Shown: positions 1 to 64,000 of the stretch, one piece after another
Layout: each line of letters opens with the position of its first letter
How positions within the stretch are numbered: position 1 is the first letter of the stretch
DNA from: Yuukianura sp. NJ FZ-2021
Lineage: Eukaryota
Direction: 5' to 3'
DNA length: 64,000 nt
Assembly: GCA_046563655.1 (NCBI GenBank)
Contig: JAJCTO010000011.1
Coordinates: 124,001 to 188,000, forward strand
Program-made: the position numbers and the translations under genes
Notes under the pieces: generated by a model
Seen by the model: only the letters and a program-made list of their open reading frames with translations
What the model was told of the DNA's origin: nothing
Databases searched by the model: none

Positions 1-3000
1 AGTGGGTTCCTGTAGCACTTTTTATGAGGATTTCAAAAATGTAATTTACTTTCTGTTCATTCTCACATTTGCATGTTCACTCCCACAAATTTAGGTCGTT
101 TTGTGTCAAAATGGTGCTCGACATTGCCCTGGGTGCCGTATTCCAACCCAAGATAAAATCCGAGGTTGAGCGTTTCATTCAGACTTTTAAGTACGCTCTA
201 ACCAGATTTAATTGCGATCTATCCACGCCAATTAAACTTGGGTTCCTGTAGTACTTTTCAGGAGGATTTCAGAAAAGTTACTCATTTTCACCCGGCATCG
301 CTCCGCGTGGAGGTTTTTCGATTGATTTGTTTTGAAACAAATTTTCATAAAAAAAGGGTCACGAGATGAGGGACGACACAGCAACTGAACGTGGGTTCCT
401 GTACCACTTTTTATGAGGATTTCAAAAATATAGTTGGCTTTTACCCAGCATCGTTCCGGAATGCATTTCTTTTGAATTTTTTTGTTTTGAAACATGAATT
501 TTCATAAATAAAGGTAACAAGATGATAGACGACACAGCAAGTGAAAGTGGGTTCCTGTAGCACTTTTTATGAGGATTTCAAAAATATAGTTGGCTTTTAC
601 CCAGCATCGTTCCGGAATGCATTTCTTTTGAATTTTTTTGTTTTGAAACATGAATTTTCATAAATAAAGGTAACAAGATGATAGACGACACAGCAAGTGA
701 AAGTGGGTTCCTGTAGCACTTTTTATGAGGATTTCAAAAATGTAATTTACTTTCTGTTCATTCTCACATTTGCTTGTTCACTCTCACAAATTTAAGTCGT
801 TTTGTGTCAAAATGGTGCTCGACATTGCCCTGGGTGCCGTATTCCAACCCGAGATAAAATCCAAGGTTGAGCGGTTCATTCAGACTTTTAAGTACGCTCT
901 AACCAGATTTAATTGCGATCTATCCACGCCAATTAAACTTGGGTTCCTGTAGTACTTTTCAGGAGGATTTCAGAAAAGTTACTCATTTTCGCCCGGCATC
1001 GCTCCGCGTGGAGGTTTTTCGATTGATTTGTTTTGAAACAAATTTTCATAAAAAAAGGGTCACGAGATGAGGGACGACACAGCAAATGAACGTGAGTTCC
1101 TATAGCACTTTTCATGAGGATTCCAAAAATATAGTTGACTTTTACCCAGCATTGTTCCGGAATGCATTTCTTTTGAATTCTTTGTTTTGAAACATGGATT
1201 TTCATAAATAAAGGTAACAAGATGATTTACGACACAGCAAGTGAAAGTGGGTTTCTGTAGCACTTTTTATGAGGATTTCAAAAATGTAATTTACTTTCTG
1301 TTCATTGTCACATTTGCATGTTCATTCTCACAAATTTAAGTCGTTTTGTGTCAAAATGGTGCTCGACATTGCCCTGGGTGCCGTATTCCAACCCGAGATA
1401 AAATCCAAGGTTGAGCGGTTCATTCAGACTTTTAAGTACGCTCTAACCAGATTTAATTGCGATCTATCCACGCCAATTAAACTTGGGTTCCTGTAGTACT
1501 TTTCAGGAGGATTTCAGAAAAGTTACTCATTTTCGCCCGGCATCGCTCCGCGTGGAGGTTTTTCGATTGATTTGTTTTGAAACAAATTTTCATAAAAAAA
1601 GGGTCACGAGATGAGGGACGACACAGCAAATGAACGTGAGTTCCTATAGCACTTTTCATGAGGATTCCAAAAATATAGTTGACTTTTACCCAGCATTGTT
1701 CCGGAATGCATTTCTTTTGAATTCTTTGTTTTGAAACATGGATTTTCATAAATAAAGGTAACAAGATGATTTACGACACAGCAAGTGAAAGTGGGTTTCT
1801 GTAGCACTTTTTATGAGGATTTCAAAAATGTAATTTACTTTCTGTTCATTGTCACATTTGCATGTTCATTCTCACAAATTTAAGTCGTTTTGCGTCAAAA
1901 TGGTGCTCGACATTGCCCTGGGTGGCGTATAGCAACCCAAGATAAAATCCGAGGCAGAGCGGTTCATTCAGACTTTTAAGTACGCTCTAACCAGATTTAA
2001 TTGCAATCTATCCACGCCAATTAAACTTGGGTTCCTGTAGTACTTTTCAGGAGGATTTCAGAAAAGTTACTCATTTTCACCCGGCATCGCTCCGCGTGGA
2101 GGTTTTTCGAATGATTTGTTTTGAAACAAATTTTCATAAAAAAAGGGTCACGAGATGAGGGACGACACAGCAACTGAACGTGGGTTCCTGTACCACTTTT
2201 TATGAGGATTTCAAAAATATAGTTGGCTTTTACCCAGCATCGTTCCGGAATGCATTTCTTTTGAATTTTTTTGTTTTGAAACATGAATTTTCATAAATAA
2301 AGGTAACAAGATGATAGACGACACAGCAAGTGAAAGTGGGTTCCTGTAGCACTTTTTATGAGGATTTCAAAAATATAGTTGGCTTTTACCCAGCATCGTT
2401 CCGGAATGCATTTCTTTTGAATTTTTTTGTTTTGAAACATGAATTTTCATAAATAAAGGTAACAAGATGATAGACGACACAGCAAGTGAAAGTGGGTTCC
2501 TGTAGCACTTTTTATGAGGATTTCAAAAATGTAATTTACTTTCTGTTCATTCTCACATTTGCTTGTTCACTCTCACAAATTTAAGTCGTTTTGTGTCAAA
2601 ATGGTGCTCGACATTGCCCTGGGTGCCGTATTCCAACCCGAGATAAAATCCAAGGTTGAGCGGTTCATTCAGACTTTTAAGTACGCTCTAACCAGATTTA
2701 ATTGCGATCTATCCACGCCAATTAAACTTGGGTTCCTGTAGTACTTTTCAGGAGGATTTCAGAAAAGTTACTCATTTTCGCCCGGCATCGCTCCGCGTGG
2801 AGGTTTTTCGATTGATTTGTTTTGAAACAAATTTTCATAAAAAAAGGGTCACGAGATGAGGGACGACACAGCAAATGAACGTGAGTTCCTATAGCACTTT
2901 TCATGAGGATTCCAAAAATATAGTTGACTTTTACCCAGCATTGTTCCGGAATGCATTTCTTTTGAATTCTTTGTTTTGAAACATGGATTTTCATAAATAA

Positions 3001-4760
3001 AGGTAACAAGATGATTTACGACACAGCAAGTGAAAGTGGGTTTCTGTAGCACTTTTTATGAGGATTTCAAAAATGTAATTTACTTTCTGTTCATTGTCAC
3101 ATTTGCATGTTCATTCTCACAAATTTAAGTCGTTTTGTGTCAAAATGGTGCTCGACATTGCCCTGGGTGCCGTATTCCAACCCGAGATAAAATCCAAGGT
3201 TGAGCGGTTCATTCAGACTTTTAAGTACGCTCTAACCAGATTTAATTGCGATCTATCCACGCCAATTAAACTTGGGTTCCTGTAGTACTTTTCAGGAGGA
3301 TTTCAGAAAAGTTACTCATTTTCGCCCGGCATCGCTCCGCGTGGAGGTTTTTCGATTGATTTGTTTTGAAACAAATTTTCATAAAAAAAGGGTCACGAGA
3401 TGAGGGACGACACAGCAAATGAACGTGAGTTCCTATAGCACTTTTCATGAGGATTCCAAAAATATAGTTGACTTTTACCCAGCATTGTTCCGGAATGCAT
3501 TTCTTTTGAATTCTTTGTTTTGAAACATGGATTTTCATAAATAAAGGTAACAAGATGATTTACGACACAGCAAGTGAAAGTGGGTTTCTGTAGCACTTTT
3601 TATGAGGATTTCAAAAATGTAATTTACTTTCTGTTCATTGTCACATTTGCATGTTCATTCTCACAAATTTAAGTCGTTTTGCGTCAAAATGGTGCTCGAC
3701 ATTGCCCTGGGTGGCGTATAGCAACCCAAGATAAAATCCGAGGCAGAGCGGTTCATTCAGACTTTTAAGTACGCTCTAACCAGATTTAATTGCAATCTAT
3801 CCACGCCAATTAAACTTGGGTTCCTGTAGTACTTTTCAGGAGGATTTCAGAAAAGTTACTCATTTTCACCCGGCATCGCTTCCGCGTGGAGGTTTTTCGA
3901 TTGATTTGTTTTGAAACAAATTTTCATAAAAAAAGGGTCACGAGATGAGGGACGACACAGCAACTGAACGTGGGTTCCTGTAGCACTTTTTATGAGGATT
4001 CCAAAAATATAGTTGACTTTTACCTAAGCATCGTTCCGGAATGCATTTCTTTTGAATTCTTTGTTTTGAAACATGGATTTTCATAAATAAAGGTAACAAG
4101 ATGATGGACGACACAGCAAGTGAAAGTGGGTTCCTGTAGCACTTTTTATGAGGATTTCAAAAGTATAGTTGACTTTTACCCAGCATCGTTCCGGAATGCA
4201 TTTCTTTTGAATTCTTTGTTTTGAAACATGGATTTTCATAAATAAAGGTAACAAGATGATGGACGACACAGCAAGTGAAAGTGGGTTCCTGTAGCACTTT
4301 TTATGAGGATTTCAAAAATGTAATTTACTTTCTGTTCATTCTCACATTTGCATGTTCAGTCTCACAAATTTAAGTCGTTTTGTATCAAAATGGTGCTCGA
4401 CATTGCCCTGGGTGCCGTATTCCAACCCGAGATAAAATCCGAAGTTGAGCGTTTCATTCAGACTTTTAAGTACGCTCTAACCAGATTTAATTGCAATCTA
4501 TCCACGCCAATTAAACTTGGGTTCCTGTAGTACTTTTCAGGAGGATTTCAGAAAAGTTACTCATTTTCACCCGGCATCGCTCCGCGTGGAGGTTTTTTTG
4601 AATGGTTTGTTTCGACACAAATTTTCATAAATAAAGGGTCACGAGATGAGGGACGACACAGCAACTGAACGTGGGTACCTGTAGTACTTTTCAGGAGGAT
4701 TTCAGAAAAGTTACTCATTTTCACCCGGCATCGCTCCGCGTGGAGGTTTTTCGATTGATT
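1..4760. repeat. Satellite DNA with higher-order structure (monomers of 153, 155/156 and 236 bp; 544- and 701-bp units; 1789-bp super-repeat)
   Basis: The anchor gggttcctgtag or a variant recurs at 4, 240, 393, 549, 705, 941, 1094, 1249 and 1485. Near-identical ORF translations recur at offsets of 544 and 1789. The array runs off the window start. Confidence 0.95.
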
Positions 4761-4788
4761 GATTCGATTCGATTGATTGATTGAAAAG

Positions 4789-4931
4789 ACTTGATCTAGT
4801 ACCCTGTCGGAGAAAACTACAAAATTTTAGTTCTGTCTATGTAAATATGGAGGTGGGATGTTTGGGTTAATTTTTTTCAAGGCTAGAACTAAAATTGTGT
4901 AATTTTTCTCCGACAGGGTACTAGATCAAGT
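4789..4931. mobile_element. Short palindromic MITE-like element
   Basis: acttgatctagtaccctgtcggagaaaa... is inverted to ...ttttctccgacagggtactagatcaagt. Arms are ~45 bp around a short spacer. No clear TSD. Confidence 0.6.
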
Positions 4932-4942
4932 TGTTTCCTAAA

Positions 4943-5852
4943 GGACAGTTTCGATCTCTGGGCCAAAACTGAATGCAAAAGCATTGATTTGCATTGGGCC
5001 ATGTGTAAATTAAAAATTTTGTATTTCTAAATTGCGCAATTACCACCTTCTGGGTTTTGAGTTGCACAAATTCCATTTTTCAGGTTTTTACATTGCACAT
5101 ATTCCACTTTTCGGGTTTTTACATTGCACCATGTACCACATTTCGGGTTGTTATATTGCACAAGTACCACTTTTAGGTTTTTTAAGCTGCACACTTAAAC
5201 TTTTGGTTGACGGACTGAACAATTCGCAGGTTTCCAGTTTTGGACATTGCACAATTTCAAATTTTTGAATTTGTGCACTGCAAACTTTAAACCTTTTCTA
5301 TTTTTAACACGAATCGTCCCTCCTTTTCGGTTATCGGCATGATGCACCTGCATACTTTTGCGTTTTTATATTGTATAAAGTGCAATGTTTTTAGTTTCTG
5401 ATGTTGCACAATTTCAAATTATTTAGTTTTAAGAGATGCACAATTGACCGGTTTTCAGTTTTTATGCTGCACAGATTCCACATTTCGGTTTTTCTCCTGC
5501 ACAAATAACACTTTTTGGTCTTTCTCCTGCACAAATTCCACTTTTCGGTTTTGCGTGCTGTACAATTCCAAACTTTGGCGACTTCAGTTTGTTATTTCAA
5601 CATAAAATATACAAAGCAACAAACGTTGACTAGGCATTTCTTAAGATTTTTAGCGAAAGTGCAACTTTTGCGGTGAAAGTGCCAAGAGGCAATGGCCAAA
5701 TTCATATACAAGGACTCCTGGCCACATCACGAAATTTCGGCCCTTACTTGCTAAGGCCATGGTTGATCTACTGTGAAATTTTTGTGATGTGGCCAGTAGT
5801 CCTTCCCCAGATTCGTGGGGGCCCAATTTACCCGCAATAATCGAAAACGTCC
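4943..5852 (-). mobile_element. Non-autonomous Spy-like (PHIS) DNA transposon with an internal ~30-bp minisatellite
   Basis: Termini are ggacagtttcgat / atcgaaaacgtcc, flanked by AAA (4940-42) and TTT (5853-55). Region 5593-5852 is a diverged reverse complement of ~13093-13360. Satellite sequence (ttttcataaaaaaagggtcacgag) resumes immediately after 5852. Confidence 0.75.
5030..5570. repeat. Degenerate ~30-bp tandem repeat (tgcacaaattccacttttcggtttt-like)
   Basis: The tgcaca...ttcca...tttt motif recurs about every 30 bp. Confidence 0.75.
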
Positions 5853-6885
5853 TTTTCATAAAAAAAGGGTCACGAGATGAGGGACGACACAGCAACTGAT
5901 ATATTTTGATATATTTTGGTTCATTGTACGACCTTCCTACGCTGATCCAGACCATTTTCCATTTGATGAGTTACAGCCGCATTTTGACCCCCCGTTTCCA
6001 GGGTGTTCGCACACCTTAAGTATTAAAAATTTTGAAAAAGCCAAAAAAAAAAATTTTTTTTGTTTGAAAAGTCGCGTTCTTGAATTGAAGCAGTATAGAA
6101 CGATAGACCATTGACGTTTCTTGAATCCATTTAATAAATCCAGATTAGCCTTGCGGATCAGAAATCCTTGTTTTCGTTTACACTTCTTGAGCACAAAATC
6201 TCGTGTATGGAATTTAGTATAAAAATTTCAGATCTCTTGACAATTTCAAATCTGTCTGCTTAAAATTAAACACCAGACGCTTCCCGTTACCACAATTTGA
6301 ACAAAAATAGCACAAAAATACTCTTAAGAGAGACTCAAAATTGTCCATAATTTCCTCTTAATTATTATCTGATATGCCACAATTCATAGCAACAAGCCAC
6401 TAACTTATATTACTTACTGACTGTTACAAATTACGCCACATTTCCCGTATTCCCAATTTGAAAACAACGGGAACTACTGCTTAAGCTTGTGACGTTTAAC
6501 ATTAACAAGTCCACTTACTAAGGTCGTTTGAGCTAACTTAGAATAAATTATCGATCATACCCTTATTGGAAGTGTCCTAGTAAGCTTCTGTTCTCAAAAC
6601 AGTATTAGTACAAGACTAGATTTGTAATTAAGAAGTCACGCGTCGACACTTCGAAGTGTGCTCGTGAGACTGCGCACAACATCTAAACAATTTAAAGCAC
6701 TACGATTGTCCCTGCCCACGAGTCACAATTTGATGAATCACAACATTGGGACAAGTTGTCACACAACTGAAGGTAAAATTAACACAAGTTTGTAAGAGTA
6801 TTGTATCACATTGCTACAAAGTTCGTTTCTGGAATCCCAAGTCGGTGAGATTTCGCCTCTGCAGGTTCTCTAATTTCTTCTAATT

Positions 6886-9800
6886 TCAAAAACCATCGTC
6901 AATTATAATTTCGTCCAACCCTGGCTCTCCGCTTCCCGTTCCCGCATCCTTGCGCTGCTGAACACAGTGACGTACTGTCTGCAGAATCGTCTGCGTCCTC
7001 CTGTCCAAAGCAACGAGATGAGGTTCCAGTAAGATGGGATCCAAGGGGTCCTTGTTTAGTGATTTTCGCAGCGCCTCACTTAAGTGAACAGGTCCTGTGT
7101 GAAACCTGAAAACAATGAAATATAATATTTACCTTAGGTATTTAACTCCAGCTTAACTTGTTACTAAAATTTCATGACAATGATTGCAAACCTTAGCAGT
7201 TTGTCCAAAGTAGACTTCCTGATGATACAGCACTGATAGAGTGGGGCAAGAATAGACACTTCGTCATGTTTCGCTCGCCCAAATGCTCTTCCGTGATCCA
7301 AATGAATTAAAAAAGTGTCGTTTCCATACATTTTAAAAGTTTCGTAATGATGTCTGTCCATGTTTCCCATCAAAAAATCAAGAATAGCCATATCCTGTAA
7401 ATTGAAATTCAGATAATTGAAGGTCCAATTTTTAGCCCTTTGGATTTTTTCCGTCTCGGGAAATCATCTTGTTCGATTCCTTGTTACATTAAAGTCTATA
7501 TTCAATAAAAGTCTATCCTTCCTGTAAGAATTTGAATTACCACAATGTCAAGGAGTCTCCTGCCCCTGTCGTAAGGTGGAGTGGAGCGAATTATATCACA
7601 GTAGTCAGCATCCGCTTCCCACTGAGCCTTTCGTCGTTTGTGATATGATCGTCGCCAGGGATGCCTCCACACTTTCCTGGAAGCTGCCTCTGTAACACAT
7701 TCAAATTCAAACCATGAATACAGTGGAATTTGGTATACCTTAAATTGCTCAAGTCACCTTTTGGAGGAAGGAAAGCAGCCAATGACCCCTCTAGCATATC
7801 CGGCTTCCCGCAAATGGCGTGTGAAGTGTCGCAGTAGTAGGAACACTTTCCGTGGAAGCAAATGTTTCCTGCGGGCGACACAAAGAACGTATGGAGCAGT
7901 TGACCCTCCGCCAAGGGGTAAATTTCGGACGAAATATTCAGCAGACGACCAGAAACAGGGGGCGAACTAAACAAAAACCAACAAAAATTCTGCAATTACT
8001 GCGATATTCTAATTAGCTTGAAGTAAATCCAGTCTCTTAAGCACAAAGAGTTATTTTTTAAAGTTACCGATAGAAACCGAGGACTCGGTCCAAGTGGAAG
8101 GCTGCAATTTCGGCATTATGGCGCTCAAAGTCAGTGAAATAAAAGTGGTTTGGGAGCGTTTCCTGCTCTCGACCGAATCTGAAAACCAAAACAATGAAAT
8201 GTCATTGTTTCACGAAGATTCATAAGTCATTTTTCTGATTCGAGTGATCATTTATAAGGTTTGACCTCTGACCTCATGGGTTTGAACATGGCTTGTCCAC
8301 TGGACTCGTAGTCCATGATCAGCTTCAACTGTGTCCCACCCTCCTTCTGCTCCAAATGCACAATTTCCTCAGTGGCCATGGCATGTAGTAAATCCTCTAG
8401 AATCCCATCGCTCTCCTGGTACATGCTCTGCTTTCGAATGAGCAGTTGGAACTTTTCGAAGCTCGTCAGATTCGGCTTGGCGCTGTCAAAAGAAAAGTCT
8501 CTTTAGCATTTTTAGTGTGTCTCAAAATGCATACCATCGCCATCCATTAATCAACTGCTTCAATTCTAGGCACTAATACACTCATGGCAAGTGCGTCCAC
8601 ATTTCCATGAAGTTCGTTGTTGAATGAATGCAAACTCATGTTCGAGCACAATTCGTGCAGGTAAAAGACCCTGCATCAACAATTTTACTATGAATTTTTA
8701 GCAGAATGGTTAGTGTAAAAGACTGGAGTCTCTTGTTCGGACTTGACGAAAATTTCGGACGACACCGATAGACGGAAGGACAGGTAAACGCCGTAGGTTT
8801 GGAGTCAAGTCCATTCTTCATAAAAAAAATGCTACTTTGAAAAATGACAAAAACGACAAGTGTTTTTCGCAATTTCCGACATTGGAAATTTCGGTCATAA
8901 ATAATATTTCGTAAAAAGTGACCGAAACCGTTTGTTGGACATTTCAAATCCCGCAAATTTCAGTCGACCGAAATGACCGAAACTTAATTTAGCCGTAAAC
9001 TAGGCGTGGTAGACTCGAAAACTTTGGAGGCGTGGCCAAATACCGTACACAACGGGTACGCATACTTGAATATTTCGGTCAGATCGTTCAGAGCGAAAAT
9101 CCCAAAAAGTGACCGAAACTGGGAAAATTACTCTCTAACAATGGAAACACTCCTTACAGAAATGTCCCACAGTGTAACTTGTACCAGAAGTTGTCTTCCC
9201 TTTGTTTTGAAACCCTTGTTCCTGGAGCTCCAGAGCTCCTGAGTTACTGAACCGGTTTTCGGTTTTAATTAATTTCATTAGCGCAAACGCAGCTCATCTG
9301 TCTCCACTACTCCCAGAGAAAGATTCTTGTTAAAGTGAATTCACTGTGCCCATCCACCAAAATGGGAGACAAGCCTATACGCCTCCAGACCAAAAATCCA
9401 TCTTCTGATTTTTGGCCAACAACTGGGAAACGAAACTTTTCTAATCAAGCCACTGAAGAAAAAAAAAGGCAGAGGCGTCATAAATCCTCGTAGAAACGGG
9501 AAAAACTTTGCATGGAAAAAGAAGCCAAAGTTGGAGAAAGTCAAGATGACTCCCCAGCATTTCAAATTCCCACTTTCTCTCTTCACAGCGACTAGGAGCG
9601 GAAACTTTTAAATCAATTCATAATCAAAACGACTCTGCAGAAACCAGATGGTGGATGATTTATGTTTCCTCCAGGCACCTTAAAACAGAGATTCGTTTTT
9701 CCAAATCGGCGCCACTCCCGAAATGGCAAATAAAGTGGCACCCTAAATGGAACTTTTGCTTCAAGCATAAGTTTGTACAATCGAGTTGAGTGGATTGCTC

Positions 9801-10605
9801 AACTTGAAGTAAGGTTTGAAAGGCTTCCTCTGTCAAACATCAAACATGGATTAAGTAGAAACGTGCAGGAACACGGTGCCAATTTGGAGATTGGTTTTGA
9901 CCGAATTTTAAAAAAAGTGGGGCATAGTGAGTATTAGTATTTGTAATGAGCGCATTAGGGAATTAAACGGTTGCCTAGCAACAGCAGAGCAAACACTCAC
10001 TTGGTGTCAATCTGGAGCATGTCGCCAACACTTGGATTGTCCCTCTCAACCCCATCCAGAATCACGTAGCCTTTCCCTTTCGGATCCAACATGGCTTCCA
10101 AGTCTTCAAACACGTCCACCTTCTCCACCTCGTTCAATGTCAATCTAACAAAGATCATAATTTCTCAAAGTTAAGTTCGATTAATGAATTTTGTGAGTTA
10201 CAAGTTCTTGAAATCTTGTTTCAATTGAACTTACGGTTGACTGAAAATTTCAGAGAGGTTGTTGGGCGCAACATACTTGACTTTGTCCTGCTTCACGTCA
10301 ATTCCATCCGTTTCCCGCTCATTGCGCGTACCTTCAAGGCCCAATCTAGCTCCATTCGTCAATTTACTGTTTGCATACTGATTCTCTGCTGTGTCTCCTC
10401 CCGGTCCGTGTGCCACCGCATGCCCCACCTCCCCGCCAGCATCCGGAACGGCTACCGGTGTACTGTCTGTGGGAAGCGTGTCAAAATCCGACACTGGACT
10501 GAGCTGTCCATTCCGAATTCGGTAGTGGACGTCCAAGATGAGGAGAAGAGTGAGGCAAATGAGCGCACCCGACAGGGCCAGCCCCACGCGCTCTTTCCAC
10601 TTCAT
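6886..10605 (-). CDS. FAM20C: Fam20C-like Golgi secretory-pathway kinase (multi-exon)
   Basis: N-terminal signal anchor [24 protein letters not shown]. Exons encode [62 protein letters not shown] and [25 protein letters not shown] introns; stop at 6886-6888. Confidence 0.93.
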
Positions 10606-13564
10606 CTCCTACAGCCACTAGCACTCAGCATCCTGCAATCAATCACAAATTCAATCTTCTAACTCAATTAATCCCTAATTTCACTTCTCAACTTCTCCAT
10701 CGCTGAAGACTTTCTCCTTCAATTCATTCCTGCCACTCACTCTGTATAACAAAATCACATTATCCATTCCTTCCTCTTACTTCGACGCTTATTTCGCTCA
10801 ACACAACTTTTCCTTAATTTCACGTCAGTAAGACTTTTCGTTACGACAGAAGAAAAAATCTAGAATTTTAAAGGTGTGTTATCAAGCGCGCGATTTCAAT
10901 TTTGAAAAGACGTCAAGCGTCTGATTCTGATTGAACGCTAGAAATCGAGCTTTGGCAGGAAGCACAACAGATCCACTGGAATTGAAACTGCGACTCAAAT
11001 GTAAGCCATTGTGCCTGCCTCTCCAAATGACACGATCACTCTCCCGGATCCAATCTCCATCAACATTTCAAACTTTCCCGCTTTCTCTTCCACTCCTCCA
11101 AAAGACATTCCTGACAACTCAAATTATTTAGAAGACGAGGAGTGGTGACACGAACCCACTGTCCTTTTAGGAAGTTACACAAAAGACATGCGACTAATTC
11201 GCACTGAATTAGTAATGGACTCACAATTAGTCCACACGCAATCCAACCTGCTTTCTCCGGCCGTCGCCTTTTCTCCAAAAGTTTAACCTCTATCACCAAA
11301 GTCTCTAATGCCCTCAATTTCCTGATTCTAAACCCAAATCAACTCAGGCGACTGCGCAATGTTTAAGATTAGCAAATCTCACATCCGATTCAGGTTCAGC
11401 GCAAGCATCGACTTTGATGAAATTCAACGCGTGCGTCTGCACTCTACCCAAACCGAAATCACTTAATCCTCTTTCTTGTACAAAACTTAAAAAACTTTGA
11501 GGCTTTTGTACTATGAGTTCTCAAAGGACAAGAAAAGGGCGGCCTAATCCCTTAATTACGTGCTCTCTTGTTCAAAGGACGTTTTTCAATTTACTCTGTT
11601 CATCCAAGTGCTCTTCAAATTCACTTTCATGTGAACAAAGTTGCTGGAGCTGGAGGAGAAAGCACAATGTTACGCAGCAGTTCTTTGCTTTCCTCGAATC
11701 CAATTTCTCCGACAACCCAGGGTTTACAGGGAATTCTTCTACGCAAAATCAAGTGTTTCTCACCACCACTTATGAGCAGAATCAGATGGAATTAGCATTC
11801 ACCACAAATTAGTATAACTGTTGAATCTCAGTAGGAGACAGACACTGGACGAACTGACAGAAAAACTACTTGTGCTGAAAACATAAGATGTGAATTGAGG
11901 AGTGTAGAAGTGGGAGGAAGCCTCAAACACCTAAATACTAAGACTGAGATATTTTAAATATAAATGTAGTTTTGCCAAATGCAGCGGAGCCAAGAAACGG
12001 ATGATCCCAGTATCTGTATCCCACAGGACTAAAGATCACAGAACCCTATCAAAAGTATTGAGATGTCTCTGGAGAGTAGCAGCTATTTATGGCTTCACCC
12101 ACAAACACGATCTGCACAACCCAATTCAGCACTCCTAACACATTTAACACATTTCCAGTTTCTCATTTCAACTTTGTTCATGCCACAAACTCATCATTCA
12201 ACGAACCATATTTCAAACTTTAAAAATATATAATAAAAAATAGTAAAATATTAATAAATTAGTGACGAAAAAAAAACGGCAACAGTTCAGTTCACAGAAG
12301 AAAAAAAAAACGAATTACTCATAAGAAGATTTGGTGCCTCGAAGTTATAGCTAAATTGCCAAGTCTCCGACGCATCTTTCACTGTCCACGAAAATCCAAG
12401 GTGACGAAAAACGGATCATTGACAACTAAAAGGATTTTAAAAGAAGCTGACGTGTGGGTCGTTGGATGAAGGTTAGGCTGTGTTAAAGGATAACAGCAGA
12501 GGAAAGTTTCCAAGTGAGCAGTCAGCACAAAAATTGGTTGATTTGCAAAAATAAAATGTTGATGGGAATGAATTAGTTTAAAGGCGAATGAGTGCCATGG
12601 TCTCTGCGTTTCCAAATCCCGCAAAGCCCCGCGGATGAGCTAAGCATCCAACCAAATCCCAATTCTCCTTCCACTACTACCGTATTTCCTTCCTAATAAT
12701 GCGCACAGTATCCTAGAAGAGTTTACCAATTTTAGAAAAACAATGTTTCGCCTGAAAACCGAATTATTTTGTTAATCAATCATACGCATGAATTATTTGA
12801 AAACGTCATAAACTTCTCTAAACTGTTTTAATCTATTATCAATTCATCAAATCCGTCAAATAAATCAAAAATCTAAACCAAATTGAAGGCAGATTTCGCT
12901 TAATGAAATTCCATCATTTGCTAGCAGGAGATTTGGTTACCACATTCATTTGTCAATGCTTTCAGGTGGGGTGGGTCTAAAAATTCCGAAAATTGACAGT
13001 CGAGTGCTACGGAATTGGTTCAGAATTTTAAATCAAGTGAATTGCTAATGGTTTCACAAGCGAACGTAAGTTTAAAAAGAAAGTTTAATAAAGGACGCTT
13101 TCGATTATTGGCGCGAACTGGGCCCACAAAAATCTGGAGAAGGACTACTTACAACATAACAAAATTTTCACAGTAGATAAATGATAGGCTTAACGGTTAA
13201 GGGCCAAAATTTCGTGATGTTGTAACGAGTCCTTGCATTTGAAATTTCTCGAAAGGGACATTAGCTTTTGGCACTTTTTTCTTAAAAAGCTCGACTTTCT
13301 CTAAAAATCCTGAAATAATGCCGTGGCAACAATTGTCGCTTTGTATGTTTATGTTGAAATAAATACGAACAATTATGAATTACTGTATTCAAATCAAAGG
13401 TTTCGTATTTTCGTTAATGCTACTCGGGATTTTCAATTTATTACTTTTGATTTGTTCATTTAAATTGGTTTAATAGTTTTTCATATTATTAATTACATTT
13501 CAGCTCTAGATTAGTTTTGTTCAGTAATCTAATTAGCTCACAGTTTTAACGTTAAAGTTTAAAG

Positions 13565-16500
13565 ATGGGAAAGTGGAAGTGTAACTGCAGATGCGGTTGT
13601 TCTCGCTGGAATGCTTCCAATACTCGAGCCTACTACGTTGACGGGAGGTGTCGTAGTATTTGCGGAAAATGTTTTGCTGCTGTGAGGAATGCGTCGGGAC
13701 TTATTAAAAACCCGAGAATTCAACAAAAAGGTATGAAAATATATGATATGACACTTCAACTAATCGAATGATGTAAGCTAACCAGTTTTAACAGCTTTTT
13801 TGGTCACTTTCTAAACGGGTCACGCCCAATTTTATTCAATTTTTTTTCTTTTTCAGAGTTGAACGGTGACGACTCGGGAAATGTACCTAGGCTTCCATTG
13901 GCTCCTTCTCATGGAATGAACTTGAACGGTGACGACTCGGCTTCTGTACCACGGCTCCCATTGGCTCCTTCTCATGGCTTGAAAACGAACGTTGACGACC
14001 TGGCTTCTGTACCACGGCTCCCATTGGCTCCTTCTCATGGACTGAACTTGAACGGTGACGACTCGGCTTCTGTACCACGGCTTCCATCGGCTTCCTCTTC
14101 TGGCTTGAAAACGAACGTTGACGACCTGGCTTCTGTACCACGGCTCCCATTGGCTCCTTCTCATGGACTGAACTTGAACGGTGACGACTCGGCTTCTGTA
14201 CCACGGCTTCCATCGGCTTCCTCTTCTGGCTTGAACACGAACGGTGACGACTTGGCTTCTGTTCCCCGGCTTCCATCGGCTTCTTCTCATGGACTGAACT
14301 TGAACGGTGACGACTCGGCATCTGTACCACGGCTCCCATTGGCTTCTTTTACCATTGACGACCTGACCTTTTTGGCTCAATTACGTACTCTCGGGCTTAC
14401 ATTCCGTTCAATGCTTGGTGATGGGTAATGAACAAATCTAAATAAAAATCTAACCATACTGTATGCATCTTCTCGTTTCTAGAAATTGCTTGTTCAGAAG
14501 TTTGTCAGATCAATTCGACGGTAGCGACATCCACCATTCGAAACATCGCGAAGCCGTGGTCAACTTTATGCTCCAAAATCGTCGTGACTTCGAAGATTTC
14601 CTTGAAGAAGAATACGATTTTGATGAATACCGTAATTGCTTCAGCTTTATTATACAGTTTTGTGCTTTATTAGTTTGTGGTAACGTTTAATGCTCTGTAT
14701 CCTAGTGCAAGAACTCTCGAAACTCGGTACTTATGCTGGAAACGACGCAATTGCCGCATTCTGTAGATTGAACAATGTCATGGTTGTCGTTCACCAACTC
14801 GATAGAACTCCGCTGAAGCTCAGTACTAACGCAGAAAATTCAACTCCAAACCGCGAATTGCATATCTCCTACCACAATGGTGAGTATATAATTCAAATCC
14901 AACAAACATATTACCAGGAGACAACCAACCATAAATTACATTAACGTTTTCTCCCCAGGAAATCACTACAACAGCGTTCGCCAAATTGGTGACGTCTCCT
15001 TTCTGCCACAGAGTTTCAGAATGTTCACGTTTCAGCAACACGAATCGGCCTTAGAGCACGAGCCATCAATAGAAGTAGATTCTTCCGAAGACTGCTTAAT
15101 TGATGCTGAAGACGTTGAGAATTCATCTCAGCATTCTATTTCCGCCGCTGTGTCTATATGTGACTTCTCAATGCAACTTTCAGTTCGACACGAAGCGAAG
15201 ATCCGGCTTCCTGATTTATCCACGTGCCGTTCGACTCAAAAACGTTGCTTCTTGTGTGGTGATCGAAACGGGAGAGGCCGAGTACCTAAGATGGCAATTG
15301 ATGACGCCTGGAGAAGAAAGAAAATTGTCATTCCAGTCAATAATCGCTGCTGCAAGTCCCACCTCCGGTACTCCAGGCTAACTGAAGATGCGCTAGAGCT
15401 TTTACGTCCAATCAAACCATTTCTGGATACTACACCTGAAGCCGCATCTCGCTGGATCTACGGCTTGACAAGTTATTTGCCATCCACAAACCTTCGCGTG
15501 GATTTCGCAATCGACTCGGACTTATCAGATGATGACTACTACCTCCTGCTTGGCGTGTCTCGAGAAGACTTTCAAGAATTGATGTCTTTCAGTCATGGCT
15601 TGCGGTCCAGCCGAAATCGTACGAGACGAAATGCCGTAGCAATGCTGTTGATGAAGCTTCGTCTGAACCTGAGCCTCAACTTTCTGGGATTCCTCTTCGG
15701 GATAAAAAGCAAATCCGTCGTCAGCGACATCATCAAGGCAGCGTCTACAACACTGGAGGAAAACTTCGTTCCACGATATCTGGGATACCAACACAAGTCC
15801 AGAGAAGAAATTCTTTCGCAGCACACGGTGAAATCATTTCAAAGACTACTCCAACATGACGAAGATGTATTGGTGGTGGTCATGGATGGAACGTACTTTT
15901 ACGTCCAACGACCTGCGGACCACAAAGATCAGAGGATGCTGTACTCCTTGCAGAAGCTTCGTCACTTGGTGAAGTTTATGACGGTTGTGACCAGTACTGG
16001 CTACATAATTGAATGCGAGGGGCCATTTGGAGCGGACAACGGGAACAATGACTCCACAATTCTCAAGGCCATGATGAAGAGCGAGGATTCGTCAATTCTG
16101 CAGTTGTTCGAGATCGGGGACGTGGCCGTACTGGATCGTGGCTTCCGCGATGTTGTGGATGAACTGGAGGACCATCAGGTCTGGAGTTACTTGCCAGCAT
16201 TCCTACCTCGGGACAGAAAGAAGTTTTCGACTGAAGAGGGAAATAAGTCAAGACAGGTGACAATGCTGCGTTGGGTCGTGGAAGCCGTCCATGGGAAAAT
16301 CAAGAACAAGAGCCATCTTCTGGATTCAGTGATTTCAAACTCCCTTCTTCCAAAAATCCGAACGTTTGTCAGAATCCAGTGCGCTTTGATCAACGCTTTT
16401 TCGCCGCCAGTTTTTGAGAGTTCGGAGGACCACAATGGACTGGTGGACGCGGCACTGAAGTTACTGCACGGTCAGAACGCCCTGGAAGCGGAAGTGACAT

Positions 16501-16991
16501 CGAAACGACTTGCAACTAAAAGAATCATTTGGAAATTGGCTTCTCCTTCTGACGTGCCTGAGTTTCCCGTGTTGACCCCGAACCAACTTAAGTTGTTGAC
16601 ACTTGGAACATACCAGCTCCAGCAGGCAAGTCGCTACACGCGGGAACATGTTCGAGAAGATGGATCCTACAAGTTTTTCATCCACGTGGAAGAAGCTACT
16701 CTTCTATGCGCGAAAATTGAATCCAGGCACTGCAAACGCCAGGCACACAATGTCTTCCTGAGGTACATCCCACATGGAGACACACCGGAGTCAATTACAG
16801 GATGGTTTTGTACTTGCAAGGCTGGGTCGAGAACGTTGGGATGCTGTAGCCACATTGCTTCAGTAATTTGGTTTCTGTCATTTGCACGCCATCATCCGGA
16901 AGCTGTACCGAAGAGGAGGTCACTTAGCTCCTTTATACTTGATGCTGCCCAAGAATTGGAGCAGTCGGAACAAGATGAAGATTCCGAATAG
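13565..16991 (+). CDS. OTU deubiquitinase-DDE transposase-SWIM fusion protein, 1029 aa; predicted exons 13565-13730, 13857-14424, 14483-14631, 14706-14879, 14959-16991
   Basis: All four introns are GT-AG with matching phases, and the joined length is 3090 nt. Splicing rebuilds GDGNCLFRSLSDQ, GTYAGNDAIAAF and ELHISYHNGNHYNSVR (OTUD3-like). This continues in frame into the DDE_Tnp_4-type core (VMDGTY, VLDRGF, RWVVEAVHG; DD48E) and the C-terminal SWIM-like FCTCKAG..GCCSH. Confidence 0.88.
13857..14345 (+). repeat. Coding 63-bp tandem repeat, 8 copies (21-aa LNLNGDDSASVPRLPLAPSHG-type)
   Basis: ttgaacggtgacgactcg occurs at 13859, 13922 and 14048. There are eight VPRLP cores with partly alternating A/B variants. 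Confidence 0.92.
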
Positions 16992-17331
16992 CGTATACTT
17001 ATTTTGAGTATCCACTTAGCTTGTGTACAAAACCTTGAAATCTAATCTAAAATCTCCATTTCTACATTTTTCTTGAATAAACCCGTATATCTGAAGAAAG
17101 ATTGAACTACATCGCTTTTTTAATACAATGACTTTTAAATAATTAATCATGTTATCAATTAATTTACTTTAATATAATTATTGAGGCGTAGTATAATTAC
17201 TAACTTCATCCGAGAAAAATATTCTACCTTCGATTTAGAAAAAAACATTCAAAACGTAAAAAATTAATAATTATTTCTGCATAAAAATAAAGTACATAAT
17301 AAATACTAATTAAAACGTACGTATAATCATG

Positions 17332-17436
17332 AAAAAAAAAATGCCGGACCCCGGGGTAGGGGTCCGGGGTGGGCCTCGATCCTCCGCCCCGTGAAAGGGA
17401 GCACGAGCACTCCAGCATCCCGCTGGGAGACCCACC
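17332..17436 (-). ncRNA. Putative structured small RNA module inside the transposon 3' region
   Basis: GC-rich island in AT-rich DNA. On the minus strand, ggtgggtctc pairs with gaggcccacc (one G.U). There is an inner hairpin ccagc/gctgg and a B-box-like ggatcgaggcc, then a perfect 9-bp hairpin ccggacccc/ggggtccgg followed by T10. Confidence 0.4.
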
Positions 17437-20400
17437 AATTAAAATGTGATGTCAAAATCTTCATGCTACTCGAGTAGATTAGGATTTTTGGTCAGCTTAT
17501 TAGGGACTCTTATCAAATTATTTTTACTTTAATAAAAACGGATTATTTAAAAATTCATCGCTGTCGCAACGTTGGAAATGTGAAACAAACAATAATTAAT
17601 GTCAACAATTGCTCGGGGGCCCAGGCGATTATGTAGAAAGTATATGAATGGGGGCCCAAAAACGCGCACTAATCGTACCCCTTCTTTAACCGTTAAAAAA
17701 AAGGAAAAAGTTGAAATTGCATTTAAAAAATTGCATTCTTAACATGAACTTTAGCTATTCGCATTTAAGGAGTGATTTCATATTGATGGGAGGAGATTGC
17801 ATATTTTACGAGTATATGCGTTCAGCATAGGCGAGGAAATACGGTAATAATCTCCTTAAAACCACTTTTCCTCTTTTCGCATTATTTTGCACGATTGCAG
17901 AAAGGAAGGTGGGGAGGCAGGGCGAGGTCGTTCACACTTTGCCAACAAAGTCTTTGCTAAAAACCAAGGTCCAGCAACACAAACTTTGGCGCAAGGGATA
18001 ACACTAATCGAGTCTAACTTAAACCCTGGACTTCTCTCTGTCAAACTCTACAAAATTCAAATCAAACACTTTGCCTAGTTCAGCAGAACAAAAACGAAAA
18101 GAGATAAAAACACTCGACCTAATTGATCCAAACATCCTCCTCCATCCAGCAGAATCCTTTCAAAAGTTCCAAGTCAAAAGATTTTTCCAAAGATACAAAT
18201 CAAGAGCATAAACCAATCTTAGCTTGTCTTTGCAAAAATGTTTCAAATTGGCAACGGCCGTGTCAAATTCCTTGAGATCATCTGAGCAGAACTTTTCTCA
18301 ATTTTGCCAAAAAAAAAAGACGAGGAGGAAGGTTGGCTCCTGCGAGGCCACTGTGCAACGAATTTATGGGTTTGGGAAAATCATTTAGCAGAGAGGAAGA
18401 TGTCAAATATAAACGGAATTCGCCAATTCCTTGATCGCAAAATTCCCATCATTCCAATTTCCTTCCACATTCGAACTCTGTGTTTCCCATACCAACTTCC
18501 TCCTTAAACCCAATCAAAAATTCCATCCTCGACTTGAGCAAAGAGGCGCCAAATTCAAAGAAATTAGATTCCGCTGGAAATTGAGAACGGCACGATTCGT
18601 TTTTCTACATGAGCATTATGCTCAGGCGCAAGGCTCTCTAACGTGCCCTGAAATCCCAAGTGACTTCAAAAACCATCAAAAATTGCTCATCTCATCCTAC
18701 TGCCGAAAAATTTTCAAAAAAAAAATTCTGCCTGATTTTTCAGTTTGAAGTGACATTTCCTAGGATGACTGACTTTTCAAAGCACACAATGTACAGTAGT
18801 CCAGTTAAGTACTTGGTTGTTATTGCAAAAAATGAGACACGGAGATGTCCGATTCCTTGACACGGGAAGACAAATACTAAAAAGCTTTTTACCTGTTTCT
18901 ATGCTATTTTCTTTTCATTTAAAGACGTGGACTTGTGGTGGGATAGTGCGGTGTGACAATGAAGTGAGGGACTTAAGGCGTGAAAGTGGCAGTTGACAAA
19001 TGCTGCTCAGAGTCAACAAGAGCGTCTTCGTAAATGAACTTTCACTTGGAGGTGTTTCCTCCGAGGACTACAATTGGAGAATGATAAATTGGATGCTAGG
19101 CACGCCGGACGAAGCCTTCGGTTTCCTTTCACCAAGTCGCTTCGTGACCTCTCACGCCAAATGTCAAAAGTCAACTGACGAATAGCAAAAGTCCGAAATA
19201 TCGAAAATTTGCGACACCAAAAAGCGACTTCCTGTAGAAGCAGAGGGTGGACAGTTTGGAGCAGACTAAACTAGAAACTAATCGTAGCGAATTCAACCTC
19301 TCGAACAAAGTAATCCGACAGAACTGCCTCACTTCCGCTGATTCCCACTCATTCAGAGTGCAGCGAAAGTGGAAAGGAGGTGACCTTGGCTCGAATCTTT
19401 GTCCTCACAATCACAATCACAAAACAGCCAAATTACTGCAAATCACATTAAGTGGTACACTGTGATGTGTTTTGACTATAGAACATGTGGCAAATCAAAG
19501 ACACATACAGATTATGTAGGATTATGATTACAACTCTGTAATTCTTCCACTCACCTCCAAAAATGACTTTACCAAAGTAATCTCAAATTTGTCATCGAAT
19601 TCACTGAAACTGCAATTTGCACTGGACATGCGCAGAAACCAGTCAAGACTCTTCTACAACCAGAGTATTTGTAGTAGCAAATTGACGGAAAATGAATGAT
19701 GAAGTTGAGCGACACTTACTACACCACTACAAATGGTTCACTGCCAAGTTCATAACTGAGGACGTGGAATGGCCAATTGTGCCGCTAGTACAAGATAGTG
19801 TTCTTGATCTCCCTCACCGTCCTGTTCCTCCTCCTCATCGCAAAACCATTGTTCTTATTCTGACAAGCATGCACTACCTTCAAATGAAGTTGGCAAAACA
19901 ATGGAGCCCTTCCAGGAAGAACGCAAACAATAACATCACCAGCTCAACCCCCACAGTTCACTAACACCGCTAACATTCTTCCTCAACCTCAAAACCTTAC
20001 CAACACTTTCTTAAACGACTGATTTCCCTTTTAAAAAGAATCTTTAACAATCAAGCTCCGAATAACTTGTGAACCTGAACAGTATTCAACAAAATCAACA
20101 ACTCTTGACTTTTGTTTGGGAGTGTTAAGCAGGCAGATTGGCTGGATTGGGCTCATGCTCTTGCCATGTTAAATTACTTCACACATGGATGCTAAATCTA
20201 TAGCAGATACTTTTTAATCTCCTCGTCGAAATCAAATGGAAAACTTAACGTAGCTTCCATGTCATAAGGGAGATTCGAGAGAAGATGGACAAAGTATCCC
20301 AATACTCATGTGACGAAGAAGCAGAAAGTGTTGTAGTAAGTACAAGGTCACTCCGACCACAAATCGCAAAAACTGAATGTTCCCACGAATCCAATACACA

Positions 20401-22531
20401 TCACAAAACCATGTAGATCTGTCCCAGAAACAAGTGAAACATGGGGCCAGTGGGACAGGGGATTCTCAAGTATTGTGTACAGACGCAGTAATGCTAGTAT
20501 GTATTCCTCCAACTGAACACATTAGGTTGTTCCCTGTTTCTGCTTCAAGTTGGAAAATTGGTCGTGAGAAGAGTTGGCTCAAACAGGATTTGAGGATTTG
20601 ACCCCAACTGACCTGGACTCAAACCAGAAAGGAATGAGGGATTCCTACAAAAAAAGAAGAAGGAAGCAACGACCGGAGATTGCGGACTCTGCCATGCTCT
20701 CCACGTGCTAATTGCCATCACTCTCTCGTCGTGGTTGCTCACATCACATATCCCAGTCTGTCGACGCATCCGACCGAGAACCAGACCCTAATAATCCAAT
20801 CCAAACAATCAGAGTTCATCACTTAGAACACACTTTACTCCACTCGTCACTCGTGCGGAATACACATTTCCAATCTAACAACACATTCTTATTCTTTCGA
20901 CGAAAAGGAAAATTATCCCGTCTTCTCTTGCGTTGCAATTTTTCCAAAACCTAATCTCCCGAAAGTAGCACACCCACACTACACTCAACTTCAAAACCAT
21001 TAACCTTTGATTTTCGATTAAAAAAGGATTGTTTTCGCAAAAATTCTGCTCAAAGGTCTACTGCTTTCCCGTTAAATACTTTTAAAACTAAATTAATTGA
21101 TGATTTTTAAAACAATACACACTAAAAACAGCAACCATGAAAACCCTTGCTTCTTTCTTTTGCTTAAGTTTAACCTCTGTTTTTGCTTTAAAGCACCACT
21201 GCATAACCTAACCACTGCATACAGAATAAGAAGGAAACGGACAGACAGACAGACTGCGACGTAACCATAATGTGGCTTATTTTAAATAGGGTAGTGTGAA
21301 TGCATTCAAACTTCCAAAAAATAACGAGGCGAATTCACAACTTGTGAAGGTCAAGAAAACATGTGATAAACCCATTGTCAATTTTAGCACTCTGGTAAGA
21401 TTTTTTTTCCGCGAGTAAGTATTCTGCACAAAGACAAGGATGAAGAGTGTATTGTTATTTTGTCATGCAAACGAAAGTGTTAAGCCATCCTGCACCGACT
21501 TCCGCTTCCTTCGACCTGTCTTTGCTTAAACAATGCAATCAAAAATTTTAACAATGAGATGGAAATTTTCAACTTGAGTTAAATCGATTGAAGTGCACGA
21601 CTTTCCACATAAACAAGGGATAACGAGGACGACAAAACAAACGAAACGACTGCAAGTAAAAATGAGTGTTGTCAAAAGCAAACAAAGGGATCACATTGCT
21701 GCAGTAGTGTGTCATTGTGTCCTTGTCAAACGCCGCTTTAATCAAAAATCTGGAACATTTCTAGTCAGAAACCGAGGTTTCCAATAATTCGCCACATGAC
21801 AAATTGACAAACGCGTTCCATTGTCCCATACAAATTCAAAGACCCGCATAATCTCAAGTGGGGACAAAGCAAGCGACCACAAAACCGCCGGTGAAAACGT
21901 AATAAATAACGATTGTGGCCTCCCCATGCCACTCTCAGAACACGACAGCAGAGACTCCTTGTCATTAAACCAGTTAATGAAAGCCCTTCATTTGCTTGGT
22001 CTGGGGTGCCTACAAGAATCTTTAATTGACTTCACAACTCTCAAACTGTAACTCTCATCCTGAAAACATACAAGTCCCACCCTAAAACACAGAAGTCGGT
22101 TCGGAAGATAATTGCACTAATTGACATTCGGCATTGTCAAACCAAACCACAACCTAATCTGTAGCACACGACTTGGGAAATAATGAGTTCCCTGAGTTGG
22201 CATACAGCATTACAATCATGCCGCCATTTTAAGTTGACACTTACAACTAATCAAAATGACCTGATCAGTGCGCAGTCGCATTAGGAGAAATCCAAATTAA
22301 AGTCTTCCATTCACTTCTGAATGTAAAGGTTTACAAAAATATGATACCCAGCAACTGTATCATGCAAGTTCAGCAGTACTGGGACTGCAATGATATTGAA
22401 TTCGCTTAAGACTTTCTCATGCTGAAGAAAACTCCACAGCTTTTCTCCGTCTTTTGAAACGAATTGAATCCGCCTCCTGACCAGCGTCCACCTTTGTAAA
22501 ACCGAAACCGACGTGTGTCTGTGATCTACTT

Positions 22532-23186
22532 GACTCGCCGACAGAAGTGGACAGACAAAAGTGGATTCTTACAAAAGTGGATATTTTACAAATCCTACTT
22601 TACAAATCCGTACCCTACAAAAGTGGATACTTACAGAAGTGGATCCTTACAGAAGTGGATCCCTACAAAAGAGTACCCTTACAAAAGAGGATTCCTACAA
22701 AAGTGGACCCTTACAAAAGAGGAAATCGACAAAAGTGGATATGTTTCCTGGTAGTCAACCTACTACACTAACATTGTTTACGTAACCTAACCTAACCTAA
22801 CCTAAGGAAAACCAACATAAAAAAAAACATAACCTTGACCTGAACCAAAAGTCATTAAACTCGAATACTTAACCATGTACTTAACCAATGTACTTAACCA
22901 AACCTACCATAAAGAAAGTAGAAAGAGAATTAAAATTATTAAAAGTGCCTAAAATAATAATGTTTTTTCCGAAGCACAAAATTACTAACCAAAAGTATAA
23001 TAATTCAATATCCACTTTTGTCGCAATCCTCTTTTGTAAGGGTCCACTTTTGTAGGGATCCACTTCTGTAAGGATCCACTTTTGTAAGTATCCTCTTTTG
23101 TAGGGTACGGATTTGTAAAGTAGGATTTGTAAAATATCCACTTTTGTAAGAGTCCACTTTTGTCTATCCACTTCTGTCGGCGGACC
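22532..23186. mobile_element. Foldback-type MITE whose TIRs are made of tandem subrepeats, 8-bp TSD
   Basis: TSD atctactt at 22524-31 and 23187-94. Arms of acaaaagtggat-type repeats are inverted across the element. The centre contains (taacc)n. Confidence 0.8.
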
Positions 23187-23584
23187 ATCTACTTTGTGTG
23201 TTCCCTCTTTCAAGGAAGTAATGGACTCGAAACTCTCGAGTTCTGGAGATGTCGATGTCATCTCTTCCTTTTTACTTTGATGTCTAATGACAGTTCCTTT
23301 TACAAAAGAAATGCTCTCATCTCATTCTCATCCGACCTCGTCAACCAATAACCAACATCAAGCTCCGCTCTTCTGAAGTATATTAATGCTGACTAACCTT
23401 ATTATTCCCAATACTATGCTTCTAATAATTCACTGTCACAAAGTATCCTTATTGTTGACCGGCCGTAGTCTGGTTGACCTTCGGTGGAAGTCACCAATTA
23501 CTTGAACTCAATAACTTAAACACCAATTACAAGTTTTCTGAGTTCCGGAGAAATGAACTTAGTACGCCAAGAAAGAGATTACGG

Positions 23585-24464
23585 GGTTGGAGAGTAGATC
23601 CGCAGTCTGTTTTTCTTAGTCGTTTTTTCGACATGGACATGCTCCATGATAACCGAAAAAATGACCTATACAAAAGTTGTTCCTCTTGAAAAGATAAGCA
23701 ACTTTTACGGGAACCATTTTTCTCTGTGACCTTTCCTTGAGGTCACAGGTCAAGGTCAAAAGGGTGTTCCCTGACAACCCACAAAATGGTCCCTACAAAA
23801 GTTGTTCCTCTCCTCAAAAGCTACAACTTTCATTAAGACCATTTTTGTCTGTGACCCTTTCTTCGGGTCAAAGGTCAAGGTCAACTAAGAATCTCCTGAC
23901 AATCGAAAAAATGACTTGTACAAAAGTTGTTCAGTTCAATGAGTAGATCATTTTTTGTCCTATGACCTATGACCCTGTGACGGCTCCCTGAGGCTATAAG
24001 TTAGGTTTTTTTAAACCTCGAATCCAGAAGACGTACCTTCACCTTGAGATGACACCTCAGGGAGTCGTCACAGGGTCATAGGTCATAGGACAAAAAATGA
24101 TCTACTCATTGAACTGAACAACTTTTGTACAAGTCATTTTTTCGATTGTCAGGAGATTCTTAGTTGACCTTGACCTTTGACCCGAAGAAAGGGTCACAGA
24201 CAAAAATGGTCTTAATGAAAGTTGTAGCTTTTGAGGAGAGGAACAACTTTTGTAGGGACTATTTTGTGGGTTGTCAGGGAACACCCCTTTTGACCTTGAC
24301 CTGTGACCTCAAGGAAAGGTCACAGAGAAAAATGGTTCCCGTAAAAGTTGCTTATCTTTTCAAGAGGAACAACTTTTGTATAGGTCATTTTTTCGGTTAT
24401 CATGGAGCATGTCCATGTCGAAAAAACGACTAAGAAAAACAGACTGCGGATCTACTCTCCAACC
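23585..24464. mobile_element. Foldback element, 880 bp, ~405-bp near-perfect TIRs, 8-bp TSD
   Basis: Ends are ggttggagagtagatccgcag...ctgcggatctactctccaacc. TSD gattacgg at 23577-84 and 24465-72. The spacer is only ~60 bp (~23992-24054). Confidence 0.9.
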
Positions 24465-26006
24465 GATTACGGATTATACAGTTTTAGTGATTGAAAGTTG
24501 CAAGTTACCTTCCTTTTGGAGAATATGGCTGGAACGAAGTGTGTTGAGTAGGTCAAAGGGCAGTTGCTCTGGCGAATACTATTACGTGGAAGTAGCGAGT
24601 GTGAGTGGCTACTGAAACACTGTTGTTCACTAAATGAAGAGACGACGGAAACGTAGTGGATCTGACGGTGTGTTGTTTGCGACTGACCGCCCGTGTCATC
24701 TCTCCTCTCTTCTGCTCGACTCAACCCATCTGCTGAGGTGAGCCATGAGAGCCAGGGAGTTGAGCAGAGACGACGAGAGAACCTCCACTTTCTAGTTCCA
24801 TGTTACTTTCACTACGGAACGCTATCAAAGTGAAAGCACAAAAATTCAATAAGCTCTCCTGCAAATGACATGCAAAGGTTCAACTGATTTAAACGAAAAT
24901 AAGTGTCAAGTTTTTCTACGGGTGGTTAGAAACGTCTCTGACCAAGAAAAAAATATTCATGGGTTTGCTTGGTACAACGTCTTTGTTAATTGAAGGAATT
25001 TTCGTTTTGTGAATTGCAAGTTTGGATGAGATTCAACCGTTTCCGGAAAGTCTGGAGGGGAAAAGTTTTTTTTTACCCAAAGATACCCAAAGCGTTGCTT
25101 TTTTGCCTTAAAAATTTTCTAAAGTCCAGAAAACGAAGTGACCGAGCAATCCAGACCTGTAAAAAATTACGCCTGTTTTTGTCACCTTCATGCGGGAAGT
25201 ATTTTGTTACGGTGTGTATTAACCTAAGTCAGAGAGTAACCTAAATAAAATTTTGGAAATGTTCGAAATGCCCTCAAAGATTTTGCCTCTAACAATTTTT
25301 GAGTCAAAAACACGCCTGAAGTTTTCACTATTTGGGCAAAATTGGAGCTTTAGCAATGATTATTTAGAAGCTTTGCATGCGCATATGATTGAATGCGTAC
25401 CTACATCGCTACATCCTATCAGTGTACAAAGATTACGATATTCCAGTTATTCCATTCACTAAAGATGACAGCAAATTGACGGTAATGTTAACCTTGGTAG
25501 TATCAACTACGGCTTGTTACGGAGACTTTAAGTCATGTCCACAGCAGTCAACGTCTACACAAAACTCATTTCGTTCACACTTGCGGCGTCCGACGATTGG
25601 CAAGTCCCATCACATCCATATCTGGTTTTCAGAGCTTTAGTGGAGACCGATTGATTACCAAACATAACATGGGATGACACAGAGACAACGCGAATTACGC
25701 TCGTCGTAACCACAAAGTTTAACCGTCGACGCCATATTTATAACCTCCATATGGATACAATGCATGGCTAAAACGAATGTACCCTAATAAATACGTTCCA
25801 AACTTTACGTGTAAATATCGACGTCTTATTGGTAATCAAATCACCTCGACCTTAGTACAATGAGTGGAAATACACTTTGTGGTTACGACTGGTGCAATTC
25901 GCCCAGACTCCAACCGGACGAGCGAGTTTACATTTACCTACATCGTCGTGTTTGTCGACTTCTAAATAACCGGAGATTAATTAGATAAGCTGTTCATTTG
26001 TTGACC

Positions 26007-28109
26007 ATGTCGGACAGTGACGATAACTTGCCCAGGAAGAAGCTCAAATTGGACCCAAATACACCCGACGATGACGGTGCACTGGACTTGGAAGATTCAC
26101 AGCCCAAACTCGGATTCAAACCACGTAAGTAAACCCAACTGATGTCCTTGTAAATTACTTAGACGTAAACATTGAATCAAGAAAGACCAAAAGGAATGGG
26201 CTTTACTGATTCTATTGTTTGATATAGCAGTATCGTTGTGTAGGTAAGGGTGGATGTCTTACCGGCGCATTATAACGAAAATTCGGTTTGATACTTTCGT
26301 CCTGTCTTGGATTTGAACATATGACTTAAAAATACATTCGGAATTGATAAGACGATTATGTACATTTACAGGTCAATGCCCCTACTTGGATACGATTGAC
26401 AGAAGCGTACTGGATTTTGACTTTGAGAAGCTATGCTCTGTCTCCCTTTCTCGGATCAACGTTTACGCTTGCCTTGTTTGTGGCAAGTACTTCCAGGGCC
26501 GGGGAATTTCGACGCATGCCCACACACATAGCGTAGCGGATTTTCATCATGTCTATCTTAATTTGCACACTCTCAGATTCTACTGTTTACCAGATAACTA
26601 CGAGATCATAGGTATAAGATAAGATGGGTTGGGGCACACTTTAACTCAACCTATTACCAGAAGAACGAATTTATTTTAATCTACGCTATTTTTACACCGA
26701 TTTAGACTCCTCGTTGGATGACATTAAATACGTCGTTAATCCAATTTTTACTAAGAACTACATCAGTGCGTTGGATTCAACGGCGAAGGTAAGCATCAAC
26801 GGATTACCCTAGAATTGCTCTTAACTAACTGTTGATTCGTATGCTGAATTGAATCTCTGAATTTTTAGGAATCACGGGCAATTGATGGATCCATGTATTT
26901 GCCTGGTGTGGTCGGTCTGAACAACATAAAGGCCAACGATTATTGCAACGTTATTCTCCAGGCCTTGTGTCACGTGAAACCACTTAGGGACTATTTTCTC
27001 AGAGAGGAGAGTTACTCTGGTGTCAAGCGACCTCCGGGAGAAAATAGGTAGGTCACAACTCACAACATTACAGTTCATAAAGTTTATTGATTTTAGAGTA
27101 TCCACTGATTCGAAAAAGTACTGCGTTTGTGGTACTGCGGCTAATATTGACCATATGATCTTCTTAGCTTCCTTCTTGTTCAGCGTTTCGGTGAGTTGAT
27201 GCGAAAGCTATGGAATCCTCGGAACTTCAAAGTTCACGTGAGTCCACATGAAATGCTGCAAGCAGTGGTACTTTGCTCCAAGAAGCAATTCCAAATTACA
27301 GCCCAAGGAGACCCAATCACATTCCTCAGCTGGCTTCTCAACGCACTTCACAAGGCTCTCAATGGGAGCAAGTACGTTTAATTCATCAGCCATTCTCGCA
27401 CTTTCCATTGTAAAGTTTACTCAAAGGTTTACACTACTTTCTTAGAAACCCAAGGAGCAGCATTATCTACAAGACATTTTTGGGCAAAATGAAAGTGTTT
27501 ACACGGCGAATTGAAAAGGACAAGGCAGAGGAGGAGGAGCAAGTGGAAGAAACGTCTTTTCTGTATTTAACATGCGACCTTCCCCCAACTCCGCTTTTCA
27601 AGAACGAAATGATGGAGAACATCATCCCACAGGTTAGCTAATCGTTAGTTATCTAATTCCACTTACTTTCTTTAAACGTTTTTGTTTGACTTCAGGTAAA
27701 CCTGTACACTCTCCTCGGAAAATTCAACGGAAATGAGGCAAAGGAGTACAACACTTACAAGGAAAACTTTTTGAAGCGTTTCCAAGTGACATCCCTTCCT
27801 CCGTTCCTCATCCTGTACATCCGTCGCTTCACGAAGAATACGTTCTTCATTGAGAAGAATCCCACCATCGTCAACTTCCCAGTGCTCTCCGTGGACTTTG
27901 GAGAAGCTTTCGGACTTCCGTCTGCGCCCTACGACCTCATCGCCAATGTCGTCCATGAGGGGCAGCCCAAGCGAGGGACTTGGCGCATGCAGATGTATCA
28001 TCATGCCAATTCTACTTGGTACGAACTGCAGGATTTGCATGTCAAAGAAATCCTGCCTCAGATGCTAACCCTCACCGAACCCTATATTCAGATCTATCAG
28101 AGAAAATAA
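26007..28109 (+). CDS. USP39: U4/U6.U5 tri-snRNP-associated protein 2 (USP39/SAD1), multi-exon
   Basis: CPYLDTIDRSVLDFDFEKLCSVSLSRINVYACLVCGKYFQGRG (ZnF-UBP), YLPGVVGLNNIKANDYCNVILQAL, KLWNPRNFKVHVSPHEMLQAV, FTKNTFFIEKNPTIVNFP and WYELQDLHV..ILPQM. aataaa follows the stop. Confidence 0.95.
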
Positions 28110-29019
28110 CCTAATAACTGCAGTTGAATAAAGTGTTTCATATTTTAAAAGTTCGGAAAAATGAAAGGATTTGATTTAACCGACCGCTCCTTATGATGGG
28201 ATATTTTTTTGGATCTTGATTAAGACTGCTTTGACATATTTTTGATGCCGCGCAGTCTTTACAATCGGCATTGGAGTGCGGTGCCACGATATTTAGTGGT
28301 AACAACAAGTGTCGTTACGCTTACGTCAACCAACTCATCATACTATCCTTATTGGTTTTCAATTTCACTTTCAGTTTTTAATTAAAAGGGAAAGCAAGGA
28401 ACAGTTTAAAGTGTAATGTATAAATGAATCAGGACTGGATACTGGATTATTCTTGATCCTTAACCTACTGTTGCTGGAAGAAACGAATTCAATTATTGTT
28501 TGGTAAGAAGTGAGTGACACCTAACTCAATTTCACGTTATGTCTAATTATGAATTTCCTTAGCAATTAATTTAGACGACTTGAGACGAGGAACGATTGCG
28601 ACGGGACCCTGAATAAGGGTCACATCACCAGAATAATCACGCTAATGTACTTTTATTTCGTGTATTGCAGAACACTGGAGGCTCCCCCAACTTCGGTGGA
28701 TTCCGTGTCATTGCAAATTACATTTTTACTCAGATTTTCATGCAGATGACCCATGAAATACTACTGCAACGTGGAGTGGATCGTTAATTCCTTGGACAAG
28801 CAACTAACGGAATACCCTCCTGATTTGAGGGTTTAACACATGTAAACACACAGTTCAAACAAGCCGTTTATATTCAGACCCAGTGTTCCATAACTTTGGT
28901 TTACTTATGATTCAAGGATGCAATGCGGTATTGAGTTATAAGAAACTAGGACACTCTGTCAGAAGTGAAGTCTGAAGAAGCCTAAAGCAACAGGCGGTGG
29001 AGAGTTGCACAAAAATTTC

Positions 29020-31579
29020 ATGGAAACCAATGATGGTTCTGGTGGTCATGGATTCCAAGTACCAAGTTCCGTAAGTTTAAAGGTTCTGCTGATCTTTATT
29101 TGAACGAATATTGGATTTACTACATAATCGTGCACTTATGTATAAACAAAAGGATACAACACAGTGGACCGAGGAGGTGGAAGAGGATGCCGTATGGGGC
29201 GTGTATTTGAAAAAGATTCGCTACCAGAGGCCTTCTGTCTTAGTCCAAGTGGTTACCAACTATCCGTCCTCGTCATCTTCCGGGCCAAGCCACAGTCAGT
29301 CGTTAGGACGCTCAAGCGGAATTACCTCCTGCACCACCTCTTCGTCCGACGTCGTCATTGATGAAGTGGACTCGGACCAAGGAGAAATTGCTCATTTGAT
29401 GTGGGAAACTGTTCGTGTGCGAGTGCTCAGAGCCGGAACCCTTCGACGAATAGTTGAAGCCATGTCGAACGACGACAGCGATGTCCAGGTGAGGGAAAGT
29501 AACTGAAGTTGTGTATACAGTCACAGGAAGTTATTCTACTGAGAAAAAAATAAACTGTTTTTGAGTAGGCGACGCATCTGAGCGTGTTCTTAGCTACGTA
29601 TCGTGCCTTTGCAACTCCGACTGAAGTACTACAAGAAATCATCTACCTCTACAAGCACTCAAGTCAAGACTCACTACGAAAGTAAGTCAAATTAATTAAG
29701 GTAGTTGAGCCTAATTAGCCGATGTTTGTTCTTTGTTATAAAGAAGCATTGACCTTACTCGGAATATTTCAAAATAATAGGGTGATGCTGGACTGTCTCA
29801 ATGCATGGCTCGACTCTTATTCTGAAGATTTCGAATCCGGAGGGGATGGTTACCACTGTTTACGTAAAGTCATCCTGCCATTTGCACAAGATCAAGGACT
29901 CACTTCTCTGGCACTAAAAATTCAATATAAACTGAGATCACGGCGCAAGATGAGGAAGTCTAGCAGCCTGCACTCTCTACGCACTTTCTCGCCGCAGAAC
30001 ATTCGAACGTACTCACTCTTGGCCATACCGGAATCACATTTTGCACAACAGCTCACCATACTATGATAAGGTGACACATTTTGAAGCAAAACGTTCCATA
30101 TAGACAAATTGTCTTAACACAAGTCCATGTTTTTTAGGAACTATTTCTTAATTTGCGTGTTTGGGAATGTTTGGGAGGCTTGTGGAAGCGAAGGTGCGGA
30201 TGTGCTTCTGTAGCGGCAACAGTTGAGCAGTTCAATGCACTTTCAGGACGTGTTGTGGCCACGATTCTGGTTGATCCGACGTTACCTCTGCAACAAAGGG
30301 CGAAAATACTCGAGAAATGGATTCGAATTGCTCAGGTGGGATTTCGGGAAAACACTGCTTTTTTTCTTGTAGTTGTTGGGCAGGAATGAGGTTAAATTGC
30401 ATTGTTACAGGAATTACGGCAGCTCAAGAATTTTTCGTCGTTGAAAGCCATCATTGCAGGGTTGGAGTCAAACCCAATCTTTCGCCTCTCCAAGCTCTGG
30501 CATCTCGTCTCCAAGGACCGCCTGACCATTTACTCACAATTATCCCAAATCTTCTCCGAAGACAACAACCGAATGGCACAACGGAGTCTTCTGGAAGCCG
30601 AGGGAACAGCCAAATTCCCTACGCCCACCAAGAGTCCAAAGGACAGAAGATTCCTATCAAGGGTTCTACGCTCAAGTCATGGCACGAGAGGCACGACGGC
30701 AGAATTCGACTCTCCGAATGGGACGATTCCTTATCTTGGTACATTCCTCACTGATTTGACATTCATTGACGCTGCATACCCAGACTACGTACACGGAACA
30801 CTCATCAACTTTGACAAACGAAAAAAGGAATTTGAAGTCTTAGCTCAGCTGAAGCTCCTACAAGGATCTGCCAAAGGATATCGCCTAGAAGAGGATCCGT
30901 ACTTCACGTCGTGGTACAACTCTTTAACAGTGTTGGATGACAAGGCTGCTTACGACTTGTCGGTCGCAATTCAAACTGAACGGGTTCCGCCTAAAGGACA
31001 TCGCAAGAGCGACTCTTTTGCTTCAAACTCATCGTCGGAAAATACGGAGAGCGTTTTGGGAATTCCCCCCACTCGAAAGGTAATTTGTAATTTGAAAGCC
31101 AATTATTATTATTTGTGATTGTATTTATGTTCTATTAGGGTTCAATCCAGAGTTCAAACGAAAGTTCCACGGGTTACTCAGAGGCCCCACCAGTCGTACC
31201 CGGACTCACTTCCCCCACGCCGGAAACATCAGTCGTTGTGAAAGTTTCATCACCAGCCAAATCAGATGTAATGTACAAATCTATGATTGTCAGTAATTCG
31301 GACCACACGCCGCAAGTGATAGCCCAAGCGCTGGAAAAGTTGGGTTTCGAAGGAGAGGAACCTCGTCGCTTCTCACTCGTCCAAGTTCTCGCTAATAAAG
31401 AACTTAAGTTCCCCGCAAACGCAAACGTTTTCTACGCCCTGGACAACTCGGGAGTTCCTGGAAGCGTTCGATTGGAGTTGAGGCCAACAACGAACCACAC
31501 GTCTGGACGCAACCTTCGCGTGAGCCCCAAACCACACCCGTTGTCCCTCTCATCCGTGAGTCTCAACAACAATCAATAA
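29020..31579 (+). CDS. Ral guanine nucleotide dissociation stimulator-like (RalGDS/RGL) protein: RasGEF_N, RasGEF and RA domains
   Basis: [108 protein letters not shown], and C-terminal MYKSMIVSNSDHTPQVI..ANVFYAL. The start codon is tentative. Confidence 0.9.
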
Positions 31580-31694
31580 ATTACAAGTCTATTTCCGGAA
31601 GTACATGTACTCTACATTCCTCAACAAAACAATCGCATCAACTGTGATTCTATAATAAACGGACTTAACAAACAAAACATTTAAAACTTGGATG

Positions 31695-32857
31695 TTAGAT
31701 TCTCCGCTGTTTCTTTCCTCGTGGTGGATTGGAGGAGATGGGTGTGTTATCCGTCACGGAGACAATGTTGAGACCGGCCATTTGAAGTCCCTTTACTGAA
31801 CTCATACGTCCCGGACCGAGGCCTTGGATTTTGACTCGAAGTGTTTTCACACTCTTCTTCACAAGATCCTGTAGTCAAAAAGCGGAATCAGCTGTAGGTA
31901 GAAATAGATACACTGCAGAGTCAAATGACCTCCGTATTATTGGGTAGTTAATAATCTCCAAACAAACTGAAACACATTTTGAAACCCCGATTTCCCGATT
32001 TTGAAATCAGGAAATTAATCACATCAATAATCACTCTTTAGTGTTGTTGAGATATGACAGATTTGTGTTTCAGTTTGCTCGCGTAACGTTTTCAACAGTT
32101 GGCCAGTCTTACATTGCCTAATGTGATGGCCGTCGCCTGAGCAGCAATGTTCGTTCCTTTTCGCGTGTTTTTGAATCCTTCTATACCGCAAGACCGGTAG
32201 CCCAGCCGCTCACTTCCATTGTAGTTGGTAACAGTTATAATTGTGTTATTTGGACTGGTTTTGATGTGACAAATTGGAAGATCAGCGAAACGTACCCCGT
32301 CAAAAAGAGTGTCAGGAGTCTCGGCAGTAGGGAACATGTCATCCTTGCTAAATCAAACTGCAATTAGTGGTGTATGACTAATCAATTGCTTAGATTACAA
32401 AAGGAGCTTTTGCTTTACTAGTACTTATTAGGCTGAGTTGCAGTTTTGTTCTGAAGCCTCCGTGGCGGCTGTAGGCTGTAGGCTGTAGGTTAGGTAACCT
32501 AACCTACCTGCCTACAGCCTACTGCCTACAGCCTACAGCCTACAGCCTACAGCCTACAGCCGCCACGGAGGCTTCAGAACAAAACTGCAACTCAGCCACT
32601 TATTACCTCCTGCCAATGAGACCTATGTCTGTCCCGGTTTCGCCCTGCGTCCCCATATCCTTCTTTGGCATCGAGGCTGCCAATTCTTTCCGATCATCTG
32701 CCTTCCATCTTCGGAATATTTCGTCTTGACGCCGCAAGGGTACACAAGAAGTTGAACCTTCGTGCGAGAGAAGAGTAGATCCTACCACGGCAATAATCGG
32801 ACTAATCGGAGTCCTAATAAGATGACCTTGAGGTTTCCACAATCTAGCCAGATTCAT
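31695..32857 (-). CDS. MRPS11: Mitochondrial ribosomal protein S11 (3 exons)
   Basis: [46 protein letters not shown] and [44 protein letters not shown]. The N-terminus resembles a mitochondrial presequence. Confidence 0.93.
32431..32597. mobile_element. Palindromic MITE in MRPS11 intron 1, 8-bp TSD
   Basis: Perfect TIR ggctgagttgcagttttgttctgaagcctccgtggcggctgtagg with (ctgtagg)n subrepeats. TSD acttatta at 32423-30 and 32598-605. Confidence 0.9.
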
Positions 32858-33508
32858 TTTATTGAACCTTACGCTTATTGAAATATTGAACCTTATCCTG
32901 GTTTCAGAAAGGCACCACGAAAGTTTGGTTGTCCGGTCTTACTAAATAAAAACTTTAAATATTTTATAAATAATCGGACTACGATTATCGGAGTCGACCT
33001 CAATTGAAAGAACACAGGAAAACGCTTAGAAACACTTATCTTCCCTGAAATCAATAAATAATACGTAGGTATAAGTACGGTAGTGAAAGCGAAAGGTAGG
33101 GAAGTTAGTAACCTAAGTTATTCGCAAAACCGCAAATTCATACACAACATACTTGGTTGAACGACAGAATTATCCCACTCCATTGTAACCTCAACAATGT
33201 TAATAAGTTTTAGCATCATTCTGTTGTACCAGTGCTCACACTACAATATCAACCTGGTACCACCAAGTACTAGATTAAACGTCTACGCCTCTACGGGTAT
33301 TACGGCTGGAGTGACAACATAATTGACCATATTGGTACAACGTTGTTTGATGTAACTAGTATTACTACGATCTTCTATGCACCTCTTCCTTACATCAACG
33401 AGAATCAACCTAACAACACTACATGAGACCAACTAATCATCTGAAAGGCCAACAACGCAGAAATTCGGTGGTGGTGGTGGTGGAATTGAGGTAAGTGGTG
33501 GTGGAGGT

Positions 33509-34113
33509 TGTAACGCCGGAAATAGGCGTTCGCCGTTTCAGGAAGGGCCCACGGGGGAGACCGATGTTTGCCCCGTGGGGTCAAGGGCCCTAAAGACCCC
33601 TTCCGGGCGGCCGAGGTTCCATGCCAGTCAGTCCATTGTTGCGAGGAGGTGAAAATGAAGTCCCTATGTTCTTATTAAGTGTCGTACTTCCTTTATTCGA
33701 GTTTCGCTTACTTCTTCGACTTCTGTACTGACTTAACTTTAGGCAGTGACTGCCGGGTATTTATACCAGGTGCTTAATTATCCGTTAATTGAAGGTGGTT
33801 AGATAGTACCTTTTGTGGTAAACAAGTGGTAAAGTAACAACCGCAGGAGCACTAACCGCATTACCGGCGTAGGCTGTGGTAACACTAATTGGGTGATAAA
33901 GAGGGCCTGCGGTGAGGCTGATTCTTAATCGAATTATCTACCTGGCCTTGTGGTTTTGTCTTAATTAACCTGGCCTTGCTATTACACTTCCTGCTTAGTA
34001 ACTAAATACAAGTGCTGGGGTCCCTTAGCGACTAAGTGACTAAGTGTACGTGGAACCTTGGCTGAGTGAAAGTAAAACGTGGAAATAAATCTTGAATTAA
34101 AGCAGGTGTAACA
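33509..34113 (-). repeat. 3' LTR
   Basis: Minus-strand TATAAATA (33758-65), Inr-like TCAGT (33727-31) and AATAAA (33692-97). Confidence 0.92.
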
Positions 34114-34176
34114 CTCTCCAACGCCTATTCTTTTTGTCGTCCCGACAAAACAATGCGTAGGGGCGGAGCATGTGTG

Positions 34177-35407
34177 CTACAGATTCTGTGGTTCAAATTG
34201 TCGGAGGCGGGCTTCTAACTCTTGCACCTTGGCCACAAGCATCGGGAGGAGTATGTCCGGCGGAGGTAGACTTCCTAGTACAGGGAGTTCAGACTGGGGC
34301 GGTGCCAGCGGAATAGAGTACGGTGTCCACCGTGGTGTATGCTTGCCCGGTCCCACGGCGAGCCGACTTGCTGGGCGCATGTTTGCTGGGAAGTCCGCCC
34401 CGAACCAAGTGAGTAATTCTGGTACGAGCTGGCGGGCACGGGCTTCGTCCATGCCTTCGGGTTTTGGTAGCGTGGTGATGCGCTGGCGCAGTCCTTTGAT
34501 GAACTCACGGTCTGTGCCCTCTTTCCACGTCTCGTAGTCTTGCTGGAAGAGGTTTGTTGGGAGGTCGAGGACGCGTGCAACATAAATAATACTGGCTCGA
34601 ACCCGGGCGTCTCTGGCATTTGTTGGGTCGGTGTCCGAGAAGAAGTGTTTTTAACTGGTACTGTTCTGCTGTTTGCTCGTGGGTGCTGTCGAAAATCTCT
34701 TGTAGGGTGTAACGAATATTTACTACGCTGTTGTCGAGGGTGTCCTGAAGGTGCATGGTGATGTCCCGCCAGAAAAGAACGATTGTTGCTGTCGAGTCCA
34801 TCATGCGCTCTAGGTCTTGATCTAGGAATTGGCGGGGGAAGCCGGCGGGTATGGTTACTGTTGACCCGAACTCGTTTCGGATAACGTGTGGGGTTGCGTG
34901 ATCCGGTAGGTTGTCCCAGTGAAGGCGAATTGTTTCAACATCTAGTATGCTTCGGGGTACAATCCTCAAGTCGCGTTCGATCCATTGTTGCTGCTGCTGA
35001 CCGCTGTAGCAAAGCTTGATTACTCGATGCGTTCCGAACAGTTGTCGCAGAGGGTCGTGAGAATTCGGATTCCTGGGGTCCACGGCAAAAGCGTTTTTCT
35101 TGGATATGATGACAATACGGCAAATCGCGCCTACGTAGGAATGTGGCCATTCAAAACAAGTGAAGGCAACGGGAGAGATTTCCATCGCTGTCGTGAAGTG
35201 AGCCGTGATCTCGTCCTGCGTTGTTAAGGTGTGCATGTTAAACGGCGGCAGTTCCCAGGCTGCTGTCCAAAGTGTGTTGCCCATTCGTGCGTCGTCTAGG
35301 AAAGGAACTCCCGTGCGAATTGGTCGCACGAGTCGCATACCGTCCGTAAGGTTTCTAACCTGCGTTTGCGCGTAGTTCAGTTGAGTTGACTTGCGAAGCG
35401 TCTCCAT
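34177..35407 (-). CDS. RRP6/EXOSC10-like (RNase D family) protein, apparently catalytically inactive; one frameshift near 34650 joins a possible HRDC-like C-terminus
   Basis: VAFTCFEWPHSYVGAICRIVIISKKNAFAVDP..LRQLFGTHRVIKLCYSGQQQQQWIERDLRIVPRSILDV parallels RRP6 [70 protein letters not shown]. The acidic ExoI/II residues are replaced. The ORF is intronless. Confidence 0.62.
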
Positions 35408-35489
35408 GTCTACTGTAGTTCCTTCGAAGGTGAATTAGACGTTGACGTTTGTTTGGTTGTGTGGGGAGTGCTTTGGCTTGTTGACTTCC

Positions 35490-35650
35490 ACTAACTGACT
35501 CTCCAATTCTCTGCTGCTCGTTATTTAACCTGGACTCTTAATTGCTCGGCTGTGGGCGTTAATTGAAGGTGGTTGATTAGCAATTTCGGTGCCTAAAACC
35601 ACATTACCGGCGCTGGCTGTGGTGGTGCTGAATTAAATAATCTGCGGTGC
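35490..35650 (-). promoter_or_regulatory. Internal degenerate copy of the LTR promoter upstream of the RRP6-like ORF
   Basis: cgttaattgaaggtggtt (35557-74) is identical to LTR 33783-800. cattaccggcg..ggctgtggt and ctgcggtg are also shared in order. Minus-strand TTAAATA and TCAGTT precede the ATG at 35407. Confidence 0.65.
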
Positions 35651-36384
35651 TGATATCTCGTTCGGTGGTCCTTAATTGGAACATCACTCGTTGAGGTGAC
35701 GGGACAGCGTCAATTTTTCTTCCGGGTTGCCTCTGATCATGAGAGCGAAGCATGTGTACGGGGTCGTCTAGTTTGACCGTTGACCGCCAATGTTCAGAAT
35801 TTACTCCCTTCGTGTTTTCTTCTCGTAGTTTCTCCGGTTTCTGTCGTAATTTTCGTCCTTAAAGGTTGGAGGCGGTGACGCAGGTCACGTTAGGAGACTT
35901 CTGGCGACGCCTGGCCCTCCCCAACTTAAATCGCTGCTACTCCCGGAGCAGCTTCGGTGGGTGCGAATTGGAACAGAGTCGTCTGAGAGTTCATGACTTG
36001 GCCACAGGGATGACCACGCTCGTTGGAGCTTAAGGTACAGGGCTAATTACATTAGTTTTCTTCTAAGTAATTTAAGTAATTTCTTATCTTATCACAAAAA
36101 CAAAAAAAATGCTTTGGGAGAGTCGTGTGATAAACTTAAACAGGTGATCTGAACTACTTTACGTAGGTAATGATTTCTTAGCTGATTTTAAGTAACAATT
36201 TAACCAATATTTGACATTGGTGTCACACTTTTCCACTCGAGATCAGAAGTTAGATTAGTAAGACAAATACATAAAGCATAAGCAGAACGTTGCAAAGCAC
36301 CATGAGGCTCGGCTGGCCCCTTTTGCGGAAGCACTGATATCAGAGAGAATTCTCAGTTAACCCAGGCCGTATGTCTGTCTGTGA

Positions 36385-37113
36385 ATGGAAACCAACAGGC
36401 TGCCCAAGATCTGCCTCCTGGAACTTGAAAAAAGACACATCAAATCCCCATCTAAAAAGTTTAATTGGGTCACTCAGTTCTCTCAATTCACAGAATCATT
36501 GGGCCTCGGAGACGTCACACAATTACCTCAATGGACAGGACTGCAAGACCTAATACAAACTCAAAAAATGGCTATCCTCAAACTACACAAACGAGACATG
36601 GAAGCCCTTGAAATATCCACAAGAAACCATTTTTACGCAGAAGTAAGAGGGAAAATAATACTGGAAGATCTGGAGAAAACAGGCCTATCCTCACAACCAC
36701 CTCCCTCTGCCACCGCAAGTTGCAAGAAAAAAGCCCCACCATCTACAGCACTCACACCAGCACCATACCTAATGCTAGAAATCCCATTCACAACGAAGAA
36801 GATCATAGCTGCTGCCAGGACACAGAGCGAATTTTTAAAATTCCGCGGGCAACACACAATTCTAAAAAATCCGGAAAACTGCACCTTGTGCAGCTTAAAC
36901 ACCAAAGATGACATGTTCCACATGGTATGCGAATGTCCACACAGCAGCGTAACTGAAATTAAAAACAGGGTCAACCTAAATTCTCCTCGACGATGCAATC
37001 AAATTCTCGAACTACTAGAATCAATGACAACAAAAGAGGAACTCCTACATTTTGCTGAATTGGTAACCTACTCATTGCGCAGACGCTGCATTCTGGAACA
37101 GGACCAAGGCTAA
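36385..37113 (+). mobile_element. 3' fragment of a non-LTR retrotransposon ORF2 (post-RT region and CCHC finger)
   Basis: RLPKICL..NW motif and C-terminal CTLC..DDMFHMVCECP. No RT core upstream, so it is 5'-truncated. Confidence 0.7.
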
Positions 37114-37212
37114 GAAAACTGACATAAAAGGAAAGACCACATCAACAACAACAACCAGTATCGAAATCCAACATTTTTCAGTGAGGCGAAGAAAAAACGA
37201 CAGTACTCAAAC

Positions 37213-37710
37213 ATGTCGAGTTCCAGCAGTATAATTCTCCTCTTCACCGTGCTCGCTACTCTGGCTACTACTCCGGGGCTGACTATTCCAATCTCTCCAA
37301 TCGCAGCGCTCACGAAAATCCCGAAAGGGATTGAAGGCATCACCAGCTTCATCCGAGGAATCTCATCGCTTTTTGGATCTGGAACTCAATTTGCATCACA
37401 GTTTGGACACCACTACTCCGACATCTACAATAACCAGCTCATGTACCAGGCGGTCAACGCTTTTGAAAATGCACAGCAACGAGAAGAGGCCCAGAAACAA
37501 GAACAGATCATGGAGTCGGAGCTGCAACTGGAAAAAACAGGTGTATGGACAATGGGAGCATTCCTGCTAATTCTGGTGATCAACACCTCGCTGCTAACCT
37601 TGCTCCTAATTATTCGCATCCAAAAGGAGATTAAACAACGAGGAAGAGAGAAAGCTGTAAGGGAACACAATCGAGACATGGAGCTAAAAACGATTGCAGC
37701 TAAAATTTGA
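37213..37710 (+). CDS. Small predicted type-I membrane protein (165 aa), unknown function
   Basis: Signal-like IILLFTVLATLATTPG, amphipathic KGIEGITSFIRGISSLFG, a charged helical segment, TM GVWTMGAFLLILVINTSLLTLLLIIRI and a basic cytoplasmic tail. Confidence 0.6.
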   Translation: MSSSSSIILLFTVLATLATTPGLTIPISPIAALTKIPKGIEGITSFIRGISSLFGSGTQFASQFGHHYSDIYNNQLMYQAVNAFENAQQREEAQKQEQIMESELQLEKTGVWTMGAFLLILVINTSLLTLLLIIRIQKEIKQRGREKAVREHNRDMELKTIAAKI

Positions 37711-38129
37711 AGAACCACGATGACCCACCAATGACCGGCCACAGGAACCGTTATGACGCAGACTCCTAATTGAAAATTTTACTGTCCTGTCGGATCCGAT
37801 TACAACGGTATTGCGCGCCTTTGGTACCATAACTTTCGTGGGTCCACCCCACCAGTAGCAGTGTGAGTTTCATTATTACCAACCTTTACCTCCCTTTTGT
37901 TTTACCTTTTCCTAACTTGGTATTTGATGAGTAGCTGTAGGACATAGCGTCATCCTCTTTGGGATTTAGACTACAGCCCGGTCAATTAATACACCGTTAC
38001 TAGGAGTTCCAATTCTCCCGGCCCGTCCTTTCACAGGATATTTCTGTTTTCGGTCCCATCCCTCATGTCCAAGCGATTCATGTTAGGCCGATACTTGCGT
38101 TGTCTTATCGACAAATTGTCATAAACTCT

Positions 38130-38700
38130 TCGTCTCGTCAAGTCTTCACTTCGTAAAATCTTCCCCTCGTAAGCTGCTATTTGTAAAATCTTCGTTTCGG
38201 AAAATCCTCTTCCGGTAAAATCTTCATTTCGGAAAATCTTCTTTCCGTAAAATCTTCATTAGGTAAAATCTGCATTTCGGAAATTCTTCATTTCGGACAA
38301 TCTTCATCTTAAGAAAGTTTCATCACGTGGAAGCTTCATTTAATGAAAGCTTCATCCGGTAAGGGCTTCATCTTGTGGAAGCTTCATCTTGCGGAAGCTT
38401 CATCTGGTACGGGCTTCATCTTGTGGAAGCGTCATCTATTAAGGGCTTCATCTTGCGGAAGCTTCATCTTGTAAGGGCTTCATCTTGCGGAAGCTTCATC
38501 TGGTACGGGCTTCATCTCGTGGAAGCGTCATCTATTAAGGGCTTCATCTGTGGAAGCTTCATCTGTAAGGGCTTCATCTGTGGAAGCTTCATCTGTAAGG
38601 GCTTCATCTGTAGAAGCTTCGTCTTGTGGATGCTTCACCTTGGAAGAGCTTCATCTCGCACGAGCTTCATTGTGGAAGAACTTCATCATGGAAGAGCTTT
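38130..38700. repeat. Minisatellite of ~15-19-bp units (gtggaagcttcatct / gtaagggcttcatct, degrading to aaaatcttc)
   Basis: The gcttcatct core recurs many times from 38330 to 38660, with related aaatcttc units from 38150 to 38310. Confidence 0.85.
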
Positions 38701-38833
38701 ATTCCGAAAATGTAAATGTAGTTCATCTAATCGTTGCACTTCATCTAATTGTTCCAGGATGACTTCTTCTTGAGTCATTTGTTGGTCGAAACCATTCTTC
38801 ACTCAGAACTGGGCAGCGTTTGCCAGTCTCCTT

Positions 38834-39196
38834 ATGCATAAGGCGGGAAATCCAATCACGTTGGAAATGGCTGCCCTCGTTAACCTTATCAAATTGGAAG
38901 TGCGGCGCCATATGTGCGCTTTCCAAACTGAGCGCGTCTTGTTCGCGGGAAACCGACCGTGGACGTCGGTGGACGATAGGCGACGGAGGTTGTGTACTTT
39001 AATCCATAACCAGAGCCTTGAAGACTTCCTGAGAATTAATGGCGTTGTGGCAGGGACCGTCAACGTTCACCGATGGATAGAAGAGGAGCGGACCATCGCC
39101 CTTTCTGACATTGCAGACGAAGGTGAAGGAATATTGCCGACACCGACTACCAACGTTATCGAGACTATCCTAATTTCAAGCGACTCTGAAACATAG
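38834..39196 (+). CDS. Hypothetical 120-aa ORF inside the LTR element
   Basis: ATG-initiated ORF with protein-like composition and aataaa ~25 nt after the stop. No family recognised. Confidence 0.3.
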   Translation: MHKAGNPITLEMAALVNLIKLEVRRHMCAFQTERVLFAGNRPWTSVDDRRRRLCTLIHNQSLEDFLRINGVVAGTVNVHRWIEEERTIALSDIADEGEGILPTPTTNVIETILISSDSET

Positions 39197-40512
39197 TCTG
39201 ATCTAACACGCTAAACGAATTTAATAAACGTGACTCGACTTGCCTAAGTGAATTACAGGCCTTTCGTTAAATACTTTCTTTAAAAGGTAGATGTCCTTTT
39301 GCCCTTTGACATTTCAGCACACGTTTTTCTATTCAAACCAAAATCGATTTCATTTGTCTAACAAAAAAAAATTAAATATCCGTAACTTCTGCAACTGCTG
39401 ATTCACTAGCAAACATGCAAAATCAGTTTTCTCCAAATCTATGCAAAATTCTCAAAAGTGTGGATGATTTCAAAGACACAATTGAACGTGTGTTCACCCT
39501 GAGTTAGAATAGCTAAAATACAAACAAGGGTTTCGAATTTCGAGGAGTCAATAACTTACCTCCATAAAGTCCAAAGTTGAAAATAGACTAGACGCCTATC
39601 ATACTCACACTCGGGAATGTTTTGTACTGTCAGAATTAAACTAACTGAGGTCTACTGCAACCCCGAAAAATGAAAGTCCAACAACACATAGTATCTACTT
39701 CTGACAACAATGGTTTCACTAGCATCAAAATTTCCAAATCTTCGACTAACTTAAGCTAAGTTCACACTCATCCTTTCAATGAGCACCTGATCAAATTGTC
39801 AGATCACATTTGTGAATCGTGAGTCGTAAAATTTTTTTGGACCTAAGCATAGCTTACAACCGGCAAATAGTGACTGCAAATCAGTTAAGTGGAAATACGT
39901 GAACGAAACGCGTGATCGTACGTTATACGGCATGTCCGTATGCTCTTTAAGTGCCATAGAGGTTTAAGCATATAAAATCCTAGCACTTGTTCTTCCTACT
40001 GTTTGTTAACAATAATGCTGGCAAAAGTGTACAAATCGAACCGATAGCTACCACAGTAACCTCTGACCTTTGGCTAGAGCCACTGCCCTATGAGGTGACC
40101 TTTAACCGTAAGCAGAGCGTGTGTGGTAACAATAGAGGACTTTCACCTCTTCGAGGGTCACCTTCTCTATTGTACCTGTTCGATGCATTTGGGTACTTGG
40201 TCACCAGGGGGGGATAGCACTAGGTCTCCGTTACTTCCGTGGAAGGTAGCTTCGTAGGAATCAGCTCGACCTGCTCTACCTTCAGTGTGGAGGTACAGGA
40301 GTCCCTTACTACTATGTCTTACGTTAAATTCCAACCGTTATTGTCCTTACAACGTTATTGTTCTTTACATTATTAACTCCGTTACTGTTCCTAATACCAG
40401 CACTCAAATATAAGTTAATATATTTCTGAATATCGAACCTGACCGGAGACGGTCCGACGTAGTCCAAGGATTGGTGTGACCTCCTCTTCTTGGCATTGCT
40501 GACTGCCGCATA

Positions 40513-40529
40513 TCTCGGCAAATGCACCA
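40513..40529 (-). promoter_or_regulatory. Primer-binding site, tRNA-Gly-like (imperfect)
   Basis: Minus-strand TGGTGCATTTGCCGAGA lies 2 nt after the LTR and resembles the complement of the tRNA-Gly(GCC) 3' end (TGGTGCATYGGCCGGGA). Confidence 0.65.
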
Positions 40530-40531
40530 AA

Positions 40532-41136
40532 TGTAACGCCGAAAATAGGCGTTCGCCGTTTCAGGAAGGGCCCACGGGGGAAACCGATGTTTGCCCCGTG
40601 GGGTCAAGGGCCCTAGAGACCCCTTCCGGGCGGCCGAGGTTCCATGCCAGTCAGTCCGTTGTTGCGAGGAGGTGAAAATGAAGTCCCTATGTTCTTATTA
40701 AGTGTCGTACTTCCTTTATTCGAGTTTCGCTTACTTCTTCGACTTCTGTACTGACTTAACTTTAGGCAGTGACTGCCGGGTATTTATGCCAGGTGCTTAA
40801 TTATCCGTTAATTGAAGGTGGTTAGATAGTACCTTTTGTGGTAAACAAGTGGTAAAGTAACAACCGCAGGAGCACTAACCGCATTACCGGCGTAGGCTGT
40901 GGTAACACTAATTGGGTGATAAAGAGGGCCTGCGGTGAGGCTGATTCTTAATCGAATTATCTACCTGGCCTTGTGGTTTTGTCTTAATTAACCTGGCCTT
41001 GCTATTACACTTCCTGCTTAGTAACTAAATACAAGTGCTGGGGTCCCTTAGCGACTAAGTGACTAAGTGTACGTGGAACCTTGGCTGAGTGAAAGTAAAA
41101 CGTGGAAATAAATCTTGAATTAAAGCAGGTGTAACA
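40532..41136 (-). repeat. 5' LTR
   Basis: About 99% identical to 33509-34113. The TATA reads CATAAATA in this copy. Confidence 0.92.
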
Positions 41137-41305
41137 AGGTGGTGGACCGAAGCACGCCATTAGTCCTATAAAATCGAACAGCACTTTACTCCATAAATCG
41201 TAAGACCCTCCCTCAATCATAATTTTGATGTAGGTTTTTGTAATTTTTTTTTGAAATTTTTTTTTTTTTTGATTCTAATTAAGATTAGGTCAGGTTAGGT
41301 ATTAG

Positions 41306-41535
41306 TAGTCTGCTGGAGACGCATGTCTACGACATGATGAAGAAGACTATTGATACGACTTTGTCTGTCTCTCCGTCCGTCACACTTTTTAGGATTTTTT
41401 GCAATGAAACATGAGCTCCATTGTGTTCGTGGGGTTATGTATGCCTCAAGTGTTTTCATTAAGTCTACATTGCACTCAAAGTGTTATCTTAACAACGTAG
41501 AAATAGGCAGCCACTTTACGCACCCGCAGTATTTC
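41306..41535 (+). mobile_element. DINE-1/HINE-like (Helentron-associated) non-autonomous element fragment
   Basis: agtctgctggagacgcatgtctacgacatgatgaagaagactat is followed by a gtcy microsatellite. It is homologous to 55141-55400. Confidence 0.6.
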
Positions 41536-41928
41536 GTCATTGTATTCCATTTCCAATCCTGAAACCAATCTAAACCACCGGTCCGATGATTGGCAGCATT
41601 CGGTGGTTACAATGGACGGATTTACATTGTACTGTATCCAACGATTTCGGGAAGGAAAACGTTGTGAGAGAAATGTTAAAAACAAACAATCCGCCCCACT
41701 AAAAAATCTCACCAAAAAACTTGAAAAAACCGCTCGTGAGACTACCTTAGTAATGCGGCGTGTCTTTTTATTTAGGCCTTGATTGAAGTCGTGCCTAATA
41801 AATTGGTGTAATTATCTAAAGTTTATTACATATTACACATAAGCGAAGAACCGCGTATTCCTAGACGCAAAAAACGGTAACCACTCTTCAAAGCGCATGT
41901 CCTTACAAATCCTTTCTTTTGTAGCAAA

Positions 41929-42654
41929 CTATTTGTTGCAATTTTTTCTGGAGTAAGTAATGGTTTTGGTGGTATCAAAGCCTAAGCTTTTTAAAACCAA
42001 AAGCACTGCCATCTTCGTTTTCTTCTTGAGCCGCTTCCTGGGAGATTCGACGTAGTAAACAGTTTTTCCAGAGTAGCAAAGGGTTTTAAGTACAGCTGAT
42101 CCATCAGTCCAGACAATTGCACGCAAAGTAGATCCATCACCTACTAAGTCGTCGTACATTTTAGAATGTTTCTTGCTCATCTTTGCCAGAATTACGTGTC
42201 GAAAGCCACAGTTGTTGTGAACGGAAGGTTTGTTTCCAACGTAAACCGTTTCGATGCAGCGTATTGGCTCGGTTGAAGTTTGTCCCATTTGATATGTCCA
42301 TCCAACTCTAACGTTTCCATAGATCCAAGTGTAAGACAGCCTTCCACCGGGCATCACACCATTATCGGATCCGTAGCAGGTCGAGTCCAGGTCCGCATCA
42401 CTGGAAATGGGTACTCCTCGCATGTACAGGCTGTCGATAAATGCTCCAAGTTGACTTTTCATGTTATGGTACTTGGCCTTGCTCAGAGCCTTCTGGAGTG
42501 CACTGTGATTGTTTGGTAAACTTTGACCGAGACAGCGACAATTGTCGCATTGGGGCTCCTGAATGTCATCTACCGCCCATGACCTTCCTTCAACGCCTCT
42601 TGTACACAGCGTACCTAAGGCGACAAGTAGATATTTCCAACTGTGCGAAAACAT
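41929..42654 (-). CDS. Secreted Cys-containing protein (241 aa), possibly lipocalin-like
   Basis: Signal peptide MFSHSWKYLLVALGTLCTRGVEG and an uninterrupted ORF. The C-terminal IVWTD..LCY..LKSLGFD..C pattern recalls lipocalins. Confidence 0.65.
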   Translation of the reverse strand: MFSHSWKYLLVALGTLCTRGVEGRSWAVDDIQEPQCDNCRCLGQSLPNNHSALQKALSKAKYHNMKSQLGAFIDSLYMRGVPISSDADLDSTCYGSDNGVMPGGRLSYTWIYGNVRVGWTYQMGQTSTEPIRCIETVYVGNKPSVHNNCGFRHVILAKMSKKHSKMYDDLVGDGSTLRAIVWTDGSAVLKTLCYSGKTVYYVESPRKRLKKKTKMAVLLVLKSLGFDTTKTITYSRKNCNK

Positions 42655-43179
42655 TACCTCAAATTGAGACTGTTTCAGATTTGACCTGAATGAGAAATTG
42701 GGATGAAATGCGCCAAAAATAAACCTGCTGAACTGAGAAGAGGTGATGAAGTCAAGACAAAAGAAAGAGTGTTGTTGGATGTCCACTTTTTTGATATTTT
42801 ATCCACGCCTGGATGTTAAGTGGAATTAAGCCACTTGGCGTTTAACCATTCAGCCACACTGCGCTTAACAGATTATTCCAATAAAAGTCTGTACTGGTGG
42901 CAAAAAAATGCATTTTAATTCCGCGTTTTCTTACAGATCGTAATGTAATTTGGATGCTAATAAGCCAATATTGTAATTTATTAATTTCAAGTTTTATTTC
43001 AAGCTTAATTCATACTAATTACTGAATCTGCATAAGTACTATCAGTTGTAGCAACGTACTGAGCTACTCATTAAGTAAAAGCCAAAGATGGCTTAATTAA
43101 TTAATTCAACGATATAATTTGAAGGTTAGTAATAAAAACTCCAGCCTTGAAATCCAATTTGAATATTTTCAAGTCCTCC

Positions 43180-43309
43180 AAAAGGCATGTCCTTTCAGAA
43201 CATCGTCATGGTAGTAATTAAGTGTTGCAATTTTTTTTGGAGAAGGTAATGGCTTTGGTTGTATCGTATCAAAACCTAAGCTTTTCAAAACCAAAAGCAC
43301 TGCCATCTC
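43180..43309 (-). pseudogene. Truncated paralogous copy of the 3' end of the 41929-42654 gene
   Basis: gttgcaatttttt..gtaatggctttgg..atcaaaacctaagcttttcaaaaccaaaagcactgccatct matches ~41936-42014. Confidence 0.7.
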
Positions 43310-43392
43310 CAAAACCGTTTTGCGGAGCCACGATACTGCGGGTATGTAAAGTAGCCGCCCACTTCTACGTTGTTAATGTACGACTTTAAGTA

Positions 43393-45035
43393 CAGAGGCT
43401 TTTTTAAGTACTGCCTATTGTCTCAAGAATGTTGAGTGTGACGCTTCTGGGTTTTATCAAACTCAACTCCTCTCCCGCGAGTTTTGCGCGAAAACAAAGC
43501 ATAACAAAACGAAAGGATTTAAATTTCAGTAGAAAAAATATTTTTGAGCATGAAGTTTATTTTTAGAGATTTTATTTTTAAAGTGTTCAAAATGTCCGCC
43601 TTCTGCAGCTACGCAGTACCACATACGGTCAGCAAACGATCTTCGCATGTTCTTCAGGATTTCCGAGTGAACTGAATTTCTGCAAAAGTGTTCAATCCTT
43701 ACTTTCAAATTTTCATTTGTTTCTTGCCTTGGTGGAAGATAGATTTCACTCCGCATAAATCCCCAAAAAAATAGTCCAGCGGTGCGAAGTCTGGAGAGCG
43801 TGCTGGCCATGGAATGTCGCCTCCTCTTCCGATAACGCGCCCAGGAAATTCTTCTGCCAGCCAATCTCTGACTTTTAGCGAAAAGTGTGGCGGTGCACCA
43901 TCGTGCTGAAAATACGCTTGATCCCATTCAATTTGCTGATTCGCTGCAGAGTATTTCGCTTCATAGTAGAGCCAGTCCTTTAGCATTTTCAGATATGCAT
44001 CGCCAGTTATGTTTCCGTCAAAAAAATAAGGTCCAAGTATTTCGTTCGAAAGAATCCCCACACCGACGTTTATTTTTGGCGACCCACGAGTTTTCTCCCC
44101 TTCGTACCAATTCGGATTTTCTTTAGACCAAAAACGAAAATTTTGTCGGTTAAACTCGTCGTTCAGGAAAAAGGTGGCTTCATCCCAAAAGATGGTAGAC
44201 ATAATCAATTTGTCGTTCTCTTCCATTCTAGGTATCATTTCTTCCGCAAAATCCAGTCTCTTGTTCTCATCTCCCTTCAAAAGTTTTTGCAAGCGGCGAA
44301 TTTTGAAGGGCTTGAGACGTTGTTGTTTAAAAATTTTGTAGATTGATGACGCTGACACGCCAGCATCAAAGGCTCGTTTCTTCAGTGACATATGAGGGTT
44401 CACGTTGACGGATGCTAACACTGAAGCAGTCATTCCCTCCGACGTTACACTTTTCGGCCGCCCAGGTTTTTTCACGTCTAACAGAGTAAACGTCGTTTCT
44501 AATTTTTCAATGATTCTCTTCACGCTTTTGGGATGTGACATTGGATGAGTCACTGACGTGTCGAGAGCGTTGTACATGTCCATGATTTCCAGGTCGGTTT
44601 TTCCAGGATTTGCGTAGCGTAGCTTGATCACAGAAAGCCGTTGTTCAGGGGAAAAATTCATTTTCTAAAATAATTTAAATCATTCTAAACCATTTATCTA
44701 AAAATTTCTACCCGAAATTCGTATTTCTTTCCTTATTGCCAAAGTTACGCTTACCAGGGGTGCTAACAAGATGCTTTCCGTCCCTCACAACTTCGAATTG
44801 GTTGACAACGCAGATGTAATTAGTAGTAATTAAGATTTAAACAATCACAAGTTAAGTTTCAACTGATAGTTTTAAAACTTTGCTTTTCTGCTTAATTTGG
44901 GATCTGTCACAGTTGGTTAGCAAAGAACCGCGCAATTTGTGGAGGGAAAAGAGAAGTTGAGTTTTCTCCCAAAAGGTGGCTAGCTTACCTTAGCGCTATA
45001 GGCATGACCTTGGGACAGTACTTAAAAAGCCTCTG
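43393..45035 (-). mobile_element. Tc1/mariner DD41D (rosa/Visitor-type) transposon; transposase 44661-43526 with one homopolymer frameshift
   Basis: TA TSDs, TIRs cagaggcttttttaagtactg / cagtacttaaaaagcctctg, and motifs FWDEATF, QHDGAPPH and WPARSPDFAPLD with 41 residues between D2 and D3. The frame break is in the A7 run at 43765-71. Confidence 0.92.
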
Positions 45036-46652
45036 TACAATGTAGACCTACTAAAAACACTTGAGCCATAGATAACCACCCGATTGCGATGGGGCTTATG
45101 TTTCAGCGCAAATGTTTCAGCGCAGAAGACCTATGCTCAACCCTTGAGCATTGCCCTACCTTGTTTTGAAAAATTCTTTAAGAATCGTGTTCAGCATACT
45201 TAAATTAGCCTAGAAACCGATTTTAAAGAAATTCGAAAGAACAAAAAATTCATCAAAATTTTGCAAAAAAAATTCGAATTTTTTTTATTTCCGGTCAATT
45301 TTTTTTTGTGTTTTGTTATGTGGGGTCCATGTGGTGTTTGTACAAAAATTTTCAGATTTTTCAAAAAAAAGTACACGAAACCAGAAATTTTCCATAATCT
45401 ATTCTTGAAATGGTTTTAATCTGATTCATGGTAATCCAAATTGGCACGAGTCTTCATACATATTTAAATGACGTTTTGATGAAGTTGTACTTAAGAGACT
45501 TCGTTGGAGTGACATTCCAAGCCAATTTTTTGCTGATAACTTTATGTGGAGTTATGCAAACAAAATTATAAATGTTCCGAGTTTGACAACATTTGTTTGA
45601 ACCTAAACGCAAGTTTGAATCTACCACGTTGATGTTGGCTCAGAATTTTGGAATGACTAAGTCTTCCATACCCCACAGGATTCGTACCGGAATTCTGCTG
45701 TCAATGATTTTTGAGTGACTTTTGGTTTTACATTCGTTGAAAAACCTGAACGTTAAATATGTTATTACTTAACTTCTAAAAATGTATAATTTAAACCTGA
45801 AACTTTAAATTTTCGTACTTTGCAGGCTGTTTCGAGAATATCGGGATGCGTCTTATAAGTGAGAGTGTCTTACTGAGAGAAAATAGGTAGGTAACTATAT
45901 TTCAGTATGTTAAATTGCTAGTTGTTACTGTTAGTTACGGGAATTCAGTTTCTGTATTCTTTTAACCTACTTCAATACCGTTAATTTCCATCAAATGTTG
46001 GCATTTACTTACAAAAAATTCAAAAAACAAAAACCTTGACATGTTTTAAACTTATACAACCATTTCTATTTTTGATTTGGTATGAACATTAGTTTTTAAT
46101 TTCTATAACCTTTTAATTTTTGAACTAAACCTACACATTAAAAATTAATTTGTAGTTTGACACTTCTTATAGAACAAGGTATTAGAAACACTGGCTTTAT
46201 CATTTCGTGATTGCATTAGCAGTGGATTTGGCCTAAAAGCTTTTACGGTTCCGTTATTTACAAATACATTTACAGAATTAATTTTAATACGAGTTTCACC
46301 AAGAAGTCTTCAAGCCAATGTTAATTTTTTCTCGGACGTGAAGCCGCGAGTAAATTTCAGAGAATAAGAAGCATTCTGCGTTAAGATCAAGGTTGCTATA
46401 GCAACCAATTTAACTTCCTACAACAGGTTGTTTAATACCTTGGGGATTTCAAAAATCTTGGTGCAAACAATTTTTTGAACCAATTCCCATTACATTACAT
46501 GCAAACCATTAACAAAGAAAGGCACGCGAAAGCCAGTTTTGCGAATTATTTAAAAAATTAAATACTTTGCCTTCTTGAATAACCTGTTCTAGAAATCAAC
46601 AATCTTCTTGTTTACCAACCTTGTTTAAGTTCACACCTTCATTCTATAAACC

Positions 46653-49600
46653 ATGTGCCTGTTACTGGTTTTTGCAAACTTGATTTTAACTTTTCTTGCA
46701 TCGGCAACATCAGAACAACCTTTCCGTATTCGGAATCTCCATAAACTGATGGATCAGTTTCCACACACTGACAACTTGGTAATTGCTGAAAACGAGCACT
46801 TTGAAATTACTTCAAGTTTTGCTGTTCCCATTAAATTGTACTACATGTGGAGCAGACATGGAATTTGTGAAGGTTTTTTCTCCGGTGAAGAAATTTTCAA
46901 CAACTGGCATATTTTTGGTAAACTAAACACTTTGGAAATATTTCTCATATTTCCAACCACTGTATATGGAGATCAGGAATACAAAGGGCCGTTGAATTCA
47001 TGCTTTCAATCGCACTATGGGAATGAGATAAATTCTGGTGTTGAAGATTACGGCGGTAATTTTTCAAGACACTCCAGTATACATATGTTCATATTTTCAA
47101 TCGTATCAATCGTCCTAAATCTCGTTACGTAGTTAATATTCCACGAGTATTCAATAGTGGAGTACCGGCTATATTTTTTCACAAGCTAAATCTAGACAGT
47201 CCAAATGCATAACAACGTGGAATTTATAATTTTTAACATTTCAGTTTACCATGATAGTAAATGGTACATAATGAACACATCAGCAGCACTGAAGTCAAAT
47301 CTGTTTGGAAACGTGATAGCCAATTTTCACAGAGTGAAGAGGTTTGGCGCATTCTCAAAATGTAAAAAGTTAGTACCCGGGTATAAAATTTTAAATCCTT
47401 TCAAAAGCCATGAAGCAATGAAACAGTTCGAGCTGCAAGACTACATTTATTTGCTTCTGTACAAGCTGAAAGTTTATGTTTCGAAGGAAGAAGATGAAGA
47501 AAATCTGTCACAAATCATTGAGCAAAGCGATATAGGCTTTTACGCTGCAGTACAAAGTTTTAACTCATGTTTTTTGTTCCTGCTAGAACAGACAACATTA
47601 AGTTTCTTGACCTGTGACGGAACAGCGGAAATGTTAAACTTTGAAATTTATACAAAACCGTATGATTCATACTTTTGGAGTGGATTATTTGCAACTGGAG
47701 TTTTATGCCGAATTTAGAGATTCTGTTACCATGCCGTGAACGTTACCATGCCGTTACCTTTATGTTCTTTGTTTCATTTATACTTGCTGCTAAAAATAGA
47801 AAGGAATCTTTTCCTCTGCCGTTCTTCTTTCCTCTCTCAATTCTGTTGAGAAAATGTAAACCGTGATTTTAGGAAAAGGATGGATTCATCAGTTGCCGCT
47901 TTGGCTATTCGGCTAAGGACGATTCGACGTCTACGACAAAAGATGAAGCGACGACCACGATCCATGCACATCCGCAACATTTTTCTGAATCGATCGATCC
48001 ATGGCGAAAGTGTTTTGGCAAAGGAACTCCGTTCTGACCCTTACTACCACTTTCGCTACTTTCGGTATATGTGAAATATGAAATTATAAAATTAAAGCGT
48101 CCGTGTATTCATACAATGTGATGTAAAACTTGGCTTTCAGAATGGACAAAGCTAACTTTGATGAAATTTTGGCTGCGACAGATCTGAAGCCACTTTCCAA
48201 AAAGCATATTCTTCCAATTTCTTGGACTGACAAGCTTGCAATTACTTTGAGGTACGATGAATACAATTTTTGAGCATGCGCAGGAGGATAATTTAACGTT
48301 TTTTTTTTAAATTTAGATACCTTGCCACTGGGAATTCACAGATTTCACTTGCTATGAGCTATCAAATTTCACCGTCCTCAATTTGCAAAATTTTGAGAGA
48401 AGTCATGGCTTCCATCTGTCACCATCTTGGTCCAATTTATTTGCCAAAACCTACCAAGGAAATATGGACTACAAATGAACTCGGATTCAAAGAAAAGTGG
48501 AATTTTCCTAATGCGTGTGGAGCAATCGATGGGAAACATATAAGAATTCAAAGTCCAAGATTTTCTGGAACAACGTACTTCAACTACAAAAACCATTTTT
48601 CCGTCGTTCTTCTAGCGATTACGCATCTTTCATACAAATTCTCAGTTGTAAGCATTGGTCACAGTGGCTCACAATCCGATGAAGGTATTTTCGCGCGCTC
48701 GGATTTTGGGAAAATGTTGGAATCTCCAGAAACAGGATTACCAGATCCGAAAAACGTCGACGGAAAAGTCCTACCGCAGTCTTTGTCAAGGGAAAGGAAT
48801 GTATAAACCGAAAAATCGGAAAGGAAGGCAGAAAGATCAACGAAATGAAGAACGGTATGGGAATGTGTAAATTCGGCATTATTGACACTTTTTGCTACTT
48901 GTGCAATTCATGTCCAATCACGCACAACTTTTCAGTTTAGAAAATTAGTTCCGATATGCCTAGACTTTTTGTTCATCTATTGCGGAAGTCTTTGGGAAAT
49001 TTCTACTAAATTACAGCAAAAAAATGCCCGAGATCGTAAAATTTTTGTTCTCAGTTTGTGGACGTTGCTAGCTATTATTTTGACAAAAGCATTCAAAAGT
49101 GTAGTTGCGTCGCATCTGACAACTGACAAACCAATTACACAAACATACAACAAACTGAATCAGCTGGAATGTTTCGTGATACTTATAGAGGAGACCTTTG
49201 TTCAGTACTGGGAGTTCAAGAATCTTTTATAACGCAAGAACTTATGCCACTATTTACTTGACAATGACAAATTTCAACAACTCAAGGACTTTCAAATGCC
49301 TTGATCTGATTGGTCCTCATCATCAGCTGCAAGCAAGCCAGTTTTGCTGGGACTGGTTTGCATACTACATTAGAGACGAGACTTCGCTTGATGAATACAC
49401 GGCATGGGCAAGGTCTAAACTTCCTCACACGATCATACTAGGTACTCTGCAAAATTTAGGCATGACTTCCAAATTGCACAGAATCAAAGATATACCTAAG
49501 AGACTTTCGGAAATTCTCTCTTCTTGTTCAAAAACAGCTCTGGTGTTGCAGGAATCAGACTTAATTTTATATTTGGCATACTACGAAAACAGAATACAAC

Positions 49601-50600
49601 GTGAGAGTAAACTTTCCGGCGTAGAAACTGTATATTTCCGGAAAGGAAAGGATGAAGAGCAGTTTGCTCTTGTTGTGTGCTGGGCGGACTGTAAACACCC
49701 AGGGTTCTTGAATGGACGGAAACTAAGAGAGAAACACAACTGCGTCGACCCAAATACTGTTGTATTGTATCAGACCCACTGTACACTAATGAATGCCTTT
49801 GACCTTTGCTGTGACCCCAAGTAGATGGTTGGTTTTACTGGTTTATTGAAACAATGAACTGATTTCTGTTGAAGGAAGACAATAGTAGAGGATACCACAC
49901 ACAAAGGAAAGGTTAGAGTCGTCTCTATAGCAGAGCAACGACGCACACAAGAGAGTTGACTCCGCAGAGGTCAACGGACACATGAAGACAGTGACTAGTT
50001 GAAAGAAAGAAGACTAATGAAAGACTGTCCTGCCGAGAATGGCAGAGGAAGGGAATTTATAGAGTAGGGGTCGACCTCAAGGGCTGACCTGGTCACAAGT
50101 AAGAAAAAGACAGTTTGGGTTGGGTCGTAAATCCACCCCATTTGAAATGACAGTTTCTAGGAAAAGACACAAAAGTGTAGATTGAAACTATAGAAACTGA
50201 CAAGTGTAAACAAATGAGAGCCTAAGTTAACCTTACTTCTTAGAAAGACTAAAATTAACATAGGGAATATAGAAAATTGCCTGAGACGACTCAGAAACCC
50301 TGAAAACGCTCCAACAAAGGATCCAATATGGAGGACGGCCATAGGATATCATTTTAACCTTGAGCATAAATACAAAAGAATGCAACTACTCATGTGCTCT
50401 GGAATTTATCATTTGTGGGAAAAGTGGGTTCCTCTAACCAAGACCTGCAGAACGAGACGAAATTTTACGTGAGCATGAAAAAACACAGTGGCTAAAGACT
50501 CGACCTCGAAAACTGAGCCTGACAGGAAATATTATTACGTGTTTCTACATGCTCCTGTGTTGCTTGGGTTTATGCACTTTTGCATTCATTTATGAAGTAC
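46653..50600 (+). pseudogene. Divergent ionotropic-receptor-like gene, disrupted by frameshifts and insertions
   Basis: Signal peptide, FLTC..FEIYTKPYDSYFW plus TM1, SLWTLLAIILTKAFKSVVASHLT, and SGIYHLWEKW..LSLTGNIITCFYMLLCCLGLCTFAFIYE resuming near 50380. Split by the Harbinger insertion and by an unrelated ~49680-50340 segment. Confidence 0.6.
47706..48878 (+). mobile_element. Internally deleted PIF/Harbinger transposon with a partial 3-exon transposase (47880-~48775)
   Basis: TIR tgccgaattta / taaattcggca and TTA TSD (47703-05, 48879-81). Motifs LAITLRYLATG and WNFPNACGAIDGKHIRI..YFNYK..SVVLLA..G..SDEGIF. Truncated before D2/E. Confidence 0.9.
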
Positions 50601-51441
50601 GATTGGTACTTTATACAAATATAACTCAAATGAGAAGTGTATCTCATTGCCTACTACCGTATTTCCTCGACTACAAGACGCACTCGTAACATGCATTTGC
50701 CGCAATTTTAAGGACTAAGGAACAAAAACGTATGCGCTTATGTTGTATATTATGAAATTAAAAATGAACGTTGTAGAAAATATTAGCGAAACATCTATGT
50801 GCACTACCACGTATAAGCAATGTAAAAAATTAAAAAAAAAAGTTTTTCATGTAAGTGTGTAAAGCGCCACTCTACTTTCATTTTGTCAAAAAGCTGGGAC
50901 CACCCCGCAATGTAAATAAATTTCTCAATAAACGAATCTGAAATCACAACTTCTAGCTTTGTATTCAGCGTTCAAATGATTCAGTGAAATAAGGTAAATT
51001 GTTATATTAAGTAGTATATCAAATTGGAAATTTTGAACTAATCGTAAGTGGTTTTCTTCTAACATCATCTGTAAGCCGCGAGGAATTGTAAAATCTACAA
51101 AAGGTAATCCAGAATCGGCGGTTCTTAATTAGTTGAACCACATTTACTAATCCATACGGATACTTCCTATAAGTTTTAATTGAAAATACCACAACAATAT
51201 TTATCTGTTCACAAGCGAACGTTTACTGCCGATGCCGAAAAATGTACATGTACGTGGAAATTGTAACTGGGAATCTCGGTGTGTTTGGATTTATTGCGGT
51301 TACGATATTGGAATTAGAGTGCTAAATTAATTTTCAAAATTTATAAAACAATGCGAACGGATTTAGTCGACTCGCAGTCGCAAAAGCTTCAAAGGACTTT
51401 CTAACATTTAATTAAAAAAAAAAGATTTTCGAACTTTTGAA

Positions 51442-52292
51442 ATGAATTTCTTTTCGAAAGGAATGTTTTTGGTTTTGGGTGTGGCCATCCTTGGAGGCAT
51501 TTGTGTTCTGGCACAACGAGAAGGGAATGGACAATTTGGTCCCGAACAGTCTGGAAGATTGCCTTACGTCACCATTTTTGAGCATTACTTTAATGGTAAC
51601 CTTTCATTTTTTTTCAATTTCCAAAATTCTAACACTAAAAGATGCGAAACGAAAAAAGAAATAAAATACAGAAGAACCCATCGTTCTATAATTCACCGGA
51701 AGTCCCCTCTCAACCAATCAGCGCGCTCCTCTCACCCAACCTTCCAATCAGAGAACTCCTCCCAAAGCACCAATAAGAACTCTCCTCTCAACCAACCAAT
51801 AAGAGCTTATTCCTGAATGAGAAGCTCCGCTTCTAGCAACACGTTGTAATTGGTTGGCTAAAATGACTCTTAACCTTAACCAAAAAAAAAGTTGCTAAAA
51901 GTATTACATTTTTGTATTTCTTCTGTATTACATTTTCCAAGAACATCAAAGTTTGAGTTGATTTGCAAAACGCTTAATCAAATTAATGTTCAATTTTGAC
52001 TAATTATTCAGGGCGTCATTGGAATATTACCGTCGCCGGAACTTGTCGTTGCCAGAACTTCCCCGCTTCTGCCTCCAATATGATAACGTCGCTTCATACG
52101 AACGGTAACTGTGTCGTTTTGTTCCGGGACAAAGGTTGTTATGGGCATGCCGTACGTCAAGAAGATTACTCCTATGGCTACAGGGATTTGGGAAATGTTG
52201 GAATCAACGATGCTGCCAATGCTGTTCAGCGATGTGGTTGTTATGAAGAAGATGCTGGTGGAGCAGGAACTACTCCCAGCAGCATATATTAA
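51442..52292 (+). CDS. Small secreted beta/gamma-crystallin-like protein; exons 51442-51595 and 52012-52292
   Basis: Signal peptide. A phase-1 GT-AG intron joins VTIFEHYFN-G-RHWNIT..CRCQN..NMITSL..GNCVVLFRDKGCYG..DLGNVGINDAANAV..C, a Greek-key-like pattern. Confidence 0.65.
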
Positions 52293-53117
52293 TTAACTTG
52301 ACTCAACCATGATTCTAAGAACAACGGAAATTTTGAAACATAACATCAAACTGAAATATTAAGTCACACTTTCAAAATTAAGGTTTCTCATTGAACCATG
52401 ATTGAAAAATAAAAGTTGATTAGAACTAAATTCCCGGAATTTTAAACACAATGTGGTTATATAACAGCAAAATTTAATTGATTAAAAACATAAATATTCA
52501 AATTACATGCACATTTTTTTAATAAATCTAACCTAAGAAAAACAGCAGTGAAGTGCAACACCACCTCATTTAACTATTTTAGCATTCCTAATTTTAAAAC
52601 TTTACACCAACTTCGTAACATCGGTTGAAATCATAATGATAAACCACAGAAATGACTAGTTAACCACAGCTTTTTAAGATTTTTCAATTACATTTGACGC
52701 TGGATATGATAGTTTCTTTGTCTTTGTCATCAAATTTCGCAAAACTGCAGAGTTGAACGAAACGTTTTTGCAGCTTTCCTGACTGCATTTTTGTGGTAAA
52801 GTGGAAAGATACGCTGCACTCGCATGAAAATTTCTATGCTAAAACTAACCCACCCTAAAACACAAGTCTCACAAAATTGTAGGAACAGTATGACTAATCC
52901 GTCTGACCAAATCGATCTTTTACTTACACTTCGAACTTCTCTTCATTATAAACCAACAGTTGAAAAACCTCTTTTTTATCATTTCTCAAACGGACTTAAC
53001 TGAATGTGGTTTTGGGCCAATCAAAGTGCAAGATTGCAATTCAGTGCAGTCGATTTACTAAAAAAGTCAAGCTTTTGAGTTTTCAATTATTTTAACTTTG
53101 AAACTAAAAAAACAAGT

Positions 53118-53703
53118 ATGGAGACGATTGAAGAGCTGGCTGCTTGCAAGCATTACTTGCTATACTGGAATGATACTGCGGAAGTATCTACTGATACGAT
53201 TAAAGAAAAAATGAAGGAAGTCAATTTTCTCAAAAACTCAACAAGTTCGGAAGACAAAGAAGAGGCTGATTCTTCTGTAAGGAAACGAAACATCTTTAGT
53301 CCACTTTGGCTCCATTTGTTCAACTTTTTCTGGAAATTGTTGCTGGAGATCTAGAGAAAGCAAGAATGACGCTGGAGGAAGTTGAAACCACGATGGATTT
53401 GTTTACTTTAGCAGGAATTGACCAGAATTATCTTCCTGGATTCGAATATTTGCATGAATTGATCAAATTACACTTCAAACTGGCTTTTCAAAATGTCGCT
53501 GAATTCCAAAAAGTCAAGTGTGACATCGCCGTACGACATCCACCACCGACTGCTTTGGACTTAGATGCAGAGTACAGTGATTTGGGAAGTCGTAGCAAAT
53601 GTGTCGTCATTTTAGCTCGATGGATGCTTGATCTAACGCACCATCGAACTAGTCGTCAAGACGGACTGCAAATTATGAGAGAGGTAATTTACACAAAGTT
53701 AAT
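53118..53703 (+). pseudogene. Helical hypothetical protein gene fragment with a frame break near 53280-53330
   Basis: Two overlapping protein-like ORFs (53118-53354 and 53306-53719), with a donor-like gtaat at 53684. No family recognised. Confidence 0.35.
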
Positions 53704-53984
53704 TTTAATGAAAATATAATTTCTGAAATTCAACGGATGTGTAAATTTTTTATTTTGAAATTTGGCCGCGTTCAAAATTTGTACAATAGATCCTCTCAAA
53801 TCGAAACTTTTTTGGGTTAGATTTTCTATTATGCTTACAATCGGTTGAGATAAGGTTTTGCAACCTTCATTGTATCGGCACAGTGTAGCCACTTTGTGGC
53901 TACAATAGGTGGCTACACTATTCAGTTGCATAATGGGTGGTGTGGGAAAACAGTATTGGTAAGCCTCCAGTGGATAAGGAGGCA

Positions 53985-54075
53985 CCATGGTCCGGTGGTC
54001 ACACCGGCTGCTTTACTTTTTCCTATCCCGCAGAGTGGAGGACGAGGTCGCAGGTTCGAAACTCGCATCAGTCCT
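53985..54075 (+). mobile_element. Possible tRNA-derived SINE head
   Basis: A-box-like tggtccggtgg and B-box-like ggttcgaaact, followed by an A-rich tract. No full cloverleaf. Confidence 0.3.
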
Positions 54076-54511
54076 CATACTGCCCGAAGAAAAAAAAAAT
54101 AAATAAAGCCTCACTGCAAGCTGAATTGCATAACTGAGTTGATTAGGTTAATTAGTTTGTTAATTTGTCCCAGGCTTGTGCAAGCATCCCGATTCCCCTA
54201 GGTTAGTATTCAACTCAGTTTGCACCTTCTGCACTAGTCGTCTGCAATTGGTTTTAAAAAACCGCTGGGGAAAACAAAAAACCGTTTTTTTCCCGTAGCA
54301 ACGTATTATGCACATAGAGTTGTCAAGACGACGATTTTTCGTTTTTTCTTTTAACTAGAGTATACATGAGGCATTCTTTCAACAAAATTTTTGAAGCAAA
54401 TTAAAAGAGGTAAAAAAACCGATTTCACCTGAACTTTAAGCCCGGTTCTCACGACGAAATTCAAACGTTCTTTCAAACTTTCTAAAATTGTTAATAAAAA
54501 AAGTTGAAAAG

Positions 54512-54785
54512 ACAGTCAAATAATTTTTGAATTGCAAAGGGTGGATCTTTGGTTGGTGAATCGTGGAGCCAAATAAACTTCTTGCTAATTAACTTTACTG
54601 CAAGGGAGATTTGTAGAGAACGGTTGTGGCAGTACTTTAGATACTTTAGAAGGATATCCATAACTTCTGAGCTACAGCAGCTTGAAGTCTCAATTGCAGT
54701 GAAACTAATTAGAAGGAAGTTAATTTGACTCCAGGGTTCACCAATTGAAGATCCACACTTTGAACTTCAGAAACTATTTGACTGT
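54512..54785. mobile_element. Degenerate MITE with ~100-bp imperfect TIRs
   Basis: acagtcaaata..gtggatctt..ggtgaa..aacttc..ctaatta is inverted to taattag..gaagtt..ttcacc..aagatccac..tatttgactgt. Confidence 0.6.
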
Positions 54786-55140
54786 TTGTGTCGCCTCAAA
54801 CTCCAAACAAATCAGTGACACCCGTGTCAGATCCATAGTTCCTAAATCACGGGAGAATGACCTGGTGATTTCTACCATTGATGTATACTTAGTAAGTAGA
54901 TAGTAACTTAGATGTAGATAGGTTGTTTAGATGTAATTAACTTAAGTATCAGTAATTTAATTAGAATTAGTAAATAGTAACTTCAATTTAACTTTTTGCC
55001 AAAGCAATTTCAGCAGCAGAAGCAATTGTTGGGTGGCTGCCGCTGCCACCTCCTCTTGGCACACTACAAGTCACCATTTGTATCATGACAGATATGCGCG
55101 GATATTTTGTCTAAAAAGTCTTAAAAAACCTGCTTTTCGC

Positions 55141-55644
55141 ATTTTAGTCTTCTGGAGACGCATGTCTACGACATGCTGAAGAAGACTATTGATACGACTT
55201 TGTCTGTCCGTCCGTCCGTCTGTCCGTAACGTTTTTTAGGATCCTTTACACTGAAACATAAGCCCCATCGCAGTCGGGGGGTTATCTACGGCTCAAGTGT
55301 TTTCTCTACCTCTGCAATTCACTCAAAATGTTAAATTAACAACATAGAAATTGGCGGCTACTTTACGTACCCGCAGTATCGTGGCTCCGCAAACCTGTTT
55401 TGGTTTCGATTGCACTCAAATTATTTATACACAACGGAGTTTAACTTAACTTAACACTTTGAGTGCAATGTGGAGGTAGAGAAAACACTTGAGCCATACA
55501 TGACCCCCCGACTGCGATGGGGCTAATGTTTCAGAGCAATGAGTACTAAAAAACGTGACAGACGGACAGACAGACAGACGGACAAAGCCGTATCTATAGT
55601 CTTCTTCAGCACGTCGTAGACGTGCGTCTCCAGAAGACTAAAAT
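55141..55644. mobile_element. Two DINE-1/HINE-like 5' ends in inverted orientation, forming a composite palindrome
   Basis: attttagtcttctggagacgcatgtctacgacatgctgaagaagactat plus (gtcy)n on the left, and its reverse complement on the right. Confidence 0.7.
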
Positions 55645-55779
55645 CCAACATCCGCTATTCCATCCAAATCACTTCATAATGCATCGGTTTTTTATGGAAG
55701 ATTAATATCGTCTCAGCAACAAAATGCAAATTTTCTTTTCAAGCCTCAAAAGGTTAAATTTATTTTACATACACTGGTT

Positions 55780-58700
55780 TCAAAAAACCGTTTGAAAATT
55801 ATAAAATGTCAATGTATAACTAGCAAGTCCGTATAGCGTAAAATTGCTATCTTGGCACAATTCCGTTCCTCAGGATTCAATCAGACCTTAGTTGAAAAAT
55901 ATTTTCAACAACACTGTTTTCAAAAAACCACTTGAAGATCCTCAAACTAGACAAATGTCCCTATTTTTGTAGTCTGTCTCCATAGCGTCAAATTAAAATT
56001 GCTATCTTGGCACAATTCCGTTCCTCAGGATTCAATCAGACCTTAGTTGAAAAATATTTTCAACAACACTGGTTTCAAAAAACCACTTGAAGATCCTCAA
56101 ACTAGACAAATGTCCCTATTTTTGTAGTCTGTATCCATAGCGTCAAATTAAAATTGCTATCTTGGCACAATTCCGTTCCTCAGGATTCAATCAGACCTTA
56201 GTTGAAAAATATTTTCAACAACACTGGTTTCAAAAAACCACTTGAAGATCCTCAAACTAGACAAATGTCCCTATTTTTGTAGTCTGTCTCCATAGCGTCA
56301 AATTAAAATTGCTATCTTGGCACAATTCCGTTCCTCAGGATTCAATAAGACCTTAGTAGAAAAATATTTTCAACAACACTGGTTTAAAAAAACCACTTGA
56401 AGATCCTCAAACTAGACAAATGTCCCTATTTTTGTAGTCTGTCTCCATAGCGTCAAATTAAAATTGCTATCATGGTACAATTCCGTTCCTCAGGATTCAA
56501 TAAGACCTTAGTAGAAAAATATTTTCAACAACACTGGTTTCAAAAAACCACTTGAAGATCCTCAAACTAGACAAATGTCCCTATTTTTGTAGTCTGTATC
56601 CATAGCGTCAAGTTAAAATTGCTATCTTGGCACAATTCCGTTCCTCAGGATTCAATCAGACCTTAGTTGAAAAATATTTTCAACAACACTGGTTTCAAAA
56701 AACCACTTAAAGATCCTCAAACTAGACAAATGTCCCTATTTTTGTAGTCTGTCTCCATAGCGTCTAATTAAAATTGCTATCTTGGTACAATTCCGTTCCT
56801 CAGGATTGAATTTCAGACCTTAGTTGAAAAATATTTTCAACAACACTGGTTTCAAAAAACCACTTGAAGATCTTCAAACTAGACAAATGTCATTATTTTT
56901 GTAGTCTGTATCCATAGCGTCAAGTTAAAATTGCTATCTTGGCACAATTCCGTTCCTCAGGATTCAATCAGACCTTAGTTGAAAAATATTTTCAACAACA
57001 CTGGTTTCAAAAAACCACTTAAAGATCCTCAAACTAGACAAATGTCCCTATTTTTGTAGTCTGTCTACATTGCGTCAAATTAAAATTGCTATCTTGGCAC
57101 AATTCCGTTCCTCAGGATTCAATCAGACCTTAGTTGAAAAATATTTTCAACAACACTGGTTTCAAAAAACCACTTGAAGATCCTCAAACTAGACAAATGT
57201 CCCTATTTTTGTAGTCTGTCTCCATAGCGTCAAATTAAAATTGCTATCTTGGCACAATTCCGTTCCTCAGGATTCAATAAGACCTTAGTAGAAAAATATT
57301 TTCAACAACACTGGTTTAAAAAAACCACTTGAAGATCCTCAAACTAGACAAATGTCCCTATTTTTGTAGTCTGTCTCCATAGCGTCAAATTAAAATTGCT
57401 ATCATGGTACAATTCCGTTCCTCAGGATTCAATAAGACCTTAGTAGAAAAATATTTTCAACAACACTGGTTTCAAAAAACCACTTGAAGATCCTCAAACT
57501 AGACAAATGTCCCTATTTTTGTAGTCTGTCTCCATAGCGTCAAATTAGAATTGCTATCTTGGCACAATTCCGTTCCTCAGGATTCAATAAGACCTTAGTA
57601 GAAAAATATTTTCAACAACACTGGTTTAAAAAAACCACTTGAAGATCCTCAAACTAGACAAATGTCCCTATTTTTGTAGTCTGTCTCCATAGCGTCAAAT
57701 TAAAATTGCTATCATGGTACAATTCCGTTCCTCAGGATTCAATAAGACCTTAGTAGAAAAATATTTTCAACAACACTGGTTTCAAAAAACCACTTGAAGA
57801 TCCTCAAACTAGACAAATGTCCCTATTTTTGTAGTCTGTATCCATAGCGTCAAGTTAAAATTGCTATCTTGGCACAATTCCGTTCCTCAGGATTCAATCA
57901 GACCTTAGTTGAAAAATATTTTCAACAACACTGGTTTCAAAAAACCACTTAAAGATCCTCAAACTAGACAAATGTCCCTATTTTTGTAGTCTGTCTCCAT
58001 AGCGTCTAATTAAAATTGCTATCTTGGTACAATTCCGTTCCTCAGGATTGAATTTCAGACCTTAGTTGAAAAATATTTTCAACAACACTGGTTTCAAAAA
58101 ACCACTTGAAGATCTTCAAACTAGACAAATGTCATTATTTTTGTAGTCTGTATCCATAGCGTCAAGTTAAAATTGCTATCTTGGCACAATTCCGTTCCTC
58201 AGGATTCAATCAGACCTTAGTTGAAAAATATTTTCAACAACACTGGTTTCAAAAAACCACTTAAAGATCCTCAAACTAGACAAATGTCCCTATTTTTGTA
58301 GTCTGTCTACATTGCGTCAAATTAAAATTGCTATCTTGGCACAATTCCGTTCCTCAGGATTCAATCAGACCTTAGTTGAAAAATATTTTCAACAACACTG
58401 GTTTCAAAAAACCACTTGAAGATCCTCAAACTAGACAAATGTCCCTATTTTTGTAGTCTGTCTCCATAGCGTCAAATTAAAATTGCTATCTTGGCACAAT
58501 TCCGTTCCTCAGGATTCAATAAGACCTTAGTAGAAAAATATTTTCAACAACACTGGTTTAAAAAAACCACTTGAAGATCCTCAAACTAGACAAATGTCCC
58601 TATTTTTGTAGTCTGTCTCCATAGCGTCAAATTAAAATTGCTATCATGGTACAATTCCGTTCCTCAGGATTCAATAAGACCTTAGTAGAAAAATATTTTC

Positions 58701-61700
58701 AACAACACTGGTTTCAAAAAACCACTTGAAGATCCTCAAACTAGACAAATGTCCCTATTTTTGTAGTCTGTCTCCATAGCGTCAAATTAGAATTGCTATC
58801 TTGGCACAATTCCGTTCCTCAGGATTCAATCAGACCTTAGTTGAAAAATATTTTCAACAACACTGGTTTCAAAAAACCACTTGAAGATCTTCAAACTAGA
58901 CAAATGTCATTATTTTTGTAGTCTGTATCCATAGCGTCAAGTTAAAATTGCTATCTTGGCACAATTCCGTTCCTCAGGATTCAATCAGACCTTAGTTGAA
59001 AAATATTTTCAACAACACTGGTTTCAAAAAACCACTTAAAGATCCTCAAACTAGACAAATGTCCCTATTTTTGTAGTCTGTCTCCATAGCGTCAAATTAA
59101 AATTGCTATCTTGGTACAATTCCGTTCCTCAGGATTGAATTTCAGACCTTAGTTGAAAAATATTTTCAACAACACTGGTTTCAAAAAACCACTGGAAGAT
59201 CCTCCAACTAGACAAATGTCCCTATTTTTGTAGTCTGTCTCCATAGCGTCAAATTAAAATTGCTATCTTGGCACAATTCCGTTCCTCAGGATTCAATCAG
59301 ACCTTAGTTGAAAAGTATTTTCAACAACACTGGTTTCAAAAAACCACTTGAAGATCCTCAAACCAGACAAATGTCCCTATTTTTGTAGTCTGTATCCATA
59401 GCGTCAAATTAAAATTGCTATCTTGGCACAATTCCGTTCCTCAGGATTCAATTAGACCTTAGTTGAAAAATATTTTCAACAACACTGGTTTCAAAAAACC
59501 ACTTGAAGATCCTCAAACTAGACAAATGTCCCTATTTTTGTAGTCTGTCTACATTGCGTCAAATTAAAATTGCTATCTTGGCACAATTCCGTTCCTCAGG
59601 ATTCAATCAGACCTTAGTTGAAAAATATTTTCAACAACACTGGTTTCAAAAAACCACTTGAAGATCCTCAAACTAGACAAATGTCCCTATTTTTGTAGTC
59701 TGTCTCCATAGCGTCAAATTAAAATTGCTATCTTGGCACAATTCCGTTCCTCAGGATTGAATTTCAGACCTTAGTTGAAAAATATTTTCAACAACACTGG
59801 TTTCAAAAAACCACTTGAAGATCTTCAAACTAGACAAATGTCATTATTTTTGTAGTCTGTATCCATAGCGTCAAGTTAAAATTGCTATCTTGGCACAATT
59901 CCGTTCCTCAGGATTCAATCAGACCTTAGTTGAAAAATATTTTCAACAACACTGGTTTCAAAAAACCACTGGAAGATCCTCCAACTAGACAAATGTCCCT
60001 ATTTTTGTAGTCTGTCTCCATAGCGTCAAATTAAAATTGCTATCTTGGCACAATTCCGTTCCTCAGGATTCAATCAGACCTTAGTTGAAAAGTATTTTCA
60101 ACAACACTGGTTTCAAAAAACCACTTGAAGATCCTCAAACCAGACAAATGTCCCTATTTTTGTAGTCTGTATCCATAGCGTCAAATTAAAATTGCTATCT
60201 TGGCACAATTCCGTTCCTCAGGATTCAATTAGACCTTAGTTGAAAAATATTTTCAACAACACTGGTTTCAAAAAACCACTTGAAGATCCTCAAACTAGAC
60301 AAATGTCCCTATTTTTGTAGTCTGTCTACATTGCGTCAAATTAAAATTGCTATCTTGGCACAATTCCGTTCCTCAGGATTCAATCAGACCTTAGTTGAAA
60401 AATATTTTCAACAACACTGGTTTCAAAAAACCACTTGAAGATCCTCAAACTAGACAAATGTCCCTATTTTTGTAGTCTGTCTCCATAGCGTCAAATTAAA
60501 ATTGCTATCTTGGCACAATTCCGTTCCTCAGGATTGAATTTCAGACCTTAGTTGAAAAATATTTTCAACAACACTGGTTTCAAAAAACCACTTGAAGATC
60601 TTCAAACTAGACAAATGTCATTATTTTTGTAGTCTGTATCCATAGCGTCAAGTTAAAATTGCTATCTTGGCACAATTCCGTTCCTCAGGATTCAATCAGA
60701 CCTTAGTTGAAAAATATTTTCAACAACACTGGTTTCAAAAAACCACTTAAAGATCCTCAAACTAGACAAATGTCCCTATTTTTGTAGTCTGTCTCCATAG
60801 CGTCAAATTAAAATTGCTATCTTGGTACAATTCCGTTCCTCAGGATTGAATTTCAGACCTTAGTTGAAAAATATTTTCAACAACACTGGTTTCAAAAAAC
60901 CACTTGAAGATCCTCAAACTAGACAAATGTCCCTATTTTTGTAGTCTGTCTACATTGCGTCAAATTAAAATTGCTATCTTGGCACAATTCCGTTCCTCAG
61001 GATTCAATCAGACCTTAGTTGAAAAATATTTTCAACAACACTGGTTTCAAAAAACCACTTGAAGATCCTCAAACTAGACAAATGTCCCTATTTTTGTAGT
61101 CTGTCTCCATAGCGTCAAATTAAAATTGCTATCTTGGCACAATTCCGTTCCTCAGGATTGAATTTCAGACCTTAGTTGAAAAATATTTTCAACAACACTG
61201 GTTTCAAAAAACCACTTGAAGATCTTCAAACTAGACAAATGTCATTATTTTTGTAGTCTGTATCCATAGCGTCAAGTTAAAATTGCTATCTTGGCACAAT
61301 TCCGTTCCTCAGGATTCAATCAGACCTTAGTTGAAAAATATTTTCAACAACACTGGTTTCAAAAAACCACTTAAAGATCCTCAAACTAGACAAATGTCCC
61401 TATTTTTGTAGTCTGTCTCCATAGCGTCAAATTAAAATTGCTATCTTGGTACAATTCCGTTCCTCAGGATTGAATTTCAGACCTTAGTTGAAAAATATTT
61501 TCAACAACACTGGTTTCAAAAAACCACTTGAAGATCCTCAAACTAGACAAATGTCCCTATTTTTGTAGTCTGTCTCCATAGCGTCAAATTAAAATTGCTA
61601 TCTTGGCACAATTCCGTTCCTCAGGATTCAATCAGACCTTAGTTGAAAAGTATTTTCAACAACACTGGTTTCAAAAAACCACTTGAAGATCCTCAAACCA

Positions 61701-64000
61701 GACAAATGTCCATATTTTTATAGTCTGTATCCATAGCGTCAAATTAAAATTGCTATCTTGGCACAATTCCGTTCCTCAGGATTCAATTAGACCTTAGTTG
61801 AAAAATATTTTCAACAACACTGGTTTCAAAAAACCACTTGAAGATCCTTCAAACTAGACAAATGTCCCATTATTTTTGTAGTCTGTATCCATAGCGTCAA
61901 AGTTAAAATTGCTATCTTGGCACAATTCCGTTCCTCAGGATTCAATCAGACCTTAGTTGAAAAATATTTTCAACAACACTGGTTTCAAAAAACCACTTAA
62001 AGATCCTCAAACTAGACAAATGTCCCTATTTTTGTAGTCTGTCTCCATAGCGTCAAATTAAAATTGCTATCTTGGTACAATTCCGTTCCTCAGGATTGAA
62101 TTTCAGACCTTAGTTGAAAAATATTTTCAACAACACTGGTTTCAAAAAACCACTTGAAGATCCTCAAACTAGACAAATGTCCCTATTTTTGTAGTCTGTC
62201 TACATTGCGTCAAATTAAAATTGCTATCTTGGCACAATTCCGTTCCTCAGGATTCAATCAGACCTTAGTTGAAAAATATTTTCAACAACACTGGTTTCAA
62301 AAAACCACTTGAAGATCCTCAAACTAGACAAATGTCCCTATTTTTGTAGTCTGTCTCCATAGCGTCAAATTAAAATTGCTATCTTGGCACAATTCCGTTC
62401 CTCAGGATTGAATTTCAGACCATTAGTTGAAAAATATTTTCAACAACACTGGTTTCAAAAAACCACTTGAAGATCCTTCAAACTAGACAAATGTCCCATT
62501 ATTTTTGTAGTCTGTATCCATAGCGTCAAAGTTAAAATTGCTATCTTGGCACAATTCCGTTCCTCAGGATTCAATCAGACCTTAGTTGAAAAATATTTTC
62601 AACAACACTGGTTTCAAAAAACCACTTGAAGATCCTCAAACTAGACAAATGTCCCTATTTTTGTAGTCTGTCTCCATAGCGTCAAATTAAAATTGCTATC
62701 TTGGTACAATTCCGTTCCTCAGGATTGAATTTCAGACCTTAGTTGAAAAATATTTTCAACAACACTGGTTTCAAAAACCACTTGAAGATCCTCAAACTAG
62801 ACAAATGTCCCTATTTTTGTAGTCTGTCTCCATAGCGTCAAATTAAAATTGCTATCTTGGCACAATTCCGTTCCTCAGGATTCAATCAGACCTTAGTTGA
62901 AAATATTTTCAACACTGGTTTCAAAAAACCACTTGAAGATCCTCAAACCAGACAAATGTCCCATATTTTTATAGTCTGTATCCATAGCGTCAAATTAAAA
63001 TTGCTATCTTGGCACAATTCCGTTCCTCAGGATTCAATCAGACCTTAGTTGAAAAATATTTTCAACAACACTGGTTTCAAAAAACCACTTGAAGATCCTC
63101 AAACTAGACAAATGTCATTTTTTTTGTAGTCTGTATCTATAGCGTCAAATTAAAATTGCTATCTTGGCACAATTCCGTTCCTCAGGATTCAATCAGACCT
63201 TAGTTGAAAAATATTTTCAACAACACTGGTTTCAAAAAACCACTTGAAGATCCTCAAACTAGACAAATGTCCCTATTTTTGTAGTCTGTCTCCATAGCGT
63301 CAAATTAAAATTGCTATCTTGGCACAATTCCGTTCCTCAGGATTCAATCAGACCTTAGTTGAAAAATATTTTCAACAACACTGGTTTCAAAAAACCACTT
63401 GAAGATCCTCAAACTAGACAAATGTCCCTATTTTTGTAGTCTGTCTCCATAGCGTCAAATTAAAATTGCTATCTTGGCACAATTCCGTTCCTCAGGATTG
63501 AATTTCAGACCTTAGTTGAAAAATATTTTCAACAACACTGGTTTCAAAAAACCACTTGAAGATCTTCAAACTAGACAAATGTCATTATTTTTGTAGTCTG
63601 TATCCATAGCGTCAAAGTTAAAATTGCTATCTTGGCACAATTCCGTTCCTCAGGATTCAATCAGACCTTAGTTGAAAAATATTTTCAACAACACTGGTTT
63701 CAAAAAACCACTTAAAGATCCTCAAACTAGACAAATGTCCCTATTTTTGTAGTCTGTCTCCATAGCGTCAAATTAAAATTGCTATCTTGGTACAATTCCG
63801 TTCCTCAGGATTGAATTTCAGACCTTAGTTGAAAAATATTTTCAACAACACTGGTTTCAAAAAACCACTTGAAGATCCTCAAACTAGACAAATGTCCCTA
63901 TTTTTGTAGTCTGTCTCCATAGCGTCAAATTAAAATTGCTATCTTGGCACAATTCCGTTCCTCAGGATTCAATCAGACCTTAGTTGAAAAAGTATTTTCA
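55780..64000. repeat. 155-bp (some 156-bp) tandem satellite, >50 copies, with local higher-order duplications
   Basis: aaattgctatcttggcacaattccgttcctcagg recurs at 55841, 55996 and 56151. The array runs off the window end. Confidence 0.98.

Follow-up and report, generated by a model that had tools for sequence, protein, structure and literature searches.

The window analysed here is a stretch of 64,000 nucleotides from Yuukianura sp. NJ FZ-2021. On its + strand, between positions 13565 and 16991, lies a gene of five exons and four GT-AG introns, encoding a stop-free protein of 1029 amino acids. From the N-terminus onwards this protein is made of a Cys-rich module, about eight repeats of 21 aa, an OTU domain resembling that of OTUD3, a C2CH finger, an HTH_Tnp_4 motif, a DDE_Tnp_4 core and a SWIM-like finger. 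An earlier note on this DNA had proposed such a protein by joining five open pieces across introns of phases 1, 2, 1 and 1, and our recalculation returned an identical model. The spliced coding sequence is 3090 nt long (1029 aa plus the stop) with zero internal stops, and the cumulative exon lengths, 166, 734, 883 and 1057 nt, give these same phases. The introns measure 126, 58, 74 and 79 nt, each running from GT to AG and having a pyrimidine tract.

Exon 1 (13565-13730) provides the start codon and the Cys-rich N-terminal module (aa 1-55). It is followed by intron 1 (13731-13856, phase 1) and by exon 2 (13857-14424), which contains the repeats (13859-14348, period 63 nt, 7.8 copies) and, from about 14363, the start of the OTU domain with its catalytic Asp244 (14420-14422). 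Intron 2 (14425-14482, phase 2) splits the GDG from the NC of the catalytic Cys motif. Catalytic Cys247 (14487-14489) is found at the beginning of exon 3 (14483-14631), and the central part of the domain in exon 4 (14706-14879), the two being separated by intron 3 (14632-14705, phase 1). After intron 4 (14880-14958, phase 1), exon 5 (14959-16991) is a single open frame: it completes the OTU domain, which stops at about 15023 and has its His355 at 14964-14966, and continues through a linker and the entire transposase up to the stop codon. The approximately 70 linker codons between the OTU His motif and the transposase contain no stop, and homology to transposases begins at aa 385-430 of the spliced protein. 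A candidate polyadenylation signal, AATAAA (17076-17081, + strand), is present 85 nt past the stop, still within the transposon described below. An Rfam search of 12000-19000 gave no match.

Two short-read contigs, of 1299 nt (14319-15617) and 696 nt (14508-15203), run from the OTU exons into the transposase part with 0 differences, and the OTU-transposase join is therefore no assembly chimera. Introns 1 and 4 are both precisely missing from X3 contigs, and the sample's X1 and X2 contigs retain both. The junction 14879/14959, which the earlier note had singled out for examination, is thus seen exactly joined, as is that of intron 1, in a library whose type is not on record; no contig shows the removal of intron 2 or 3. 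Should X3 be DNA, a copy without introns would still imply that an RNA had once been spliced. The in-frame gene combining OTU and transposase is real. In one X3 contig, repeat-like sequence is set immediately ahead of 13613 (“goes back 719”).

The profile check proposed earlier gave, for exon 3 alone, a Pfam OTU match of 23.3 bits, equal to the cutoff. Exons 3 and 4 both matched, collinearly, the OTU structure of human OTUD3 (4BOU; E 3.5e-11 and 1.5e-8, respectively), with OTUD5 a distant second (E at least 0.068). Once spliced, the domain (aa 225-374) is 51-52% identical to OTUD3 proteins, the best two matches having E-values of 2e-47 and 6e-46. This alignment is gapless across all three splice junctions, which validates introns 2-4 by homology. 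The best matches are a crab OTUD3 and two unnamed proteins, and those of the best relatives that are named carry an OTUD3 annotation. A word-based search with exon 4 produced 3 candidates, none of which was scored. Among 60 OTUD3-like proteins, 32 columns are at least 90% conserved; the element's domain retains 28 of them, including D244, C247 and H355, and shows conservative changes at the remaining four. By its sequence the domain is a member of the OTUD3 subfamily with the catalytic Asp-Cys-His kept, and it is apparently intact as a predicted deubiquitinase. This agrees with the earlier claim of an intact OTUD3-like OTU domain whose motifs are rebuilt across splice junctions.

In a tree of 61 OTU sequences, the element's branch is long (1.50, versus a median of 0.48) and falls in no named animal group; the nearest sequences by distance are crab and krill OTUD3. 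No near-identical source was found among the OTUD3 of many animals, identity being about 50%. It had been stated that the segment closely follows host OTUD3. OTUD3 is indeed the closest subfamily, at this level of identity.

In exon 5, Pfam detected DDE_Tnp_4 (1.2e-14; 15882-16394, + strand) and HTH_Tnp_4 (3.7e-8; 15630-15767, + strand). The catalytic residues D662, D745 and E794 have a spacing of D(82)D(48)E, with 48 residues separating the second D from the E, just as the DD48E core was first read, and the triad is invariant in 19/19 sequences. The CxxC..CCxxH segment noted earlier corresponds to a C2CH zinc finger (15246-15362, + strand; C449, C452, C484, H487) that is conserved among the aligned relatives: C452 is identical in 18/19 sequences, and the other three ligands in 19/19. 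Despite this finger, exon 5 has no match to Pfam THAP at E≤1. At the C-terminus, the four ligands of a CxCx9CxH finger (16791-16868, + strand; C970, C972, C982, H984) are invariant (19/19), but the Pfam SWIM (PF04434) score of 15.9 bits stays under the cutoff of 19.6, and we call SWIM-like what had been announced as a SWIM finger. All 63 columns that are near-invariant over the 19 sequences, including the DDE triad and both fingers, are kept. As far as such conservation can tell, the transposase part looks intact.

The gene is contained in a cut-and-paste transposon copy of 4592 bp (13093-17684, + strand). An X1 contig of the same sample links 13092 straight to 17685, reading AAA/TTT, so that the element is flanked by the target halves AAA (13090-13092) and TTT (17685-17687) with no target-site duplication. 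A second X1 contig goes from 13087 to 17685 through 5 other letters ending in AAA, and has the same AAA/TTT joint; a third contig goes from 13064 to 17691 with 19 other letters between. On the other side, X3 contigs from elsewhere agree with the element up to 17687 and then diverge. A second copy, 910 bp long and non-autonomous (4943-5852, - strand), shares the GGAC termini and the AAA/TTT flanks; inside, it has short tandem repeats but no transposase. Over its left 270 bp it shows 75% identity with 13093-13362, the homology starting from the first base, 13093. We set the ends of the element from the empty-site joints and this second copy, not from the score of the terminal inverted repeats. 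These ends enclose the whole gene, and the possibility raised in the earlier note that the OTU exons lie outside the mobile unit does not apply to this copy.

The left terminal inverted repeat (13093-13130, + strand) starts with GGACGC and could be aligned to the right end as well as to the two ends of the second copy. The right one (17647-17684, - strand) is degenerate in its outermost 9 nt (4/9 match the left end) and matches well further in. By gapped local alignment, the pair scored 23, versus 18.9 +/- 2.7 in shuffles, which is not significant, and an ungapped inverted-repeat search around the gene found none. Read inwards, AAA flanks all four termini of the two copies; three of these begin with GGAC and one with GAAG, and the eighth base is T in all four. 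Given its degenerate right terminus, this copy may no longer be mobile.

The element sits nested within another repeat, and it has relatives in the sample. A contig joining 13307 to 17613 (X3, depth 151) lacks the interior but retains the left end and some of the right-end region, and fits an internally deleted derivative. Further copies are represented by contigs approximately 86-88% identical over 13215-13730, 15632-16106 and 16130-16933. Only one full-length copy was seen.

We assign the element to the Spy group of the PHIS superfamily, because it is inserted in AAATTT without target duplication. Spy elements are described as having an AAA/TTT target that is not duplicated, a GGA-type terminus, an N-terminal HTH, a D(79-80)D(44-62)E spacing and a single long ORF (PMC4122938). 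Our element is like them in its insertion and its N-terminal HTH; three of the four termini of its two copies are of the GGA type, its gene is single but split by introns, and its DDE spacing is similar. It also shares with them an invertebrate host, non-autonomous derivatives and a size of a few kb (PMC4122938; PMC11304231). It differs from them by the addition of the OTU domain, the 21-aa repeats and four introns, so that its protein has 1029 aa when Spy transposases have about 700 (cgSpy 2024, PMC11304231). Zinc fingers, here of the C2CH and SWIM-like kinds, are described as missing from most Spy transposases (Han et al. 2014, PMC4122938), and the D-D spacing of our element is 82 rather than 79-80. 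The published terminal motif, 5'-GGANNNNG-3', itself described only as “relatively well conserved”, has a G at the eighth base where our termini have T. The words “OTU” and “SWIM” are absent from the main texts searched, PMC4122938 and PMC11304231 included.

Two neighbouring groups were considered and rejected. ISL2EU elements are marked by an AT target duplication (A/AT/T), a THAP domain and a second ORF with a YqaJ exonuclease; here the flanks are AAA/TTT with no AT duplication, THAP gave no match, as mentioned above, and no second long ORF exists in 13093-17684. PIF/Harbinger elements proper duplicate a 3-bp TWA target and have a second, Myb/SANT ORF. Neither a 3-bp duplication at the ends nor a second ORF was found, and the DDE_Tnp_4 core is common at the level of the superfamily. 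The earlier designation of a PIF/Harbinger-type transposase is thus correct for the superfamily, but the target site refines it to Spy.

We then considered how the OTU domain came to be inside this gene. Exon 1 resembles an N-terminal module found upstream of a related transposase at another locus, L009 (E 0.004; reciprocal best match E 1.2e-4), where the transposase is 43% identical and lies on the same strand as the module. That exon 1 is native to the transposase rests on this one relative. A profile HMM built on N-terminal fingers from 16 distant relatives, run against the 1236 ORFs of the window, did not recognise exon 1 (2.5 bits, best domain E 0.76). Going by the match at L009, the OTU exons probably separate the main exon of the transposase from a first exon that was also its own. 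The fusion of OTU to transposase announced earlier is in frame and within one mobile unit, but it is probably an internal one.

The positions of introns 2 and 3 bear on the nature of the captured material. Of 47 short ORF fragments of OTUD3 from other animals, 27 start their homology precisely with the residue that follows intron 2, each of them after an R or S, as expected of an AG+N codon. Likewise, 19 of the 47 end their homology exactly before intron 3, all 19 continuing with G, S or R (N+GT codon), and both boundaries are found in 12. Two introns are thus at animal OTUD3 intron positions, and genomic DNA was therefore captured: the comparison of intron positions suggested earlier as a means to distinguish DNA from RNA capture points to DNA. 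With host OTUD3 (4BOU), the element's domain shares a collinear OTU, the catalytic Asp, Cys and His, and these two intron positions. In contrast to host OTUD3, it forms part of a transposase and has a long branch in the tree, and no OTUD3 sequence is found past about aa 374, longer alignments running into low-complexity sequence. A piece of host OTUD3 would have been captured as genomic DNA with its own introns kept, and would have settled between the first and main exons of the transposase; splicing would then yield a single protein of 1029 aa with a complete OTU in its N-terminal half. The locus shows a route to such fusions, in which a stretch of host gene, introns included, is placed inside a transposase gene and spliced through.

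None of the relatives we examined has this architecture. OTU was absent from 40/40 protein relatives, from 80/80 related loci (in 20 of these the upstream DNA is long enough for an OTU to be seen) and, by Pfam scan, from 7 long relatives. The fusion may be a unique event without benefit. In the 80 related loci, Spy-type ends were found as one pair, at L005, among 219 pairs tested; there the inverted repeat continues through the supposed AAA flank, and the pair is uninformative on the target site.

Transposases that carry a protease are already known. To our knowledge, no function has been shown for any transposon-borne ubiquitin- or SUMO-protease domain. According to the earlier note, Zisupton/KDZ is also among the superfamilies that have such domains. 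OTU or Ulp1 domains are documented in Ginger1, Helitron and Mutator proteins, as the earlier note had stated, and a ubiquitin hydrolase is reported fused to an IS5-like transposase in Trichomonas (PMC2836005). The authors suggest that ubiquitin pathways play a role in transposition (Bao et al. 2010, PMC2836005). Ginger1 resembles our element in having a DDE cut-and-paste transposase and an OTU cysteine protease in one polypeptide, encoded by an intron-bearing gene; it differs in belonging to an unrelated superfamily (Gypsy-integrase-like DDE), in the C-terminal position of its OTU or Ulp1 and in making target duplications (PMC2836005). The OTU of our element clearly belongs to the OTUD3 subfamily and has an N-terminal or internal position. 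The Helitron OTU, the Mutator Ulp1 (KI-MULE) and the Trichomonas IS5-like transposase with peptidase C19 are likewise mobile elements with a ubiquitin or SUMO protease, and the transposase_11/IS5-type core of the latter falls in the wider clan that includes DDE_Tnp_4 (PMC2836005). These cases involve other protease families (Ulp1, USP) or another enzyme (the Rep/helicase of Helitrons), and none is an animal Spy/PHIS element with an OTUD3-type OTU. Our search of published papers found no fusion of OTU with Harbinger, ISL2EU, Spy or PHIS, nor of OTUD3 with a transposase, and within that literature an OTU in the Spy group is new. Several unrelated superfamilies gained ubiquitin or SUMO proteases independently, and the Spy case would add another such acquisition.

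The reading we favour, with a probability of roughly 0.7, is that of a Spy-group transposon copy whose five-exon transposase gene incorporates a piece of host OTUD3. The DNA-binding and DDE parts would excise the element and insert it between AAA and TTT, and the tethered OTU would strip ubiquitin in cis, most likely from the transposase it is part of or from proteins present where the element is excised or inserted. The benefit to the element, if the enzyme is active, may be a slower ubiquitin-dependent removal of the transposase, or a tuned repair response. The purposes suggested in the earlier note, resistance of the element to ubiquitin-mediated turnover or an action on ubiquitin in chromatin, are speculative.

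The gene could instead be a domesticated chimera, now serving the host, where a DNA-binding and nuclease module derived from a transposase sits beside an OTUD3 paralogue and aims deubiquitination at the DNA sites that it binds, an arrangement resembling SETMAR, a SET-mariner fusion. The frame is wholly intact while copies of the family diverge by 12-25%, the invariants of both OTU and transposase are retained, as selection would predict, the right terminus is degenerate, and the fusion is missing from all relatives examined. However, the gene lies within recognisable AAA/TTT-flanked termini, the whole being nested in another repeat, and the insertion is missing from contigs of the same sample. 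Moreover, related non-autonomous copies exist, no orthologue is known, and all DDE catalytic residues are retained, which domestication does not require. We consider domestication unlikely.

It is improbable, too, that the OTUD3 piece is a passenger, transduplicated into the 5' part of the element as are the gene fragments of Pack-MULEs, with a transposase starting at an internal Met of exon 5 (e.g. M373, M424 or M464) and an in-frame continuity devoid of function. Exon 5 alone would encode 676 aa, near the size of Spy transposases, the relatives function without OTU, and the long OTU branch could also be accounted for. Yet 28 of 32 conserved columns, catalytic triad included, are retained, all four introns are compatible in phase, and the OTU His motif occupies the same open exon as the transposase. 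A probable native first exon upstream of the OTU exons, and X3 contigs joining exon 1 to exon 2 and exon 4 to exon 5, also speak against it. Finally, an artefact in which OTU and transposase are not truly adjacent, or the introns are imaginary, is close to refuted: the zero-difference contigs, the gapless restoration of OTUD3 motifs and the exact removal of two introns all contradict it.

Returning to the Spy copy with an incorporated OTUD3 piece, a more specific scenario is possible, if doubtful: a recently active Spy may have taken OTUD3 exons into its own first intron and so acquired a self-deubiquitinating transposase, which would evade ubiquitin restriction or clear ubiquitin at excision and insertion sites. 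If so, the empty-site contig, of near single-copy depth, could be the other allele of a polymorphic insertion. The element would be the first of the PHIS superfamily with its own ubiquitin-removing enzyme, and would be a natural experiment on whether cut-and-paste transposition in animals is limited by ubiquitin. Since cgSpy, a member of the group, transposes in human cells (PMC11304231), it would be tractable to compare the protein half-life and transposition rate of one transposase in its full form, stripped of its OTU or mutated at the catalytic Cys.

The earlier note had joined five open reading frame pieces into one gene, and that join proved exact: the exons at 13565-13730, 13857-14424, 14483-14631, 14706-14879 and 14959-16991, all on the + strand, add up to 3090 nt (1029 codons plus the stop codon), and no internal stop is present. 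The four introns (126, 58, 74 and 79 nt) are all GT..AG, with phases 1, 2, 1 and 1. In the protein, an OTUD3-like OTU domain lies in the N-terminal half, before the transposase. Pfam matches in exon 5 were DDE_Tnp_4 (1.2e-14), HTH_Tnp_4 (3.7e-8) and SWIM, the last at 15.9 bits, below its cutoff of 19.6, and the OTU cutoff of 23.3 bits was reached by exon 3 alone. Among the sequences of solved structures, the OTU domain of human OTUD3 (4BOU) was matched by exon 3 over chain residues 26-73 (E 3.5e-11) and by exon 4 over residues 78-129 (E 1.5e-8), OTUD5 being far weaker for both (E 0.068 or worse). Once spliced, the OTU region (aa 225-374) was 51-52% identical to OTUD3-like proteins (two best E values 2e-47 and 6e-46). 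None of the three splice junctions carries a gap in this alignment, which independently supports introns 2, 3 and 4.

Both enzymes appear intact. In an alignment of the window OTU with 60 OTUD3-like proteins, those of 80 blastp matches that spanned the whole domain, 28 of the 32 columns conserved at 90% or more are kept, including Asp244, Cys247 and His355, and the remaining four are conservative substitutions (A to S, P to D, D to E, I to V). All 63 near-invariant columns of the transposase, aligned with 18 relatives, are kept as well. These include D662, D745 and E794, a C2CH finger (C449, C452, C484, H487) and a CxCx9CxH finger (C970, C972, C982, H984). A 63-nt unit is repeated 7.8 times at 13859-14348 (Tandem Repeats Finder). 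Contigs of X1, one of three sequencing runs of the same sample (X1, X2 and X3), omit 186-249 nt inside this array (window 13862-14112); the repeat number may vary between copies or alleles, or the array may have collapsed in short-read assembly.

In X3, a run without a library type on record and with patchy cover of the gene region, one contig omits intron 1 (13731-13856) and another intron 4 (14880-14958). Both skips have GT..AG ends exactly at the predicted borders, after shifts of 2 and 1. X1 and X2, which are deeper, retain these two introns. If X3 holds cDNA, two of the four introns are directly attested and OTU exon 4 is linked to exon 5. If it is DNA, an intron-less copy exists, itself derived from spliced RNA. 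Removal of introns 2 and 3 was seen in none of the contigs of the three runs, and these introns are predicted from homology. One X3 contig carries sequence like the 63-nt repeats (14214-14331) directly before 13613, thus going back 719, and then crosses the intron-1 joint; it may represent a differently arranged copy or an error of assembly.

An ungapped repeat finder revealed no terminal inverted repeat (TIR) around the gene, and a gapped alignment of the element ends scored 23, against 18.9 ± 2.7 in shuffles, which alone is not significant. The borders, 13093 and 17684, were set from the joints of empty-site contigs and from a second family copy, contigs of the three runs being compared with the window over 11000-20000. 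In one X1 contig, 13092 runs straight into 17685; in two others, five different letters stand between 13087 and 17685, and 19 between 13064 and 17691. In the first two contigs (13092/17685 and 13087/17685), the joint reads AAA|TTT. All three contigs represent copies of the flanking repeat that lack the 4592 bp, and contig depth in 12806-13106 is about seven times that of the gene interior. Over the repeat in which the element lies (12806-13092 and 17685-17922), depth is 3- to 7-fold that in the gene interior, and the insertion is missing from several contigs that carry this repeat. One of these insertion-free contigs has a depth of 114.6; added to that of the filled contigs (58-85), this approximates the depth of flanking single contigs (135-208), so that an allelic empty site at the insertion is possible.

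From its very first base, the left end of the element (270 bp, 13093-13362) matches 5852-5592 on the - strand with 75% identity. This second, non-autonomous copy (4943-5852, 910 bp, - strand), placed by this homology and by its ends as read in the sequence, has matching GGAC termini and AAA and TTT flanks, and its interior consists of short tandem repeats of about 30-40 bp, with no transposase. Read inwards, AAA precedes all four termini of the two copies, three of which start with GGAC. As the right terminus of the 13093-17684 copy is degenerate, this copy may itself be immobile. A high-depth contig joining 13307 to 17613, with the left end, part of the right-end region and no interior, fits an internally deleted derivative. 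Other contigs, 86-88% identical to 13215-13730, 15632-16106 and 16130-16933, reveal one or more additional diverged copies of the coding element. In the 3' non-coding part of the element, a GC-rich stretch with a short palindrome (17320-17440) gave no Rfam match.

Spy elements, according to the defining passages of PMC4122938, insert between AAA and TTT without target duplication, as proven by paralogous empty sites, and have a single long ORF for a D(79-80)D(44-62)E transposase with an N-terminal HTH, and variable TIRs with terminal GGANNNNG; most of their transposases lack zinc fingers. The present element shares the insertion between AAA and TTT without duplication, established by the same kind of test, and the HTH. 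However, its core is D(82)D(48)E, its termini start with GGA but have T rather than G at the eighth base, and at least two fingers are conserved in its transposase family. ISL2EU elements, as outlined in the passages describing them, require an AT duplication, a THAP domain and a YqaJ ORF; the window element has no AT duplication, no Pfam THAP match and no second long ORF, and so does not fit this group. Nor does it fit PIF/Harbinger proper, for which the corresponding passages require a TWA duplication and a Myb ORF, as it has neither that duplication nor a second long ORF. We provisionally file the element as Spy-type by its target site and termini.

Searching 5.8 billion proteins yielded 40 relatives of the transposase, the best at 48% identity and most of them 470-790 aa long; named hosts are springtails (Folsomia, Orchesella), ants, wasps, beetles and rotifers. 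None of the 40 has a precomputed OTU domain, and Pfam detected none in seven of the longest, nor in L009, a metagenome locus. Homology of the relatives begins at spliced aa 385-430, slightly downstream of the OTU end. A scan of metagenome contigs yielded 80 loci related to the transposase (215,623 bases). Tblastn with window aa 1-440 and four OTUD3 proteins found an OTU in none of them, 20 having at least 540 nt upstream of the equivalent of the exon 5 start, room enough for OTU exons arranged as in the window. Conversely, when 1.84 billion representatives were scanned by HMMER with exon 3, 286 matched at E≤0.001; none of the best 150 aligns with the window protein past aa 452, hence none of these carries the transposase. 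Together, these results indicate that, as far as these collections show, the fusion is restricted to this lineage. Another metagenome contig, L005 (1-2908), with a related transposase of 37% identity, has a perfect inverted repeat of 86 nt or more on each side, possibly reaching the contig ends, and is probably a long-TIR relative.

How the OTU was captured can be approached from both sides of the fusion. L009 encodes a transposase 43% identical to that of the window and, about 800 nt upstream, on the same strand and in the same frame, a Met-starting frame whose first 48 residues are 37% identical to exon 1. This alignment spans the opening residues, a common CGKC motif and then a basic stretch (E 0.004 in 215 kb; reciprocal best match in the window, E 1.2e-4). 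In L009 a stop separates these two frames, and the second follows a good acceptor, which suggests an intron there. Exon 1, which a profile of more distant insect N-terminal fingers did not recognise, thus looks like part of the original transposase gene, judging from this single relative. Should this match hold, the OTU exons have the native first exon on one side and the native main exon on the other.

On the OTU side, the best 150 of the 286 exon-3 matches include 47 short ORF fragments (≤135 aa), interpreted as genomic reading frames of other animals. In 27 of these, homology begins exactly at the Asn after intron 2, with Arg or Ser before it every time, which is what a codon made of the acceptor AG and one exon base would encode. 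In 19, it ends exactly at the residue before intron 3, always followed by Gly, Ser or Arg, as expected from one exon base and a donor GT. Both boundaries are seen in 12 of the 47, and the window has the same pattern at introns 2 and 3. By this sequence evidence, the introns inside the OTU are OTUD3's own, so that the captured piece was genomic DNA and not a processed RNA copy. The named closest relatives are OTUD3 proteins of crabs, krill, snails, an annelid, a flatworm, a tunicate, a nemertean, a priapulid and vertebrates, each 38-52% identical to the window OTU. A quick tree left the source of capture unplaced, with the window domain on a long branch.

We put at about 0.6 the probability that the OTU is catalytically active. 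Fingers and HTH would bind the element ends, and the DDE core would cut the element out and insert it into AAATTT. The OTU, tethered through the repeat-rich linker, could deubiquitinate either the transposase itself or proteins at the break, giving a longer-lived transposase or altered repair; any particular substrate is much less probable than the activity itself. A similar suggestion was made by the Ginger1 authors for their OTU and Ulp1 domains, and the same paper describes an OTU or Ulp1 domain in Ginger1, OTU in Helitrons and Ulp1 in Mutator, as well as a C19 ubiquitin hydrolase joined to an IS5-like transposase in Trichomonas (PMC2836005). For the Harbinger/ISL2EU/Spy/PHIS superfamily, we found no description of an OTU, nor of OTUD3 with a transposase, in the full-text literature, Repbase and Dfam lying outside this search; 'OTU' is absent from the main text of the PHIS survey, and the phrase 'OTU domain' from the Spy papers PMC4122938 and PMC11304231. 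Spy transposases, as summarised in parts of the latter, are about 700 aa long and occur in arthropods, molluscs and cnidarians, and one of them, cgSpy, moves in human cells. The window gene is a clean, apparently intact OTU-transposase combination, in a group for which a transposition assay already works.

Elsewhere in the window, a separate DDE_Tnp_4 fragment at 48297-48803 (+, Pfam 9.9e-13) gave no tblastn match with the spliced protein at E≤0.001, and therefore belongs to another PIF/Harbinger-like family. A 319-aa open frame at 43708-44664 (-), without Pfam match at E≤0.001, resembles a Tc1/mariner-type transposase by eye. Host-gene exons lie at 27690-28106 (+) and 30396-31576 (+); one has a UCH/USP ubiquitin carboxyl-terminal hydrolase domain (2.4e-16), and a RalGDS-type gene with RasGEF (6.3e-29) and RA (7.4e-12) domains is also present. 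Shorter arrays of a 155-156-nt unit occur near the window start (326-4331), and a 155-nt satellite in 52 copies (55839-64000) reaches the window end.

Follow-up and report, generated by a model that had tools for sequence, protein, structure and literature searches.

The LTR retroelement at the locus

The window, i.e. the whole stretch of 64,000 nt that was analysed, contains an LTR retroelement of 7.6 kb on the minus strand, which hosts an ORF in its own sense orientation. The features that define the element are as follows.

33505–33508 and 41137–41140, unstranded: left and right copies of a 4 bp target-site duplication (AGGT), read from the flanks
33509–34113, minus strand: 3′ LTR, 605 bp with TGT..ACA ends, recognized by a blastn self-match to 40532–41136 and by multicopy depth in four sequencing runs
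34114–34150, minus strand: stretch shared by the family, with a purine-rich (PPT-like) tract, adjoining the 3′ LTR; from the sequence and the loose ends of contigs
35464–36368, minus strand: 'leader' of the multicopy family; from contig depth, loose ends at 35464 and the joint of 36368 to 37780
36384–37780, plus strand: nested LINE-like tail of another repeat; from the joint that skips from 36368 to 37780, with a weak zf-RVT match (E 0.019)
38122–38703, unstranded: array of 16 bp tandem repeats, within the long non-coding interior of the element (37781–40512)
40513–40529, minus strand: TGG-led 17-mer resembling a primer-binding site (PBS), 2 nt past the 5′ LTR
40532–41136, minus strand: 5′ LTR, 605 bp, carrying AATAAA and a TATA-like box that read in the same direction

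Comparison of the region with itself by blastn gave one direct-repeat pair, the two LTRs, which were 99.2 % identical (99.17 %) across 605 bp. With its LTRs 0.8 % apart, the element is young and was recently inserted. The PBS-like 17-mer presumably resembles the 3′ end of tRNA-Gly(GCC), and the junction at which ...GCACCAAA meets the LTR was also present in the loose ends of other family copies among the contigs of the sequencing runs. The PBS, the purine tract, the TATA-like box and the AATAAA all lie on the minus strand, and the ORF is therefore in the sense orientation of the element; 64 nt separate its stop codon from the 3′ LTR. An intronless ORF placed in this orientation within an LTR element was the starting point of the original prediction, and was confirmed as a frame of 309 codons between the two 605 bp LTRs.

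The interior of the element (35358–40560) was screened against Pfam using stop-to-stop frames of at least 45 aa, omitting three frames in the tandem array and two that overlapped an LTR. No Pfam family, those of gag, protease, reverse transcriptase, RNase H and integrase included, exceeded its cut-off in the 43 of the 48 interior frames that were screened, and 15 frames from the right flank were likewise null, while control genes from the window were positive (RasGEF, 6e-29; DDE_Tnp_4, 1e-14). The element is non-autonomous, and could be mobile only with proteins supplied by autonomous relatives.

Other members of the LTR family lacked the LINE-like fragment (36384–37780), and contigs of 4.4–4.65 kb extended upstream of 36384. 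In other family copies a different ATG-led frame opens 6 nt past 35464. The leader was considered as a second LTR and rejected, its matches to the LTR consisting of two short collinear ones of 27 and 35 nt. A short LTR-like motif was observed inside the leader at 35557–35623.

The ORF, its frame break and its low-copy segment

The ORF occupies a segment of its own between the purine tract and the leader, with the following parts.

34151–35463, minus strand: low-copy 'private' segment containing the whole ORF, in place of the usual interior of the family; from loose ends and depth
34177–34650, minus strand: second half of the ORF, 157 aa plus stop, in frame +1; from the frame listing
34648–34652, minus strand: run of five A residues, the site of the +1 change of coding frame; from the sequence and contig ends in four runs
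34652–35407, minus strand: first half of the ORF, 252 aa from the ATG; from the frame listing

The first frame was free of stop codons for 309 codons (35434 to 34505, minus strand), with an ATG at 35407 and a stop at 34505–34507, and amounts to 300 aa counted from the ATG if translated through. A frame of 309 codons was not matched in any of 500 composition shuffles of the 1.3 kb segment (mean 122, 95th percentile 168, maximum 302). Beyond the A-run this frame continues as an Arg/Pro-rich tail that appears to be out of frame, and the second frame was predicted to be helical without the use of an alignment (pLDDT 63–84), which together indicate that the coding frame truly shifts at the A-run in this sequence. 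A +1 shift near 34650 had been anticipated, and the two frames are indeed offset by +1 at 34648–34652. Programmed frameshifting at this site was rejected, as it would have to be a +1 shift and, in the zero frame, the codon that comes next specifies an amino acid instead of a stop; it was further disfavoured by the contigs of four runs, which break at the A-run rather than differ by one letter. In all homology searches the two halves of the ORF were searched separately.

Contigs were drawn from four DNA runs (X1–X4), three of them from one sample, which carry two organism labels. Contig depth, which is a poor measure of copy number and not itself a copy number, was similar for the bins covering the ORF and for the single-copy left flank (26–41 against 24.5 in X1; 208–243 against 155 in X2), with the LTRs and the leader (35464–36368) several-fold deeper than this flank. 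These depths suggest that the ORF segment is approximately single-copy. Contigs of the family left the window at 34150 (two in X1, four in X2 and four in X3, 10 in all), with one X4 contig leaving at 34142, and three contigs left it at 35464/35460. Since family contigs diverge at both 34150 and 35464, the segment between these positions (34151–35463) replaces the usual interior of the family; it comprises the ORF with 56 nt before the ATG and 26 nt after the stop. The joint between ORF and leader was bridged by 38 letters in X1 and X2 contigs covering 34649–35501, and the joint on the side of the purine tract was spanned by only 30 letters, one below the bridging criterion.

All six of the listed contigs that reached 34649, inside the A-run, stopped matching there; they came from all four runs and carried 30–162 further letters unlike the window, and none among those listed crossed the site. 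As the contigs break at the A-run, in those genomes the two halves either have other sequence between them or occupy separate places, and the single protein of approximately 409 aa that had been put forward was not confirmed. The X4 contigs left 34427–34587 uncovered. Six single-letter differences between the runs and the window were listed within the ORF, four non-synonymous and two synonymous, which gave no sign of constraint and were too few for selection statistics.

The position of the ORF, directly upstream of the purine tract and the 3′ LTR, is that usually taken by a third ORF, and DEDDy-type ORF3s are documented in LTR elements in the rotifer elements that PMC5408684 describes. The ORF might thus be one of the normal genes of an LTR retrotransposon lineage, an ORF3-like accessory gene in the env position as in Juno and Vesta of bdelloid rotifers, and the present copy an internally deleted one that lost gag–pol but retained ORF3. 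The contigs of the abundant family, however, exit at 34150 and 35464, so that the common copies are without this ORF; the similarity of its depth to that of the flank speaks against a regular ORF3 of the family, and the Pfam screen of the interior frames detected no remnant of pol upstream of the ORF. We consider this explanation unlikely.

Resemblance to RNase D/Rrp6-type nucleases

A resemblance to nucleases of the RNase D/Rrp6 type (DEDDy) was located in the first half of the ORF.

34934–35239, minus strand: stretch aligned with RNase D (residues 57–158 against RNase D 2–104) by hmmsearch, BLASTP, NCBIfam TIGR01388, Rrp6 and hhalign

This stretch spans the N-terminal helix, the ExoI strand and the ExoII helix of RNase D. 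Out of 18,950 NCBIfam models, the best match for the first half was TIGR01388 rnd (ribonuclease D), with an E-value of 0.0027 and 17 bits (cut-off 298.95). In a BLASTP comparison with E. coli RNase D (E 0.007), residues 56–160 aligned collinearly with RNase D 1–106, at a score that was attained by 6 of 1000 shuffles. An HMM made from 80 enterobacterial RNase D sequences gave the first half 12.0 bits, which none of 1000 shuffles reached (maximum 9.2), and hhalign against 25 RNase D sequences returned a probability of 13 % and an E-value of 0.0022. Three PDB sequences were found at E ≤ 10; two were yeast Rrp6 (E 0.32), which has a W-x-x-R-D-L stretch after ExoII in common with the first half, and the best was the unrelated Mitoguardin 2 (E 0.087). 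In the ESM Atlas, 24 of 30 matches carried PF01612, and the top cluster was named 'Exd1 homolog' (0.94, with 184 of 256 features in common; recognition 2846, the mark being 2300).

Other searches with the first half were null. Pfam, including PF01612, gave nothing at E ≤ 10, and phmmer found no match at E ≤ 0.001 among 1,835,955,588 representatives; no relatives came from word-indexed protein searches or from three contig collections (metagenome, viral and prokaryote), and the PHROGs and PADLOC profile libraries yielded nothing. The comparison with the PolA exonuclease domain was non-significant (195 of 1000 shuffles). For the first half, AF2 run on the single sequence gave a model with a mean pLDDT of 30.7, and the Foldseek rows obtained with it were meaningless (TM ~0.1).

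The methods that gave a match name one family out of thousands, with one collinear alignment from the start of the domain, which favours homology. The individual lines of evidence, all of them based on sequence, are each weak yet agree with one another, and the first half is probably homologous to the RNase D family. The opposing view is that the exonuclease likeness arose by chance, and that the ORF, coding or non-coding, is an orphan in GC-rich element DNA, having arisen de novo or diverged beyond recognition. Such a view would account for the failure of every match to pass a curated threshold (Pfam null, hhalign 13 %, 1.84 billion proteins null), for the unrelated protein at the top of the PDB matches and for the unusual openness of all three minus-strand frames near 34500–34650. 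It sits poorly with the convergence of four different methods on the same family out of thousands, with an alignment that starts at RNase D residue 1–2 and is collinear across 103 columns, and with a profile score beyond all 1000 shuffles and an Atlas recognition value above the 2300 mark. Chance likeness is therefore regarded as distinctly improbable.

The likeness as judged from these matches is at the level of the family only. The original prediction had named RRP6/EXOSC10 specifically, and whereas a weak RNase D/Rrp6-like pattern was recovered with several tools, this specific identity was not, the top Atlas cluster being 'Exd1 homolog' and the best profile that of bacterial RNase D. Profile matches to the RNase D family, which had been proposed as the check on the idea, were obtained from NCBIfam and hhalign at the E-values given above, but Pfam was null and the hhalign probability was low. 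Orthologues of RRP6/EXOSC10 carry an N-terminal PMC2NT-type domain; only 56 aa precede the nuclease-like core of the ORF, and Pfam found no match to a domain of this type there. No Pfam match to an Lsm domain was found in the ORF halves.

The acidic residues expected in such a domain were mostly replaced. In the alignment with the RNase D profile the D-x-E of ExoI was missing: RNase D D28 lay opposite a gap and E30 opposite C84, T83-C84-F85 standing opposite RNase D T29-E30-F31, and the ExoI zone reads T83-C84-F85-E86. The Rrp6 alignment placed the D-L-E of ExoI opposite F-T-C, and E86 reached the position of the ExoI Glu only in the non-significant PolA alignment. The replacement of D-x-E by T-C-F that had been claimed is thus close to what was found, the acids being replaced but the register of the profile alignment setting D28 at a gap. 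The ExoII Asp (RNase D D85) was opposite a Gln, Q139 in the run Q137–141, in the alignments with Rrp6, E. coli RNase D and the RNase D profile, in agreement with the Asp-to-Gln change described previously. The profile left the ExoIII Y-x3-D zone unaligned, and a three-sequence MAFFT alignment put L-E-R-M-M-D-S-T, with no Tyr, opposite Y-A-A-x-D. At most two of the five DEDDy residues were restored by any alignment. Should the first half be a DEDDy domain, it would be an inactive one, and the protein, if made, could bind RNA but not cut it; the dead DEDD core of EXD1 is described as binding single-stranded RNA (PMC4712191).

The single-sequence AF2 model of the second half had a mean pLDDT of 64.6 and showed four helices (residues 9–85) and, beyond a disordered Pro-rich linker, a terminal helix. 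Its structural matches in Foldseek were generic helical bundles, with nothing at E ≤ 0.001; RecQ HRDC first appeared at rank 20 (E 4.9), and the top VIA rows contained no HRDC. The second half gave no family (Pfam, NCBIfam), PDB or ESM Atlas signal, and no relatives in the protein search. Its best BLASTP score to RNase D was equalled by 231 of 1000 shuffles. PHROGs gave weak matches to three families, none with a known function, the best at an E-value of 0.0072. The HRDC-like character previously attributed to the second half had no profile match, and a domain of this kind is not supported by the model; with modest confidence, the second half is predicted to be a generic four-helix bundle followed by a terminal helix.

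Origin of the ORF and comparison with known systems

The explanation that we prefer, with confidence that is evenly balanced, is that a pseudo-nuclease gene was transduced, or captured, by a non-autonomous LTR element and is now decaying. The element has kept LTRs, a PBS, a leader and a purine tract that are those of a multicopy family, but its protein-coding interior, from approximately the usual start codon up to a point 37 nt short of the 3′ LTR, is replaced by an intronless, low-copy segment of 1.3 kb. A leader that is kept up to the usual start codon, together with a purine tract that is kept, constitutes the architecture of a transducing retroelement, and it is this architecture that points to a probable capture of the gene. 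The segment would encode a very divergent domain of the RNase D/Rrp6/EXD1 type (DnaQ-like, PF01612-type) without the acidic residues of ExoI and ExoII. A copy of a cellular or foreign gene may have been acquired via read-through or template switching during reverse transcription and carried as a passenger, which in this copy would be decaying. By our own estimate from the LTR divergence, one frame break per 1.2 kb corresponds approximately to neutral decay since insertion. A single, neutrally decaying copy without association with LTRs elsewhere had been named as the outcome that would speak against the original prediction; the data suggest something close to such a copy, but this one does lie between LTRs.

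A function against host RNA surveillance, whether by acting as a decoy, by dominant-negative interference or by protecting RNA, had been proposed for the ORF as an RRP6/EXOSC10-derived pseudo-nuclease with an HRDC domain. A family-level likeness to Rrp6/RNase D with replaced catalytic residues would be compatible with such a role; EXD1, a DEDD protein that is catalytically dead, is an RNA binder with a role in piRNA biogenesis according to its description in PMC4712191, and transposable elements do capture pieces of silencing-pathway genes in the cases that PMC13534243 and PMC7785250 report. Neither HRDC nor an Rrp6-specific N-terminal domain was found, however, and the frame is broken, with halves that are non-contiguous in the contigs of four runs. 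The ORF is also low-copy in an element without gag or pol, and the four non-synonymous and two synonymous differences listed show no sign of constraint, a comparison that has no statistical power. We regard this explanation as very improbable; by analogy, a decoy function would have precedent only in spirit, and is unlikely. Slightly different in kind is the idea of a retroelement-borne protein that imitates a host factor of RNA surveillance or of the piRNA pathway: an EXD1/Rrp6-like RNA-binding pseudo-nuclease, driven by the LTR in the germline, that would shield the RNA of the element or titrate partners of the exosome or of the PET complex. Such a mimic, which seems to us most improbable, would if true be the first protein-level anti-silencing factor of its kind encoded by a transposable element in an animal.

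The capture that we favour would, if real, be a clean case, from an animal, of a gene transduced by an LTR retrotransposon. It would also mean that nuclease activity was dispensable, echoing EXD1 and Maelstrom, the host pseudo-nucleases of the piRNA pathway. As one broken, low-copy instance, its value is that of a lead for a genome-wide search and not that of evidence of counter-defence; the element is a curiosity, not a shown anti-silencing weapon.

RNase D and Rrp6 (EXOSC10) gave the best sequence and profile matches, collinear from the start of the domain through ExoII. The ORF differs from both in having no D-x-E, no ExoII Asp, no detected HRDC domain and no Rrp6 N-terminal domain.

Acutely transforming retroviruses are the classical transducing retroelements, the route being read-through or template switching. 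Maize Bs1, as described in PMC13317346, likewise keeps LTRs, PBS, leader and purine tract around an interior that consists of foreign intronless gene sequence, and is non-autonomous. Bs1 has fragments of three plant genes in that description, whereas the element reported here has one apparently complete domain ORF.

The host protein EXD1 (exonuclease 3′-5′ domain-containing 1), an RNA adaptor of the piRNA pathway (Yang et al., 2016; PMC4712191), is described as having a DEDD core without catalytic residues, a short N-terminal extension and a helical C-terminal part, all of which recall the ORF. The loss of catalytic residues is common to the two, but a shared loss is not proof of kinship, and BmExd1 chains were not in the PDB phmmer list for the first half at E ≤ 10. 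EXD1 is moreover a host gene, for which the same source describes an Lsm domain and a three-helix dimerization hook (PMC4712191), whereas the ORF is without an Lsm match.

Telomeric retrotransposons of Drosophila are reported to capture fragments of nxf2, piwi and aub (PMC7785250; PMC13534243), and are thus similar in being retroelements with sequence related to RNA-silencing or surveillance factors. They differ in that, in these reports, the elements are non-LTR, and the captured fragments are recent, near-identical and act via antisense piRNAs (PMC7785250; PMC13534243). The ORF has diverged so far from every known gene that it could not act by sequence complementarity.

The nearest parallel comes from bdelloid rotifers, whose LTR elements carry a DEDDy ORF3. 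Published work has already described DnaQ-like/DEDDy ORFs in the LTR retroelements of these animals (PMC5408684), a finding cited in an opinion paper of 2019 (PMC6338049), and in the literature searched LTR retroelements with DEDDy-type ORFs have so far come only from bdelloid rotifers, with the catalytic motif kept and a role given as unknown in PMC5408684. The main texts covered by our literature search held no report of a catalytically dead DEDDy ORF in an LTR element, or of one that replaces gag–pol. Rodriguez et al. (2017; PMC5408684) describe DEDDy-type ORF3s in the LTR retrotransposons Juno and Vesta and in Athena/Terminon elements. As in Juno and Vesta, an RNase D-like DEDDy ORF lies near the 3′ LTR of the present element, and the rotifer ORFs are thought, in that account, to be acquired and not ancestral (PMC5408684). 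The rotifer ORF3s are described there as sitting behind gag and pol in autonomous elements, with 'strong homology' and the acidic motif DEED kept (PMC5408684), whereas the ORF reported here, compared with them by description and not by sequence, is low-copy, has no gag or pol beside it, shows marginal similarity and has the ExoI and ExoII acids replaced. If the present case is real, domains of this type have been picked up repeatedly by retroelements.

The ORF copy in the window and in sequencing-run contigs

The RNase D/Rrp6-like ORF on the minus strand of the LTR element was compared with contigs from four public DNA sequencing runs carrying two organism labels. At several positions of the ORF the contigs agreed across both labels and differed from the window, and all listed contigs reaching base 34649, within the run of five A residues where the frame of the ORF changes, had their break point there. 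Among the copies compared, the odd one out is therefore that of the window.

Repeats within the LTR element

Two repeats lie inside the element:

36384–37780, plus strand: 5'-truncated LINE-like fragment, nested, which matches zf-RVT weakly (E 0.019)
38122–38703: 16-bp tandem array, also scored with periods of 32 and 48 bp

The LINE-like fragment was absent from the other copies of the LTR family in the run contigs, and its upstream continuation was found in contigs of 4.4–4.65 kb from two runs. The 16-bp array sits in the non-coding part of the element, which is unusually long.

Satellite array and palindromes

23585–24464: large, near-perfect palindromes nested around 24024, whose arms measure 236 nt (99 %) and 180 nt (100 %)
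22536–23182: a further palindrome pair nearby, with arms of 172 nt (95 %)
55726–64000: satellite array with a 155-bp unit

At least 51 satellite copies were counted, and the array continues past the window end at 64000. Most units were 96–100 % alike, and a spacing of 157 bp returned every few units, which suggests a higher-order structure.

Other open frames and the neighbouring host gene

13772–14428, plus strand: open frame of repeated units of ~20 aa (…NGDDSASVPRLPLAPSHGL…)
14892–16991, plus strand: open frame of 699 codons that matches HTH_Tnp_4, DDE_Tnp_4 (1e-14) and, weakly, a SWIM finger
30396–31579, plus strand: host gene exons, in which a RasGEF domain (6e-29) precedes an RA domain of the RalGDS type
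41929–42798, minus strand: cysteine-containing frame of 289 codons, a short way outside the 5' LTR
43705–44664, minus strand: frame of 319 codons resembling mariner/Tc1-type transposases, as judged by eye

The first of these is a coding-looking minisatellite, and the second is a PIF/Harbinger-type transposase. The 289-codon frame had no Pfam match at E ≤ 1, and the sole Pfam match of the 319-codon frame was a weak one to HTH_32 (E 0.051). The LTR element lies ~2 kb downstream of the host gene exons, whose RA domain matched the RalGDS RA domain in the PDB (6e-14).
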